Positions 1-64,000 of a stretch of 64,000 nt of DNA are shown here, piece by piece. The notes beneath the pieces were generated by a model, which was not told the origin of the DNA, made no database searches, and saw nothing but the letters and a program-made list of their open reading frames with translations. The position numbers were made by a program, and so were the translations under genes. This DNA is from Longimicrobiales bacterium (GTDB lineage: Bacteria > Gemmatimonadota > Gemmatimonadetes > Longimicrobiales > Gaopeijiaceae), in NCBI GenBank assembly GCA_965219445.1, contig CBDCNQ010000005.1:1-64000 (forward strand). Reading direction: 5' to 3'. Position 1 is the first letter of the stretch. The number at the start of each line of letters is the position of its first letter.

Positions 1-103
1 CCTGGCGTTCATGGAGGGCTTCGCCGAGGCCGGTGTGGACCCTGTTTCCTCTCGGAGCGACCGGCTCCGGGATTCATCCCCGAGAGAACGGAGAGGCAGA
101 GAG

Positions 104-331
104 ATGACGAGAACCATGGTGCAGGAAATGGAGGTGCCGATCCGCATCGTGCGGCTCCCGGCCGTGCAAGCTCGCACGGGGCTCGGGCGGAGCACGATCT
201 ACGTGCGGCTGGCCGAGGGTTCCTTCCCCAGACCCGTCCAGCTAGGCGCGCGCGCGGTCGGCTGGATCGAGGAGGAGGTGGACGAGTGGATCCGCAAGCA
301 GATCGCGTTGAGCCGCGGCGAGGCCGAGTGA
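104..331 (+). CDS. alpA: AlpA-family transcriptional regulator / excisionase-like HTH
   Basis: IVRLPAVQARTGLGRSTIY...GSFPRPVQLGARAVGWIEEEVDEWI matches the AlpA pattern; ATG at 104 after a purine-rich tract. Confidence 0.9.
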   Translation: MTRTMVQEMEVPIRIVRLPAVQARTGLGRSTIYVRLAEGSFPRPVQLGARAVGWIEEEVDEWIRKQIALSRGEAE

Positions 332-367
332 TCGGCGCATCCCAGCGAGAGACCAAGGAAGCAGACG

Positions 368-655
368 ATGCAACCTTTGTTAAGGACGGTACGAGCGGCG
401 GCCTGGGCCACGCTGTGGTTGCTGTTCCCCGGGGTGCTGTGGGCTCAGGGGACGAGCCCGTGGGTGGAGGCGGTGAACGAGCTGCAGGCGCAGTTCACGG
501 GTCCGATCGCGAGGGGGCTCTCGCTCATCGCGATCGTCGTGGGCGGGCTGATGTTCGCGTTCGGCGAGGGCGGTAGCAAGCGGACGCTGGCCGGGATCAT
601 CTTCGGTCTCGGGATGGCGATGGGCGCGGCGAACTTCCTGGCCTGGCTGTTCTGA
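368..655 (+). CDS. virB2: VirB2/TrbC-family conjugative pilin
   Basis: Signal peptide, SPW motif, GPIARGLSLIAIVVGGLMFAFGEG and two hydrophobic helices; first gene of the T4SS cluster. Confidence 0.85.
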   Translation: MQPLLRTVRAAAWATLWLLFPGVLWAQGTSPWVEAVNELQAQFTGPIARGLSLIAIVVGGLMFAFGEGGSKRTLAGIIFGLGMAMGAANFLAWLF

Positions 656-956
656 TGAGGGGTCTGAGGCGCTGGGTCGGCTATGCGGCGCTGAACCGTC
701 CGCTGACGATCCTGGGTGTGGAGCGTAGGGGGTTCCTGCTCGTCGCCACACTCGGGCTCGCGATGTGGAACGCGACGGCTTCGCTCGTGACGGGCGGCGT
801 GGTGTTCGCTGTGGGCTACGGTGCGGGCTGGCTCGCCGGCCGCAAAGACCCGGACATGCTTGGCGTGCTCCGCGCCGGGACGCGTTTCCCGTCGCGTTTC
901 GACCGGGCAAGTGGGCCGAAGAGCCGTGGCATCTCGTGATCCGGAGCGGGCGATGA
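655..956 (+). CDS. virB3: VirB3/TrbD-family protein (apparent 1-nt frameshift near 903)
   Basis: ALNRPLTILGVER motif, two TM segments and KDP motif; C-terminus PGKWAEEPWHLVIRSGR lies in another frame ending at 956 and overlaps the virB4 start. Confidence 0.8.
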
Positions 957-3393
957 GGATCTCCGCGGAGCTCCGGGACCACGAGTCGGCCGGCTCACTG
1001 GCCGAGGAGCTGCCCTACTGGGGCTGGCTCGAGGACGGCCGTACCTGCCTGACCCGCTCGGGCGAGCTGATGGCGGCCGGCCGGCTGGCGCCTGCGGTGG
1101 TCGACGGGCGTTCGCCCGAACAGATCGACCGCGTGCTGGGCCGCTGGCAGCGTCTGCTCTCGGGGTTGGACGCTGACACGCGCCTCTACTTCTATATGCT
1201 CCGGCGGCCAAGTCCGCCGAGGCCACGGACGCCGAGGGCTCCGGCATCGTAGCGGTGTCGCAGCGGAAGCGGAGTGCGTTTCTGGCCGGGCGTGTGCAGC
1301 AGCTCGAAGCCTATCTGGTCTGGTCGCACGATCCCCGCCTCCGGACGGTGGCAGACGGGCCCGCGTCGGGAAGCGCGTCCCGGCTCATGCAGTGGTGGAA
1401 GCGCCGCCAGGCGAGCGCGCCCACCTACCTGCGGTCCGAGATCGAGGCGGCCGCCGCCCGCTTTCGCTCGACGGTGGACGCGGGCCGTGCGCTCGTGGAG
1501 GAGCACACGCCGATCGACATCCTCTCGCCAGCCGAGGCTTCTCGTCTCCTCTCCGAGCTGATCAACCGTCCGGGCATGATCTGGGACGGCGCGACGGAAG
1601 CGGGATGAACTGGCGACTCGCCCTCTCTGAGCTAGAGGCGGAGCGAGGACACCTGCGCCTCGACGGCGAGCCGGTGATCCTGTACTCGCTCCTGTCCCCG
1701 CCTGGGCAGGCCCGGGCCAACCTGCTCCGGGAGCTCTACTGCTCGATGCCGTGATGACGGTCTCGCTCGAGTGGCGGCCCTGGGCGATGGAAGCGGCCCG
1801 GCGCCGGATCCGCGGCGCGCAGCGGCACTACTTCGCGCGCCGTTACTCGATGATGGCGCACGTGCAGGAGACGGAGGGCACGGCCGCCGCGATGGTCGAC
1901 TCGGCCGCGGCGACGGAGTCCGACCGTCTGGGCGAGGCGCTGGTCGAGCTCGAGGCGGACGGCGTGAGCTACGGCGAGGCCACGCTGACCGTGGCGCTCC
2001 ACGGGGAGCTCGGGCGGATCGAGCGGCTGGACGGCGACCTCCGCCGTCTCTTCGCGGCGCACGACGCGAAGGTGATCCGGGAGGGCTACGGCCAGCTGCC
2101 GGCGTGGTTCTCCCGGCTCCCGGCCCAGCCGCGTGGGCGGCAGGTACGGAAGGTGTTCGTGTCGGCCGGCGTGGCGGCCTGTCTGGCGCCGCTGTTCGGG
2201 CCGCCACGGGGCACCGTGAAGAGCAAGCATCTCGGTCGCGAGTCGCTCGCGGTCTTGGAGACCCCGTGGCGCACGGCGTACCACTACGACCTTTTCGCCG
2301 GCGACGTAGGCCACACGCTGATGCTCGGCGCTACCGGCTCGGGGAAGAGCTTCACACTGAACTTCCTCCTGGTCGAAGCCCTCAGGTACGACCCGCGCGT
2401 CCTGATCCTCGACCTGGGCGGCTCCTACCGCTGGCTGACCCGGTTCCTCGGGGGCCGCTACCTGGAGCTCTCTCCCGATGAGGCGGAGCCGACGCTCCGG
2501 CTGCAGCCGTTCGCGCTCCCGGCGGGCACCCGGACGTTCCAGTTCCTGACGGGCTGGGTGCTCCGGCTCCTGAAGCTCGGCGGCTGGGAGGTGAGCGGGG
2601 CGGACACGAGCGAGATCCGCTCGCGCATCGAGGACCTGTATGCGTTCGAGCCGGAGCGGCGGACGCTGAGCGTCCTGGCCGGCTCGCTGCCGTCCGCGAC
2701 GTGGCCGGCCTGGAGCCGCTGGATCGAAGGCGGCGCCTGGGGCACGTACTTCGATAACCCGGCCGTCGGGGCACCGGACCTCGAGTTCGCCGACTGGCAG
2801 GTGATCGATCTGGCCGGCGCGGTCGAGCATCCGGATCTCTGCGATGCGGCGCTCTCCTATCTACTCGAGCGGATGCGCTTGGAGGTCGAGGATCCGTCCG
2901 AGGCGGCGCGTCTGAAGCTGATGGTCGTGGACGAGGCCTGGCGCTACCTGCAGGACCCGGCGGTGCTGAGCTACCTGGCCGAGGCGGCGAAGACGTGGCG
3001 CAAGAAGAACGCCGCGCTGATCCTCGCCACCCAGTCCGCCGTGGACGTGACGGCGACGCCGGGTGCTGCGGCGCTGCTCGAGTCGATCCCGACGAAGCTC
3101 TTCCTCGCGAACCCCGAGCTCCCCGACGCGGTCGGGGCGCTGTTCCGGCTGAACGAGTCGGAGCTGGCCCGGGTCCGAGGCCTGATCCCCAAACGCGAGC
3201 TCTATCTGCGCCGCCCGGACGGGGCGGCGGTGCTCCGGCTCGAGGTCGATCCGGAGAGCTACTGGCTCTACACCTCGTCCGCATTGGACGCCGAGGAGAG
3301 GGCCCGGCCGTCGAGCGTCACGGACTCAGCCGGGCCCTAGAGGTGCTCGCGAGCCGAGACGATCCCACCCCCACCCCCAACGCAAGGAGCTGA
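953..3393 (+). pseudogene. virB4: VirB4/TrbE ATPase, broken by about four frameshifts (near 1245, 1600, 1745, 3302)
   Basis: Fragments MRISAELRDHE..., then GHTLMLGATGSGKS (Walker A), LILDLGGSY, MVVDEAW (Walker B) and LILATQS; breaks may be sequencing errors. Confidence 0.85.
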
Positions 3394-3399
3394 TACGCC

Positions 3400-4266
3400 A
3401 TGCGATCCCTATTGCAACCGATAGCTCTCCTGACGCTTCTCTTGGCTGCCTTCCCTGTCGCGGCTACCGCCCAGCAGGAGGACGACCAAGCGTTCCTCCG
3501 AGTACCGGTCCCCGAGGAGGGCGAGGACCGGATCCACCGGCTCCGCACCCAAGTCCGTCACACGACCGTCATCGTGCTCCCCGCCGGGGAGAACATCCTG
3601 GATTTCGTGGTCGGCGACTCGGAGTACTGGCACCTGGCGGGCGCCGCGAACGTCGCGTTCCTGAAGCCTCTCGCTTCGGACGCGGCGACGAACATCGCGC
3701 TCGTCTGCGAGTCCGGGCGCATCTACTCGTTCCTGGTGGCCGAGCACAGCGACGGGCCGCCCCATCTGGTCGTCCGGGTCGAGTCCGGCGCGGAGAAGAC
3801 GGGACTGTCCGGCGGCGGCAGCGGCCGTCCCGCGTTCGTCGCGCGGAGCGAGGTCGCGGCCTATCAGCAGATGGCCGCCGAGGCGGCCGAGGCGGCTCGC
3901 AGCGCCCGGGAGGCGGCCGAGGCCGGCATCCTGGAAGCCCGGACTCAGGCCGAAACGGAGATCGAGGAGTTCCGTGCGCGCTATCCGGAGCGTCTCGCGT
4001 TCGAGTACCGGCTCGACGGGGACGCGGCCGACCGGCCGTTCCTGGTCGAGGCGATGTGGCACGACGGGCAGTTCACCTACCTCCGCTCCCACGCCCAGGA
4101 GTCGCCGGCCCTCTATGAGCTCCGGGACGGCGAGCCTGCGCTCGTCGCCTACGACCTCTCAGAGGACGGCCTCTACATCGCCCGCCACGTGCTGGGCGAC
4201 GGGTGGCTGCAGATCGGTGACAAGCGGGCCGCTTGGCGGTTCACGCCCAGGGACGGGCTCCGATGA
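3400..4266 (+). CDS. virB9: VirB9/TrbG outer-membrane core complex protein
   Basis: Signal peptide; TTVIVLPAGENI, FLKP, TNIALVCESGRIYSF, MWHDGQFTY motifs of the CagX/TrbG family. Confidence 0.85.
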   Translation: MRSLLQPIALLTLLLAAFPVAATAQQEDDQAFLRVPVPEEGEDRIHRLRTQVRHTTVIVLPAGENILDFVVGDSEYWHLAGAANVAFLKPLASDAATNIALVCESGRIYSFLVAEHSDGPPHLVVRVESGAEKTGLSGGGSGRPAFVARSEVAAYQQMAAEAAEAARSAREAAEAGILEARTQAETEIEEFRARYPERLAFEYRLDGDAADRPFLVEAMWHDGQFTYLRSHAQESPALYELRDGEPALVAYDLSEDGLYIARHVLGDGWLQIGDKRAAWRFTPRDGLR

Positions 4267-5546
4267 GCCGCTGGAAGCAGTGGGTCCGGCCCCCGGAAGG
4301 CGCGCTGCCGGGCGGCATCGTGACGAAGGCCGGCGTGGTGTTGATCGCCGTGCTCGTCGGTGGACTCCTCTTCTCGTGGGCGATGACGGGTCCCCAGGAA
4401 GCCGACACTCTCGTAGCCCTGCCCGAGGCGCAGGCGGTCGACGACGGCATGGGGAGGTCGCTCCAGGGCCGCATTCGGCAAGAGGCCGAGCGGCAGACTC
4501 TGGAGGCCGCCGCCCGGGCGCGCGCCGAGCTCGAGCGCCGGCAGGCTGCGGCCGCCGGGGAGATGGCTCGGCTCCAGACCGAGTCGGAGACGCCGAACAC
4601 CGCAGCCTTGATCCCAGGCGTGAGCGCGGCCGAGTCGGAGCTTAGGGAGGCGCTTCGGCTGGAGGAGCTGGAGCGAAGAACCCGCTCGCTCCGTGCCCTT
4701 CCCGTGTCTCAGTCGTACCGGGACCCGAATGCAGCTGCGGAGTCGTCCCAGGGCGATGGCGCAGGCACAGATGGCGCGGCCGACGCGGATGTGGCGCTCC
4801 TCGAGAACGCGGTCCAAGCGGCTCTCGCCTCCTTCGAGCAGTCGCTCGGGGCGCTCGAGGGCGAGCTGGCGGCGGAGCAGCTTCTCCTCGGGTCCCCTGG
4901 CATCGCCGCTGCGATGGCGCCCGCGTCCGGGCCGCAGGCCTCCCTCCGAGCGCACGGTACGGCTGAGCCGGTCTCTAGCGTCGCGTCCGCCGACCCGCCG
5001 GGTTGGGAGCGGATCCATGAGGGCTCGTTCCTCGAAGGGGTGCTTCTCACTCAGCTCACGGGCGATTTCCCCGGACCGGTGCTCGCGACCGTCGCGGTGC
5101 CGTTCTATTCGGCCGACCGCCAGCGGGTCCTGATCCCGCGCGGCTCACGCGTCGTCGGAACAGCCCGGGCCGTCCAGGACCCGGACCAGAGCCGGCTCGC
5201 CGTCGCGTTCCACCGGTTGCTCCTGCCCGACGGCAGCTGGATCGACCTCGAGTTCACGGGCCTGAACCAGGCGGGCGAAGGCGCGCTTCGGGACCAGGTC
5301 GACCGCCACTACTTCAGCACGTTCGCGGCCGCCGGAGCTGTCGGTGTCGTAAGCGGACTCGCCCTGGCCGGCGGTTCGCCGTTCGGCCTCAGGGCGGGCG
5401 TCGGCCAGGGACTCGGCCAGAGCGCGACCTCGGTTCTCGACCGGTTCCTGAACCGGCTACCCACGATCACGATCCGCGCGGGCCATCGCCTGCGCATCTG
5501 GTTCACCTCCGATGTCCTGGTCCCCAGGCCCCGGACACGGCAATGA
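4263..5546 (+). CDS. virB10: VirB10/TrbI
   Basis: N-terminal TM and coiled coil; IHEGSFLEGVLLT, VLIPRGSRVVG, GEGALRDQVDRHY, PTITIRAGHRLRIW. Confidence 0.9.
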   Translation: MSRWKQWVRPPEGALPGGIVTKAGVVLIAVLVGGLLFSWAMTGPQEADTLVALPEAQAVDDGMGRSLQGRIRQEAERQTLEAAARARAELERRQAAAAGEMARLQTESETPNTAALIPGVSAAESELREALRLEELERRTRSLRALPVSQSYRDPNAAAESSQGDGAGTDGAADADVALLENAVQAALASFEQSLGALEGELAAEQLLLGSPGIAAAMAPASGPQASLRAHGTAEPVSSVASADPPGWERIHEGSFLEGVLLTQLTGDFPGPVLATVAVPFYSADRQRVLIPRGSRVVGTARAVQDPDQSRLAVAFHRLLLPDGSWIDLEFTGLNQAGEGALRDQVDRHYFSTFAAAGAVGVVSGLALAGGSPFGLRAGVGQGLGQSATSVLDRFLNRLPTITIRAGHRLRIWFTSDVLVPRPRTRQ

Positions 5547-5563
5547 AACGAAAGGAGACTCTC

Positions 5564-6472
5564 ATGCAGATCCGAACCCTTACCACCGTCCTCCTGGTCT
5601 CGGTCCTGATGCTCGCGAGCGCAAGTCCGGCCAACGCCCTTTTCGACATCGGCGGCGTGATCCAGCGCGCCCAGATGATCGTGAACCAAGCGACCCAGAT
5701 CGCGAACCAGATCCGCCAGATGCGGACCATGACCCGCCAGCTCACCGAGCTCGAGGAGCAGCTCGACTACATGAAGGACGTCGCGCGGGGCGAAGTCGAC
5801 GCGCTGATCGAACCGTTCGCCGAGCTGGCGGCCGGGTCCATCGGCCTCGTCGGCGACGGCCTCGGCTGGGGCTCCGAGTTCACCGGAGCAGCCGGAGAGC
5901 TGGTCGACGCTGTCCGTGACATGGGGAGCGGCGACTCGTTCACCGATGTCTGGCGGAGCGCCCAAGGTGTGGCCGACCAGGTGAGCGAGGCGGACATCCT
6001 CGAGCTGTTCCGTAACCGCCCGGCCGAGGCGTCGTCCCGCGCGGTGGAGGACTACCGCCAGGCCAAGGAGGCCGCCGACCGCCAGCGCGTGCTCGACTAC
6101 GCGATGATGGACGCCGCGGCCTCGCTCGCCTCGACCGTCGAGAGCGCGCAGGGCTCGTTCGACGAGCTCACCGCGAACGGCAATCTGTCCAACACGGCAC
6201 TCCAGCAGGCGCAGGTCGCGGCCGCGCTGACGCAGGGCCGGATCAACGCCGCCGTGGCGCAGGTGCTCGCCTATCAAGCGGTCGAGCAGGCGAACCGGAT
6301 GCAGCAGGCCGAGATCGACCGCCTCGAGCGCCTCGCCGAGTGGAGGGACGCACGCCTCCGTACGAACGCGATGGCCGATGCGATGCGGGCGGCCGCGTTC
6401 CAGAACCGCGACCGGCTCCGGGAAGGGCTCCTCTTCAAGATCCCGTCGTTCTACATGGGCGGCCAGGCATAG
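5564..6472 (+). CDS. VirB5/TrbJ-like secreted coiled-coil protein
   Basis: Signal peptide, QIANQIRQMRTM coiled coil, position between virB10 and virB6. Confidence 0.65.
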   Translation: MQIRTLTTVLLVSVLMLASASPANALFDIGGVIQRAQMIVNQATQIANQIRQMRTMTRQLTELEEQLDYMKDVARGEVDALIEPFAELAAGSIGLVGDGLGWGSEFTGAAGELVDAVRDMGSGDSFTDVWRSAQGVADQVSEADILELFRNRPAEASSRAVEDYRQAKEAADRQRVLDYAMMDAAASLASTVESAQGSFDELTANGNLSNTALQQAQVAAALTQGRINAAVAQVLAYQAVEQANRMQQAEIDRLERLAEWRDARLRTNAMADAMRAAAFQNRDRLREGLLFKIPSFYMGGQA

Positions 6473-6490
6473 GCCCCGGGAGCGACTGTC

Positions 6491-7501
6491 ATGCAACTTC
6501 CTCCCCCCCAGTCGATCGATCCGAACGTCCCGGCCCAGATCCCGGCGGATCAGCTCCAGGACTTCAAGGGGTTCCTGGACATCGTGCTCGACACCGTGGT
6601 CGGCGGCGCCGCGCCCGACGTGCTGACGCTCGGCCACCAGCTGTGGGGCGGTCTCGCGGCGATCGTCGTCGCATGGAGCGGCCTCAAGATCGCGTTCAGC
6701 GGAACCTTCGAGCCCTGGTCCCTCGTGCGGGTCGTGCTCGCGGTCACGATCCCCCGGACGCTCCTCCATTACTACAGCGTCCCGATCCCGGGCGTGGGCT
6801 TCACGTTTCCGGCCATGGTGGCGGCTGGGGGGATCTGGCTCCAGAACCTGTTCATCTCCGATGTCGTGTCCGTCGGCTACACGGAGATGACCGCGCTGGT
6901 GCAGGCGTTCGCCGCACGGCTCGGCGCGGCATGGTCGGGCGGGAGCCTGATGACCGTCGTGACCGAGGGCGTGAGCGTGTTCTTCTCGTCCCTCGTCGCG
7001 CTGATGATGGGCGTGCCACTCGTGCTCGGCCTCGTCGCGCTCTTCTGCCTGACCTACGCGCAGGTGATCTGGGCGCAGGTGGCGCTCGCGATCGTGATCC
7101 TCTTGGGCCCGGTGTTCATCCCCTGGCTGCTGTTCGAGCCGCTCGCGTTCCTGTTCTGGGGATGGTTCCGCACGCTCATGGTCTACACGCTCTACGGCGT
7201 CGTGGCCGGAGCGATCCTCCGTGTGTTCATGGGCGTGGGCATGGGCTACGTCACGACCTATACCGGCGCCTTGATGGGCACCGGCTCCTCCGACCCGGCC
7301 GAGCTCGGGCTCTGGGTCGTCGTCCTCCTCCCGCTCGTCGTCTCCGGCCTGATGGCCGGCATGAAGGTGGGCGAGCTCGCCGCGATGCTCGTCTCAGGGT
7401 CCGGGTCCGTCGGGTCGGGCATGATGGCGCTCGTGGTGCGCGGCGGCGGGCGCCTCAGCGCTGCCGCGAACCCGGCCCGCCCCCCAGTCCCCGGAGGCTG
7501 A
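6491..7501 (+). CDS. virB6: VirB6/TrbL polytopic membrane protein
   Basis: Multiple TM helices; LLGPVFIPWLLFEPLAFLFWGW motif. Confidence 0.85.
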   Translation: MQLPPPQSIDPNVPAQIPADQLQDFKGFLDIVLDTVVGGAAPDVLTLGHQLWGGLAAIVVAWSGLKIAFSGTFEPWSLVRVVLAVTIPRTLLHYYSVPIPGVGFTFPAMVAAGGIWLQNLFISDVVSVGYTEMTALVQAFAARLGAAWSGGSLMTVVTEGVSVFFSSLVALMMGVPLVLGLVALFCLTYAQVIWAQVALAIVILLGPVFIPWLLFEPLAFLFWGWFRTLMVYTLYGVVAGAILRVFMGVGMGYVTTYTGALMGTGSSDPAELGLWVVVLLPLVVSGLMAGMKVGELAAMLVSGSGSVGSGMMALVVRGGGRLSAAANPARPPVPGG

Positions 7502-7512
7502 AGGAGACGTCC

Positions 7513-8181
7513 ATGAACCGAGAACACGATGCCGGCCGCGAATACGCGGAAATCTGGGGCGAGACCGTCGAGGCGAACCGAAAGCTCCGGACGCTGGCGA
7601 TGATCCTCGCCGCCGCGTGCCTCGCGCTCGCCGTGCTGCTCCTCCGCATCGCGACCGTCGAGCCGCCCCGCCCGATCGTGGTGCGGGTCGACGAGGTCGG
7701 CCGCGCCGAGGCCGTGGCCTACGAGGCCGCAACGGCGCAGGCGGATCCGCTCGATCCCACGACCAAGTACTTTCTGAACCGGTTCATCTCCGACTTTTAT
7801 TCGCGGCGACGGGCGACGGTCGAGGAGCACTGGACCCGGAGCCTCCGCTTCCTCTCGACCGAGCTGGCGAACGCCGCGTTCACGAGGGACGGCGCCGAGG
7901 TCGCCGCCATGGCGGCCGGCACCTCCGACACCGAGCGCCAGGTCGAGCAAGTCGTGCTCCGCATCCACCCCGCACCGGAGGCTCCGCACGGCGCGACCGC
8001 CGACTTCGATCTCGTGCACCTGAGGCAGGGGCAGGAGACCCTGAGGGAGCGGTGGTCGCTCACGCTCCGGTTCACGTTTCTCACCGTCATCCCCTCCGAG
8101 CTCGTCGTCTACAACCCGATGGGCATCCTGATCACCTACCTTCAGGCCGACCGGGCCCTGGTCACGGAGCCGCCCAGGTGA
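7513..8181 (+). CDS. virB8: VirB8/TrbF
   Basis: AAGGAG RBS, single TM, PIVVRVDEVG and NPMGILITY motifs. Confidence 0.85.
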   Translation: MNREHDAGREYAEIWGETVEANRKLRTLAMILAAACLALAVLLLRIATVEPPRPIVVRVDEVGRAEAVAYEAATAQADPLDPTTKYFLNRFISDFYSRRRATVEEHWTRSLRFLSTELANAAFTRDGAEVAAMAAGTSDTERQVEQVVLRIHPAPEAPHGATADFDLVHLRQGQETLRERWSLTLRFTFLTVIPSELVVYNPMGILITYLQADRALVTEPPR

Positions 8182-9113
8182 TCGCGCATCTGCGGGGACG
8201 GGAAGCGGCGCTCGAGCCGTTCGGTTGGACGGGACGCCAGGCCGAGTGGATCGCGCTGGCCTGTCTCCACAGCGGCGTGTTCACCCGCGCCCAGCTCTCC
8301 GCCTATCTACGGATCGATCGCTGGCAGGCTCTTCGGTTCGTCCGGGCCATGTCGGAGCGAAGGCTGGCAGCCGACGAGACACTGGAAGGCCGGAAAGTCT
8401 GCCGGATCTGCGGGCGCGGGATCTACCGCGCGCTCGGCGCCGAGGACATCCGCCACCGCCGGGCTGCTTCCGATGAAGTGCTCCTGCGGCGCCTGCTCTC
8501 GCTCGACTACGTGCTCGAGCACACCGGCTTGTCGTGGCTGCCCACCGAGATGGAGAAGGTCGGCGCGTTCGAGGCGCTCGGCATCGAGCGCCGGCTCCTG
8601 CCCTCGCGGCTCTACCGCGGAGCCGCCGGCAACACGCGGCGTTACTTCCCAGTCAAGCTGCCGGTCGCGCTCGAAGCCGAGCGCGCCGTGTTCGTCTACG
8701 TCGATCCCGGACACGATACCACGACGGCGCTCCGCTCGTGGGGCGAAGCGCACCTGGGCCTCTGGCAAGCGCTGCGGGAGCGCGGCCGATCCATCGAGGT
8801 CGTCGCCGTCGTCCGCACCCGGAAGGAAATGGACCGAGCCGGGACGATCCTCGAGAACTGGACCAACACATCTACAGCATCCGGCCCCTCCGCCGCTCCG
8901 GAACCCGACAGTGCGGCTCGCCGCGAGATCGCCCGAATCGAGCAGGCCATCCGCGCCAAGGATGAGCGGGTGCTCAAAGAGTATGGCGACCTGCAGGCCT
9001 GCCTCAAGCGGATCGTTGAGCTGAACGACGTCCACCGATCCTCGACTCCCGGAACGTTGATCCACGGCTTCGCGACATGGCGCTCGAGACGGCTCCCTGG
9101 AGGTGGATTTTGA
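8178..9113 (+). CDS. Hypothetical protein with N-terminal winged-helix-like region, possible replication or transfer initiator
   Basis: GTG overlaps the virB8 stop; GWTGRQAEWIALACLHSGVFTRAQL resembles a wHTH start; homologous remnants at 14212-14630 and 54964-55190. Confidence 0.55.
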   Translation: MIAHLRGREAALEPFGWTGRQAEWIALACLHSGVFTRAQLSAYLRIDRWQALRFVRAMSERRLAADETLEGRKVCRICGRGIYRALGAEDIRHRRAASDEVLLRRLLSLDYVLEHTGLSWLPTEMEKVGAFEALGIERRLLPSRLYRGAAGNTRRYFPVKLPVALEAERAVFVYVDPGHDTTTALRSWGEAHLGLWQALRERGRSIEVVAVVRTRKEMDRAGTILENWTNTSTASGPSAAPEPDSAARREIARIEQAIRAKDERVLKEYGDLQACLKRIVELNDVHRSSTPGTLIHGFATWRSRRLPGGGF

Positions 9114-9118
9114 ACGCG

Positions 9119-9385
9119 GATCGGCGAGGGTCGGTGCTGATCGGCGAGTGCACAACAGACAACGGGGTGCATGTGCACCGAAACGCCATTTTCATGTGCG
9201 CGCCAGCGCTTCCTTATGTGGCTGCCTGTCTTACAGTTGCGGCACGGCCGCCGGAGCTGCGACGCCGCTCCGGAGCTTTCGGCCGAAGAAGGGAGCGACC
9301 CCCCCTTTCGGGATGCCTCGATCGGCATCGGGGAGGGTGCGCATGTGCACGCCCATGCCACCCTCCCACGGGGGGTCGCTCCCAG
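9119..9385 (+). repeat. Structured non-coding element, copy 1 of 3
   Basis: Near-identical to 13945-14210 (reverse) and 39838-40070; nested inverted repeats, e.g. GGGAGCGACCCCCC 9291-9304 pairs with 9370-9383. Confidence 0.85.
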
Positions 9386-9417
9386 CCATGGATCCCTACG
9401 GGAAGGTTGTCAGAGCG

Positions 9418-11457
9418 ATGCTGAGGCCGGCGACGCTCGTCCTCATGGGCCTCGCCGCGGCGGCCGCCATCGCCCACGCCTTCTGGGCGCCCTTTCCCGC
9501 CAGCGGCGGCAACCCCGTGCTGGACTTGATCGCCTACCACGATCCGGGCTTCCACACGGTGATCCGCGTCTGGTACTACGCGGCGCCCGCCGTCGCCGTG
9601 GTGCTCTTCGGCAGCCTCGGCCTCTCGGTCTGGAGAGTCTGGCTGCAGCCCAGGGCGGGAGGCGGCAGCAAGGGCAAGCTGCCTCCGTGGCCCGTGTCGC
9701 CGAACGACGCGGCACCCTCGCTCGTGATCGGCGAGCTGCACCACCCGACCGTTCCGTGCGAGAGCGAGCGGCCCTCCTGGCTCGTGATCCCAGAGACGGG
9801 CCTCTACACCGGCGTCCTCATCGTCGGCGCCGTGGGCTCCGGCAAGACCTCGGCCTGCATGCACCCGTTCGCCGAGCAGCTCCTCTCCTGGCAGGCTGAC
9901 CGGCCCGGCCGGCGGGCCAGCGCCCTGGTGCTCGAGGTCAAGGGCGACTTCTGCCACGCAGTGCGAGGGATCCTCGATGAGGCCGGGCGAGGGGACGACT
10001 ATCTGGAGATCGGACTGGACGGCGCCTGGCAGTGGAACCCGCTCGACGATCCGCTGCTCGACACTTACTCGCTCGCCTACAGCGTCTCATCCCTGATCAA
10101 CCAGCTCTTCGGCAAGAGCCGCGAACCGTTCTGGCAGCAAGCCTATACGAACCTCGTGCGCTGGATCATCGAACTGCACCGGCTCCTGCCGGGGGGCTGG
10201 GTCACGCTGCAGGATGTCTACCGCTGCACGATCGACGCAGAACTGTTCGCCGGGAAGATCGGCGCGGCCCAGGACCTGGTGGCTGAGGCGTGCCCGGCGC
10301 GCGTCGTCATCTCCCACGACGACATGATCGGCCATCCGGAAGCGCTGAATGACTGGGTCTGGATATATACCTCCGGTGAGGACACGGTGACGTGCCGGCT
10401 CGATCCCGGGTTGAGCGATCGGCTCGCCGAGCTCAGGATCCCGTTCGAGACCGAGGAGAGCGAGGGCGGAGCGGGCAGCGAGCTCAGGGAGCAGGTGGAG
10501 GCGATCGAGCGCTGGTACCTGAACGACTGGATGGCGCTCGACCCCAAGGTCCGCACCTCGATCGTCGAGGGCATCTCCGTCTTCCTCTCGCTCTTCGATC
10601 AGCCGCGAGTCGCGAGCATGTTCTGTCCGCCGCCTCCGGACCCGGACGAATCCACACATATATATAGTACGGCTCCGGACGAGGACGGCGCGGCCGTCCG
10701 GCCCATGCCGGGCCTACGCCGCCGGCTGCCGCCGCTCGCCGAGCTGATCGAAGAGGGCCGCGTCCTCGCCCTCAACATGCCCGCGGGCGCGAACCCGGCG
10801 CTCGGACGAGCCATCGGCGTGCTGCTCAAGAACGCCTGGATGCAGGCGCTCCTGCGGCGGCCCGCAGAGGCCGCCCGCCGGCCCGGACGCTACTTCCGGC
10901 CCGCAGTGTTCATCTGCGACGAGTATCAGGCGTTCGCCACCGTGGGCCAGGACGACCCCGCTGGCGACGAGAAGGCGTTCGCGCTGACGCGGCAGTGCCG
11001 CTGCATCCCGATCGTAGCCACGCAGTCGATCTCCTCGCTCCGCTCCGTGCTGTCGGGCACGGAGGCCTGGCGCACGCTGGTCCAGACGCTCCGCACCCGG
11101 ATCTTCCTGTCCTTGAGCGACGAGTCCTCGGCCAGGATCGCGTCCGAGATGTGCGGGAGCGTCATGAAGACGCAGCCCTCCTACACGTTCACCGAGACCA
11201 CGGGCAGGCCCGAGTTCTCGCTCTTGTCCGGGCGAGCCGGAGGCGGACGGGGCACGATCGGCGCGAGCAAGTCGTTCCGGCAGGCACGGGAGCCGGTGTT
11301 CACGCCTCGGGACTTCACGCTGCTCGCCAACTACCAGGCGATCTGCCTGCCCTACGACGGCACGAAGTCCCTTCCGGCCCGGCGCGTCTACCTGAAGCCC
11401 CACTACTTGTCGAGGGACGTGGGCTACTGGCGGCTCCGCGAGGAGGGGCGGATATGA
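9418..11457 (+). CDS. Type IV coupling protein (VirD4/TraD-like)
   Basis: Two N-terminal TMs; GAVGSGKT, LVLEVKGD, FWQQA, FICDEYQ and IVATQSISSL motifs. Confidence 0.85.
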   Translation: MLRPATLVLMGLAAAAAIAHAFWAPFPASGGNPVLDLIAYHDPGFHTVIRVWYYAAPAVAVVLFGSLGLSVWRVWLQPRAGGGSKGKLPPWPVSPNDAAPSLVIGELHHPTVPCESERPSWLVIPETGLYTGVLIVGAVGSGKTSACMHPFAEQLLSWQADRPGRRASALVLEVKGDFCHAVRGILDEAGRGDDYLEIGLDGAWQWNPLDDPLLDTYSLAYSVSSLINQLFGKSREPFWQQAYTNLVRWIIELHRLLPGGWVTLQDVYRCTIDAELFAGKIGAAQDLVAEACPARVVISHDDMIGHPEALNDWVWIYTSGEDTVTCRLDPGLSDRLAELRIPFETEESEGGAGSELREQVEAIERWYLNDWMALDPKVRTSIVEGISVFLSLFDQPRVASMFCPPPPDPDESTHIYSTAPDEDGAAVRPMPGLRRRLPPLAELIEEGRVLALNMPAGANPALGRAIGVLLKNAWMQALLRRPAEAARRPGRYFRPAVFICDEYQAFATVGQDDPAGDEKAFALTRQCRCIPIVATQSISSLRSVLSGTEAWRTLVQTLRTRIFLSLSDESSARIASEMCGSVMKTQPSYTFTETTGRPEFSLLSGRAGGGRGTIGASKSFRQAREPVFTPRDFTLLANYQAICLPYDGTKSLPARRVYLKPHYLSRDVGYWRLREEGRI

Positions 11458-12174
11458 AGCGCGCCAGCGGGATCGCGCACCTGCGACCGTTCCTGCCGGG
11501 CCTCGAGGCCGTGCTCGAGGATCCGGAGGTCTCCGAGCTGATGATCAACGGCCCCGGCAACGTCTGGGTCGAGCGCGGCGGGGAGCTCGAGCCCATCGAA
11601 GCACCGGCTCTCACCGCCGCGGCACTCTACCGGGCGGCGATCCACATCGCGCGCCCGCTCGGCCTCGATCCGGCCACACGGCCCATCCTCGACGCGCGGC
11701 TCGACGACGGCTCCCGCGTGGCCATCTGCACGCCGCCGGCCAGCCCCCACGTGGCGATGACGATCCGCCGGTTCGCAGGCCGCGCGTTCTCGGCTGACGA
11801 CCTCGTCGGCCAGGGGGCCCTGCCCGAGAGCGTGTTCCGCGCGGCCGAGGGCGTGCTCCGCTCCCGGCGTAACATCCTAGTTTCGGGCGGCACCGGCTCG
11901 GGCAAGACCACGCTGCTGAACGCGCTGATCGAGCTACTCCCAGAGGAGGAGCGGATCGTCGCCATCGAGGACACGCTCGAGCTCAGGATCGACCGGACCA
12001 ACTGCCTTCGCTTCGAGGCCGGAGCGGCGGGCTCCGAGGCGCCCGTGTCGATCCGTGACCTGGTGCGGCACGCGCTCCGCCACCGGCCCGACCACATCGT
12101 CGTCGGCGAGGTCAGGGGCGGCGAAGCCGCCGATCTCCTGCAGGCGCTGAACACGGGCCACGGCGGATCGCTCA
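11454..12174 (+). pseudogene. virB11: VirB11/TrbB ATPase, 5' part (interrupted; 3' part at 19021-19283)
   Basis: ELMING, GGTGSGKTT, IEDTLEL, LRHRPDHIVVGEVRG, LNTGHGGSL; joins in frame to TTVHANNA at 19021, giving 327 aa. Confidence 0.9.
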
Positions 12175-12335
12175 TCTCCAGTACATAGATTCCAGTACAA
12201 TCCATATGTGTCCAGTAAGATTGTCTAACTAGCTCTATGACAGTGGTTTATGTAGGACCCGTCCGCTTGCAGTGTCGCTGTATGTCCACTACATTCCCGT
12301 ATATGACATACGATACTTTATACGGGGACTAGGAC

Positions 12336-13538
12336 ATGGATTTGCCCAAACACCGAGGGAGACGCCCGCACAACGCACTCAGCGCGGCCTTCGTGCGCAG
12401 TGCCAAGCCCGGATACTACTGTGATGGGAACGGCCTCTATCTGCGCGTGGACCGATCCGGCGCGCGCCGATGGGAGCAGCGTCTGCGGATACAGGGTCGA
12501 AACCGCACGATGGGGCTCGGGGGCTACCAGTTGGTATCGCTGGCCGAGGCGCGCGAGAAGGCATTCATGAACCGTAAGATTGCGCGCTCGGGCGGTGATC
12601 CGCGTACCGAGCGGCACAAGGTCCGGGACATCCCCACGTTCGCCGAGGCGGCCGCCCGTGTTCTGGAACAGCTGCGGCCGGGCTGGCGCACTGCCAAGCA
12701 TGCGAAGGACTGGGTCACCAGCCTGCGCGTCTATGCGTTCCCACAGCTGGGCAATCGACCGGTCGGCGAGATAACGACAGCCGACGTTCTGGCGGTTCTG
12801 ACACCGATCTGGCACGACAAGCAGGTGACTGCCCGGCGGGTGCGCCAGCGCATCGGGGCGGTGATGAAGTGGGCGGTGGCGATGGGGCTTCGGCCGGACA
12901 ACCCCACTGGCGATGTGCTCGGTCAAGCGCTCGGCCGACAGCGCGTCGTAGTCCGGCACATGCGCGCGTTGCCTCACGCGGAGGTCGCGGGCGCGATCAA
13001 GGCGGCCCGGACTTCGGCGTCGACCCTCACGACAAGGCTCGCCTTCGAGTTCATGGTGCTGACGGCGTGCCGCTCCAGTGAGGTTCGCTTGGCGAGTTGG
13101 GATGACATCAATCTCGAGACGGCCGAGTGGACCATCCCCGGTGAGCGCATGAAGGCCCAGCGCCCCCACAGGGTGCCGCTATCCTGGCGGGCCATGGAGA
13201 TCCTGGGCGAGGCGCGGACGCTCGGCGGCGGCGGTCTGGTTTTCCCGTCGCCGGAGGGCCGCGTGTTTTCCGACACCAACCTCCCCAGGCTGCTTCGAGG
13301 ACTGGGCATCGCGGCCGTGCCGCACGGCTTCCGGTCCAGCTTCAGGGACTGGGCGGCCGAATGCACGGACACCCCCCATGCGGTCATGGAGGCGGCGTTG
13401 GCGCACGTGGTCCGCAACAAGGCGGAAGCGGCGTACGCTCGCTCGGATCTGTTCGAGCGCAGGCGCGTCCTGATGGCCGATTGGGCGGCCTATCTGGCCG
13501 CCGAGCGTCGAGACCCGGAGGCCGGACCGGCTCGCTGA
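12336..13538 (+). CDS. P4-family tyrosine integrase with arm-binding domain
   Basis: DGNGLYL arm domain; TACRSSE, MKAQRPHRVPL, PHGFRSSFRDW, LAH, AAYARSD catalytic motifs. Confidence 0.95.
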   Translation: MDLPKHRGRRPHNALSAAFVRSAKPGYYCDGNGLYLRVDRSGARRWEQRLRIQGRNRTMGLGGYQLVSLAEAREKAFMNRKIARSGGDPRTERHKVRDIPTFAEAAARVLEQLRPGWRTAKHAKDWVTSLRVYAFPQLGNRPVGEITTADVLAVLTPIWHDKQVTARRVRQRIGAVMKWAVAMGLRPDNPTGDVLGQALGRQRVVVRHMRALPHAEVAGAIKAARTSASTLTTRLAFEFMVLTACRSSEVRLASWDDINLETAEWTIPGERMKAQRPHRVPLSWRAMEILGEARTLGGGGLVFPSPEGRVFSDTNLPRLLRGLGIAAVPHGFRSSFRDWAAECTDTPHAVMEAALAHVVRNKAEAAYARSDLFERRRVLMADWAAYLAAERRDPEAGPAR

Positions 13539-14177
13539 TCCGCCGCGCTCGCAGTGTCGGCGGACGAGTCCGTCAGGCGCTGAAGAGCGGGGGCGCGAAG
13601 GCTGGCTCACGACCCGTTAGCAGTCATGAGCCAGCCTACCCTTTGGGGCCACGCTTCGCGGGTCCCCGGCAGGGGCTGGCGAGGGTGGCTCCGCCCCCTT
13701 CGATTCCCTGGACGCCCGCGCTCCGGCAGGCCATGGCGCGCACGCGGCCGGCAGGTCGCGCGCATCGGCGGCAACCTCAACCACGTCGGGGCAGTTTCGG
13801 GCTTGGTCGAGCGCCGACGCCGACCTCACTGCGACGACTTGCCGAGCCACCTAGCTGGTGAAAAGCCGCGACCGGCGGCCGGATTCGTTGATACGCCGCG
13901 CTCGTAGCGGCGCTTGATGGCCTTCCCGCTAGGGATTGCTGGAGGGGAGCGACCCCCGGCGGAGGGTGGCATGGGTGTGCACATGCCAACCCTCCGCGAT
14001 GCCGATCGAGGCATCGAATCCGGGGGGTCGCTCCCTTCTTCGGCCGAAAGCTCCGGAGCGGCGTCGCCGCTCCGGCGGCCGTGCCGCAACTGTAAGACAG
14101 GCAGCCACATAAGGAAGCGCTGGCGCGCACATGGAAATGGCGTTTCGGTGCACATGCACCCCGTTGTCTGATGTGCA
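13508..14177 (-). repeat. ~670-bp module (integrase tail, oriT-like motif, mobC remnant, structured element), inverted copy of 39838-40507
   Basis: Direct comparison shows only a handful of substitutions; both integrases end RDPEAGPAR*. Confidence 0.9.
13600..13790 (+). other. Candidate ColE1/MOB_P-type oriT followed by a mobC remnant
   Basis: Inverted repeat GGCTGGCTCA (13600-13609) / TGAGCCAGCC (13627-13636) containing a CTGGCT nic-like core; QVARIGGNLNH MobC-like motif near 13752. Confidence 0.6.
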
Positions 14178-14211
14178 CTCGCCGATCAGCACCGACGCTC
14201 GCCGATCCGCG

Positions 14212-14630
14212 TTCAAAATCCGCCTCCAGGGAGCCGTCTCGAGCGCCATGTCGCGAAGCCGTGGATCATCGTTCCGGGACTCGAGGATCGGTGGAGGTCC
14301 TTCAGCTCGACGATCCGCTTGAGGCAGGCCTGCAGGTCGCCATACTCTTTGAGCACCCGCTCATCCTAGGCGCGGATGGCCTGCTCGATTCGGACGATCT
14401 CGCGGCCGATTTCGTGGTCGAATTCGGAGGGGTGGGGATCTCGCGCCCAGTTGGCGAGCACCGTCTCCGCCCGGCCCCGCTCGTCCGTTGTCCGGACGAG
14501 GACCACGACTTCGATCCCGCGGCCGCGATCCCAAAGCGCCTCCCAGAGTTCGCGGTGCGCGGCACCCCAGGAGCGGAGCACCGTCGCGGTCTCGTGGCCC
14601 GGATCGACGTAGACGAACACGGCAGCGGAG
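14212..14630 (-). pseudogene. 3' remnant of a homolog of the 8178-9113 gene
   Basis: AVFVYVDPGH...EQAIRA*DERVLKEYGDLQACLKRIVEL...RRLPGGGF with an in-frame TAG; 5' half absent. Confidence 0.85.
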
Positions 14631-14773
14631 AGGATCGGAACCATCATCGCGGCCGCCATGACGGGTCCAGACAAACGACGCCCGGAATTCACTCAACCGA
14701 CGCCGTAGCCTGCTGACAGCGAAGGGTTGCCGCGGTTCGTCCATACGTGTATCATGACGAATGATGCAGCATA

Positions 14774-14980
14774 ATGCGGCAAAGTGCAGTGGCAGCTAAA
14801 GAACGCCTTACGGTTAACCTCGAAGCTCCTGAATATCAGGAGCTTCGAAGGCTGGCAAAGCAGCACGAGGTCTCGATGGCGTGGCTTGGCCGTCGGGCCA
14901 TCACATGGTTCCTAGAACAGAGCGACAGTCAACGCGAGCTTCCGTTCCCCCCAAATCCCAGAGGTCGCGTGGAAACGTAG
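14774..14980 (+). CDS. Ribbon-helix-helix (CopG-like) regulator of the R-M cluster
   Basis: RLTVNL..EYQELRRLA...VSMAWLGRRAI; abuts the MTase start. Confidence 0.7.
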   Translation: MRQSAVAAKERLTVNLEAPEYQELRRLAKQHEVSMAWLGRRAITWFLEQSDSQRELPFPPNPRGRVET

Positions 14981-16135
14981 ATGGCCCCTATAGTCGGAAG
15001 TTTCTATGAATTTTTCGCTGGCGCTGGCATGGCGCGTGCTGGCCTTGGGGACCGCTGGCACTGCCTGTTCGCCAACGATTTCGACCGGAAGAAAGCCGCG
15101 ACCTACACCCTCAACTGGGGTGCAGACAATTTGCTGTGCGGAGACGTGCGAGACGTCACCACGCGTGACCTAATCGGCGTTGCCGACCTAGCTTGGGCAT
15201 CCTTCCCATGTCAGGACCTGTCGCTTGCTGGCAGCGGTGCCGGGCTGAAGGGGGAACGCTCCGGTACGTTCTGGCCATTCTGGAACCTAATGACAGCGCT
15301 TGCCGATGAATCGCGCGCGCCTGCCGTGATTGTCTTGGAAAATGTCTGCGGAACGCTTTCTTCTCACGGCGGTAAGGATTTCAAGGCCATCTGCAATGCG
15401 TTTCGTGGCGGCGGCTACAGGTTCGGTGCCCTGGTCATTGATGCCGTTCATTTCGTCCCTCATTCACGGCCCCGTCTCCTGATTATTGCAGTGAGGGGTG
15501 ATGTTCCCATTCCCGACACGCTTTGCGGGCAAGAGCCAGCGCGAAAGTTTCACTCGCGCTCGCTCAGGAACTCCTTCGGCAAGCTACCCGCTGATTTGAA
15601 GGAAAGCTGGATTTGGTGGTGCCTCCCAGCACCGCCATCGCGCAACACTGGCTTCTCCGACCTCATCGAGGAAGATCCGGGCGACGTTCTTTGGCATACG
15701 CCCGCCGAGACGCGGAAGCTCATAGACATGATGAGCGACGTGAACCTAGAAAAGGTTCGCTCTGCGAAGCAGGAAGGGCGGCGAAGAATCGGCACGGTGT
15801 ACAAGCGCACGCGGCGCGACGGAACCGGCCGCAAGGTCCAACGCGCCGAAGTGCGCTTCGACGATATCGCCGGATGCCTGCGTACTCCGGCCGGTGGCTC
15901 AAGCCGACAGCTTGTGCTCGTTGTTGAGGGCCGCAAGGTGCGGTCGCGCCTCATATCGAGCCGCGAGACCGCGCGACTTATGGGACTTCCAGACGACTAC
16001 ATCCTGCCCGACAACTACAACGAAGCCTATCATCTGACAGGCGACGGGGTTGTTGTGCCGGTGGTCCGTTTCTTGGCGGACACGCTCATCGAGCCCGTGG
16101 TCTTGCACGCAATCAAAGCCCACAGAGCCGCATGA
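14981..16135 (+). CDS. C5-cytosine DNA methyltransferase
   Basis: FFAGAG (motif I), SFPCQDLS (IV), LENV (VI), PHSRPR (VIII), RETARLMGLPD (IX), GDGV (X). Confidence 0.95.
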   Translation: MAPIVGSFYEFFAGAGMARAGLGDRWHCLFANDFDRKKAATYTLNWGADNLLCGDVRDVTTRDLIGVADLAWASFPCQDLSLAGSGAGLKGERSGTFWPFWNLMTALADESRAPAVIVLENVCGTLSSHGGKDFKAICNAFRGGGYRFGALVIDAVHFVPHSRPRLLIIAVRGDVPIPDTLCGQEPARKFHSRSLRNSFGKLPADLKESWIWWCLPAPPSRNTGFSDLIEEDPGDVLWHTPAETRKLIDMMSDVNLEKVRSAKQEGRRRIGTVYKRTRRDGTGRKVQRAEVRFDDIAGCLRTPAGGSSRQLVLVVEGRKVRSRLISSRETARLMGLPDDYILPDNYNEAYHLTGDGVVVPVVRFLADTLIEPVVLHAIKAHRAA

Positions 16136-16989
16136 GCATCATCCCATGCCAGCGGAACAACAGCCTCCGAGAGCAAATCGAGGCATTCGCTGAAACCCTG
16201 AAGACCGAGGCTCATACGCTTGGCGATCATGGCCTCAGCGAGTCGGAATTCTACAGCAGCGGTGTGTTCCGGGGCGCGATCGAGCGCGTTCGCGGACAGT
16301 TTTCTGCCACGATGCGCGACAAGCGAGAATTCGTCCAGCATGTTCTCAACTACATGCAGGATGAGGGGTTCATCAATGACTGGGAATCCGCTGGCGACGC
16401 CAATCGCCACGACTACGCCGTCGGTCTTGAATCGGGTCGAACAGCCATCATCGAGTTGAAGGGCTGCCTTGACGGCAACAACACCACCATCTTCGAACGA
16501 CCACCGCACGCCGACGAGTTCATCATCTGGAGCATTTGCACGAGCCCGGCTGCCGACCCGCGCCACAACGCCTGGTCCGGAATCCATACGCGCCTGAGCG
16601 CTGAAATCGTCTCCCGCGAACAACGCGTCGACGGGATAGTCATCTGGGACATGGTTTGCGGCACCGTCTGGCGGCCTTGCCCCAAATTGCTGGCCGACGA
16701 TTCCCGCCTAACCATTGTTGGACCGTACTCGCTGCCCCCACCGTGCCTGTACATCCTGCCCTCCACGATTCCGAGTCCTCGCAACAACCCCAGCCCCCAG
16801 CCTCAACAGCTCGTCGATGTTGAGATAATGATGGTCTTCAACGACTGCTTCCTGTGTAGGCCAGAAGAAATCAACTACGTCAGTTTTGACGTCGCCCATC
16901 GTGAGGCTGACACAGTTCGGACGACGCGAGTTGTTCGTGATGGCGCTGTGCAGAAGGAATCAGCTCCGACCGCAATCCGACGGTCATAG
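16132..16989 (+). CDS. Putative type II restriction endonuclease (PD-(D/E)xK-like)
   Basis: Lies between the MTase (ATGA overlap) and vsr; HDY...IIELKG motif. Confidence 0.6.
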   Translation: MSIIPCQRNNSLREQIEAFAETLKTEAHTLGDHGLSESEFYSSGVFRGAIERVRGQFSATMRDKREFVQHVLNYMQDEGFINDWESAGDANRHDYAVGLESGRTAIIELKGCLDGNNTTIFERPPHADEFIIWSICTSPAADPRHNAWSGIHTRLSAEIVSREQRVDGIVIWDMVCGTVWRPCPKLLADDSRLTIVGPYSLPPPCLYILPSTIPSPRNNPSPQPQQLVDVEIMMVFNDCFLCRPEEINYVSFDVAHREADTVRTTRVVRDGAVQKESAPTAIRRS

Positions 16990-16991
16990 CT

Positions 16992-17402
16992 ATGTCATCG
17001 GAGCAGCGCAGCCGGACCATGCGCGCAGTCAAAGATCGCGACACGAAGCCCGAGATGGCAGTGCGGCGACTCCTGCATCGTATGGGCTATCGGTACAGAC
17101 TGCACCAGAAGGACTTGCCGGGTAAGCCGGACATTGTGTTCCGCCCGCGTCGGAAGGTCATCTTCGTTCATGGATGTTTCTGGCACGGGCACTCTTGCAA
17201 GCGCGGGAACCGCCTTCCGAGAACCAACGCCGAGTACTGGCAGACGAAAATAGCGCGCAACGTCGAACGCCACTTGGACCAACTCGGCGAACTGACTGGG
17301 GCTGGTTGGACAGGACTAACGCTGTGGGAGTGCGAGCTTACCGACAAGGATACTGTCACACGGCGTTTAGGCACTTTCCTCGACGAGACCGCTAGTCTGT
17401 AG
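16992..17402 (+). CDS. vsr: Very short patch repair endonuclease
   Basis: RSRTMRAVK..DTKPE, LPGKPDIV, FVHGCFWHGH, WECEL. Confidence 0.95.
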   Translation: MSSEQRSRTMRAVKDRDTKPEMAVRRLLHRMGYRYRLHQKDLPGKPDIVFRPRRKVIFVHGCFWHGHSCKRGNRLPRTNAEYWQTKIARNVERHLDQLGELTGAGWTGLTLWECELTDKDTVTRRLGTFLDETASL

Positions 17403-17582
17403 TTCGTTGGGGGACGTCGGCTGTTTGTACAAAGACGGTAATCAGCTAACACTCGGACCAAGCCGGTGCTACGACGAGATTGCCAACATTATCGCAATCA
17501 GTGATTCGATGGTGTACCGGACCAACCCGCGCTTTGCCGAAGGCGATCTGGAGATAGCCCTGAACGAACGGCGCGTGTCGCA

Positions 17583-18197
17583 ATGACTCGACCATACGCC
17601 CAGGAATTGTATAAGCGATCACTATTAGATGATGCTTGTCCGGTGTGTGGCTTGTTCTACGTGAAGGAATTGCCCGAAGAGCGAAGACATCATCGTTCAT
17701 TCCATGCCCGCATGCTGTTAGTGTTCGAACCGAAACCAAACAAGGCGCTGGCGAAACGTCATGCTAAATTCGGGCGCTACGTCCCATTAACCTCCCAATC
17801 ACCAACATGGATGAATCGTCGGTTACACTGGATCGCGAGAGTGCTGCATCGGGAGAACAGCTACGACTTTATAATGTGGCCAGAATCTGGGGGTGATGGC
17901 GAGGGATTCATTCTCACGGACAGTGATGGCCGAGCTCTTGGCGGCTGTGCGGTGCAATGGTGTGAGTGGTCTGATGCGCCAGCGTGTTGGGTACTGCAAT
18001 GGATCTGGATTGCCCCTCCATATCGCCGACAAGGGCTGCTTAGGGATACGTGGTCGATGCTGACAACAAAGTATGATGGGATTATACCGGATCGGCCGTA
18101 TTCACCGGAGGCGGCACGGTTTTTTCTGTCGCTCAGCAATTTGCCGGAACATGTTGAGTTGTGGTTGAGGTTCGCTCTACAAGAGGCTCCCGCTTGA
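17583..18197 (+). CDS. C2H2 zinc finger plus GNAT acetyltransferase, Eco1/ESCO-like architecture
   Basis: CPVCGLFY....PEE...H..FH finger; WIWIAPPYRRQG acetyl-CoA motif A. Confidence 0.7.
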   Translation: MTRPYAQELYKRSLLDDACPVCGLFYVKELPEERRHHRSFHARMLLVFEPKPNKALAKRHAKFGRYVPLTSQSPTWMNRRLHWIARVLHRENSYDFIMWPESGGDGEGFILTDSDGRALGGCAVQWCEWSDAPACWVLQWIWIAPPYRRQGLLRDTWSMLTTKYDGIIPDRPYSPEAARFFLSLSNLPEHVELWLRFALQEAPA

Positions 18198-18565
18198 GCC
18201 ATCGCGTCTAGCTCCCGCACGCGCCGCCGGAAGGATAGCCGGAGCCCCCCGTCCGGGTCCACGTGGACCAGCTGGACGCCGGAAGGCTCGGGGACGTAGC
18301 CCGCCGCGCGAGCCTAGCCGCGAGAGGCGCGATACAGGCCGCCAGGGAGCCGGGCCGCCCGCGCGGGGAGCCGGCTTCGCGTCCGGGAGGGCTTTGGGGG
18401 GGCTGGAGGATTCGCAGGCCTCCCAAGCAACGGGAGGCATCCACCGGCCATCCTTCCACCCGCCGCCGTCCCTGCCGGATCGGGGCCGATCCCCGAAGGC
18501 GGCGCACGCCAAGTCCGGGAAGGAACAGCCCCCACGGCAGTATGCGATCACCGCCGCCCTCTACG

Positions 18566-18904
18566 TCATGCCGCCGTGTCCGGTCCGGGTGGGCCTGCCG
18601 CCTCCGCGCCTCCGCGCTTGATGCGCACCCGGTAGACGCGGTAGGCCGAGCCCGTCCGCGCCGATTGCCTCCACTCCACGAACCGGATGAGAAGCCAGTC
18701 GCCGGGCTCGGGGAGGGGGTCCAGGGCCTGCTTTAGGGTCACCTCCGTGGGGATCACGGCGAAGGATTGCCCGTCCGGGGTGAGGAGCGTGACCACCGGA
18801 TAGCTGCCGTGCGGGCCGCCGCGCTCCTCCCGCGCGACACCGAAGGTCGAACCCGTCACGGGGTCCGCGAACGTACCGTAGGGTCCCGTGTAATCGCACG
18901 CCAA
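18566..18904 (-). CDS. Small hypothetical protein, possible OB-fold ssDNA-binding protein
   Basis: Beta-rich pattern YPVVTL..DG..FAV...PGDWLLIRF...YRVYRV; fold call is inference. Confidence 0.45.
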   Translation of the reverse strand: MACDYTGPYGTFADPVTGSTFGVAREERGGPHGSYPVVTLLTPDGQSFAVIPTEVTLKQALDPLPEPGDWLLIRFVEWRQSARTGSAYRVYRVRIKRGGAEAAGPPGPDTAA

Positions 18905-19020
18905 TTATACGGGATCACATACGATATGAACGAGTCAGACCAAAACCTACGGCATCCATAACTAACCGTATGTCATATAGTTACGACGATGTACGCACAT
19001 CGCTGATAGCTGCTCGCTCA

Positions 19021-19283
19021 CCACCGTGCACGCCAACAACGCCCGCTCGGCGCTCTCGCGCCTGGCGAGCTGCGCCATGCAGGCCGGAGGGGCGCTTCCC
19101 TGGGAGGTCACCTGCCGAGGCGTGGTCGACGGGATCTCGCTCGTCGTCCACATGACGCGGCGAGGGGGCCGACGGTTCGTCGAGGAGGCGCTCCGTGTGA
19201 AGGGCTACGAGGCGGCCGCCAACCGCTGGCTCACCGAACCCGTCTGGAGGAAGGACGATGAAGAACAAACAGAAAAGGAGTGA
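19021..19283 (+). pseudogene. virB11: VirB11 ATPase, 3' part
   Basis: TTVHANNARSALSRL His-box continuation, in frame with 11454-12174. Confidence 0.9.
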
Positions 19284-19287
19284 GGCC

Positions 19288-19488
19288 ATGGAAAGCGACG
19301 AGAAGATCGTCCGCGTCGAGACGCTCGACGACTTCGACCGCGAGCTCGCGCGCGACGGCGGCGAGGCCCTCGAGGTACCAGCATCGCTGGCCGAAGAGTA
19401 CGGCCTCTTCTCCGAGGACGTGGGCACCGAGGACGAGATCCGAGACGCCTCGGAGGATCCGCACGGCCCCGAGGAGGAAGAGCTATGA
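19288..19488 (+). CDS. Small highly acidic hypothetical protein
   Basis: RBS-like GGAG/GAGG upstream; D/E-rich 66 aa; ATGA overlap with ardC. Confidence 0.6.
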   Translation: MESDEKIVRVETLDDFDRELARDGGEALEVPASLAEEYGLFSEDVGTEDEIRDASEDPHGPEEEEL

Positions 19489-20357
19489 AACACGACGAAT
19501 ACCACCGCCAGTTCGCCGATGCGATCATCGAGCAGATCCGCCAGGGCACGGCACCGTGGCAGAAGCCCTGGGGACCGGGCGAGCGTGTGCTCCCCGCGAA
19601 CGTCGATACGGGACGCTCCTACTCGGGCGGCAACAGCCTGCACCTGGCCGCCGTGGCCCAGTCACGCGGCTACGCCGACGTCCGCTGGGGAACCTACCGC
19701 CAGATCCAGGCCCGGGACGGACAGGTGCGGAAAGGCGAGCAGGGCACCCGCATCCTCTCATTCCAGGACCACCGGAAGATCGCCGTCAACGACGAGCGCG
19801 GACGGCCCGTCAGGGACAACGAGGGCAAGCGCGTCTACCGCCACGAGCGGATGCCCACGCCCGTCGTCCGGCAGTACACCGTCTTCAACGCAGAGCAGGC
19901 CGACGGGCTGCCGGCCCGGCCGACGCCCACTGCCGAGCCGCTCTGGAAGGTGCACCAGCAGGCCGAGAGGGTGCTGGAAGACAGCGGAGTCCCCGTCCGC
20001 CACGTGGCGGGAGACCGGGCGTTCTACAACCTGAACCGCGACGAGATCGTCCTCCCCGAGCGGGTGCAGTTCCCCTCGGCCAACCACTACTACCAGACCG
20101 CCCTGCACGAGCTGGGGCACAGCACCGGCCATCCGGAACGGATGAACCGCCCAACGCTGATCGAAGGGATCGGCGAAGGGTTCGGCTCACCGGCCTATGC
20201 GAAGGAGGAGCTACGGGCGGAGATCAGCGCAATGATGACGGGCGAGCGCGTGGGCGTCGGCCACGACCCGAGCCGGGGGGCCGCCTACGTCGAGGGCTGG
20301 ATCCAGGCGCTCGAAGAAGATCCCCGGGAGATCCGCCGCGCCGCTTCCGACGCCTGA
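19485..20357 (+). CDS. ardC: ArdC-family ssDNA-binding / zincin anti-restriction protein (C-terminus shortened)
   Basis: APWQKPW, YSGGN, WGTYRQ, VRKGE, YTVFNAEQ, HELGH and YAKEELRAE motifs. Confidence 0.9.
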   Translation: MKHDEYHRQFADAIIEQIRQGTAPWQKPWGPGERVLPANVDTGRSYSGGNSLHLAAVAQSRGYADVRWGTYRQIQARDGQVRKGEQGTRILSFQDHRKIAVNDERGRPVRDNEGKRVYRHERMPTPVVRQYTVFNAEQADGLPARPTPTAEPLWKVHQQAERVLEDSGVPVRHVAGDRAFYNLNRDEIVLPERVQFPSANHYYQTALHELGHSTGHPERMNRPTLIEGIGEGFGSPAYAKEELRAEISAMMTGERVGVGHDPSRGAAYVEGWIQALEEDPREIRRAASDA

Positions 20358-20405
20358 GCGTAGCTTCGGGCCGCGCCGCTGACGAGAGGGGGAGGAGCCA
20401 AGGAG

Positions 20406-21293
20406 ATGTTCGATCGCACGATCGAACCGGACCCGCGTCCCGCCGCGCCACCCAGCCGCGCGAACCAACGCATGCGGAACGGCCATCGCCGAGAATACGA
20501 CGCGAGCCGGGACCGCGGGTCCACCTCTTTTAGAGAACGGTGCCGGGGGGCGCTCGCCGACATCGGCATCTACGGCGCCGTCTCCGTCCGCGATCTCGCC
20601 GAGGCTCACTTCGGCGGCCATCCCTACACCACGCGGCGGGCCGTGAACGCCTGGATACGCGAAGGGCTCGCCCAAGAAACCCGAGCCACTGGACCCAACG
20701 GCAACCCGTTCAAGGTGCTGACCCTCACGCGGAAAGGCGTGGCCGAGGCCCGGAAGCTGGCCGCCGAGCGGGGAATCGATCCCGGCCAGGAGATCGGGTT
20801 CGCACGTACCCGGCCCGCCGAAGCCGCGCACGACACCGCCGTCTACCGCGCCTGCCGAAACGAGCAGCAACGCCTCCTCGACCGGGGTGCCACCGTGCGG
20901 CGCATCCGGCTCGACACCGAACTCAAGAGCACCGTCGCGCGCCACAGTGAGTCCGCGCGGGCGAAAGACGGCCGGCGGGCCGCAGACGCCGAGCGGCACC
21001 GCGTGGCCGAGGAGCTCGGCTTGCCGATCGATGCGCGGGGACGCGTGCTCTACCCGGATGCGCAGATCGAGTACACCGACTCCGAGGGGCGCACCGGACG
21101 CGTCAACATCGAGGTCGCGTCCGGCAACTACCGGGCTCGCTCCATACGTGCCAAGGTGGCCGCCGGGTTCCGGATGCACGCCAACGGACCGGCCGCCGCG
21201 CGCCTGCTCCGCTCACTCGGCGTGGGCGACGGCGCAGATCGCTCCTCCCTGCGAGGGCCGACCGACCGGGATCCGGCCGCGCTCGAACTCTGA
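20406..21293 (+). CDS. Replication-relaxation (Replic_Relax)-like wHTH plus PD-(D/E)xK protein, copy 1
   Basis: LTLTRKG wing, AAHDTAVY, YPDAQI...NIEVASGNY...K; AGGAG RBS. Confidence 0.6.
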   Translation: MFDRTIEPDPRPAAPPSRANQRMRNGHRREYDASRDRGSTSFRERCRGALADIGIYGAVSVRDLAEAHFGGHPYTTRRAVNAWIREGLAQETRATGPNGNPFKVLTLTRKGVAEARKLAAERGIDPGQEIGFARTRPAEAAHDTAVYRACRNEQQRLLDRGATVRRIRLDTELKSTVARHSESARAKDGRRAADAERHRVAEELGLPIDARGRVLYPDAQIEYTDSEGRTGRVNIEVASGNYRARSIRAKVAAGFRMHANGPAAARLLRSLGVGDGADRSSLRGPTDRDPAALEL

Positions 21294-21312
21294 CCCCCAC
21301 GAGTAGCCTGCC

Positions 21313-21627
21313 ATGCAGCCTTGGAAAATCAGTGCAGGACTCACCGCCGCGATCGCGGGGTCTGCCGTGCTGCTCGCCGGTCCGCGCCTCGAATTCCTCG
21401 CGCCGTTCTGGCCACTGATCCTCTCGGACTATGGCGTTCTCATCGCCCTGCACCTGGGGTTGGCACTGACGGCCGCTCTAGCCGCCATCTACGCCGTCGC
21501 TCGTGCAGCCGGACTCGCCGATCTGGGGAGCCGCGTCGATCTCGTGGAACGCTCAGTCCGACGAGGCGAGGGCGATCCGGGCCTCGCCGATGCCCTCAAG
21601 AGGGACACCGACGGTGACTGGGACTGA
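21313..21627 (+). CDS. Small membrane protein, copy 1
   Basis: Two hydrophobic segments; paralog at 32161-32475 and degenerate copy at 24327. Confidence 0.75.
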   Translation: MQPWKISAGLTAAIAGSAVLLAGPRLEFLAPFWPLILSDYGVLIALHLGLALTAALAAIYAVARAAGLADLGSRVDLVERSVRRGEGDPGLADALKRDTDGDWD

Positions 21628-21763
21628 AGCCGAGCCGATTGCACGCAAGCGGTTGCCTGGTCCTTCGGCTTTCGGCGACCCACTCCCCAGCGACACTCGC
21701 TTCCCGTGCCACGGATGCAGCCCGGCGAGTCCGGAGGACATGGACGGGGGAGGCTCCGTACCC

Positions 21764-24196
21764 TCAGCCGTCCTCGGGCTTGGCCATGCGGTAGCCGACC
21801 CGCGGCTCGGTGAGGATGTAGGTCGGGTTGTTCGCATCGTCGCCCAGCTTCTGGCGAAGCTTCTTGATGAAGGCGCGCACTGCCGGGGGGCTCGCGCCGC
21901 GCCGAGAACGCCATACGCGGCGCAGCAGGTAGTCGTGCGTCGACACGCGGCCGGCGTTGGCCGAGAGGGCGCTCAGCAGATCGTACTCGGTGGCGGTCAG
22001 CGAGACAGGCTGGCCGGCCAAGCTCACCCGGCGCTCGTCGTAGTTGATGGCGAGCTCCCCCATCCGGTAGGGCTCGCGCGTCCCGGCCCGCTTGCGCAGG
22101 GCGGCCTCGATTCTGGCCACGAGCTCCGTCGGAGAAAACGGCTTCACGATGTAATCGGCCGCTCCGATCTCGAGGGCCCTGGCGATCGTCTCGTCGCGGC
22201 CGTATCCGGACAGGAAGATGACCGGCAGATCGGCCAGCGCAGGCAGGCTTTGCATCAGCTCGATGCCGTCCGTCCCGGGCAGGAGCAGGTCCAGCAGCAC
22301 AAGGTCGGGCCGGTGCGTCTCGATGAGGCCGGGCACGTCCTCCGGGTCGCCGGTCACGAACGGGTAGTAGCCCGCGTCCTCGAGTATCCCCCGAACGTAG
22401 CCCAGTGCCTTCGGGTCGTCGTCCACCACCAGGACGTGCGGCCCCTCTTCCCCGGCGCGCCCCGGGCGGCCGGGCCTCCGCACAGGGCTCGCCGCGACGC
22501 CGACCCCGACCCCGGCTTCCTCAACGACCGGAATCGTGAAGGTGAAGCGGGCGCCCGGGCCCGTTCCCTCGCTCTCGGCCCAGATGCGGCCCCCATGCGC
22601 CTCCACCAGGCCCTTGCATATGGCCAGGCCCAGGCCCGCTCCGACCCCCCGTCCACGGTCCTCCCGGCCGCTCCGGGCGAACTTCCGGAACAGGTGCGGC
22701 AGACGCTCCGCCGGGATGCTTCGACCTTCGTCGGCGACCGAGACCGCCACATGGACGTCCTCCCGCACGGCGGCCACCCGGATGGCCGACGACTCGGGCG
22801 AGTGCCGGGCCGCGTTGGACAACAGGTTGCCCAGGACCTGGACGATGCGCTGCCGGTCCGCCAGCACCCGCGGCAAGTCCGGCGGCAGGTCGATGCGGAG
22901 AGGATTCCTGCCCCCTCCGCTCAGGTACATGTTTCGGGCCTGATCCATGACGGCCGCAAGCTCCACGGGCTCGGGTGTGACCGACAGCCTGCCCGTCTCG
23001 ATGTGCGCCGCGTCCAGCAGGTCGCTGATCAGCTCCCGCATGTGATCCGCCTGCTCGTCGATGATCCGGAGGAACTGCATCGTCTCGGCCGGATCCAGCG
23101 CCCTCGGTGCGCTCAACACCGTGGCCGCGGAGCCCTTGATCGAGGTCAGCGGGGCACGGAGCTCGTGGCTTACCATGCCCAGAAACTCGGCCCGGAGCCG
23201 CTCCAGCTCCTCCAGCGGCGTCAGGTCCTGCAGGGTGACGACCAGCGACTCGACCTCGCCCTGCTTCGTGCGGATGGGCGTGGCGTTGACGAGTATGGTG
23301 ATCCTCCGGCCGTCCGGAACCTCGAGGACGATCTCCTCGGCGCGCACCGTGGTGGCGTTGCGCAGCATCTGCGTCAGGGGCGACTCTTCGAACGCCACCT
23401 CGTGACCGTCCGCACGCCGCACGCGCAGCACCTTCAGCAGATCTTCCGCCGACTGGCCCGGCATGCACAGGTCGCCGACAATACGGCGCGACTCCTGGTT
23501 CACCGACGCCACCCGCCCGCTCCGGGCGTCGAACACCACCACGCCCACCGGCGACGTGTCGATCAGAGCTTCCAGATCCGCCCGCGCCCGCTGCTCGTCC
23601 CGGTGCTTGCGCGCGTTGGCGATCGCCGCACCGGCCTGCGACGCGAAGAGCGTCAGGACCTCCTCGTCCTCGGTCGTGAACTCCCGGCCGCCCTCCTTGT
23701 CGGCAAGGTAGAAATTGCCGACATGCACGCCCCGGTGACGGATCGGCACCCCAAGGAAGCTCCGCACCAGCGTCCCGTCTTCGGGGAAGCCGAGCGCGCT
23801 CAGGTGGGCCGCCAGGTCGCTGAGCCGGAGCGGTTCCGGCACCTCGCGCAAGTACTCCCACAGCGCCGGCCCGTAGGGCAGCTCCAGGAACCGCTGGTGC
23901 TCCTCGGGACTCACGCCCGCCGTGACGAAATCCTGCAGCTGACCCGAAGCGTCCATCGTCGTGATGCCGCTGCTGCCGGCGCCCGTCAGCACCCGGGCGC
24001 TCTCTACGACCTCGTGCAGCACGGTATCGACGTCCAGGCTATCGCTGATCCGAAGACTCGCCTCGCTCAGCCTCGAGAGCCGCTCCCGCAGCGCCTGGAT
24101 CTCTCCGCCTGCCTCTTCCGCTTTCGGCAATTCCGCGACCCCGATCGGACGTTCCGCGTGGCCGCCGGCCAGTCGGATGCGGCCACAAGATTCCAC
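21764..24196 (-). CDS. Cytoplasmic hybrid sensor kinase: GAF-PAS-HisKA-HATPase-REC-OmpR wHTH
   Basis: FLGVPIR (GAF), SHELRAPL, NLLSNA, GLGLAIC, VVDDD, LLDL, DYIVKPF, LTATEYDLL...LRQKL..TEPRVGYR. Confidence 0.9.
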   Translation of the reverse strand: MESCGRIRLAGGHAERPIGVAELPKAEEAGGEIQALRERLSRLSEASLRISDSLDVDTVLHEVVESARVLTGAGSSGITTMDASGQLQDFVTAGVSPEEHQRFLELPYGPALWEYLREVPEPLRLSDLAAHLSALGFPEDGTLVRSFLGVPIRHRGVHVGNFYLADKEGGREFTTEDEEVLTLFASQAGAAIANARKHRDEQRARADLEALIDTSPVGVVVFDARSGRVASVNQESRRIVGDLCMPGQSAEDLLKVLRVRRADGHEVAFEESPLTQMLRNATTVRAEEIVLEVPDGRRITILVNATPIRTKQGEVESLVVTLQDLTPLEELERLRAEFLGMVSHELRAPLTSIKGSAATVLSAPRALDPAETMQFLRIIDEQADHMRELISDLLDAAHIETGRLSVTPEPVELAAVMDQARNMYLSGGGRNPLRIDLPPDLPRVLADRQRIVQVLGNLLSNAARHSPESSAIRVAAVREDVHVAVSVADEGRSIPAERLPHLFRKFARSGREDRGRGVGAGLGLAICKGLVEAHGGRIWAESEGTGPGARFTFTIPVVEEAGVGVGVAASPVRRPGRPGRAGEEGPHVLVVDDDPKALGYVRGILEDAGYYPFVTGDPEDVPGLIETHRPDLVLLDLLLPGTDGIELMQSLPALADLPVIFLSGYGRDETIARALEIGAADYIVKPFSPTELVARIEAALRKRAGTREPYRMGELAINYDERRVSLAGQPVSLTATEYDLLSALSANAGRVSTHDYLLRRVWRSRRGASPPAVRAFIKKLRQKLGDDANNPTYILTEPRVGYRMAKPEDG

Positions 24197-24326
24197 ACTC
24201 GCTTCGCTCGAATCCGTACCGATTCTACCGGCCCGCAGGAAAGTTCACAAGAAAAGCACGCGCCGGGAAGGCACGGTAGGATCAATCGCTAGGAAGCCGC
24301 CTGTCGGCCGCGCTCAAGTTCTAGCG

Positions 24327-24650
24327 ATGCAACCCTGGAGGATCAGCGTGGGGCTGACCGCCGCACTCGCGGGCTCCGCCATCCTCCTCGCCGGATCGCG
24401 CCTCGAACATCTCGCGCCGTCTTGGCCACTGATCCTCGCCGATTACGGCGTGACCATCGTCTTACACCTGGGTTTGGCGTTCGCGGCGGTTGCCGCCGCC
24501 TTCGCCGGCCTCACACGCGCCGCCGCGGCGAGGGCGATCCCCAGCTCGCCCGCGCGCTCAGAAGGGACGCCGAGGGCCACTGGGTCTGAAGGCAAGCGGC
24601 TGCCTGGTTCTTCGGCTCTCGGCGACTCCATCCCCATTCGACACCCGCTT
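24327..24650 (+). pseudogene. Degenerate direct-repeat copy of 21313-21702
   Basis: MQPWRISVGLTAA... with an internal deletion, plus a similar downstream non-coding tract. Confidence 0.8.
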
Positions 24651-24981
24651 GGCCTGCGCGGTCCCGGATCTTGCCGACCCGCAGAAATTCACAACACGAC
24701 AACTCATCTCTTCTCGCACGTCATTGAAATAATACCTAAGGTGGGCTATGCGTAATAAATTATTCTCGATGGGTGGTTCGGCAGTGACTCGGTGGACCGA
24801 CGAGCAACTGGGGCCATGACTGCGTCTCGCACCTCAGGTCTTCCGGAAGCTTCGTCCACTTCTCGCACTAGTAGACGGTCAAGAAAAGGGAGGGTTCCCC
24901 CAATGCGCACGTCGGCCCCACCGGGGGCGTCAGTCAAAGGTCTGACTCGGTCCGGAGCACCAAAGTGATCCCTCTGGCCCC

Positions 24982-27900
24982 TTGAAGAATCCGATAATTC
25001 GTTGCGGAGCCCTCGTCCGGCTACCCGCGGTTCTCGTGGCCGTAGCTTCGGTCTGGGCGTGCGGCGGCGACAGCGCCACCGCGCCGGTGTCGGATCCATC
25101 TCGTCCGACGACGGTCACGGTAACGCCTGCCACGGCCGAGCTGACCGCATTCGGTGCAACCGTTCAGTTGAGGGCGGAAGTGCGTGACCAGAACGCCAGG
25201 GTGATGGCTGGGGCCACCGTGACCTGGACGAGCAGCGCCAACTCAGTGGCGACGGTGAACGCGTCGGGTCTGGTGACAGCCGCGGGCAACGGGACAGCGA
25301 CGATCACGGCGAGTGCGGGCGAGGCGTCGGGGTCTGCGGTGGTGACGGTGATGCAGTCGGTGGCCTCGGTGGTGGTGTCGCCGTCCACGGCCGAGCTGAC
25401 CGCATTGGGCGAGACCGTGCAGTTGACGGCGGAGGCATTCGACGAGAACGGCCATGCGGTCGCGGGAGCCGAGTTCTTGTGGGAGTCCAGTGACGTGGCG
25501 GTGGCGACGGTGGATGCGTTGGGTCTGGTGCGGGGGGTCGCCGAAGGGACGGCGACGATCAGGGCGAGTGCGGGAAGCGCACAGGGCGCGGCAGAGATCA
25601 TGGTCGGTCCCAACCAGGACCGGGCGGCGCTGATCGCGCTGTACGAAGCGACGGATGGGCCAAACTGGGTCGATGCCGAAAACTGGCTGACCGACGCACC
25701 GCTCGGCGACTGGTACGGGGTGGATACGGATGATTCCAGCCGAGTCGTCGGTCTGAGTCTCAACCGCAACAACCTGGCAGGCTCAATGCCGACCGAGCTC
25801 GGTAGCCTCGCCAGTCTGAGGGTGTTGCAACTCAGGGACAACGACGAGCTGACGGGCTCGATCCCGCCGGAACTCGGTAACCTTACCAGCCTGGAGTGGC
25901 TGTCGCTCTTCGGCAACAACCTGACGGGTCCCATCCCGCCGGAACTCGGTAACCTCGCCAACCTGACGAGCCTGGAGCTCGTCGGCAACAACCTGACGGG
26001 TCCCATCCCGCCGGAACTCGGTAACCTTACCAGCCTGGAGTGGCTGTCGCTCTTCGGCAACAACCTGACGGGCTCGATCCCGCCTGAGCTCGGTAACCTC
26101 ACCAGCCTGGAGCTGCTGTCGCTCGTCGGCAACAACCTGACGGGCTCGATCCCGGCCGAACTCGGTAGCCTACCTGCGAATCGGCTCCAACGACCTGACC
26201 GGCTCGATCCCGACCGAACTCGGTAGCCTCGCTAGGCTAAAGGACCTGCGAATCGACTCCAACGACCTGACCGGCTCGATCCCGACCGAACTCGGTAGCC
26301 TCGCTAGGCTAGAGGACCTGCGAATCGGCTCCAACGACCTGACCGGCCCGGTCCCAGAAAGCTTTCTCCAGATCGATGGTTTGACGCGGTTCCACTTCGA
26401 ACGAAACCCGGACCTATGCGCTCCGGGCACTTCAGATTTCGTGACTTGGCTGCAGGACATACCGGATGTTTCCTCAGGCCCCTACTGCAACGAGTCGGAT
26501 ATGGAGGTCCTCGAACTCGTCTACGAGACCTCCGGCGGCCCCAACTGGATAGAGTCCAGCGGCTGGCTAGAGACGCCGGCACTGGAAGCATGGAATGGGG
26601 TGACGGCGAACTCTCTCGGTCAGGTAGTGGCCCTCGACTTAGCCCGCAACGGTTTGGTGGGTCGGCTACCGGCCAATCTTGGAAGCTTGGCTGACATGAC
26701 GACACTGCGGGTCGGGGGCAACGCGCTCTCCGGACCGTTACCGCGTTACCTGGCCCAGCTCTCGCTTGTCGAGTTCCACTACGCCGACACTCACCTGTGT
26801 GCCCCGGCGGTAGCATCTTTCCGGGTGTGGCTGAACGGCATTGCGTCGCTTGAGGGCACGGGTGTGGAATGTGCACCCCCCTCTGACCGAGAGATCCTGG
26901 TAGCGCTGTACGAAGCGACGGATGGACGGAGTTGGGCTATTGCCGACAACTGGCTGACCGTCGCGCCGCTCGGGAACTGGTACGGAGTCCGGGCCGATGC
27001 CCGAGGCCGGGTCACAGGGCTGTCCCTTTCGGACAACGAGCTGACGGGCCCGATCCCGCCCGAGCTCGGCAACCTGCCGATGCTCGCTGGACTCTTGCTC
27101 AGCTCCAACAACCTCACGGGCCCGATCCCGCCCGAGCTCGGCAGCCTCGCCAGCCTGGAAAGCCTGTGGCTCGGCGGCAACGAGCTGTCTGGACCGATCC
27201 CGCCCGAACTCAGCAACCTGTCGGCCCTGGAGGCGCTCCTCCTCCATAACAACAATCTCACGGGCCCGATCCCGCCCGAGCTCGGCAGCCTCGCCAGCCT
27301 GGAAAGCCTGTGGCTCCACGGCAACGAGCTGTCTGGACCGATCCCGCCCGAACTCAGCAACCTGTCGGCCCTGGAGAGGCTCCTCCTCGATAACAACAAT
27401 CTCACGGGCCCGATCCCGCCCGAGCTCGGCAGCCTCGCCAGCCTGGAAAGCCTGTGGCTCGTCGGCAACGAGCTGTCTGGCCTGATCCCGCCCGAGCTCG
27501 GCAACTTGTCCAGTTTGACGCAGCTGTATCTCCACAACAACAGCTTTTCTGGTCCAATCCCGCCCGAGCTCGGCAACCTTGCCAACCTGAATTATTTCAC
27601 GCTCATGGATAACGCCCTTTCGGGACCGATTCCGCCCGAACTCGGTAGCCTCGCCAGCCTGCAGAGTCTGCTCCTCGACGACAACGACCTGACGGGTCCG
27701 GTGCCCCCTGAGTTCGGTGGAATGTCGAGCCTGCGTCGGCTCTCCCTCACGAACAATTCTGGGATGTCGGGGCCGTTACCGGCTACACTGACAGATCTTC
27801 TTCAGCTTGAGACACTGCTGGCCGAAGGCACGGACTTGTGTGTGCCGGAAGGCCCCAGCTTCCAGGCATGGCTGCAGGCGGTGCACAAGCAGCGGATCAC

Positions 27901-29374
27901 CTCCTGCGGGAGCAGCGGCGCTTCTACGGCGTACCTCACCCAGGCGGTGCAGTCTCGGGAGTATCCGGTTCCGCTGGTCGCAGGCGAGAAGGCTCTGTTG
28001 CGAGCTTTCGTCACGGCCACGCGCGCAACTACGGCCGGCATCCCTCCGGTCCGGGCACGGTTCTACTTGAACGGGACCGAGGGCCATGTGGTGGACGTTC
28101 CGGAGAAGACGACGCCGATTCCCACGGACGTCGTCGAGCACGATCTGTCTAGCTCTGCCAACGCGGAGATTCCCGCGGAGTTCGTAAGACCCGGGCTCGA
28201 GATGGTCATCGAGATCGATCCGGAGGGGACGCTGGATCCTAGTCTCGGGGTGGCGAAACGGATCCCCGAGACGGGCCGCATGGCGGTTGAGGTGCGAGAG
28301 ATGCCCGCGTTCGACCTAACGGTGATTCCCCTCCTTTGGAGTGCCGACCCGGACGGGGCGATCGTGCAAGCGGCGAACGGCATGGCAGCGGACCCAGAGG
28401 GCCACGAGTTGCTATGGGTTACCCGCACGCTGTTGCCAATCGGTGATCTCGACGTGACAGCCCACGAGCCCGTGCTGAGCTCGAGCAACAATGTCTTTGT
28501 GCTGCAGCAGGACACGGAGGCGATTCGGGCGATCGAGGGCGGCACCGGTCACTACATGGGCATGATGTCGGGACCCGTCACGGGTGGCGCCGCAGGAGTG
28601 ACCACAGTGCGCGGACGGGTGAGCTTCTCGATACCGAACGCGTCGGTTATGGCTCACGAGCTCGGCCACAACATGAGCCTCCGGCATGCGCCGTGCGGGG
28701 ATCCCCGCAACGTGGACTCTTCGTTTCCCTATCGGGACGGATCCACGGGCGCCTGGGGATACGATTTCCGCGATGGCGGGAGATTGGTGAGACCGGAATC
28801 CAATGACCTGATGTCCTACTGCTCCCCGAGGTGGATCAGCGACTACCACTTCTCGAACGCACTCCGCTTTCGACTCTTCGACGAACTCCCGCCGCTGGTG
28901 GCGGCAAAGTCCCTCCTCCTATGGGGCGGGATGGATGCGGAAGGCGAGCCCTTCCTCAACCCCGCCTTCGTGGTCGACGCCCCGCCCGCGCTCCCCGATT
29001 CCGCCGGTGAGCACCGGATCGCCGGACGGACCGCCAGCGGCGACGAGCTCTTCGCCCTCAGCTTCGCCATGCCCGAGGTGGTCGACGGCGACGGGAGCTC
29101 GTCCTTCGCCTTCGTCCTCCCGGCTCAGCCCGGCTGGGCCGGCAACCTGGCGACCCTCACACTCTCAGGGCCCGGTGGGTCGGTTACGCTGGACAGCGAC
29201 ACGGACCTGCCCATGACCATCCTGCTCAATCCGAGGAGCGGCCAGGTCCGAGGCATCCTGCGTGACCTGCCGCAGGCGGATGCGGCAGCGGCTCTCGCCC
29301 CTCAGGCGGGTCTCGACAGTCTCGACATGCTCTTCAGCCGCGGGATTCCGGACGCCGCAGCGTGGAGTCGCTGA
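24982..29374 (+). pseudogene. Large lipoprotein: tandem Ig-like domains, LRR arrays and a Zn-metallopeptidase; frameshifted by a 14-nt deletion near 26170
   Basis: Lipobox-like VWAC; WTSS...VATV...G.V Ig repeats; 24-aa GPIPPELGNL LRRs; AHELGHNMSLRH and DLMSY metzincin-like motifs; frame from 26171 is open into the 26381 ORF. Confidence 0.9.
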
Positions 29375-29380
29375 GAGGCA

Positions 29381-29409
29381 GGGCATGCGCATCCCATCCG
29401 CGCATGCCC
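29381..29409 (+). terminator. Stem-loop after the LRR gene
   Basis: Perfect 10-bp stem GGGCATGCGC/GCGCATGCCC; no U-tract. Confidence 0.4.
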
Positions 29410-29476
29410 GTGAAAGCTGGGGGCAAATCGAGCACATTAGCGGCTACCGATAGCAGCGTACGAAAAGGGGGCTTTG

Positions 29477-29821
29477 ATGCAAGACTATGGAGGACAACAC
29501 CGCACCGTCACGCTCACGGGCTGGTCCAGCGGCACCGGGTTCGGACTAAGCGTTGGCGCGGAAGACCGCAGGCGAGTATTCAAGCGGTTGAAGAAACGGA
29601 TCGGACGCGGCCTGCATATCGAGCTCCCAGGTGTAGATGAACAGGTTGCAGTCAATGTCACGGCCACGTTTTGGGGCAGTTGCTCCGAGTTTAGGTCCGC
29701 CAAGATCGGCGGGTGGATGAAGGAGCGAGGAGACCTGCCGTGGCCGCATGGCCAGCCACCCAAGTACACAGCAGAGCTACTCACCGACAGCGACCCCATC
29801 GTCCTGAGGGTGCTAGTATGA
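29477..29821 (+). CDS. Hypothetical protein
   Basis: 114-aa ORF with protein-like composition (TFWGSCSEFRSAKIGGW, PWPHGQPP) and purine-rich upstream tract. Confidence 0.6.
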   Translation: MQDYGGQHRTVTLTGWSSGTGFGLSVGAEDRRRVFKRLKKRIGRGLHIELPGVDEQVAVNVTATFWGSCSEFRSAKIGGWMKERGDLPWPHGQPPKYTAELLTDSDPIVLRVLV

Positions 29822-30099
29822 CTGAGGACTGAGCCCAAGGAAACGTGCCGGGCTGCACCCTTCGACTATTTGGGGATCTATTCACAAACTGGCACGCGTG
29901 CTCCGCGAGTTAAGCGTTCGATGGTGCCGTGGATTTGCCCTGCCGACGAGTGACACTCGGCCCGCACGGCCGACCGGTCTCCCTTGATAGCAGCCACATC
30001 CGCCATCCGCTCGTCCGGGCCATCACGGCGTGGTCGAACGGGTGATCCGCAGGCGTCTTCGAAGGTCCGACGGGATTCACGCCCCGAGGAAGAGTTGGA

Positions 30100-30740
30100 C
30101 TACTCCGTTCGCCAGATCGTCCCAAGGGCGGTGGCCTCCGAAGGGCTCGTCGATATCTTCGCCGCCAGCCCCCGAGAAGCCGGACATCTCGATTCTGTCC
30201 GAGGAGTTCTTGGCCGAGGTGCGGGACATGAAACAGCGCAACCTGACAGTGGAGCTGTTACAGAAGCCGTTGAAGGGGGAACTGGCCGTCCGCAGGCGCA
30301 AGAACGTCGTCCAGGCACGATCCATCGCCGAGATGCTCACGGAGACCGTCCGCCGCTACGGGAACCGGGCCATAGAGGCCGCACAGGTCATCGAGTAATT
30401 GATCCAACTCACCCGCGACATGCGCGAAGCGAATGCACGCAGTGAGGCACTCGGGCTTCCCGAGGACGAACTCGCCTTCTACGATGCGCTCGAGACCGAC
30501 GACAGCGCCGTGCAGGTGCTCGGCGACGAGACCCGAGGCGAAATCGCCCGCGAGTTGGTCGAGACCGTGGAGCAACGTCAGGATCGGCTGGACACTTCGT
30601 GAAAATGTCAGAGCCAACCCTCCGCCGACTGGTCAAGCGCATTCTGCGCAAGCACGGTTACCCGCCCGACAAGCAGGAGAAGGCGACCCGGACGGTACTC
30701 GAACAGGCCGAGGTGCTATCTGCGGGCCGGGCGACATGAC
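30100..30740 (+). pseudogene. hsdR: Type I R-M HsdR C-terminal (DUF3387-like) remnant
   Basis: [34 protein letters not shown]...[22 protein letters not shown]; stops and frameshifts. Confidence 0.85.
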
Positions 30741-30944
30741 GCCGGATCGGCCGACGCAGATTGGAACATGCCGATCTCGCTCCCGACCGTGCCGCCTCGG
30801 TTGATCACCCAGAACTCGTCCACGGACCTCTTCTACGGCCCGATGGATTCCCGTTCATAAAGAGGGATATAATGAGGGAATCACCTCTGATCAACAAGCA
30901 GTAAGTCTTTTATTATCAGGTATTTATAAAGATTTGGCAGTCGT

Positions 30945-31233
30945 CAGTGCCATGATGACGGGCGAGCGCGTGGGCGTCGGCCATGACCCGAGCCGGGGCG
31001 CCGCGTACGTCGAGGGCTGGATCGCCGCACTCGAGGAGGACCCCCGCGAGATCCGCCGCGCCGCCGCCGACTCGCAGAAGATCTCCGACTTCGTGCTCTC
31101 GCGGCACCGCGAGCGCGAGGCCGCGCGCGAACCCGCGGCCGTGGCCGCGACCCGCGCGCCCGCGCCGGGGCGAATCGTCCATCCCGTGCCGCCGCTCCCC
31201 GTGCCGCAGCGGACCTTCGGGCCGCGCCGCTGA
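30945..31233 (+). pseudogene. ardC: 3' fragment of ardC, second copy
   Basis: SAMMTGERVGVGHDPSRGAAYVEGWI matches 20224-20350; preceded by an AT-rich element-end-like tract. Confidence 0.85.
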
Positions 31234-31254
31234 CGGTCGGTGAGGAGCCAGGAG

Positions 31255-32142
31255 ATGTTCGACCGCACGGTCGGATCGGACCCGCGGACCGCCGCGCCAC
31301 AAAGCCGCAATCGCTACCGCATGCGGGACGGCCACCGCCGAGAATACGCCGCGAGCCGGGACCGCGGGTCCACCTCCTTCCCCGAACGGTGCGCGCGCGG
31401 GCTCGCCGACATCGGCGTCTACGGCGCCGTCTCGTACCGCGATCTGGCCGAGGCCCGCTTCGGCGGCCATCCCTACACCTCCCGGCGGGCCGTGAACGCC
31501 TGGGTACGCGAAGGGCTCGTCACCGAGACCACGGCCACCGGACCCAAGGGCAACCCGTTCAAGGTCCTGACCCTCACCCGCAGCGGCGTGGCCGAGGCCC
31601 GGAAGCGGGCCGCCGAACGGGGGATGGATCCCGGACAGGAAATCCGGTTCGCACGCACCCGGCCTGCCGAGGCCGCGCACGACACCGCCGTCTACCGCGC
31701 CTGCATGAAGGACAAACAGCGGCTGCTCGACCGGGGCGCCACCGTGCGGCGCATCCGGCTCGACACCGAACTCAAGAGCGCCGTCGCGCGCGGGAGCGAG
31801 GCGGCGCGGCTGAAGGACGGCAAGCGGGCCGCCGATGCCGAACGGCACCGCACCGCCGGCGAACTCGGACTCCCCCTCGACGACGAAGGGCACGTGCTCT
31901 ATCCGGACGCCCAGATCGAGTACACCGACTCTGAGGGGCGAGCTGGACGCGTCAACATCGAGGTCGCGTCCGGCAACTACCGCGAAGGGGCCATCAAGGC
32001 GAAAGCGGCGGCCGGGTTCGCGCTCCACGCCAACGGACCGGCCGCGGCGCGGCTGCTGCGCACGCTCGGCCTTGGCTCGGGCGACGACCGCTCCTCGCTG
32101 CGGGGACCCGCCGACCGCGATCCCGCCGCAGTCGAACTCTGA
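31255..32142 (+). CDS. Replic_Relax-like protein, copy 2
   Basis: Full-length paralog of 20406-21293. Confidence 0.6.
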   Translation: MFDRTVGSDPRTAAPQSRNRYRMRDGHRREYAASRDRGSTSFPERCARGLADIGVYGAVSYRDLAEARFGGHPYTSRRAVNAWVREGLVTETTATGPKGNPFKVLTLTRSGVAEARKRAAERGMDPGQEIRFARTRPAEAAHDTAVYRACMKDKQRLLDRGATVRRIRLDTELKSAVARGSEAARLKDGKRAADAERHRTAGELGLPLDDEGHVLYPDAQIEYTDSEGRAGRVNIEVASGNYREGAIKAKAAAGFALHANGPAAARLLRTLGLGSGDDRSSLRGPADRDPAAVEL

Positions 32143-32160
32143 CTACGGGAGAGGCCCGCC

Positions 32161-32475
32161 ATGCAACCCTGGAAAATCAGCGCCGGCCTCACCGCCGCGA
32201 TCGCGGGGTCTGCTGTGCTGCTCGCCGGGCCGCGCCTCGAATACCTCGCGCCGTATTGGCCGCTCCTCCTCACCGAACACGGCGTCTTGCTCGCCCTGCA
32301 CCTGGCGCTCGCACTCGCAGCCGTCGCGGCCGCCATCTACGCCGTCGCACGCGCAGCCGGGCTCGCCGACCTCGGGCGGCGCGTCGATCTCGCCGAGCGC
32401 TCCGTTCGGCGCGGCGAAGGGGACCCGGCCCTCACCGACGCGCTCCGCAGGGACGCCGAGGGCGACTGGGAATGA
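32161..32475 (+). CDS. Small membrane protein, copy 2
   Basis: Paralog of 21313-21627. Confidence 0.75.
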   Translation: MQPWKISAGLTAAIAGSAVLLAGPRLEYLAPYWPLLLTEHGVLLALHLALALAAVAAAIYAVARAAGLADLGRRVDLAERSVRRGEGDPALTDALRRDAEGDWE

Positions 32476-32919
32476 ACGCGGAGACCGGGCGGGCGGCGGG
32501 CCGACGAGATCGACCCAAACGTGCGCGCACACCTCGCCGTGCGTCCGTCGAGACCCTGCCAGCCACCTGGCGGACGCAGGCCAAGGCGCTCCGCCGGTAC
32601 GGGGGCGAGACGCCGGCCGTCGCCGCTCGAAAGCTGCGCGGCCGAGCTCGAGACCACGCTCCGGGAGAGGGACGAGACCACCCTCTCGCTGACGGAGGCA
32701 GCCAGGGAGAGCGGCTACTCCGCTGACCATCTCGGCCGCCTCGTGCGCGACGGCAAGATCCCCAACACCGGAAGGCCCGGCGCGCCCAGGATCGCCCGCT
32801 CGATCCTGCCACGGAAGACCCAGCCGCCAGCCACACCGCTACTGGTGGAAAAGCATCGCCGAGGCGAAGTTTCCAACGCGCAGATCGTGCAGTCCATCAT
32901 CGAGAGAGGAATCGAATGA
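32472..32919 (+). pseudogene. Excisionase-like HTH protein, one frameshift near 32625
   Basis: LSLTEAARESGYSADHLGRLVRDGKIP HTH; ATGA overlaps on both sides; directly upstream of the ICE integrase. Confidence 0.7.
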
Positions 32920-33020
32920 TGGCACGCACGAAACCTATCCGGCGCTCCTACGGCGCCGGCGAATGGGGCCGGAACCGGGTACGGGTCTTTCCCGATCCCA
33001 AGACCGGCCTGTTCCAGATC
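32916..33020 (+). pseudogene. ICE tyrosine integrase, 5' part
   Basis: MMARTK...KTGLFQI joins in frame to EWRDNG at 38691, giving 387 aa. Confidence 0.85.
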
Positions 33021-33168
33021 AACGGGCCGGGTGGAACATTGGTGGAACATATTGGACCTTCCCGGACCATTCTCCACAGGCCGAAAGTCCTTTACAGACA
33101 ACGATTTCTCCAATAACCACCGTCCCATGGCGTTCCTTGCGGTCCCAATCGATTCCATGTACTATTGA

Positions 33169-34344
33169 TTGCAGAAGGTGCAACGGCAAGTCATACACGG
33201 AATCGAGAGACACGCCATCAAACACCCCTCGAAACCCCTCAGCGCCTCATTCGTGAAGCACGTCAAGCGGCCGGGCCGGCACGGCGACGGCGGGCGCGGC
33301 TCGCACGGCCTCTACCTGCGCGTCTGGCGGCGTCCGAACGGACGCATCGGCAAGGCGTGGGCTCAGCGCCTCCGTGTCGGCGGCAAGGTCACGTCCCTGG
33401 GGTTGGGACCCTATCCCGTCGTCACGCTGGCGGAGGCGCGGGCGAAGGCGCTCGGGAACCGCCGCGCCGCCCACGCGGGACGCGATCCCCGGGGCGGCGG
33501 AGTTCCGACGTTCGAGGTGGCGGCCAGGAAGTTCATCAAGCTGCATTCGCGGACGTGGAAGGCCGGGTCGCGGCTCCCCCGGGAGTGGGAGCAGACCCTC
33601 GCGGACTACGCCCTTCCCATTGTCGGGCGCAAATCCGTGGCGGCGGTCACGACCGGCGACGTGCTGGCCGTGCTCACTCCGATCTGGCACACGAAGCCGG
33701 CGACGGCGAAGAAGGTCCGCCAGCGCATCGGGGCGGTGATGAAGTGGGCCGTTGCCCAGGGCCACCGCACCGACAACCCGGCGGGCGAGGAGATCAAGGC
33801 CGCGTTGCCGAACGGGAGCGGCCACACCCGCCACCATCGGGCGCTCCCTCACGACCGGGTTGCCGAAGTCCTCTCGAAGACCAGGAGCAACGTCAACGGC
33901 GTCGCCTTGCGGTTCGTCGTGCTCACCGCCTGCCGCGTGTCGGAGGTCGCCGGGGCGAAGTGGTCCGAGATCGACAGCGGCGTTTGGACGATCCCGGCTT
34001 CGAGGATGAAGACGAAGAAGGAACACCGTGTTCCGCTGTCGTCGGCCGCCTTGCGGGTGCTCGCCGAAGCGAAGTCCGATTCGCCGTTCGTTTTCCCCGG
34101 ACGGGGCGGGAAGCCGATTGCTCGCCAGTCCATCGGACGGGCGCTCAACGGGACGAAGGCGACGCCTCACGGGTTCCGTAGCTCGTTCCGGGATTGGTGC
34201 TCCGAGACGGGAGTTCCCCGCGAGGTCGCCGAAAGGGCGCTCGCACATGTCGTCGGGAACAGGGTCGAGGCCGCGTACAACAGGACCGACTTGCTGGAGC
34301 GCCGCCGCGAGGTCATGGAGGCGTGGGGGCGGTACCTGTCGTAA
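33169..34344 (+). CDS. P4-family tyrosine integrase
   Basis: HGLYLRV, TACRVSE, MKTKKEHRVPL, PHGFRSSFRDW, LAH, AAYNRTD; start codon uncertain. Confidence 0.95.
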   Translation: MQKVQRQVIHGIERHAIKHPSKPLSASFVKHVKRPGRHGDGGRGSHGLYLRVWRRPNGRIGKAWAQRLRVGGKVTSLGLGPYPVVTLAEARAKALGNRRAAHAGRDPRGGGVPTFEVAARKFIKLHSRTWKAGSRLPREWEQTLADYALPIVGRKSVAAVTTGDVLAVLTPIWHTKPATAKKVRQRIGAVMKWAVAQGHRTDNPAGEEIKAALPNGSGHTRHHRALPHDRVAEVLSKTRSNVNGVALRFVVLTACRVSEVAGAKWSEIDSGVWTIPASRMKTKKEHRVPLSSAALRVLAEAKSDSPFVFPGRGGKPIARQSIGRALNGTKATPHGFRSSFRDWCSETGVPREVAERALAHVVGNRVEAAYNRTDLLERRREVMEAWGRYLS

Positions 34345-34640
34345 GCCAGCCGACGCAGTGTTGAACACATTGTGGTCTGGCAAGGGGATGCTGCGCCCCC
34401 CTTCGACCCCCAGCCTCCGTTGCCGCTGCCGACGCAGTCGGCGGGGTCCTCGCCCCCCTTCCGGCGTGGCGCAGCGGCCGCAGCGGAGCGCAAGCGCACC
34501 CGGCAGGTCGCGCGCGTCGGCAAGCACTCAATCCATCGAGCGGGTGCTTGCGGCGATGGCCGCCGTCGGGAGCCCCGAAACCGATGGACATTAGGTTTGT
34601 GGCTCGCGGCACCCGCTCGGCCTGGGCGGCCTATTGGCGG
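34342..34640 (+). pseudogene. Decayed mob region: nic-like site, mobC and relaxase remnants
   Basis: TAAGCCAG (reverse complement of ColE1-type CTGGCTTA) at 34342-34349; QVARVGK near 34504; MDIRFVARGT near 34584. Confidence 0.55.
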
Positions 34641-34842
34641 AGGCGAGGTCGGGCTCCGAGTCGGGCTGCAAACGGTGCACGAAGGCGTCGGCTGGGGGAG
34701 CGGTGCCCCCCGTTCGGGCTCATTCCGTTCGCCGATGCTCATCATGGGCCCTAAGATTACTGGGACACGTACACCCGATCGGCCCAGGGTGGGGTTCCTC
34801 AGCCGCGAGGCCGCCGGACAGTAGATTCAGGAGGTCGCCGCG

Positions 34843-37464
34843 ATGCTGACGTCGTCAAGAGGCCGTTTCCTCATCGCCGCTTTTTGTGGCCGCGCCGCGC
34901 TGCTGTTACTGCTGACCGCAGCGCCGGCGGCCGCCCAGCAAACGGGAACCATCAGGGGCACGGTAGTGGACGTGTCCGGCAACGCCTTGCCCGATATCTT
35001 GGTGACCGCAACCGGTTCCGGCGTGAGCGAGGAAGTCGTCACGGATGCTGAAAGCGCCTACGAATTCCCCGCTCTCGCCGCCGGCGACTATGTCGTAACC
35101 GCCACCCTGTTCGGTTATGCGCCCCGGGAGATTCAGGTCACCGTGGGCGCAGGTGCCGTGGAAACGGTCCCGATCGTTCTGGAGCCCACTTTCCGGCTCG
35201 ATCCGCTGAGCGTGGTGGCGGAGGAGCCCACGGTCTTCGCGCGCAATTTCGTCGCGGAACCGATGATCAGGCAGCAGTCGAACATGACCGCTGTGACGTC
35301 GGTGATCGACAACCTTCCCGGCGTGTCCGTCCAAGAGGGGGACGCGTACGCCTTTGACGACTGGTCGAGCAACGTCGTCATGCGCGGGTTCCAATCGACC
35401 ATCAACGATGCACAGATCGGTACCACCATCGACGGATTCCCCAATGGCACGTCGGACTACTGGAGCGGCGCGAAGGCGAACCGGTTCGTCGACCCGATGA
35501 ACCTCGGTGGGGTCGAGGTGTCGCAGGGGACCGCCGACATCGCCTCCCGGTCGGTCGAGGCGCTGGGCGGCACGCTCAATTTCTTGACGGCCGACCCGGC
35601 GGCGGAGCGGAGCCACACGGCGTCCGTCACGATCGGCGAGAACGAGGGCCAGCGGTTCGCCGCGCGTGTCGAGACCGGATCGTTGTTCGGCGGCACGACG
35701 CGGGCCTGGGTAGCCGCGATCCGGCAGGAGGCGACCGACTGGATGGAGGGCTCCGCAAGGAACGAGCGGGAGCACCTCGCCGCCAAGATCGTGTTTTCGC
35801 ACGGACCTCTCGATCTCACCGGCTACATGTCGCACGACGACATCCACGAGGATGTCTACCAACGGCTCAACGGCGAGGCGGACTTCAGGGCCGACCCGCG
35901 CTGGGACCGGCTGGTCGGCCACTGGCCCGGCGTGCCCTACCTGAACCAGTTCTACCGCCCCGGCTGGCAGACACGGCGCAAGAACACGCTCGCCTACCTC
36001 AAGGCCGACTGGTCCGTCAGCGAGTTGATCTCCCTGAGCGCGGGCGCGTACCATCATGACAACCGGGGCCGTGGCGACTGGTTGCCCCCCTACATCGTGG
36101 ACGTGGTGGACGACGGGAATCGGCCGGAGTCGGAGCTGGCGGGCCTCGCGCCGGTGCGGGGCGGCACGCAGCTCGGGGTAGTCCACTTCGTGGACGGCAA
36201 TGGCGTCGCCGTCGGACCGGCGCCGGGATGCACGTCGTCCTACATCTTCAACTACTATGGGTCGGGCGACCCGGAGGTCGACCCGGCGTGCCACCCCGGG
36301 GCGACCGCGGTTCAGTCGTACCGTCACAGCCATTACGGGAAGAATCGCCTCGGCGTCAACATCGACGGGGAGTGGTCCGTTTTGTTTGGCGGGGGAGGGG
36401 GCAGCGGGCTGCGGGCGGGCATCTGGTACGAGGACTCGCGGCGCGACCTCGGCCGGGACTGGCACCGGATGCTGGACCCTGCGCTCAACTTCAAGTGGGA
36501 CGAGCAGGCCTATTGGCACCAGTACGAGTGGGACTTTCCGCAGGACGTCTTTAAGTGGTACGTGGAGGAGACGCTGTACTTCGGCCCGTTCGAATTGGCC
36601 GGCGGCGTCAAGCAGTACCTTGTCTCCGTGTCGCGCGAGGACCAGTTCGGCATTGATCGGGACCTTGGTGTCGATTCCGATTCGGAGCTGCTCTTCTCCG
36701 GCGGCGTCACCTACGAGACGCCGGTCGAGGGCCTCGACCTGTTCGCGGGCTACGCCGAGAACTTCAGGGCGATCAGCAGCACGTTGCTCGAGGCCCCGAG
36801 CCGCAGTTTGGACCTCCTGGAGCCCGAGACCGCGTCGAACATCGATGTCGGGGTTCAATACTCCGGCGAGCGGCTCGCGCTGAGCGCCACCATGTATTCC
36901 ATCGATTTTGACAACCGGATCTTCTACCTCGGCCCCCAGACGCCCGCAGGACCCAACTACCTCATCCCCGGAGGGGGAGCCTACTTCAACGCGGGCGGGA
37001 TCGAAACGAGTGGTGTCGAGTTGGCCGCCACGGTGGCGATGCCGGGTCGGACATCCTTCTACACCGCGTTGACGCTCAACGACTCGAAGTACGTCGGGAC
37101 CGACGATCCGCTCGTTGACGCCAGCCAGGGCATTGTGCCCGGCACGGACGTTACGGGCGTACCGCCTCGGCTGTGGGTGGTGTCCCTCGACCGCACCGGA
37201 CCCCTGGGTGGCGGGCTGTCTGCGAAATACACGGCATCGCGCCGCGTCAGTCTGACGGCGGACTGGTACACCGACGCCTACTGGGTGGTAGACGCCTACG
37301 TCAGCTTCAGCGGCGAAGCGTTGAGCGATCTGTTCCGGGCGACGGAGTTCTCGATCGTGGCGAACAACGTACTCGACAGCCCCTATCTGTCCGCGATCAC
37401 CGAGAACGCGGCCTGGCTGGGCGCACCCCGGACGATATCGATGACCACGACCGTCTCCTTCTGA
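34843..37464 (+). CDS. TonB-dependent receptor with N-terminal carboxypeptidase-regulatory-like domain
   Basis: Signal peptide, GTIRGTVVD, LPGVSV plug, LEPETA, NNVLD, GAPRT and terminal Phe. Confidence 0.9.
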   Translation: MLTSSRGRFLIAAFCGRAALLLLLTAAPAAAQQTGTIRGTVVDVSGNALPDILVTATGSGVSEEVVTDAESAYEFPALAAGDYVVTATLFGYAPREIQVTVGAGAVETVPIVLEPTFRLDPLSVVAEEPTVFARNFVAEPMIRQQSNMTAVTSVIDNLPGVSVQEGDAYAFDDWSSNVVMRGFQSTINDAQIGTTIDGFPNGTSDYWSGAKANRFVDPMNLGGVEVSQGTADIASRSVEALGGTLNFLTADPAAERSHTASVTIGENEGQRFAARVETGSLFGGTTRAWVAAIRQEATDWMEGSARNEREHLAAKIVFSHGPLDLTGYMSHDDIHEDVYQRLNGEADFRADPRWDRLVGHWPGVPYLNQFYRPGWQTRRKNTLAYLKADWSVSELISLSAGAYHHDNRGRGDWLPPYIVDVVDDGNRPESELAGLAPVRGGTQLGVVHFVDGNGVAVGPAPGCTSSYIFNYYGSGDPEVDPACHPGATAVQSYRHSHYGKNRLGVNIDGEWSVLFGGGGGSGLRAGIWYEDSRRDLGRDWHRMLDPALNFKWDEQAYWHQYEWDFPQDVFKWYVEETLYFGPFELAGGVKQYLVSVSREDQFGIDRDLGVDSDSELLFSGGVTYETPVEGLDLFAGYAENFRAISSTLLEAPSRSLDLLEPETASNIDVGVQYSGERLALSATMYSIDFDNRIFYLGPQTPAGPNYLIPGGGAYFNAGGIETSGVELAATVAMPGRTSFYTALTLNDSKYVGTDDPLVDASQGIVPGTDVTGVPPRLWVVSLDRTGPLGGGLSAKYTASRRVSLTADWYTDAYWVVDAYVSFSGEALSDLFRATEFSIVANNVLDSPYLSAITENAAWLGAPRTISMTTTVSF

Positions 37465-37629
37465 CGAATCGCCAGGACGCCCCTTTCTTGGACGGTTTTC
37501 AGCCGTTGGGTGGCGGGGGCGAGGAGCCGAGCGATAACTCAGAGCCACGCGCCGGATCACCAGTTCGCCGACCCGTGATCGCCGCCACATGCTTCTTCCG
37601 GATGAGCGGCAGTGTCCCGCGCAGATCCC

Positions 37630-38035
37630 ACGACAGACGTCGCGGAGCGGGTCGAACGTCCTCCGCCAACCCGGAGGGGCGATGTTGAGGCTCCGGCCGG
37701 TCTCCAGGTCGCACCGTGCGGCGAGGACATGGACGTGAGCGCTGCCGCCGCGCTCGCGGTGAAGCACGACCCCCTGGGCGTAGCGGTCGGGTTTCGAGCC
37801 CCGCCCAGGCCGTCTCTTCGAAGGTGTCCAAAACCTCGCCGATCTGGTCGTCGGTCGGAGCGTCCTCCGGCGCCCAGGCGATTACGCCTGAGGTGTACTT
37901 GTGATCGAAGGGAAGCGTGTCGGCCACGGCGGCCACTTGGTGGGGATCCCCCCGGAGGACCTCGACGCCTGCGCGCGGCTTCCCGGCCGCATCCCGCGCC
38001 GAGCCGGTCCCGCGGACGAGGAACTTAACGAGCAT
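37630..38035 (-). pseudogene. MOB_P (ColE1 MbeA-like) relaxase remnant
   Basis: MLVKF..RGTG, VEVLRGD, KYTSGV, then frameshift to HRE...HVHV..R.DL.TG.SLN; the catalytic Tyr segment appears deleted. Confidence 0.85.
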
Positions 38036-38039
38036 CGGT

Positions 38040-38219
38040 GTCCGGGCACCCAGCGGGCGATCTGGTTGAGGTCGTTGTCGATGCGCGCCACCTCGCGGGT
38101 GCGCTCTCGCACCAGATCCGACAGCGTCAAGCCTGCGGAGCGCGCCTTGGCGTGCCACTCGGCACGCGCTCCGCCTCGCTGGCGCGGAGCTTCACCCACA
38201 CGGCGCGTCCCGGGCTCAT
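38040..38219 (-). pseudogene. mobC: MobC relaxosome accessory protein remnant
   Basis: KARSAGLTLSDLVR and VARIDNDLNQIARW motifs; internal deletion and frameshift. Confidence 0.8.
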
Positions 38220-38264
38220 GACGCGCCGTTGCCGTTGGGGGGGTCAGAGGAGGGGGCACAGCCC

Positions 38265-38350
38265 CCCGCCAGCCCCTGCCGGGGACGCGCGAAGCGTGGC
38301 CCCAAGGGGTAGGCTGGCTTGGGCACCTTAAGGAGCCCGAGCCAGCCCTG
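38265..38350. other. Candidate oriT upstream of mobC and relaxase
   Basis: GGCTGGCTTGGG / CCCGAGCCAGCC inverted repeat; flank conserved with 13627-13700 and 40320-40415. Confidence 0.65.
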
Positions 38351-38690
38351 CGATGGCCTCCGAAACGACGCTCCGGGCACCGCCCGGGAATGCCGCCACT
38401 CCCGAGGCTCCAGCACCGGGATACCGCCCCACAATCGGCGACGCGCGGAGAGGTTGGCGCTTCGGGCCGTCCGGGTTACCGTTCACAGGACCCTGGGAGC
38501 ACAACCGGAAACCTGCCAGCATTGGTTTCTGGACTGGGCCGGAACACAGTGGACGCGCAGGGACCGCGTTGGAACAGGCATCCGGGGTGTCGCGTCCGAA
38601 TAGTGTACCGGCGGTGATACGGAGACTCCCCGTGTCGCTATAACTCCATGATTTACAACGATTTACGATTTGGAGTGCCTGTTCCAGATC

Positions 38691-39749
38691 GAGTGGCGCG
38701 ACAACGGGCGCAGGCTCACAAGGTCGCTGAAGCACCGCGACTGGAGACGGGCGAAGCGGCAGGCGGACGAGTTCGCCGCCGGCTACCTCGGGCCGGAGCT
38801 CCACCGCAAGGCGGAAGCCGAGTCCGAGCCGCTCACCCTGGAGACGCTTTTTGACATCTACGGTGAAGAGGTGACGCCGACCAAGCGTGGACAGTCGCGG
38901 CTGCACGACAGGGCCGCGATGAGGACGTTCCTCGGGTGCTTCGGACGGAACCGCGACCCCGCCACGCTGTCCCAGCGGGACTGGGACCGGTTCATCCGGG
39001 AGCGGCGCGCGGGCAGAGCCGGCCGCAGCGGCAAGCCGGTGGCCGACCGGACGATCGAACGGGACCTCAAGTTCCTGCTCGCGGTCCTCAACTGGGCCGC
39101 GAGGTCGAGGGACGAGAGGGGAAGGCTCTTGCTCGAGTCCAACCCCCTCAGGGGCCTCAAGACGCCGAAGGAGAAGAATCCTACCCGGGTGCTGCTCACT
39201 GAGGCGGAATACGAGGCCATGCTTCGGGTGTCCGTGGAGGTGGACTGGCGCTTTCACGTCGCTCTCGTGCTCGCGCACGAGACGGGACACCGCATCGGCG
39301 CCATCCGTCAGTTGCGATGGTCCGACATCGACATGGAAGCTCGTGTCATCCGGTGGCGAGGCGAGCATGAGAAGACCGGCTACGAGCACCGGACCCCGGT
39401 GAGTGCCGAAGCGCTCGGCGTCCTCGAAGAGGCGCGGTGGCGGAACCCCGGGATCGGGGACCTTCCGGTGTTGCCCGCGCCCAAGCATGCCTCGATGTGC
39501 GTGGGCCAGTGGCCGATCCGTGACTGGTGGGAGAAGGCCGAGGTGCTCGCAGGGCTGGAACCCAAGCGTGGGCGCGGCTGGCACTCCCTGAGGCGGAAGT
39601 TCGCCTCCGACCTGATGGACCAGCCGCTCAAGGTCCTCTGCCAACTCGGCGGCTGGAAGACGGCCCAGACAGTGCTCCAGTGCTACCAGCGGGCCGACGA
39701 GGACCAGCTCAGGAAGGCCCTCGACGACCGCCCGAGGGCCTGCTCTTAG
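38691..39749 (+). pseudogene. ICE tyrosine integrase, 3' part with all catalytic motifs
   Basis: ETGHRIG (R), EKTG (K), WHSLRR (H-x-x-R), LGGW, CYQ (Y). Confidence 0.9.
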
Positions 39750-39751
39750 CC

Positions 39752-39779
39752 CAAATAGCGGGAATCAAATAGCGGGAAT
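39752..39779 (+). repeat. Tandem 14-bp repeat, probable integrase arm-type sites
   Basis: CAAATAGCGGGAAT twice, immediately after the integrase stop. Confidence 0.7.
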
Positions 39780-39805
39780 CGGACTAACGATTCCCGTAAG
39801 TCCTT

Positions 39806-39835
39806 TGGGCGTAGCAGGATACGAACCTGCGACCT
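39806..39835 (-). other. 3' tRNA fragment (Val/Ile-like), probable att core
   Basis: Minus strand AGGTC-GCAGG-TTCGTAT-CCTGC-TACGCCCA forms a T-arm plus 3' acceptor strand; no 5' half. Confidence 0.75.
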
Positions 39836-39837
39836 AA

Positions 39838-40507
39838 TGCACATCAGACAACGGGGTGCATGTGCACCGAAACGCCATTTCCATGTGCGCGCCAGCGCTC
39901 CCGTATGTGGCTGCCTGTCTTACAGTTGCGGCACGGCCGCCGGAGCGGCGACGCCGCTCCGGAGCTTTCGGCCGAAGAAGGGAGCGACCCCCCGGATTCG
40001 ATGCCTCGATCGGCATCGCGGAGGGTTGGCATGTGCACACCCATGCCACCCTCCCACGGGGGTCGCTCCCCTCCAGCAATCCCTAGCGGGAAGGCCATCA
40101 AGCGCCGCTGCGAGCGCGGCGTATCAACGAATCCGGCCGCCGGTCGCGGCTTTTCACCAGCTAGGTGGCTCGGCAAGTCGTCCCAGTGAGGTCGGCGTCG
40201 GCGCTCGACCAAGCCCGAAACTGCCCCGAGGTGGTTGAGGTTGCCGCCGATGCGCGCGACCTGCCGGCCGCGTGCGCGCCATGGCCTGCCGGAGCGCGGG
40301 CGTCCAGGGGATCGAAGGGGGCGGAGCCACCCTCGCCAGCCCCTGCCGGGGACCCGCGAAGCGTGGCCCCAAAGGGTAGGCTGGCTCATGACTGCTAACG
40401 GGTCGTGAGCCAGCCTTCGCGCCCCCGCTCTTCAGCGCCTGACGGACTCGTCCGCCGACACTGCGAGCGCGGCGGATCAGCGAGCCGGTCCGGCCTCCGG
40501 GTCGCGA
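39838..40507 (+). repeat. Module copy with structured element (copy 3), mobC remnant and oriT-like motif
   Basis: Inverted near-identity to 13508-14177. Confidence 0.9.
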
Positions 40508-41709
40508 CTCTTGTCGGCCAGGTACGCCGCCCAGTCATCCATAAGTCGACGTCGTCGCTCGAACAGGTCCGTGCGCCGATAGGCCACCTCGACTTTGTTT
40601 TGGACCACATGCGCCAGCGCCGCTTCGATGACTTCGCGCGGATGATCCGTCTCTTCTGCCGCCCAGTCCCGAAAGCTTGAGCGGAAGCCGTGCGGCACGG
40701 CCGCGATCTTGCAGTTCCGGAGAAGCCGGCGCAGCCGCTTTTCGTAGAGCGGCTTGCCACCCCCACGGGTGAACACCAGCGAACTGCCGTCCCCGAGCTT
40801 GCGCGCCGCGCTGAGAATCTCTGTGGCGCGGCGGCACAGCGGCACCCGGTGCTCGCGCTGCGCCTTCATCCGCGTGGCGGGAATCGTCCACACGCCCTGC
40901 CTTCGATCGATCTGCGCCCACTCGGCCCCCCGGACCTCGCCCCACCTCGCCGCCGTCAGCACCACGAACTCAAACGCGAGCTTGACGACCGGCTGCGCCC
41001 CCGACCCCCGCACCGTCTCGATCGCCGACGCCACGTCGCGATGCGGCAAGGCCCGCATGTGTGTCACCACGTCGTTCTGCGCTCCGAGGATCGGCCCGAT
41101 TCGGTCGCATGGGTTGTCGGTCCTGAACTCCATCGCCACGGCCCATTCCAGCACCGTGCGGATACGTTGGTGCACGTGCCGGGCCGTGGGCGCCTTCACG
41201 TGCCAGATGGGTGTGAGGATCTCCAGCACGTCGGCGCTCGTCACCTCCGAGACCGCCATCTCGCCGATGCGCGGGAAGGCGTAGCGCCTGAGGCTCGAAA
41301 TCCACTCGCGGCTATGACCCGGACTGCGCCAACCGGCCCGCTTCTGTTCCATCACCCTCACGGCGGATTCCGCGAAGCTCGGCACGCCCTGCGTGCGGCG
41401 TTTCTCGGCGAGCGGGTCGCCGCCCGAGCGCGCGAGCTTGCGGTTGGCCAGCGCCTGCTCGCGGGCCTCGGCCAGCGAAATCAGCGCCACGCTGCCCAGT
41501 CCGAGCTCGCGATTGCGGCCCCGGATCGCGAGCCGCTGAATCCAGCTCCGCGTTCCCGTAGGCTGCACGTAGAGGTACAAGCCATTGCCGTCGCAATGTC
41601 TGCCGGGCGGGGCCGTGCGCACGAAGGCGGCCGACAACGCCTTGTCGGGATGGCGGCCCTTGGCCTTGGTTTTCCGAGGCGGGTTGGCCGAGTGCTTCAC
41701 ACTATTCAT
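40477..41709 (-). CDS. P4-family tyrosine integrase
   Basis: CDGNGLYL, TAARWGE, MKAQREHRVPL, PHGFRSSFRDW, LAH, AYRRTD. Confidence 0.95.
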   Translation of the reverse strand: MNSVKHSANPPRKTKAKGRHPDKALSAAFVRTAPPGRHCDGNGLYLYVQPTGTRSWIQRLAIRGRNRELGLGSVALISLAEAREQALANRKLARSGGDPLAEKRRTQGVPSFAESAVRVMEQKRAGWRSPGHSREWISSLRRYAFPRIGEMAVSEVTSADVLEILTPIWHVKAPTARHVHQRIRTVLEWAVAMEFRTDNPCDRIGPILGAQNDVVTHMRALPHRDVASAIETVRGSGAQPVVKLAFEFVVLTAARWGEVRGAEWAQIDRRQGVWTIPATRMKAQREHRVPLCRRATEILSAARKLGDGSSLVFTRGGGKPLYEKRLRRLLRNCKIAAVPHGFRSSFRDWAAEETDHPREVIEAALAHVVQNKVEVAYRRTDLFERRRRLMDDWAAYLADKSRDPEAGPAR

Positions 41710-41850
41710 TCCACAATAATATAGGGGATGCAAGCGGATATCAAGGGACGCTACGGGTGGCTCAGGGCGCTGTAGAACAGTCATAACCGTTTAGGATATA
41801 ACTGTTTATAGCACTTACTAGATCCCTACGGACATCGGCAGACTATGACT

Positions 41851-42484
41851 GGCTGCTGATGCCCGGTCGATGGCCTCCGACGACGATAGAACGTGGCTCG
41901 GGCGACCCTGAGCGCATCGCACGCGGGCTTTACCCCTACGTACGTGGCCAGCGCCTCGGCCGCCTTCACGAGTTCGTCCCGTCCTCGAGGCTCAATCCCA
42001 GCAGCCCTGCAACTTTTCCCTGGACGTCGATGATCAGGCGCGCCTTCTCGAGTTCCTTCTCTAGGCGAGTGTTCTCGCGCTCCAGCTTGCGCACTTTCCC
42101 CTCCAGCGGATTCCGTTCGCTCGGCTTTCGACCTCGTCTCTTCGACAGCGCTCTCAGCGACCCACTCCGCACCGCCTTGCGCCATGTCGTCAGGTGCGAC
42201 GAGTACAAGCCCTCGCGTCGCAGGAGTCGCCCTACCTCTCCCGGCTCCGTGCACCGGTCCGCTTCTTCGACGACCCGCAGCTTGTACGACGGACTAAACC
42301 GTCGGCGCGTCGGCTTATCTACCACCTCCGCGTCCGGAGCAGCTGCCGCGCTTCGCTTACCCTCCCAGGTTAGTGGGGCAATTCCATTCTCTTCCATTCT
42401 CTCTCGGTGTCCCAGCATCCTCGGTTTCTCTGCCTTCGCCCTACTCTAATTCTTTACTCGTTCCGTGTCTCACCTAAGTTGGCA
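41851..42484 (-). mobile_element. Truncated IS3-family element (orfA 41966-42418 and start of orfB)
   Basis: Close relative of 46222-46852; orfB stops after STGHQQP. Confidence 0.9.
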
Positions 42485-42655
42485 GAGAGGGTCATGGTGT
42501 GGGGTCACGTAACGGAATACGCTTGTTGGCGAAAGGGAGGTCTCGTAACCGAACGCCCTGCGAGATCCACTGGAATGTGCCTCATTGCGGCAACACAAGA
42601 AGTATCAGCCCACGGGTGTCCAGCTGGTCCGCTCTCACTCAGCAGGAGGATGACA

Positions 42656-42990
42656 TGACTGCTCCAGATCCGAACACCCAAGCTGGCCAACGCTTCCAAG
42701 AGAAGTTCGAGTTCTACTTGGTCGCGCTGGCCTTCACTATACTCGGATTGGCTGCGCAGACAGCAGAGTTCGGGACTTTGGTCTGGGCCGACTTGGCTGA
42801 GTTGGTAGCCTGGGCAGCGCTGCTCTTATCAGGATTGAAAGGGCTGGCTAGATTGGAGTGGATCTCGCACACTTACAAGCTATTTGGGATGAAGTCGGAG
42901 CAGCTAGGGGTTCTCACGCATCTGAAGCGCGATCCGAGCATTGGTGAGGTTGAGTTCGTGAATGAAACACTTTCGCGCTCAGATTGGTGT
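42656..42990 (+). pseudogene. Membrane protein, probably 3'-truncated
   Basis: AGGAGG RBS; EKFEFYLVAL plus two TMs; collides with the convergent gene. Confidence 0.5.
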
Positions 42991-43744
42991 AGAGCCCCTC
43001 GCCGGCACGGCCCATGATGTGAATCTCGCCAATAGAGGTAGAGCGCACGATGCGGCGCAGCCGGCTGTTGATATCGTCGGCCGACCATCCGGCCTCCTCG
43101 GCGGCGGCGGTGAAGCGCTCCACGAGCGTCGCCTGCACGATCATCTGCTGGCCGAGGATCTCCTCGAATATGGGCCTGATCTCGTCGAACTCACTGGTGT
43201 AAGTGTCGCTCAAGAGTTCCGGCATGTCGAACTCCGCCAGTACTGAGGTCATGACGGGCGAGGCGTAGGCGTTGCTCTGGCTTACTTGCTCCTCGAATGC
43301 GAGGGCGTTGCCGACCTGGACGATCCGCTGCCGGTCGACACCCGAGACGTCGGCGTACTTGTAGACCCTGTGGTCGATCTCCCGTACCTGCGCTTCCTGC
43401 GTCACGACGTCGTCGCTGTCCACGGAGGACGAGAGAAGGACGTGAAACACCGAGGCCTGCGGCTGCACGGCGGGATCGGGATCGAACCGGAACGGTGTCA
43501 GCGCACCGCCTTCATCCCGGACGTTGGTGACGTAGACGACGCCCTGCTCGTCGGTTATCCAGAACTCGTCGACCACCGTATTCGCGGCGATATCGTCGAG
43601 GGTCTCGATCAGGCGCGCCGCGTCATACCCGGCTGCCTCCGCCGCGGCAACGAGATGTGCGGTGATGCGCGCCTGCGCCGTCATCTGCAGGTCGATCATC
43701 GCGTCCAGCGCGTGCGCTACGTCCGCCAACGATATCTTGTCCAT
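42914..43744 (-). CDS. Protein with tandem Cache/PDC-like sensor domains, second repeat truncated
   Basis: QMTAQA...AAEAAGY..DEFWITD repeated as QMIVQA...AAEEAGW..GEIHIMG; RIVQVG motif. Confidence 0.55.
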   Translation of the reverse strand: MDKISLADVAHALDAMIDLQMTAQARITAHLVAAAEAAGYDAARLIETLDDIAANTVVDEFWITDEQGVVYVTNVRDEGGALTPFRFDPDPAVQPQASVFHVLLSSSVDSDDVVTQEAQVREIDHRVYKYADVSGVDRQRIVQVGNALAFEEQVSQSNAYASPVMTSVLAEFDMPELLSDTYTSEFDEIRPIFEEILGQQMIVQATLVERFTAAAEEAGWSADDINSRLRRIVRSTSIGEIHIMGRAGEGLYTNLSAKVFHSRTQPHQCSDRASDA

Positions 43745-44324
43745 ATCGATGCTGCGGCTTTCGTGAGCTATCCTCTTGGCTTACGAACAGGTTAAAGCAG
43801 CCCGCTTCTGACTTCCCAGCTCCAAGGAGGTGATATCGATACAGCTTATATACTCCAGGTGCGTGACTCCAGGTGACTCTTTACCATCCGGGCAATCTCG
43901 CGGGAGGCCACTGCCGTCGGACTGGACGGGCAGAGCCACTTGCGAAGGTTGGACAGCCGACTTCGCATCGGCGTTGGTGGGCTCAAGCACGCCTCAACAG
44001 CAACGTTACCTCCATGGCCAGGCCATCGCTACTCTGCCACCCTTCGACCCGTTGAGCTCGCAATCTCGACCAGTGCTTCTCCCTGGGCTCTTGGGGCTAT
44101 GACCCCATACTCCCAACTGATGGAGTCTCCGGCAAACCCCACGCCGTTCAGCCCGCTTACTTTCTGTTCCTAGTTTGGGGCTGGGACGTCACTACGTGGG
44201 TAGCCTCGGCTGGAATCATCGGTATCGCCATCGGTTTCGGCGCCAATGCACACGCGGACTCATTGGGCACTAGATCCCGACGACCTTCGGTGGGTCTACT
44301 TCCGCTCCCAAATTTCGCCTCCGC

Positions 44325-45107
44325 TCAGCAGAGCCTGAAGCGCCTTGGGGTTGGGTAACCGACCCGTATGGAGAATCCGAATCCGGCGTCGTTCGCCTCG
44401 ATGCCCGGGGGTGGCCGCGAGTCTCGACGCCAACTCCCAGAAACGACAAAATGGACCTGATCGGAAGCCGGAATCTCAACCTCCATGTCGACGGACACGC
44501 GATAGTCGCCGAGGTCCGACATCACCGGCTGATAGAAACCCGTGGTCAAGAGCCGGACGGCACCGGCTCCGCCGCATGCAGAAAGCAGATTCGCGCCCCT
44601 CAAGTCTGTCCGAGCCTCTCCGGACACCAAGAGCTCGTCTTCCAGCATGAGACCGACGCCGACGTCCAGACCACCATCTTCCAGCCGCACGACTTGCCGA
44701 CGAAGCCCGCCCCCGACCAGCAACCTGCGGTCGAGGTCGATCGACTGATCCGCCTGGATCTGAACGAACGCGTAGGTTCGCATCGCGTCTGAGAATACAT
44801 ATGAGTGCCTGACGTGCGCCGACCGCTCATGCACGACGTTCTTTTCCTCTGAGCGCTTGATCCGATAAGAGGGATAGAACCGGAGCCAGTGGCCCGGTGC
44901 AGGCACGCGGTATGACAAGCCTCCGGTTAAACGTAAATCCAGATAATCCGCATTGCCGGCTCCACCGTCCAACGAGAGCTCCGCCTGGATGAACAAACTA
45001 TCCACAGCGTTGCGGTCAAGACCTTCGTGGCTGCGAATCACTTGGGCACGAACTGATGATGTGAAAACAAGCGAGAGCACCACGAGGCACAACGGGACTT
45101 TGCTCAT
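44325..45107 (-). CDS. DUF481-like outer-membrane beta-barrel protein
   Basis: GGAGG RBS, signal peptide, GN.D motif, LDRRLLVGGGLR, amphipathic strands, DSRPP near the C-terminus. Confidence 0.7.
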   Translation of the reverse strand: MSKVPLCLVVLSLVFTSSVRAQVIRSHEGLDRNAVDSLFIQAELSLDGGAGNADYLDLRLTGGLSYRVPAPGHWLRFYPSYRIKRSEEKNVVHERSAHVRHSYVFSDAMRTYAFVQIQADQSIDLDRRLLVGGGLRRQVVRLEDGGLDVGVGLMLEDELLVSGEARTDLRGANLLSACGGAGAVRLLTTGFYQPVMSDLGDYRVSVDMEVEIPASDQVHFVVSGSWRRDSRPPPGIEANDAGFGFSIRVGYPTPRRFRLC

Positions 45108-45181
45108 AGGCCCTCCATCGGGGTGTTGATCTGCGGGGCTGTCGGTTTCAGTGCCCGACTAATATGCCGATCGAGCCAGAC

Positions 45182-45258
45182 GTGAACCCCGGGTTCGCGG
45201 GAGGCTCCATTCCTTGAGAGCCCGGGGTCATGGCAAGATCGCCGAGGTACTCCCCGGA
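45182..45258 (+). mobile_element. IS3-family left-end remnant
   Basis: TGAACCCCGGGTTCGCGGGAGGCTCC end followed by MARSPRYSPE, cut by the IS256 end. Confidence 0.5.
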
Positions 45259-47212
45259 GGGGTCAAGTCCCGAGTTGTGTGTAAAAAGAGGGCGGAACCT
45301 GTCAACGCCAGTGAGACACTCTTGGAAATCAATTAGAGAGCAATCTCCTGTGTCGTGAGGGATGGGGTGGGAGGATTGATCCAGACGGCCTCCGGGAGTG
45401 GTTTAGGCTTCGGCTCACCGGAGACGAAGCGCTCGGGATGAGCGGCCCATGCCTCACGGAGCACGGCCTTCCTGCAGGCGATGATCCGATCGGCGTGACC
45501 GAAGTGGACCTGTTCGGGGGTCAGCATCGAGATGCCGCCATGGCGGTGCTCGGCATTATACCAACGGAAGAACGAGCGACAGAAGGTCTTGGCTTGCCCC
45601 TGATCCCCGAACCGGCCGGGAAACGAGGGATGGTACTTCAAGGTCTTGAACTGAGCCTCGGAGAACGGATTGTCATCCGAGACCTGGGGTCGGCCCAACG
45701 AGCGGGTCACGCCGAGATCGGCGAGTAGTTGAGCCGTGCATTGGCTCGTCATCGGAGCCCCTCGATCGGAATGCAGGGTCAGGAGGTGGGGCTGGACGCC
45801 ATGCTTCAAGCAACTCTGCTGGATCAGCCGGCTGGCCAGGGCAGAGTTCTCCCGATCCGCCACCATCCATCCCACGACGTAGCGGCTGAAGATGTCCAGG
45901 ATCACGTAGAGGTAGAAGTAACTCCACTTCTTCGGCCCCAGCAGCCGGGTGATATCCCAGGACCAGACCTGGTTCGGGCCCCTCGCCATCAACTCGGGCT
46001 TCTGGTATTTGGGATGACTCCGCTGCGCTCGACGCTCCTGAACCGGCACCTGGGAAGCCAGAACGCGATACATCGTACGCTCGCTGCACAGGTAGACGTC
46101 CTCGTCGAGCAGCGTCGCCACCACCTCGGCTGGGGACCGGTCCACGAACCGCTCCGAACACAGGGTGTCGAAAATCTTGTCCCGCTCCCTCTCACTTAAG
46201 GCCCGGGCGGGGGTCGGGCGGGGCTGCTGATGCCCGGTCGATGCACTCCGACGACGGTAGAACGTGGCTCGCGGCACCCTGAGCGCATCGCACGCGGGCT
46301 TCACCCCTACGTGCTTGGCTAGCTCCTGGGTCGCCTTCATGAGTTCGTCCCGTCCTCGAGGCTCAATCCCAGCAGCCCTGCAACTTTTCCCTGGACGTCG
46401 ATGATCAAGTGCGCCTTCTGGAGCTCCTTCTCGAGGCGAGTGTTCTCGCGCTCCAGCTTGCGCACCTTCTCCTCCAGCGGATTGCGCTCGCGCTTACGGC
46501 CTCGTTTCTTCGACAGCGCTTTCAGGGACCCGCTATGCGCCGCCTTGCGCCATGTCGTCAGGTGCGACGAGTACAAGCCCTCCCGCCGTAGGAGTCGGCC
46601 AACCTCTCCGGGCTCCGTGCACCGGTCCGCTTCTTCGACGATCCGCAGCTTGTACGACGGAGCGAACCGCCGGCGCAGCGGCCTATCTACCACCTCCGAG
46701 TCCGCAGGAGCTGCCGCGCTTCGCTTACCGTCCCAGGTTGGTGGGGCTATTCCATTCTCTTTCATTCTCTCTCGGTGTCTCAGCATCCTCGGTTTCTCTG
46801 CCTTCGCCCTACTCTAATTCCTTAGCTGCTCCGTGTCTCACGTAAGTTGGCAGAGAGGGCTCCTCGACGCTTCGGTTAGGCTGCCTTGGCGAGCTCCTTG
46901 GGCTCGAGGAGTGAGAGGTCCAGGTAACGGCGCTCGCTCCAGACCGCAGTAGTCCTCAGAGCAACCGCGGTGATGAGGCGGAGTGCACTGGCTCGGTCGG
47001 GGAAGGCGCCGGCGCTCCGGATTCGACGCTTGATCTCGGTGTGCAGGCGCTCGAGGCTGTTCGTGGTGCGTAGCCTGGCCCAGTGGGGCTCGGGAAACGC
47101 GTAGAACTGGGTGGCGGCCGTGAAGCCCCGCTCGAGCACCGGGTTCGTGTGATGATGAACATTCACAAGGAGCTTCCTCTTTCTTTCCCGGGCCAACTCG
47201 GGACTTGACCCC
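45259..47212 (-). mobile_element. Internally deleted IS256-family element containing an IS3
   Basis: Perfect 19-bp IRs GGGGTCAAGTCCCGAGTTG (45259-45277, 47194-47212); transposase C-terminus FP..HW..LRTTNSLERL..EIKRR at 46876-47140. Confidence 0.85.
45300..46852 (-). mobile_element. IS3-family element (orfA 46337-46786, orfB 45333-46340)
   Basis: Imperfect IRs TGTCAACGCCAGTGAGACA / TGCCAACTTACGTGAGACA; WSWDIT, HSDRG, DNPFSE DDE motifs; exact ends uncertain by a few bp. Confidence 0.9.
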
Positions 47213-47299
47213 GACGACTCAAGTCACAACCCTGATTAGCCGACTACTGGTGTATATTTGAATAGGGCGTTAGGTGTATCTGTCCACTGGGAGGCCAAC

Positions 47300-47527
47300 A
47301 TGTCACTTGAAAAAGAGAAGGAGACCTATTTGGCCAAACTCTCCGAGCTAGAACAGGACGAGGGCAAGTATGTATTGATCCACGGGGCGGAGGTGGTTGA
47401 GGTTTTCGAGAGCTATGCTGATGCTCTCAGTTATGGGTACGACAAGTTTGGCTTGGAACCCTTCTTGGTCAAGCTGATCGAGGGCACAGAGCGAGTTCAA
47501 CTCGTCACGCGATTGATCACTGGGTAG
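47300..47527 (+). CDS. DUF5678-like small protein
   Basis: GGAGG RBS; GKYVLIHG.EVV..F.SY.DAL..GY..FG..PFLVK. Confidence 0.65.
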   Translation: MSLEKEKETYLAKLSELEQDEGKYVLIHGAEVVEVFESYADALSYGYDKFGLEPFLVKLIEGTERVQLVTRLITG

Positions 47528-47536
47528 GGTGCCCTA

Positions 47537-49244
47537 GTGGCGCACTTCACACTCACGATTGACCCGCTAGGAGGGCCGCTCCTAACGGCGTTCATCGCGG
47601 TCAGCGAACAACGTGCTGATGCACTAACTAAAGCCAACCAATCCGTACCTACGGCACAACAAGTTCGCGCACTAGTTGACACAGGTGCCAGCGCAACATG
47701 CGTTGATCCGCAAGTTCTTCAGAGCCTCCAGCTACAACCAACCGGAAGTACGCTCGTCCATACACCGTCATCAGGCCAACAGGGCGAGACGAAAGACCAG
47801 TATGACGTCGGGCTAATGATTGGAGTTAGCCCCTGACGGTGGACACCTATTCTCTTTAGAGAGAGGAGTCCACGATGCCAAGAACGAGACCGCCGTATTC
47901 GTTGGAGTTCCGCCAGCAGATGGTGGAGCTGGTCAAAGCAGGTCGCACGCCTGAGGAGCTGAGTCGGGAGTTTGAGCCCACAGCGCAGACGATCCACAAT
48001 TGGGTGAAGCAGACGGACCTCGACACGGGAGTCAGAAGCGACGGCCTGACGTCGTCAGAGCGCGAGGAGCTCCGCGAGCTTCGGCGTGAGAACAAGCGGC
48101 TTCGTGTCGAGCGGGAGATCCTAAAAAAAGCCGCGGCCTGGTTCGCTCAGGAGTCCGACTCGGTGCCCCCGAAGCGTTCGAGTTCGTGAGGGCCAACCAG
48201 GCCGAGTTCAGCGTGCAGATGATGTGCGAAGTCCTGAGCGTCTCGCCCAGCGGGTACTACGCATGGAGAAAGCGTCCTCCATCGCATCGCGCGGTCGAGA
48301 ACGAGCGACTGCTAGGTCGGATGCGTGAGATCCACACGTTCAGCCGTGAGACGTATGGCCAGCCACGGATGTACGCCGAGCTCAGGGACGACGGCTGGCA
48401 GGTCAACCACAAGCGGGTGCGTCGTCTGATGAGGCTGGCAGGACTACAAGGCGCTACGCGGCGAAGGAAGTGGCGCACGACGAAGCGAAACAGAGATGCT
48501 CGACCTGCCCCCGATCTCGTCGCGCGCGACTTCAGTGTGCACGGCCCGGACCAGCTCTGGGTTGCCGACATCACCTACGTGCCGACCTGGAGCGGCTTCT
48601 TGTACCTGTCAGTCGTCGTCGATGCGTGGAGCCGCCATGTGGTCGGATGGTCGATGAAGACGCATCTCAAGACCGATCTCGTGCTCGACGCGCTGAACAT
48701 GGCGCTGCAGCAACGACGACCGAACGGTGTCATCCATCATAGCGATCAGGGTACCCAGTACACCTCGATCGCCTTCGGCCTACGCTGCAAAGAGGCCAGC
48801 GTCCGACCCTCGATGGGCTCGGTCGGCGACGCGTACGATAACGCGATGTGCGAGAGCTTCTTCGCCACGCTCGAGACCGAACTCATCGAACGAAAGAGCT
48901 TCCGCAATCAGGCCGAGGCCAGGATGGCCGTGTTCGACTTCATCGAAGCCTGGTACAATCCCCACCGACGGCACTCTGCCCTCGGCCAATTGTCTCCTCT
49001 TAACTACGAAAAGGAACACGCCCCCGCCGCGTGAATCTCTAGTCCAAAACCGTCCACCGTGCGGGGCCAACTCCAGATTCCAGGAATTCACCAGACGCAC
49101 CCCCCACTCGTCAGGCGCACCATACCCGTCATCTCTTCTGATCTGTCACTGCAAGGAATTGACGCGCTGATAGGTAGGGATGTCCTCGGAGAATGCATCC
49201 TGATCTACAATGGCAGGGATAAGTTCTTCACTCTCGCGTTTTAG
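47537..49244 (+). pseudogene. Retropepsin-like aspartic protease interrupted by IS3
   Basis: ALVDTGA before the IS and ALIGRDVL after it; reads ...DVGLMIPGIH... once the IS and one GAT are removed. Confidence 0.9.
47821..49075 (+). mobile_element. Intact IS3-family element (orfA 47875-48189, orfB 48186-49034)
   Basis: TG...CA imperfect IRs, 3-bp target duplication GAT, A7 slippery tract near 48123, WVADIT/HSDQG/DNAMCES. Confidence 0.95.
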
Positions 49245-49291
49245 ATAGGCCCATCCCCCCATCCCCACGCCCGATCATCGGCCGTAGCTTC

Positions 49292-49317
49292 GGTCAAGTC
49301 CCGAGTTGTGTGTAAAA
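49292..49317. repeat. Orphan IS256-type end
   Basis: GGTCAAGTCCCGAGTTGTGTGTAAAA identical to 45261-45286. Confidence 0.8.
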
Positions 49318-49631
49318 GTGAGTTCCTCCTCCCCCGCTTCCCCGATCGCCGCCTCGAGCTCGTCCGCGCACGTCTGGAATGCCGCGGCTACCCCCGGAGC
49401 GAACGTCATGCACGGGGATCGCACGTAGCTCAGTCGCAAACAGCCCCCGGTATGGGTGCCAGCGGCCTCCTGACAGTTTCGGGACTCAGTTTTGGGCTGC
49501 GAATTGGCCATATGTACCACGTCTCCGGGATCCGCTCGAGGCGTGTTGACTGGCCCCCGAGGGTGGTCCAAATTTCTCGCGTAATACCGCGTATTTGAGG
49601 CTATCGCGGCCAAGCTCTGCTAGGGGGTCAT

Positions 49632-50561
49632 ATGCCGGTCATCAAGGTCTTTTACTCATGGCAGTCGGACTCGCCCCCTGAGACTGGCAAAGCCCTAGTC
49701 CGCGCTGCCCTTGGAGAAGCTGTCCGTCGGCTCATGGTAGACGCCACAGTTGAGCTGCGGCCGGAGATCGACGAGGACACCACTGGAATACCGGGATCTC
49801 CGAACATCGTACAGCAGATTCTCCGCAAGATCGACGGCTCAGGTGTGTTCGTCGCTGATACGACGTTGACCTACGAACGAGGACAGGAGGACGGCAGGCG
49901 GGCACCAAATCCGAACGTCTTGCTGGAGCTGGGCTACGCCCTGAAGCGGCTCGGCTGGGAAAGGGTCCTTCAGGTGATCAACACCGCGTATGGGAATCCA
50001 GAGGCGCTACCCTTTGACCTCCGGGGGCATCGAGCGGTGACCTATGATGCGGCCGACGGCTCCAAAGCCTCGGCTCAAGAAGGCCTCATCCACGACCTAG
50101 AGGAGAACCTCCGCCTCATTCTGTCGGAACTTGGGCTCCCCGGCGACTTGGCGGCGCCGGTGCGACTCGAGCTCGGATACCGCAACCGAAGAATCACGTC
50201 GGCCCGTCATGTGTACAGGCTCTCCGTAACAGCCACGAACACTGGCAGTGACGTCATCGAGGGCTGGGCGGTCGAGATCCGACTCCCCCGGGACGTTCTC
50301 GAGCCGACTCTGAACTATCCGAATATCGAAGCCTCTTCGTCTCGAGACGAGGTGGTGATGCGCTGGACAGAACTGGAGCACAGCGGCCCAATCTATCCGG
50401 ACGACACCAGAGAGGTGATCGGGTTGGATTACTTCATGGACCACGATCTTCACCGTCGGAGCTTGCACCTGTTTCCACAACCGGTCCGTGCAACGTTCTT
50501 CATCGGGGGAAGCAGAGTCGCCTTCGTTGAAAAACTCTTCCGCGAGCTGCAGATCTTCTAA
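49632..50561 (+). CDS. TIR / nucleoside-deoxyribosyltransferase-like N-terminal domain plus beta-rich C-terminal domain
   Basis: VFYSWQSD, GSPNI..IL.KI, FVADTT, PNPNVLLELGYA, LPFDL. Confidence 0.7.
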   Translation: MPVIKVFYSWQSDSPPETGKALVRAALGEAVRRLMVDATVELRPEIDEDTTGIPGSPNIVQQILRKIDGSGVFVADTTLTYERGQEDGRRAPNPNVLLELGYALKRLGWERVLQVINTAYGNPEALPFDLRGHRAVTYDAADGSKASAQEGLIHDLEENLRLILSELGLPGDLAAPVRLELGYRNRRITSARHVYRLSVTATNTGSDVIEGWAVEIRLPRDVLEPTLNYPNIEASSSRDEVVMRWTELEHSGPIYPDDTREVIGLDYFMDHDLHRRSLHLFPQPVRATFFIGGSRVAFVEKLFRELQIF

Positions 50562-50956
50562 GGGACGGGAGGTCGCCCGAGTAGAAGTCAGCCGCCGGGA
50601 CACTGACCTGCCCCCATAGTTGCCCCTAGAGCTACGCTGGCATCAATCAGGCTTAACCGACGGATGATGTGTGCCACACATGGTGAACCCCGTGTTGGCC
50701 TGTACACTGGGCGTCATCGCCGACCCATGTCGGCAATCGTCTGCTTCCGACACAGGTCGGTAGTCTGCACATCCACTTCGTTTCGCCCTACCGTCAAGAG
50801 ATTCTGGAACGTAAGACTCGGTCGCTTGCGGAACGATGTGTGGCTTGATTAGGCGGCTTCTCGGAACCGACATCGGCGTAGGGAATCGCCAGCGTGGCTG
50901 CAACGAGGAGCCCCTCGTTTGCCGCTTGTCGCGGGCGCTAGGACCTCCGCTACCGC

Positions 50957-52384
50957 CTACACGCTTGGGCTTGCCACGGATCGAGCTGGTGCAGCCGTGA
51001 TCGTCGTCACGTCCATCAGCGAGAAGTGATGATCACCGGTAGCGACGATCTGGCCGAACTCACAACCGTCCTGGCACGCCACGCCGACACGTTGGTCCAT
51101 GATGCCCGGATAGTAGCGAAAGCGCTGAATCCCCAGGTCACTCTGACCGGCGATCCCCGTTACCATCGAGATCAGATGGAAGACTTCGAGTGAGGCCAGG
51201 TTCACACTGAAGGGGAACACGTTCTCTCGGCGGCGCAGGGCGCTCGCGGGATCGAGCCCAGCCATGTAGCTCGGATCATCCAGCAGGCCCGCCTGGTCGA
51301 GTGAGACAGCGTTCTCGTCGTACGCGCCAAGACAGCGCAAGCAGGCCCGACCAGGCGCGACGGTCTGAACCTGCCAGTCTGCGCCCCGAAACCGGCCGTT
51401 CCGGTGCCTCACACGAATGCCCCCGTCGATCACCGGTACCAGGTGGCTATAGGCCAGGAAGTTCAGGACGTGGCGTGGATGCGGACGGTCTACGCAACTG
51501 AAGAGGATGTCGCAGTCGAGCGCGGCACCGTAGGCATCCGGATGCGATATCTTCTCCGCTACGGTGCACAGATCAAGCTCTGCAGCCGTGGCGATCACTC
51601 TGACCCGCTCGAGCGCCACCTCGGTTTTGAGCCGTCCGATGTCGGCCTCAGTCGCGGAAACCAGCCGATCGAGGTTCTTCAGCTCGACTCTGTCGAAATC
51701 GATAAGCGTGATCTTCTGTAGACCCATCCGGGCCAAAGACTCTGCGACCATCGAACCCACACTACCGACCCCGACGATCCCGACGCGGACGCGCTCGAGT
51801 TTGACCTGAGCGTCATTTCCCCACGCAGAGACCGTCCGGATCAGCGCCTCGCCTCGCCTCGCCGCCCGCGCCATGGTTGGCGGGCGCGACACCCGTAGTG
51901 CGTCTCCAACAACTCGCACCTCTGGGAGCCATGTGATGCGAGGCTCCGGGTGTTCTGGCACCGCCCTCCAAGTTCGTGCGCTCCACGTTCCATCAGTACC
52001 CGTGGTAAGGCCGATGAGCGGCAGGTCAGTAAGTGCACAGGCGGCGCGGGCGATTCTGGTCTCGGCCGAGATATCATCTTCACTCATGTACTGCCATCCC
52101 GGGAACGGATGGCTATGAAGAAAGGCCAGGCCCGCGCGGACCCGTAGCGCGGCCTCTAGAGCGCGGTGCAGGTAGCTCGCGTTGAAGCTCACATTTCCAT
52201 GGATCTGACGATCACCCGGCTCCGGAGGTATTCGCTTAGCGACAAGGGCCGTTCGACGGTGCTTTCCCTTAGAGGGATACCACAGGGCGAAAGAGAGGTC
52301 CTCCTGTCCGTCTCCGCGCACGAGCACCTTGTGCAGCTCGCTGGCGAGGGTGGTTGGTATCGCCGCGGAGTTGATCTCAAGCAT
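50957..52384 (-). CDS. JAB/MPN peptidase fused to ThiF/E1 adenylation domain
   Basis: QED..., HSHP-x7-SEDD JAB motif; GVGSVGS, DFDRVELKNLDR, CVD, CLRC and CxxxC Zn ligands. Confidence 0.9.
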   Translation of the reverse strand: MLEINSAAIPTTLASELHKVLVRGDGQEDLSFALWYPSKGKHRRTALVAKRIPPEPGDRQIHGNVSFNASYLHRALEAALRVRAGLAFLHSHPFPGWQYMSEDDISAETRIARAACALTDLPLIGLTTGTDGTWSARTWRAVPEHPEPRITWLPEVRVVGDALRVSRPPTMARAARRGEALIRTVSAWGNDAQVKLERVRVGIVGVGSVGSMVAESLARMGLQKITLIDFDRVELKNLDRLVSATEADIGRLKTEVALERVRVIATAAELDLCTVAEKISHPDAYGAALDCDILFSCVDRPHPRHVLNFLAYSHLVPVIDGGIRVRHRNGRFRGADWQVQTVAPGRACLRCLGAYDENAVSLDQAGLLDDPSYMAGLDPASALRRRENVFPFSVNLASLEVFHLISMVTGIAGQSDLGIQRFRYYPGIMDQRVGVACQDGCEFGQIVATGDHHFSLMDVTTITAAPARSVASPSV

Positions 52385-52754
52385 CGCTGAACACCTTGTT
52401 CACTTTGGAGATGAGCCGGCGGGCTGTCTTAGGGTTGGACCAGCCGAGGTTGTGGCTCCAATAGCGCCACTCTGGTCCGAGGGGGCTGTTCGTGATGTTT
52501 CGTTTGCCCGCAACGGTGTCTGAAATGTCGAACAAATGTGGGTCGGAACGCACGTGGATCGCGGGAGCGACCGTGAGCGGGAAGTCCGGCGTCGCCTGCA
52601 GGCCGAGATCGATGATGCGATCGACAAAACGCCCGACAGGCACCTCGAAGCTTGGGATCACAAGGAACGGCGTGCCGTCCGAAGCCGTGACGCGTTTGGC
52701 CGGGAAGCCGATCGCCGTAAGGTCGGCGTGGAGCCGATCAGGCCCAAAGATCAC
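52377..52754 (-). CDS. Prokaryotic E2-like protein without cysteine
   Basis: FEVPVG, PDFP..P and WRYWSH motifs; overlaps both the Ubl and E1 genes. Confidence 0.7.
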   Translation of the reverse strand: MIFGPDRLHADLTAIGFPAKRVTASDGTPFLVIPSFEVPVGRFVDRIIDLGLQATPDFPLTVAPAIHVRSDPHLFDISDTVAGKRNITNSPLGPEWRYWSHNLGWSNPKTARRLISKVNKVFSDA

Positions 52755-52993
52755 GAGACGGTGGTCGAGTCGCAGTGGAAGACTACGAAGCGCGAGTCGG
52801 GCTTCAGCTCGAAGCGCTCGTTAGGTGGGAGCTGCGTGAGCTCGTCGCCGAGCCTGAGTACCAGGATGGCCTCGGCGGGGTTTTCGCCCGCCAGTTCCAG
52901 GAGCTGCGCGGCCGTATAGATGCCAGGCTCGAGTTCGCACTTCTGCTGGTCGATGGAAATCGTAACCAGCTCCTTGTCCTTGGTTGCAACCAT
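52751..52993 (-). CDS. Ubiquitin-like (multi-ubiquitin beta-grasp) protein
   Basis: VTISID, YTAAQLLELAG, ERFELKPDSRF pattern; GGAGG RBS; first gene of the operon. Confidence 0.8.
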   Translation of the reverse strand: MVATKDKELVTISIDQQKCELEPGIYTAAQLLELAGENPAEAILVLRLGDELTQLPPNERFELKPDSRFVVFHCDSTTVS

Positions 52994-53058
52994 GTTCGCC
53001 TCCGTGGTTCGGGGTGGTGCGGTCTCTCACCCCTATCAATCTCCACACCGGCAACGGA

Positions 53059-53082
53059 GTGAACCTCTTCGGCAGGGTTCAC
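53059..53082. promoter_or_regulatory. Inverted repeat in the divergent promoter region
   Basis: GTGAACC-N10-GGTTCAC between the Ubl and sigma genes. Confidence 0.4.
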
Positions 53083-53131
53083 ACTTTCCGGGGTACGTGA
53101 GATTTACCAAGTAGGAGGATGTGCAACCGCC

Positions 53132-53860
53132 TTGGAGGGCTCGGCCGTGGCTCGACTGCCTAGATCTGTCAGCGAGATTGCCGAACTCGATGGACTCCGT
53201 CCGTCCGATCTACTCCGCCGGGTTCATGAGAGAGGCCGCGAGCTCGGCCTCGAGACGCTCGCCTATCTGGTCCGGAAGGGTCATGGGTCGGGAGACCACG
53301 ACTTGGTTCGGGAGGCCGCCGAGCACATTCTCCGGGACCTCACGCTCAAACTGATCGCCCAAAAAGCGGCGCGTAAGTGGAAGTTCGATTGGGAGGACGT
53401 GTACCAGGGAGCGCTGGCGGTGATGTGGAAGGACTTCATTACGAAACAAGGCGTCCCGCTGATCTACTGGGAAGAACGCTTCTACGGGGCCTTCAAGAAG
53501 AAGTGCCTAACCATCGTCAAGCGGATGAATCGGCGTAGGGCACGCGAAGACAAACTCCAGCAGGAGCTCGTACAAGAGGTGGGCCAGGGTGATCTTGTGG
53601 ATGTCGAAGATACGGTGCGAACACTCGATCCTCGTGCTATTGTTCCCGTCTTGCGTGGTTTGAGTCCGAAGCAGCAGCAGGCGGTGGTGCTCGCATGGTG
53701 CGAGGGGCGGCCGATTTCTGGAGAGGAGGGATCGGTGTCACAAACCATGGGCATCAGCCCCAGCATGGTTCATCGACATTTGCGGCTAGCGGTGGCAAAG
53801 ATCGCCGAGCTGCGCGAAGCGGACCCCGAACTCCGCCAGCTGCTCAGGCTGAAGGAGTGA
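53132..53860 (+). CDS. ECF-like sigma-70 factor with N-terminal extension
   Basis: Region 2-like WEDVYQGAL; region 4 LRGLSPKQQQAVVL...VSQTMGISPSMVHRHLRLAVAKI; start uncertain. Confidence 0.7.
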   Translation: MEGSAVARLPRSVSEIAELDGLRPSDLLRRVHERGRELGLETLAYLVRKGHGSGDHDLVREAAEHILRDLTLKLIAQKAARKWKFDWEDVYQGALAVMWKDFITKQGVPLIYWEERFYGAFKKKCLTIVKRMNRRRAREDKLQQELVQEVGQGDLVDVEDTVRTLDPRAIVPVLRGLSPKQQQAVVLAWCEGRPISGEEGSVSQTMGISPSMVHRHLRLAVAKIAELREADPELRQLLRLKE

Positions 53861-53863
53861 CCC

Positions 53864-54784
53864 GTGATCGAGGTCGACCTGCCAATGACCGACGTAAATG
53901 GGGTGCTAGACCAGCTGGTCGAGGAATTCGAGTCTGGAGCTAATCCAGACATCGCGTCCTACGTGCGCCAGCATCCCGAGCATCGCGAGGAGCTCCTGGA
54001 TTTCTGGGTGGTGCTTTCTACTTCATCCCGCCTGACAGACGAGGAGTTCGCCGAGTCACTGCGAGATACACTGAGCGATGCCGACAGAGACAGCGTTCGC
54101 GATCTACTCCTCGCCGCGTCCCTCGGACCCGAGCTGCTGGAGCGGGCCGACGAAGAGAGGGATGATCAAGCGGCGAAGATCGGAGCGGAACTCGAACGGC
54201 TCCGAGCGATCTCTCACACGTTTCCCGGCAAGGCGCCCATCACGTTTCGCCGTATGGCTGTGTATGCCTGGATCACAGGGATTCTGACGGAGGAGGCCGG
54301 ATACGGCGTGTCACGACTGCGGGTCCAGAAAGTCGCATACCTGCTGGAGCACGGGCTATCACTCGGTATTTTTCGGAAGCACGCGAAGCATCCCTATGGT
54401 CCATACGATCCGTCCCTCACCTATCGGGATGCTGAGCCTGGCTGTCTCAAGGAGGGGTACCTTCAGAAGAGCGATGGCGGCCTACTTGAGCCGGGGCCAA
54501 AGCTCGCGAAAGCGCAGAACTACGCTCGGCGCTATCTTCGGGAGGAGTCGGTCGCACGAGCGTTGGTACTTCACGTGAGCGGCCTAGACGAGTGGTCTCT
54601 CGAGACCCTGACCACCGTTCATTCCGTGGTTGCGGAGATGGCTCGCTCCACTGTGGATGCGAAAGCAGTCAGCCAAGCAATCAGGGCCGACGCGAAGTGG
54701 CAGAGCAAGCTTCATCGGGACAATTTCACGACCAAGAGGATCGTGGAGGCCTTGCGAGTCCTCTCACTTCTAAGAATGGCCTAG
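53864..54784 (+). CDS. Hypothetical sigma partner with C-terminal Panacea/SocA/YwgA-like wHTH
   Basis: N-terminal YVRQHPEHREEL helical domain; RLRVQKVAYLL...F.KH..YGPY, then LETLTTV. Confidence 0.55.
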   Translation: MIEVDLPMTDVNGVLDQLVEEFESGANPDIASYVRQHPEHREELLDFWVVLSTSSRLTDEEFAESLRDTLSDADRDSVRDLLLAASLGPELLERADEERDDQAAKIGAELERLRAISHTFPGKAPITFRRMAVYAWITGILTEEAGYGVSRLRVQKVAYLLEHGLSLGIFRKHAKHPYGPYDPSLTYRDAEPGCLKEGYLQKSDGGLLEPGPKLAKAQNYARRYLREESVARALVLHVSGLDEWSLETLTTVHSVVAEMARSTVDAKAVSQAIRADAKWQSKLHRDNFTTKRIVEALRVLSLLRMA

Positions 54785-54963
54785 GCGGCTATAGCATCGC
54801 GGGGCCGCCGTACGATTCTCCCTAGGGTGATGCAGGTTGCACCCATCGGCAGGGGCTTCCGTCGTTAGTGGCGGACACGAAACGTTGGGCTGTCCTCGGG
54901 TAGGCGCGTACCTCCGTCTTAGAACCGGTCTGTGCTGACGTTCGCGTGGCCGAGTTTCCGGGA

Positions 54964-55190
54964 TCACTTCAATGACGTCGCATCCGTGGCGAAGCAATCG
55001 ATCGCCGCCCGGGAGCGCAAGGTCCGCTGGAACTCCTTCAGCTCGACGATCCGCTCGAGCCCGGCCTGGAGATCCCCGTACTCGTCGAGCGTGCGGTCGT
55101 CCCCCTCGAGGATGGCACGCTCGATACGGGCGATCTCGCGACGGGCCGCCTCTCTGGACTCGGATGGGCCGGAAGAGTCGGATGCGCGGG
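54964..55190 (-). pseudogene. Third remnant of the 8178-9113 gene family (C-terminus)
   Basis: AARREIARIERAI...EYGDLQAGLERIVEL. Confidence 0.75.
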
Positions 55191-55441
55191 CACACACCCG
55201 CTGTGCCGGCGGAGTACCGGTGGCACGATTCACGGCAAGAAATCGTCTAAGTTCAACCAGAACTTTGCTGATGACGTTCCAAGATGGCCCGTAACGACCC
55301 GTAGTGACCCTATAACCTCTGAAACTACAGTGTGTTGCGTTACACAAGCTGTGCCAGTTCGTCTATTACTGTGCCGGGACACCTATTGTATTCTCCCTTG
55401 AATAGTGTCCTATAAAGTGATCCACAGCACGGGAGAATACG

Positions 55442-56596
55442 ATGACACGGCGACCGGCAACCCTTACTGCCGCCTTCGTACGGACGGTGAGCAAGCCCGG
55501 CGTTTACGGCGACGGACGCGGCTCGCGCGGCCTGAGCTTGCGCGTTCACCGGATGAAGAGCGACCGGCTCTCGCGCACATGGAGGCAACGGTTGCGGGTC
55601 GCGGGGCGGCTGACGACGACCGGGCTCGGCCGGTTTCCCGAAGTCTCGTTGGCGGAAGCCCGGCACAAGGCCATTGAGAACGCGCGGGCCATCGGCCAGG
55701 GTGTGGACCCGCGCGGCGGCGGCGTCCCGACGTTTCGCGAAGCCGCCGAAGAGACGATCCGGCTACACGCCGAATCGTGGAAAGCCGGCTCGCCGCTCCC
55801 CGGGGAATGGCACTCGACGTTGAGGCTGTACGCCACGCCGATCCGGGACAAGCCGGTGGACCGGATCACGTCGGGCGACGTGCTGGCGTGTCTCCGGCCG
55901 GTATGGAACGTGAAGCCAGCCGCCGCGCGGAAAGCCCGGAACCGGCTCCGCGCGGCATTTCGCTGGTGCGTTGGACAAGGCTACATCTCGACGAATCCCG
56001 TGGACCGCGCAGTGGCTGCGCTCCCGAAGGTCAACGGCAACGGCACGACGCACCATCGCGCGCTCCCGCACGGTGAGGTTCCGGACGCGCTCCGGCGCAT
56101 TCGGTCGGCCAACACGCAGGCATCCGCGCGGCTCGCCGTCGAGCTGATCGTCTTGACGGCGGCGCGCTCCGGCGAAGCGCGCGCCGCGACGTGGGACGAA
56201 ATCGACACGGCGGCGAAGGTTTGGACGATCCCGCCGGCGAGAATGAAAGCCGGCCGGGAGCATCGCGTGCCGCTGTCCAGCGGCGCGCTCGACGTGCTGC
56301 TGCGCGCCAGCGAGCTTGCCGGCGATTCGCCGTTCGTCTTCCCGATGCGGGCCGGCCGCGCGCTGTCCTCGAAATCCACTTACCGGGTGCTCCAGCTGGC
56401 CGGTGTCACCGGGACGACGCTGCACGGTTTCCGAACGTCGATTCGTGTCTGGATGGCCGAGACCGGCGTGGACCGCGAGACGGCGGAAGCCGTGTTGGCT
56501 CACGTCGTGCGCGGCACCGAGGGCGCGTACATGAGATCGGACCTGCTGGCGCGCCGGTGCGAAGTCATGCAGGCATGGAGCGACTATGTCGCATAG
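55442..56596 (+). CDS. P4-family tyrosine integrase
   Basis: GDGRGSRGLSLRV, TAARSGE, MKAGREHRVPL, LHGFRTS, LAH, GAYMRSD. Confidence 0.95.
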   Translation: MTRRPATLTAAFVRTVSKPGVYGDGRGSRGLSLRVHRMKSDRLSRTWRQRLRVAGRLTTTGLGRFPEVSLAEARHKAIENARAIGQGVDPRGGGVPTFREAAEETIRLHAESWKAGSPLPGEWHSTLRLYATPIRDKPVDRITSGDVLACLRPVWNVKPAAARKARNRLRAAFRWCVGQGYISTNPVDRAVAALPKVNGNGTTHHRALPHGEVPDALRRIRSANTQASARLAVELIVLTAARSGEARAATWDEIDTAAKVWTIPPARMKAGREHRVPLSSGALDVLLRASELAGDSPFVFPMRAGRALSSKSTYRVLQLAGVTGTTLHGFRTSIRVWMAETGVDRETAEAVLAHVVRGTEGAYMRSDLLARRCEVMQAWSDYVA

Positions 56597-56637
56597 TACG
56601 CGGAGGGAGCGGAGCGAGTGGAGCGGGGGCTCCCCCA

Positions 56638-56690
56638 AAGTGTGCCCTTTTCAACGGCCAGAAGTGTGCATTTTTCAGTGGCCATTGACA
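56638..56690. mobile_element. IS21-family terminal repeat remnant
   Basis: Tandem AAGTGTGC..TTTTCA..GGCCA motifs ending in TTGACA. Confidence 0.6.
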
Positions 56691-56850
56691 CCGAGTGCCG
56701 ACTAGGCCCTGCCACAGCTGTTCGGCCCCTGCGACACAGGCTGTCTCAATTGCGGCAATTTCGCCGCGGGCAGACTCTCAGATGTACCGACTCTCACGTT
56801 GCTTGCAACGCAATCGACGTATAGGCTTGTAGTAGACAGGAGGTGTGACC

Positions 56851-57096
56851 ATGGCGAGTATCACGATCCGCAACCTGGACAACGACGTAAAGACCCGACT
56901 TCGGGTACGGGCGGCCTCCAACGGCCGGTCGATGGAAGAGGAGGTTCGGCGCATCCTTGCCGAAGCGGTCGAGCGGAATACCGCTCCGGCGCAGGGGCTC
57001 GGGACAGCACTCCACGAGCTGTTCAAGCCCTTCGGCGGCGTTGAGCTGGAACTGCCTCCGCGCGAACCGATGCGCGAGCCGCCGCGTTTCGAGTGA
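56851..57096 (+). CDS. FitA-like ribbon-helix-helix antitoxin
   Basis: MASITIRNLD..VK.RLRVRAA.NGRSMEEEVR.IL; AGGAGG RBS. Confidence 0.9.
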   Translation: MASITIRNLDNDVKTRLRVRAASNGRSMEEEVRRILAEAVERNTAPAQGLGTALHELFKPFGGVELELPPREPMREPPRFE

Positions 57097-57107
57097 GCCT
57101 AGTGGTG

Positions 57108-57530
57108 ATGGTCGTGATCGATACCAATATCGTTTCGGAGTTGATGCGCGCCGAACCGAGCGCAGAGGTTCTGGACTGGATGGACACCCGGATGAGGCAA
57201 GGTTTGTTCGTGACGGCGGTCACGGAGGCGGAGGTTCGGGCCGGTATCGCGTTTCTGCCCGAGGGCAGACGCCGCCGGGGCCTTGAGGCAGCTTGCGAGC
57301 GTGCTTTCGGCGGCTTGTTCGGCGGACGGGTCCTGCCATTCGACAGTGCTGCGGCACACGCCTATGCGGAGATCGTAGCGTCACGTCGCTCGATCGGGCG
57401 TCCGGCTTCTCAAGCAGACTGCCAGATCGCGGCGATCGCGGCGTCTCGCAGCATGGCGGTGGCGACGCGCAACGTTCGCGACTTCGAGAATATGGGAATC
57501 GAGGTGGTGGATCCCTGGGCAGCGGAATGA
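57108..57530 (+). CDS. vapC: PIN-domain toxin (VapC/FitB)
   Basis: IDTNIVSE, E, LPFD, DCQIAAIA, ATRNVRDF, DPW. Confidence 0.95.
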   Translation: MVVIDTNIVSELMRAEPSAEVLDWMDTRMRQGLFVTAVTEAEVRAGIAFLPEGRRRRGLEAACERAFGGLFGGRVLPFDSAAAHAYAEIVASRRSIGRPASQADCQIAAIAASRSMAVATRNVRDFENMGIEVVDPWAAE

Positions 57531-57750
57531 GCGGTACGACCGAAGCCTTCTCCCGCGTAAAGATCGATGCTCTGGCCCTGGCGCCGCGCGGCGATCGCCT
57601 GCACGCTGTCCCGCTCGCGCAGGGCCTCCGGCGCTACCCGCGCCTTAAACTCCGCCGTGAACCGTCGTCTCTTCCTGGCCATCTCGGTGCCTCCTCTTCC
57701 GACTTGGAATCCACCCTAACGACCTGTCCCCCAAAAACGGGACCACCTCA
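57527..57750. pseudogene. Probable HsdR N-terminal stub (+) fused to an IS3-family left-end remnant (-)
   Basis: MSGTTEAFSRVKIDAL on +; MARKRRRFTAEFKARVA on - from 57682; end TGAGGTGGTCCCG at 57750. Confidence 0.55.
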
Positions 57751-57898
57751 GCGCTTCGCGTCGCCGAGGGTTGGGTCTCCGACGAGGTCGTGCCAGTGCT
57801 CATATCGGCCTCCACAACATCAGACCCGGCATGAATAACGCGGGCTAACATTCAAACTGGACCAGTCAGCGGGGGCCGGTCACCGGAAGGATGAACCG

Positions 57899-58276
57899 AT
57901 GTCAGAAGAAGCCGAGAAACCTGATCTCAAACTGGTGACGAAGTCGCTACTGGACGTCGCCGTCGAATCTTGGCGTTTCGGCAAGGTATTCGATCGACTT
58001 CTGCTGAAAACGGATGCGGGGGAACAAGACAGGTACCGGGGACAGTTTCGTTGGTTCCAGAGAAAACTGGAAGACTCGCTCACGGACGCAGGGATGCGGA
58101 TCGTGAATGTAGAGGGTCACGCATTTGACCCGGGAATAGCGGCGACGCCACTGAACATAGAGGAATTTGGTTCTGAAGACGCGCTGGTTGTAGACCAGAT
58201 GCTCGAACCGATCATTATGGGACCAGACGGCGTCGTTAGAACTGGGACTGTCACGCTCAGGAAGGTGGAGTCATGA
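57899..58276 (+). CDS. Divergent GrpE-like protein
   Basis: EGHAFDPG...VVDQMLEP...VVRTGTV C-terminal pattern; ATGA overlap with the Hsp70 gene. Confidence 0.65.
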   Translation: MSEEAEKPDLKLVTKSLLDVAVESWRFGKVFDRLLLKTDAGEQDRYRGQFRWFQRKLEDSLTDAGMRIVNVEGHAFDPGIAATPLNIEEFGSEDALVVDQMLEPIIMGPDGVVRTGTVTLRKVES

Positions 58277-60765
58277 ATAACCACATCGGTATCGACCTGG
58301 GCACCACGAACAGTGCGATCTGTTCATACGACGGCGACCTGACCCGCATCTGGAAGAGTCCAGAGCAGAATGATGTCACTCCGTCCGTGATCTATATCGA
58401 CCGGCGGGGTAACAAGTATGTCGGGAAGCGCGCGTACGACTCGGCGCCTCATAGCCCAGACAACGCGGCAATGCTTTTTAAACGCCTCATGGGTACCAGC
58501 ACACCCATCAAGTTGTCTGCCGTGGGCATCACCATGACTCCCGAGGAGTGTTCGGCGGAAATTCTCCGGGTGCTGTTTGGCTATCTGCCAGAGGAACTCC
58601 GCAACGACCCGCATGTAGGAACCGTCATCACCGTGCCCGCGGCGTTTAATCAGATGCAGAAGAACGCCACGATGCAGGCTGCGGAGCTCGCGGGCATCGG
58701 CCGGGTTGCGCTGATGCAGGAGCCTGTGGCGGCAGTCATGAGCGTTATGAAGGCACGCAACGCGGATGGCATCTTCGTTGTCTATGACCTTGGCGGAGGC
58801 ACGCTGGATATTGCATTGGCGGAGAGCCTTGGCGGTCGGATCAACCTGCTCGCGCATGGAGGCATTGCGATGTGCGGCGGGCGAGACTTCGACCGCCTGA
58901 TCGTCGACAACGTCATCAAACCCTGGTTGTTCGAGAATTTCGACCTGCCCGAAGACTTGTCGACCAAACCAGACTACAAGTCGTTGTTACGACTGGCGGC
59001 GTGGGCGTCTGAGCAGGCAAAGATCGAGCTTTCCGCACGCGAGGAAGCAATCATCAGTCTGTCAGAAACGGAAGCCCGCGTTCGGGACCAGTCCAATCAG
59101 GACATCTATGTCGACATCGCGGTAGCTCGGAGCACCCTCGACAGCCTCGTTGAAGAAAAGGTCGGTGAATCAATCGAGGCAGCAAGGGAGACGCTCGCCA
59201 AGGCGGGACTCAGCCCTCATGACGTTGAACGTGTCGTCTTCATTGGTGGCCCTACCAATTACAAGCCGCTGCGTGACATGGTTTCGTTCGAGCTGGGGAT
59301 TCCTGCGAGCGCCGAAGTGAATCCTATGATGGCAGTCGCGGAGGGTGCCGCCCTTTTTGCGGAGTCCATCGACTGGCGCTCCGAGAACCGCGGCCGCAAG
59401 AGCAACCGCGGCAGGCTCGCTTCGACGGGAGCGCTTGACCTGACCTTCAACTACACAGCCCGTACGCCGGACTCGCGGGCGAAGATCGTCGTCCAGATCA
59501 GAGGTGAAGTCATGCCGGGGGCCGAGTTCCAGGTTGACAGCCTGGATACCGGCTGGACGTCCGGTCGGCTTTCTCTGAAAGACGGTGCGGCCGTCGATGT
59601 ATCCCTGTCAAAGAGTGGAGAGAACGCTTTCAAGGTGTTCGTGTTCGATTATGCCGGTGGCCCGCTGGCGCTCGAGCAGGACAAGATCGTCATTACACGG
59701 ACCGCGGCGACAGTCGATGCTATTCCCGCGTCCCACTCGATTGGGATCGCAGTCCTCGAGAAGCTAGGGGGCTCCCCAACCATCGAATGGCTTGTACGGG
59801 AGGGAGACCAGTTGCCGAAGAAAGGCACCACCATTTTCAAGGCGGGTGAGTCATTGAAGGCCGGTAGCCCCGGCTCTCTCAACTTCAAATTGTTGGAAGG
59901 CGAAAGCGACGATCCTTCTGACAATCGGTTTATTGGACTCCTAAAGATCACCGGTAGCGATTTCGACGATGGAGTGATCCTCGCCGGCGGCGATCTTCAA
60001 TGCGACTTCGAGATGCTCGACTCCGGGAACATCGTATTGGAGGTTTCCGTCGAGAGCATTGGGGGGACATTCCATTCCGGAAGGAACTTCTACTCTCGCC
60101 AGGAGGGGCAGATTGACTTCAGCAGCGAATCGGCACGAGTCAGAGAAGAGGGTGAGCGGACGCTTCAGCGCCTCGAGGCAATCAATGATGTTGTCGACGA
60201 TCCGAAGCTAGAGAAGGCGCGCAGGAAGCTAGCGGCATCATCGCAGCTAGATCCGGACGAACCCGATACCGAACGTGCCCAAGAGGCCATGGAAGGAGTC
60301 GTTGAGGCACGTCACTTATTAGCACAGGTGCGCAAAGATAATCTCAAAGATATCCGACAAATGGAGCTGGACAGCGTCAGAGAATTCTTCAATGAACATA
60401 TCCGCCAGTTCGCGCGTCAAAGCGAGGAACACGCATTCGGCAACTTGGTTCGAACAGCTCAGCGGTCCATCGACCGGAACGACAAGGATTTCGAAAGCCA
60501 CCTGAACGAACTCAAGGGCAATAACTTCGATATTCTTTGGCGGACAGACTGGTTCGTCTTGGAGAAATTCAAGTGGATGCAGTCGTCGCCTCACCAATTC
60601 TCGGACCCGGCTCGGTTCAAGGAGCTGGTGGCAATCGGAATGAGGTCTCTCCAGAACGATGACATCGATGGACTGCGGCAAGTCGTCGGGCACCTTTGGC
60701 AGATTCAGATAGATACCGGATCAGATACCGATATGATCGACATCGTGAACATCATTCGGGAGTAG
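58273..60765 (+). CDS. Specialised Hsp70-family protein (830 aa), not housekeeping DnaK
   Basis: GIDLGTTNS, TPSV, VITVPAAF, QEPVAA, YDLGGGTLD, GGRDFD, FIGGPT; atypical insert and C-terminal half. Confidence 0.95.
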   Translation: MNNHIGIDLGTTNSAICSYDGDLTRIWKSPEQNDVTPSVIYIDRRGNKYVGKRAYDSAPHSPDNAAMLFKRLMGTSTPIKLSAVGITMTPEECSAEILRVLFGYLPEELRNDPHVGTVITVPAAFNQMQKNATMQAAELAGIGRVALMQEPVAAVMSVMKARNADGIFVVYDLGGGTLDIALAESLGGRINLLAHGGIAMCGGRDFDRLIVDNVIKPWLFENFDLPEDLSTKPDYKSLLRLAAWASEQAKIELSAREEAIISLSETEARVRDQSNQDIYVDIAVARSTLDSLVEEKVGESIEAARETLAKAGLSPHDVERVVFIGGPTNYKPLRDMVSFELGIPASAEVNPMMAVAEGAALFAESIDWRSENRGRKSNRGRLASTGALDLTFNYTARTPDSRAKIVVQIRGEVMPGAEFQVDSLDTGWTSGRLSLKDGAAVDVSLSKSGENAFKVFVFDYAGGPLALEQDKIVITRTAATVDAIPASHSIGIAVLEKLGGSPTIEWLVREGDQLPKKGTTIFKAGESLKAGSPGSLNFKLLEGESDDPSDNRFIGLLKITGSDFDDGVILAGGDLQCDFEMLDSGNIVLEVSVESIGGTFHSGRNFYSRQEGQIDFSSESARVREEGERTLQRLEAINDVVDDPKLEKARRKLAASSQLDPDEPDTERAQEAMEGVVEARHLLAQVRKDNLKDIRQMELDSVREFFNEHIRQFARQSEEHAFGNLVRTAQRSIDRNDKDFESHLNELKGNNFDILWRTDWFVLEKFKWMQSSPHQFSDPARFKELVAIGMRSLQNDDIDGLRQVVGHLWQIQIDTGSDTDMIDIVNIIRE

Positions 60766-60767
60766 CC

Positions 60768-62159
60768 ATGGCGAACGAGCGCTGGTTTCCGGCAAAGCAA
60801 GAGCTGCCTGACGGATCCAGGCTCGGCCGACTCTTGCATAGCGATTTCGATTGGCAGATTTACCGACTGGACAAGGAAAACTCGATACTGATCGTGCGGA
60901 GCAGTCTCGCGGACCGGTGGGTCGAATCTAAGCTCTTGCCCGACACGGTGTTGGGCTCATTCTCGTTTGGCAAAGAGGATTACATGGCAATATTCTCGGG
61001 GCCTGGGCAGAGACTTGAACCCGTTGCAGCGAGTGGCTCTCCGGACACCAAAGCGGACGGACTATCATTCGCGCTCAGTCTGCGCGAAACACGGAAGATC
61101 GGCGCGGAAGTACCGCTCCACGATGCGATATATGTCGAGCGCTATTCCCGGCTTCTTCCGACCTGGACAGTGTCCGAGGGGAGCTCGGATGACGAGATCC
61201 TGGGACGATGGCTGACTGGTGGAGTGGCTATACCCGCAACGTCGTTTCGTCGCCTGTCGAGCCTCCTGGGATGGCTTGGCAAACATGACGTAGCGGAGCT
61301 AGTCCAGGCTGCAGGATTCAGCGCCCCGATGGCAACAACCGCTTCGGAAGAAGAGACGAAACCATCCGTTCATCACCAGAAGTTTCACTTGTCGGGACGT
61401 CCGGTCCTCGAGACATTCTTCAACGAGCACGTTATCGACATTGTCGAAAACGCGGAACGGTACACAGCGCTTGGGATTGAATTTCCCACTGCCATCCTCC
61501 TACACGGACCACCAGGCTGCGGAAAGACTTTTGCCGTCGAGCGGCTGGTCGAGTACTTGGACTGGCCGATCTTCTATATCAATGCTAAGAGTGTGGGCAG
61601 CCCGTACATTCACGAGACCAGCAGGAAGGTTGGCGAGATCTTTGATAGGGCAATGGACGCGGCCCCATCGATGATCGTGATCGATGAGATGGAGTCCTAC
61701 CTCTCCGACCGACAGATCCACGAGTCCACTGGCCTGCACCATGTAGAAGAAGTTGCGGAATTCTTGCGGCGCATTCCGGAAGCAAACAAGCGCCATGTGC
61801 TCGTTATCGGTATGACCAACCGGCTGGATATGATCGACTCCGCCATTCGTCGAAGAGGCCGATTCGATCATGTTGTCGAAGTTGGGATGCCCTCTGCCAC
61901 AGAGGTTTCCGATCTTATTGACTCGTTGTTGGCCAAGGTGCCCATCGAAGGCGAGATAGACACGGGCGACATTGTTAAGTCATTAACCGGGATCGCGTTG
62001 TCGGACACTGCTTTTGTTGTCCGTGAGGCGGCACGACTGGCCGCACACGCCGGGAAAAGTGCTCTGGATGATGAGTCGTTGCGGCAGGCACTCGCGGGTC
62101 TCCCGGCACCCGAACCCAAGAAGCGACCCACCGTCGTCGTGCCCTATAGCACGGATTAG
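60768..62159 (+). CDS. Classic-clade AAA+ ATPase with uncharacterised N-terminal domain
   Basis: GPPGCGKT, SPYIHE pore loop, IVIDEME, MTNRLDMIDSAIRRRGRFD. Confidence 0.9.
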   Translation: MANERWFPAKQELPDGSRLGRLLHSDFDWQIYRLDKENSILIVRSSLADRWVESKLLPDTVLGSFSFGKEDYMAIFSGPGQRLEPVAASGSPDTKADGLSFALSLRETRKIGAEVPLHDAIYVERYSRLLPTWTVSEGSSDDEILGRWLTGGVAIPATSFRRLSSLLGWLGKHDVAELVQAAGFSAPMATTASEEETKPSVHHQKFHLSGRPVLETFFNEHVIDIVENAERYTALGIEFPTAILLHGPPGCGKTFAVERLVEYLDWPIFYINAKSVGSPYIHETSRKVGEIFDRAMDAAPSMIVIDEMESYLSDRQIHESTGLHHVEEVAEFLRRIPEANKRHVLVIGMTNRLDMIDSAIRRRGRFDHVVEVGMPSATEVSDLIDSLLAKVPIEGEIDTGDIVKSLTGIALSDTAFVVREAARLAAHAGKSALDDESLRQALAGLPAPEPKKRPTVVVPYSTD

Positions 62160-62162
62160 GCC

Positions 62163-63818
62163 GTGGAGTTGCTGACAAACCCTTTCTTTACGCTTGGCGC
62201 CACGATGCGTGACGACAAGCGTCGCATCATGGACCTGGCAGAAGAGAAGAGCCTGGTCTGTGATGAGGCCGCCGTGCGTGACGCGACGGCGGTGCTGACC
62301 CATCCGAGATGGCGTCTCGCAGCCGAGATTGGTTGGCTGCCCGGACTTGGGCCCAAACGCATTTCGAAGGCGATATCAATCCTAGAACGGAAGCCGGCGA
62401 AAGTACGAGGCCTAAGTAATCTGCCGAGCCTTGCTCGCGCCAACCTCCTCGCTGACGGGCTGATTCGAGTCGTCGAGCAGCTGCCCAAGCGCGAGGTCGT
62501 GCGGTGGATCGTTGAGCTCGCCGACGCACATGACGATATCGAAGCCGGGCACACCGTCGCCTTGTTGAACGAGGAGCGGTCGGTCGCTGGCTTCCCGGCC
62601 ATCTCGGATCTGCAAATAGTCGATAAGGAGCTTAAAGATCGGCGTCAATACTACAAGAAAGCGATCAAGAGAGCGCTCGATCAGCTACCTGCCCGCTCGC
62701 TCGCTGACGTCGTGACAATAGCACTCGACGAGGCAACCGATAATGGGGACAGTCAGGCGCCAATCCTGATCGACGACCTGGTAGATAGCTTTGAAGTCGA
62801 AGCGCAGGGCTTTCTCGAGACGGAAACGAAGAATATCGCAGTTCTGGTGCAGGGCGTGCGAAGTGCTGCTGAGCGTGATGAAGGCCATAAGCACATCGGT
62901 CGCCTTGTCTCGCAGCTCGAGGAGGTTGTTAAGAACTGGGACCGGGTTGCCCAGCCAATCCAGGTGAGCGCTCGTCATCGTGGTACCAGTCACGGCCTGA
63001 GTCATGAGGTCGCTAGAGAGATAAGAAGCGTTGCGGTTGACCTGTTCAACGAACATGGCCTCCTCGATATCTCCAAGAGACTGACGGCACTTCAGCAGGA
63101 GGTGTTTGCCGAGGTCGACAAAGTCGTAGAGCAATCGGAAGAGGACGCCGCCGCGCTCGATGAGATCGCTGAGCAGAGATCGCAGCTTCTCGCCAAAATG
63201 GAGGCGCGGGCTGAGTCATGGAAAAGGGAGATGACCTATGAAGCTCACGTCGGCGTAATGTTCAAAGACAAGCTTAGAATCTCACCGGATGGGGTCCAGT
63301 GGAAGGGTTCGAAGATCCCACTGGAAGAGATCAAGCGAGTGCGTTGGGGTGGTACCAGGCATTCCGTGAATGGAATTCCAACGGGTACGACATACAACAT
63401 ATTCGTTGGGGGTGAGAGGGGCGGCACGACTATCGAGCTCAGAAAGCAGCAGATCTACTCGGAGTTTGTCGACCGCCTCTGGAAGACGGCGGGTGTGCGT
63501 CTCCTGACGGAGATGCTTGAGGGGCTTCGTGCCGGAAAGCGCTACAGGTTTGGAACGGCTATCGTAACCGATTATGGTGTTGAACTACAAAGGCGCAAGC
63601 TCTTCTCGGCAAACAAACTGGTGCCGTATAAATGGACGGACCTAGTCATTGGGAACGGTGCCGGCACGTTCTACATCGCCAAGGCAGACGAAAAGAAGGT
63701 CACGGTGGAATTGCCGTATCAGGAAATGGACAACGTCCACATCCTGGAGGCAGCGATGCGCGTCTTGTGGAAGAGCGCGAGTCCCCGGTTGAGTGATTTG
63801 CTGGATAAGGCGAACTAG
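62163..63818 (+). CDS. Hypothetical protein with degenerate J-domain-like N-terminus, helical middle and PH-like C-terminus
   Basis: NPFFTLGA...A.AVLTHPRWRL pattern without HPD; C-terminal beta-rich repeats. Confidence 0.55.
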   Translation: MELLTNPFFTLGATMRDDKRRIMDLAEEKSLVCDEAAVRDATAVLTHPRWRLAAEIGWLPGLGPKRISKAISILERKPAKVRGLSNLPSLARANLLADGLIRVVEQLPKREVVRWIVELADAHDDIEAGHTVALLNEERSVAGFPAISDLQIVDKELKDRRQYYKKAIKRALDQLPARSLADVVTIALDEATDNGDSQAPILIDDLVDSFEVEAQGFLETETKNIAVLVQGVRSAAERDEGHKHIGRLVSQLEEVVKNWDRVAQPIQVSARHRGTSHGLSHEVAREIRSVAVDLFNEHGLLDISKRLTALQQEVFAEVDKVVEQSEEDAAALDEIAEQRSQLLAKMEARAESWKREMTYEAHVGVMFKDKLRISPDGVQWKGSKIPLEEIKRVRWGGTRHSVNGIPTGTTYNIFVGGERGGTTIELRKQQIYSEFVDRLWKTAGVRLLTEMLEGLRAGKRYRFGTAIVTDYGVELQRRKLFSANKLVPYKWTDLVIGNGAGTFYIAKADEKKVTVELPYQEMDNVHILEAAMRVLWKSASPRLSDLLDKAN

Positions 63819-64000
63819 CAACGTCCAGGCGAGTTGATGAGGATTCGGTGAGCGACGGGAAAGGGAAAAGGGGATTCTCTGGACTGTCGTCCCTCGCGTC
63901 GGACGTCGACGAGACCGTAGGGGATTCGACGCGCCGGAAGGTCCAGGGGGAAAAGCCTGCCGCCCGAGGGCAAGGCAAGGATGAGAAACAACCGCACCCG

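Follow-up and report, generated by a model that had tools for sequence, protein, structure and literature searches.

A likely oriT-only mobilizable islet with a P4-type tyrosine integrase, embedded in virB11 of a conjugative element

A 6,846-bp element (12175-19020) interrupts virB11 within a conjugative element (ICE) in the window, by which we mean the whole 64,000-nucleotide stretch of Longimicrobiales DNA analysed here, and is flanked by 7-bp direct repeats. Our best reading is that this element is an ICE-embedded, likely oriT-only mobilizable islet and, judged from its sequence, probably a parasite that hitch-hikes on conjugative elements. We consider it probable that the islet, now fixed in virB11, was placed there by its own integrase and spreads by means of a borrowed relaxase and transfer channel. 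The host operon, the split gene and the element are laid out as follows.

11..11457, + strand: host ICE transfer operon (alpA, virB2, virB3, virB4, virB9, virB10, virB5, virB6, virB8, an unknown gene, virD4)
11454..12174, + strand: virB11/trbB-like ATPase gene of the host ICE, 5′ part, 240 codons (PF00437, TIGR02788, TIGR02782)
12168..12174, + strand: left 7-bp direct repeat, overlap of attL
12175..12335, + strand: AT-rich left element end, including putative integrase arm-type sites (12296-12326) that are conserved
12336..13538, + strand: P4-type tyrosine integrase, 400 aa (Arm-DNA-bind_3, Phage_int_M, Phage_integrase)
13629..13709, + strand: candidate oriT for an MbeA-like relaxase, from position and conservation
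13720..13790, + strand: degenerate mobC remnant in two frames with no relaxase after it, matched by eye to mobC of the clade-A relative L204
13921..14623, − strand: inverted 85% copy of ICE segment 8685-9406
14774..14980, + strand: small ribbon-helix-helix protein (PF01402, E 0.003, below the curated cut-off)
14981..16135, + strand: C5 cytosine methyltransferase
16132..16989, + strand: type II restriction endonuclease (PADLOC REase_II, E 8e-145, full length)
16992..17402, + strand: Vsr very-short-patch repair endonuclease
17583..18197, + strand: protein with an ESCO-type zinc finger and GNAT acetyltransferase-like part
18833..19013, + strand: right element end, including putative arm-type sites (18906-18926, 18967-18979) that are conserved
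19014..19020, + strand: right 7-bp direct repeat, overlap of attR
19021..19283, + strand: virB11, 3′ part

The junctions share TCGCTCA (12168-12174 and 19014-19020), a repeat of exactly 7 bp that can be extended in neither direction. As an earlier note on this DNA had claimed, deleting 12175-19020 in silico yields a stop-free open reading frame of 327 aa from the ATG at 11454, reading ...TGHGGSL/TTVHAN... across the joint (slash); the element thus disrupts virB11 and brings in no replacement sequence, the 5′ part as it stands ending after 244 aa, four codons inside the element. VirB11/TrbB models match both halves, and the same genome has an uninterrupted paralog, likewise 327 aa long, whose C-terminal half is 90% identical. 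The source genome (G000) holds eight uninterrupted virB11 copies, two with the exact empty site, and the empty site is present in a 98.3%-identical ICE copy of this genome. The earlier proposal of site-specific insertion was borne out by three genomes of three genera (G000, G058 and G285), in which the same virB11 site is occupied at the identical base by elements of 6,846, 6,250 and 12,761 bp carrying three different cargoes.

The host ICE operon is of the VirB/Trb type, with its nearest T4SS relatives in Longimicrobiales and Acidobacteriota genomes, and is headed by alpA at 11-331. Within its virB4 the target used by a sister clade of the integrase is empty (1564-1570), and a second element interrupts the downstream ICE-type integrase gene. 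The backbone genes at 8184-9113 and 20406-21293 matched no family, and no relaxase of the ICE itself was recognised. This copy carries five 1-bp deletions in virB3 and virB4, all within the first 3.3 kb, which are possibly assembly errors at the contig edge where the window begins. Such probable errors, together with the repeat-rich genome, would favour an assembly artefact or a chance 7-bp repeat as the origin of the apparent insertion. We rejected this explanation as extremely unlikely, since two other, independent genomes have the same junctions with different cargo, and the motifs shared by the element's ends exceed all 2000 shuffles.

Those ends carry the motifs that the earlier note had listed, TATACGGG at 12319 and 18906 (also inverted at 12296) and CATACGATA at 12307 and 18918; an inverted end motif also exists (12300 versus 18967), at 13 bp rather than the 12 bp first given. 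Nine nine-mers are common to the two ends against a shuffle mean of 0.34, a count reached by none of the 2000 shuffles. These motifs, putative arm-type sites, are kept across the virB11 and virB4 clades of the integrase described below. The integrase itself has catalytic motifs that look intact, with R246, K273, H330, R333, H357 and Y367 as the putative catalytic residues; its match to PRK09692 falls below the model cut-off. The integrase would bind the conserved arm sites and exchange strands across the 7-bp overlap. An imperfect palindrome around the empty site, noted earlier as the recombination target, is indeed in the sequence, but as a recombination register it would need an 8-bp spacer and was rejected: family data favour an overlap of 7 bp, each of the four half-sites having G at −2 and −5. 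Because of this overlap, and because neither the virB4 site nor the core of the element itself has the palindrome, it may be incidental. Scans for promoters and terminators at both element ends found none.

Left ends were visible for 19 of the 20 integrase homologs of at least 82% identity. Three lie in virB11, nine at the ELINR motif of virB4 (two of the nine resembling one duplicated locus), one antisense in virB4, one antisense in an integrase gene and five elsewhere. The 14 right ends seen in five relatives divide into three in virB11, seven in virB4, one in an integrase gene and three elsewhere, so that 5/19 left and 3/14 right ends fall outside mobile-element genes. The family member L107 has an element of 5,102 bp. 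The expectation that close homologs would sit at GHGGSL of virB11, trbB or cpaF held for three of the four integrases in the 95-96% clade, and failed for the 82-86% identical relatives, which sit at two places in virB4, in an integrase gene or off target. In the integrase tree the virB11 clade (100/98) is distinct from the virB4 clade (100/99), and subclades track site groups. Between these two clades identity is 96% in the arm domain and 91% in the core-binding domain versus 74% in the catalytic domain, and the family as a whole uses at least four different 7-bp overlaps with common arm sites. Changes in the catalytic domain may thus have shifted the family from target site to target site. 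The targets appear to be codons of conserved motifs (the VirB11 His-box region, VirB4, the VirD4 Walker B), presumably because the DNA is most conserved there among the many ICE copies.

A wider survey supports the tie to conjugative elements that the earlier note had drawn. Across five genomes, which are related and hence not independent, 24 of 87 P4-type integrases lie next to a junction within an ICE backbone gene, a count that leaves out all 30 rows of genome G193 (14 of them head-to-head integrase pairs mislabelled by the counting rule), matches beginning beyond residue 45 and two matches at the C-terminus of an integrase gene; one of the 87 has a tRNA upstream. For comparison, ICE backbone makes up 3.1% of the source genome. 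Site counts for one unknown backbone gene are underestimates in this survey, a DNA search having recovered five in the source genome. Occupancy of virB11 is low, at 1/78 related loci with a visible junction and 1/9 copies in the source genome. Survival bias could add to the apparent preference for ICEs, insertions in host genes being purged.

These site patterns also admit a broader interpretation, which we hold to be unlikely, of a P4-type integrase radiation specialised on one ICE family, whose satellites gate transfer in cis and time their excision. The radiation would take in sites in virB11, two in virB4, the Walker B and start of virD4, virB8, ardC, the unknown backbone gene and the ICE integrase; its members would hop between conserved motifs through changes in the catalytic domain, and excision would be timed by the helper's AlpA or by operon read-through.

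How the islet might move is suggested by the region after the integrase. The candidate oriT belongs to a module found in 10/10 complete elements and upstream of eight of the nine relaxase starts in the source genome, and the module's core motifs lie directly 5′ of mobC in all five plasmids examined. The candidate matched no annotated oriT, and blastn against plasmids gave nothing significant, the best hit (E 0.08) lying upstream of a mobC-relaxase pair. In the L204 element the gene order is int, oriT module, mobC, relaxase; the mobC remnant part of the window's element was not scored by tblastn. Neither a relaxase nor AlpA was detected inside the window's element by tblastn, ORF scans revealed no VirB4 or other T4SS genes, and no primase or phage genes were found within it. 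Relaxases are present in only one of the ten complete elements and AlpA in three, and there are four relaxase matches (424-499 aa) in the source genome. Like an IME, the element has its own intact integrase and flanking direct repeats and no T4SS genes of its own; the relaxase of a canonical IME is missing here and present in L204. We propose that an MbeA-like relaxase, supplied by a gene at another place in the genome, would nick the excised circle at the candidate oriT and that the circle would leave through an ICE T4SS. Since the intact helper ICE copy has neither the oriT module nor a relaxase, compatibility of the element with this T4SS is assumed. As the element lacks an AlpA, excision would call for a trans-acting directionality factor, perhaps the AlpA of the ICE, and the element would have no need to restore its own virB11 because intact copies are present in the genome.

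The remaining cargo is a predicted type II restriction-modification system with Vsr, its C5 methyltransferase, endonuclease and Vsr genes adjacent and possibly regulated by the ribbon-helix-helix protein. The inverted ICE segment nearby corresponds to the 3′ part of an uncharacterised gene and the gap before virD4, and its sequence is repeated many times across the genome. Restriction-modification pairs are addictive, which would help to maintain an immobile remnant, and it is possible, if rather unlikely in our judgement, that abundant, dispensable, multicopy ICE DNA merely offers a safe landing site with no tie to conjugation. The lost relaxase and degraded mobC fit that account, as do the off-target insertions and the many broken ICE copies in the source genome; by labels assigned by eye, other clades moreover appear to use integrase genes and an IS3-family gene as targets. 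Against it stand the oriT-like module, retained in every complete element despite turnover of cargo, the intact integrase and ends, and near-identical cargo in public runs of four studies.

The earlier note had suggested instead a regulated switch, in which the ICE is transfer-dead until, on induction, the element excises, virB11 is restored and the element exits through the restored channel. In favour of this, precise in-silico removal restores the frame both for the window's element and for its relatives. The integrase gene points the same way as the transfer operon, a scan of 12100-12400 revealed nothing resembling a terminator, and alpA heads the ICE operon whereas the element has none. 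Such a scheme was demonstrated in HE-PICIs (PMC10111431) and has been suggested for streptococcal IMEs (PMC5357655). However, the uninterrupted virB11 copies could complement in trans, the host ICE copy bears other lesions, and relatives also insert antisense or in ardC and integrase genes, which are dispensable for the channel. We therefore regard the switch as distinctly unlikely. Contigs from four public runs of four studies, compared with 11300-19500, gave 92 joints, and none of the 15 listed corresponded to a circle; rare forms drop out of such assemblies. Joints skipping 6,852-6,853 bp were rejected as excision products, since the letters at the junction differ and point to other virB11 alleles.

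The islet is thus best viewed, in our analysis, as a conjugative counterpart of helper-embedded phage satellites and as a tyrosine-integrase version of the streptococcal traG IMEs. HE-PICIs, as described by Tommasini, Mageeney and Williams 2023 (PMC10111431), likewise have a tyrosine integrase from the P4/PICI region, sit inside a helper gene to which they bring no replacement sequence, form subclades by site group with helper genes repeatedly preferred as sites evolve, and show some off-target insertions and many decayed helpers. Their helper is a lambdoid prophage with a late-gene target, whereas here it is a conjugative element with T4SS ATPase and other ICE genes as targets; they carry AlpA, a replication zone and a cos site, whereas the window's element has a candidate oriT and no AlpA, primase or capsid genes. 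Excision was measured for the HE-PICI in the same paper. Streptococcal and clostridial IMEs in traG (VirD4), maff2 and snf2 of Tn5252-family ICEs similarly disrupt conserved ICE genes site-specifically, including one transfer-essential target, with several sites within one gene, and they likewise occur in decayed ICEs. In PMC5357655 and PMC5704250 the disrupting IMEs have serine integrases and their own relaxase and occur in Firmicutes, and the IMEs with tyrosine integrases go to oriT or to gene ends and break no gene. In the present family, virB11 and virB4 of a VirB-type system are broken by elements with P4-type tyrosine integrases, and the host likely belongs to Gemmatimonadota. The iOriTs (bioRxiv 10.64898/2026.01.13.699239) also combine an integrase, att sites, a candidate oriT and defence cargo without relaxase or mating-pair genes; a term search of that text turned up no insertion in a helper transfer gene, and the oriT here is a candidate from position and conservation. 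P4-family (IntA/PRK09692-like) islands share the three-domain integrase, arm-type sites, short overlap and restriction-modification cargo, and they usually target tRNA or housekeeping gene ends (PMC5704250), leaving a tRNA, tmRNA or gene-end target intact, unlike the disrupted virB11.

Helper-embedded parasitism, so far seen with prophages and Firmicute ICEs, would thereby extend to conjugation systems of the VirB type, with a tyrosine integrase and ATPase genes as targets. Small elements with defined ends make the proposal that excision restores conjugation (PMC5357655) testable, and the integrase family offers a natural retargeting series from which to learn how specificity changes in tyrosine integrases. 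Annotators can read the split T4SS genes of these genomes as reversible-looking insertions rather than simple decay.

Searches of the open-access literature listed no paper on tyrosine-integrase elements within virB11 or virB4; TIGER/Islander tables may already list such sites. In a metagenome scan with the integrase, the 80 retained loci reached no more than 68% identity, and the element's ends had no match among them. The left end was recovered from none of 144 genomes in two other families of the order and from 4 of 301 genomes order-wide. Among 48 genomes with the same T4SS, the integrase had two matches at E 1e-160, one just 66-67% identical and the other a member of the virB4 clade.

The window runs from base 1 of contig C5 in genome G000, and the conjugation operon of the host ICE (11-11457) reads alpA, virB2, B3, B4, B9, B10, B5, B6, B8, X (a backbone gene without a family name) and virD4, followed by virB11, then ardC and further genes. 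virB11 is interrupted, with a 7-bp repeat at 12168-12174 and 19014-19020, and in-silico deletion of 12175-19020 (hereafter the virB11 element) gives a 327-aa ORF reading TGHGGSL|TTVHAN across the join. Undeleted, the 5′ part runs into a stop after 244 aa; the element thus carries nothing that would replace the rest of the gene. The break falls between two histidines of what we take to be the His-box region. A His-box histidine is described as facing the nucleotide in the VirB11-type ATPase family (PMC6153414). Eight further virB11 copies in G000 are uninterrupted. The exact empty site is present in two of them, one belonging to an ICE that shares 98.3% identity over 12 kb with this one. The closest VirB11 relatives come from genome assemblies of Longimicrobiales (including Candidatus Palauibacter) and Acidobacteriota, which makes a Gemmatimonadota host likely; going by those names, it may live in sponges.

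The window's ICE copy carries 1-bp deletions at 904, 1218, 1597, 1742 and 3307 that frameshift virB3/virB4 and are absent from the other aligned ICE copies. Since none is more than 3.3 kb from the contig edge, they may reflect assembly error or else decay. Two conserved backbone genes (8184-9113 and 20406-21293) have no Pfam or NCBIfam match, the atlas neighbours of the former being unnamed clusters rich in Acidobacteriota; one of the two could be the ICE's unrecognised relaxase.

The earlier note had proposed site-specific insertion and asked whether close integrase homologs also lie in virB11/trbB/cpaF at GHGGSL. Three of the four integrases of the 95-96% identity clade do, at the identical virB11 base; their elements (6,846, 6,250 and 12,761 bp) come from three genera and have unrelated cargo. 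For the fourth, the left end is off target, and a right end of this type lies unpaired in virB11 of its genome. The 82-86% relatives do not: nine of their left ends fall at virB4 ELINR (two apparently being a single duplicated locus), and a complete element of 5.1 kb lies antisense in virB4 at KTWRKKN. A P4-type integrase gene holds another antisense site, found as a left end in one genome and as a right end in a second one, and four further sites are off target, mostly retaining the overlap. Right ends in five relatives fall in virB11, virB4 or the integrase gene in 11 of 14 cases. In the virB4 cases tested, in-silico removal restores the frame across the junction, one having a further lesion nearby. 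Integrases at least 82% identical occur in 8 of 314 family genomes (20 matches in total), and the virB11 site is seldom occupied, in 1 of 78 related virB11 loci.

Window 1564-1570 is an empty virB4 target of the sister clade, for which G000 has three empty sites and two left and three right occupied junctions. L213 (G000:C5:246709-250593) and L081/L223 (in the related genome G058) are elements with only one end inside a T4SS gene, the second being at an unrelated site; this suggests integrase-driven inversions, or whole-ICE integration via the islet's att site. At L277 and L279 (G103:C1) a 93-95% identical integrase is split by a 1.3-kb insertion and lacks its 5′ end.

The motifs said to be shared by both element ends are real: nine nine-mers are common to the two, against 0.34 expected, and none of 2,000 shuffles reaches nine. 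The inverted motif exists as well, at 13 bp rather than 12, and the palindrome around the empty site fits an 8-bp spacer but is not common to other family sites. In the virB11 element, G occupies positions -2 and -5 from the 7-bp overlap in each of the four half-sites, and the end motifs are kept across all integrase clades. The integrase tree gives good support to both the virB11 clade and the virB4 clade; between them identity is 96% in the arm-binding domain, 91% in the core-binding domain and 74% in the catalytic domain. This pattern would fit targets changing by drift of the core with changes in the catalytic domain, while arm sites stay fixed.

The virB11 element encodes a 400-aa P4-type tyrosine integrase; a search of the element found neither AlpA nor a relaxase. 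Its other features are:

~13629-13709, conserved module (candidate oriT)
within the element, mobC remnant
within the element, inverted copy of ICE segment 8685-9406
within the element, small RHH gene
within the element, C5 methyltransferase, type II endonuclease and Vsr
within the element, GNAT-like gene

From its sequence context we read the module as a candidate oriT. It lies upstream of eight of nine relaxase starts in G000, is present in 10 of 10 complete elements and is absent from the intact ICE copy. The close relative L204 has the order integrase, module, mobC, MbeA-like relaxase, and both core motifs lie directly upstream of mobC in all five proteobacterial plasmids examined (the four top relaxase matches and the best DNA match). 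The module may resemble the ColE1 nick site. Four relaxase matches in G000 (424-499 aa) could act in trans on the virB11 element. Cargo of the related elements L107, L114, L204, L205 and L212 comprises fibronectin-III, Ig-like/LRR and Calx-beta proteins, a TonB receptor, a type I RM system and an ScpB fragment; G000's virB4 element contains a tRNA-Met.

Could the insertion be a regulated switch, with host transfer off while integrated and restored on excision? The integrase gene points the same way as the transfer operon, a scan found no terminator-like site ahead of it, and AlpA is encoded by the ICE rather than by the element, all of which would suit such control. However, relatives insert antisense too, the eight intact virB11 copies make complementation in trans possible, and the virB3/virB4 deletions, if not errors, burden this ICE copy; we consider the switch unlikely. 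In contigs assembled from four runs, which match the cargo with 0-7 differences in each listed piece, no excision product appears; the circle junction is not among the 15 of 92 joints listed. Skip joints were rejected as excision products since they carry other virB11 alleles at the junction.

IMEs disrupting traG, maff2 or snf2 of Tn5252-family ICEs use serine integrases (PMC5357655; PMC5704250), whereas the virB11 element has a tyrosine integrase; restoration of transfer on excision has already been proposed for them (PMC5357655). Helper-embedded PICIs (HE-PICIs) follow the same logic as the virB11 element, a tyrosine integrase in a helper gene, but their helper is a prophage: one integrase clade repeatedly targets its late genes, with excision measured and off-target events known (PMC10111431). 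A 2024 review mentions both groups (PMC11389934), and relaxase-less oriT islands are described as common (bioRxiv 2026.01.13.699239). In the open-access literature we found no tyrosine-integrase element in virB11 or virB4. The virB11 insert is a genuine integrative islet, embedded in an ICE at a specific site, and is likely an IME that lacks a relaxase. Its mode of action is that of an HE-PICI or traG-IME, yet it belongs to neither group.

Insertion into ICE genes recurs among P4-type integrases. In five family genomes, which are related and not independent, 24 of 87 begin no more than 260 bp from a junction that lies in an ICE backbone gene, a count that omits all 30 G193 rows, matches starting after residue 45 and two C-terminal integrase-gene matches; the ICE backbone makes up 3.1% of G000. 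A tRNA gene lies within the 1.4 kb upstream, the one side considered, for only one of the 87. Recurrent sites include gene X, ardC and, within virD4, both the start and the Walker B region; groups of sites correspond to clades in a fast tree (some labels by eye). Purging of harmful insertions may inflate the pattern.

A second nested element (33021-38690; 5,670 bp) has a 13-bp direct repeat (33008, 38678) and splits an ICE-type tyrosine integrase gene (387 aa when read across the junction). On it lie a P4-type integrase 46% identical to that of the virB11 element, an ORF resembling a TonB receptor (by eye) and, together with the oriT module, a degenerate mobC-relaxase; its left junction recurs in G000 C3 and at locus L317.

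A 3.7-kb element with a 59%-identical integrase and a short direct repeat lies antisense in the virD4 Walker B region (G000:C5:583581-587273), a region also occupied in the related genomes G058, G103, G056 (both orientations) and G193. Five integrases (52-54%) adjoin nt 474 of gene X (G000:C5 near 455156, 608200, 648779, 951398 and 1181070). A 61% clade (window 40477-41830; L262-L264, L274) apparently inserts at a fixed position close to where an IS3-family transposase gene starts (by eye). Elsewhere, window 57899-63818 is a lower-GC cluster of GrpE-like, Hsp70-like and AAA-ATPase-like genes (by eye), and 17 tRNA genes are arrayed in 2.4 kb at G000:C3:31920-34298. In G193, P4-type integrase genes (L285-L308) form many head-to-head pairs on small contigs.
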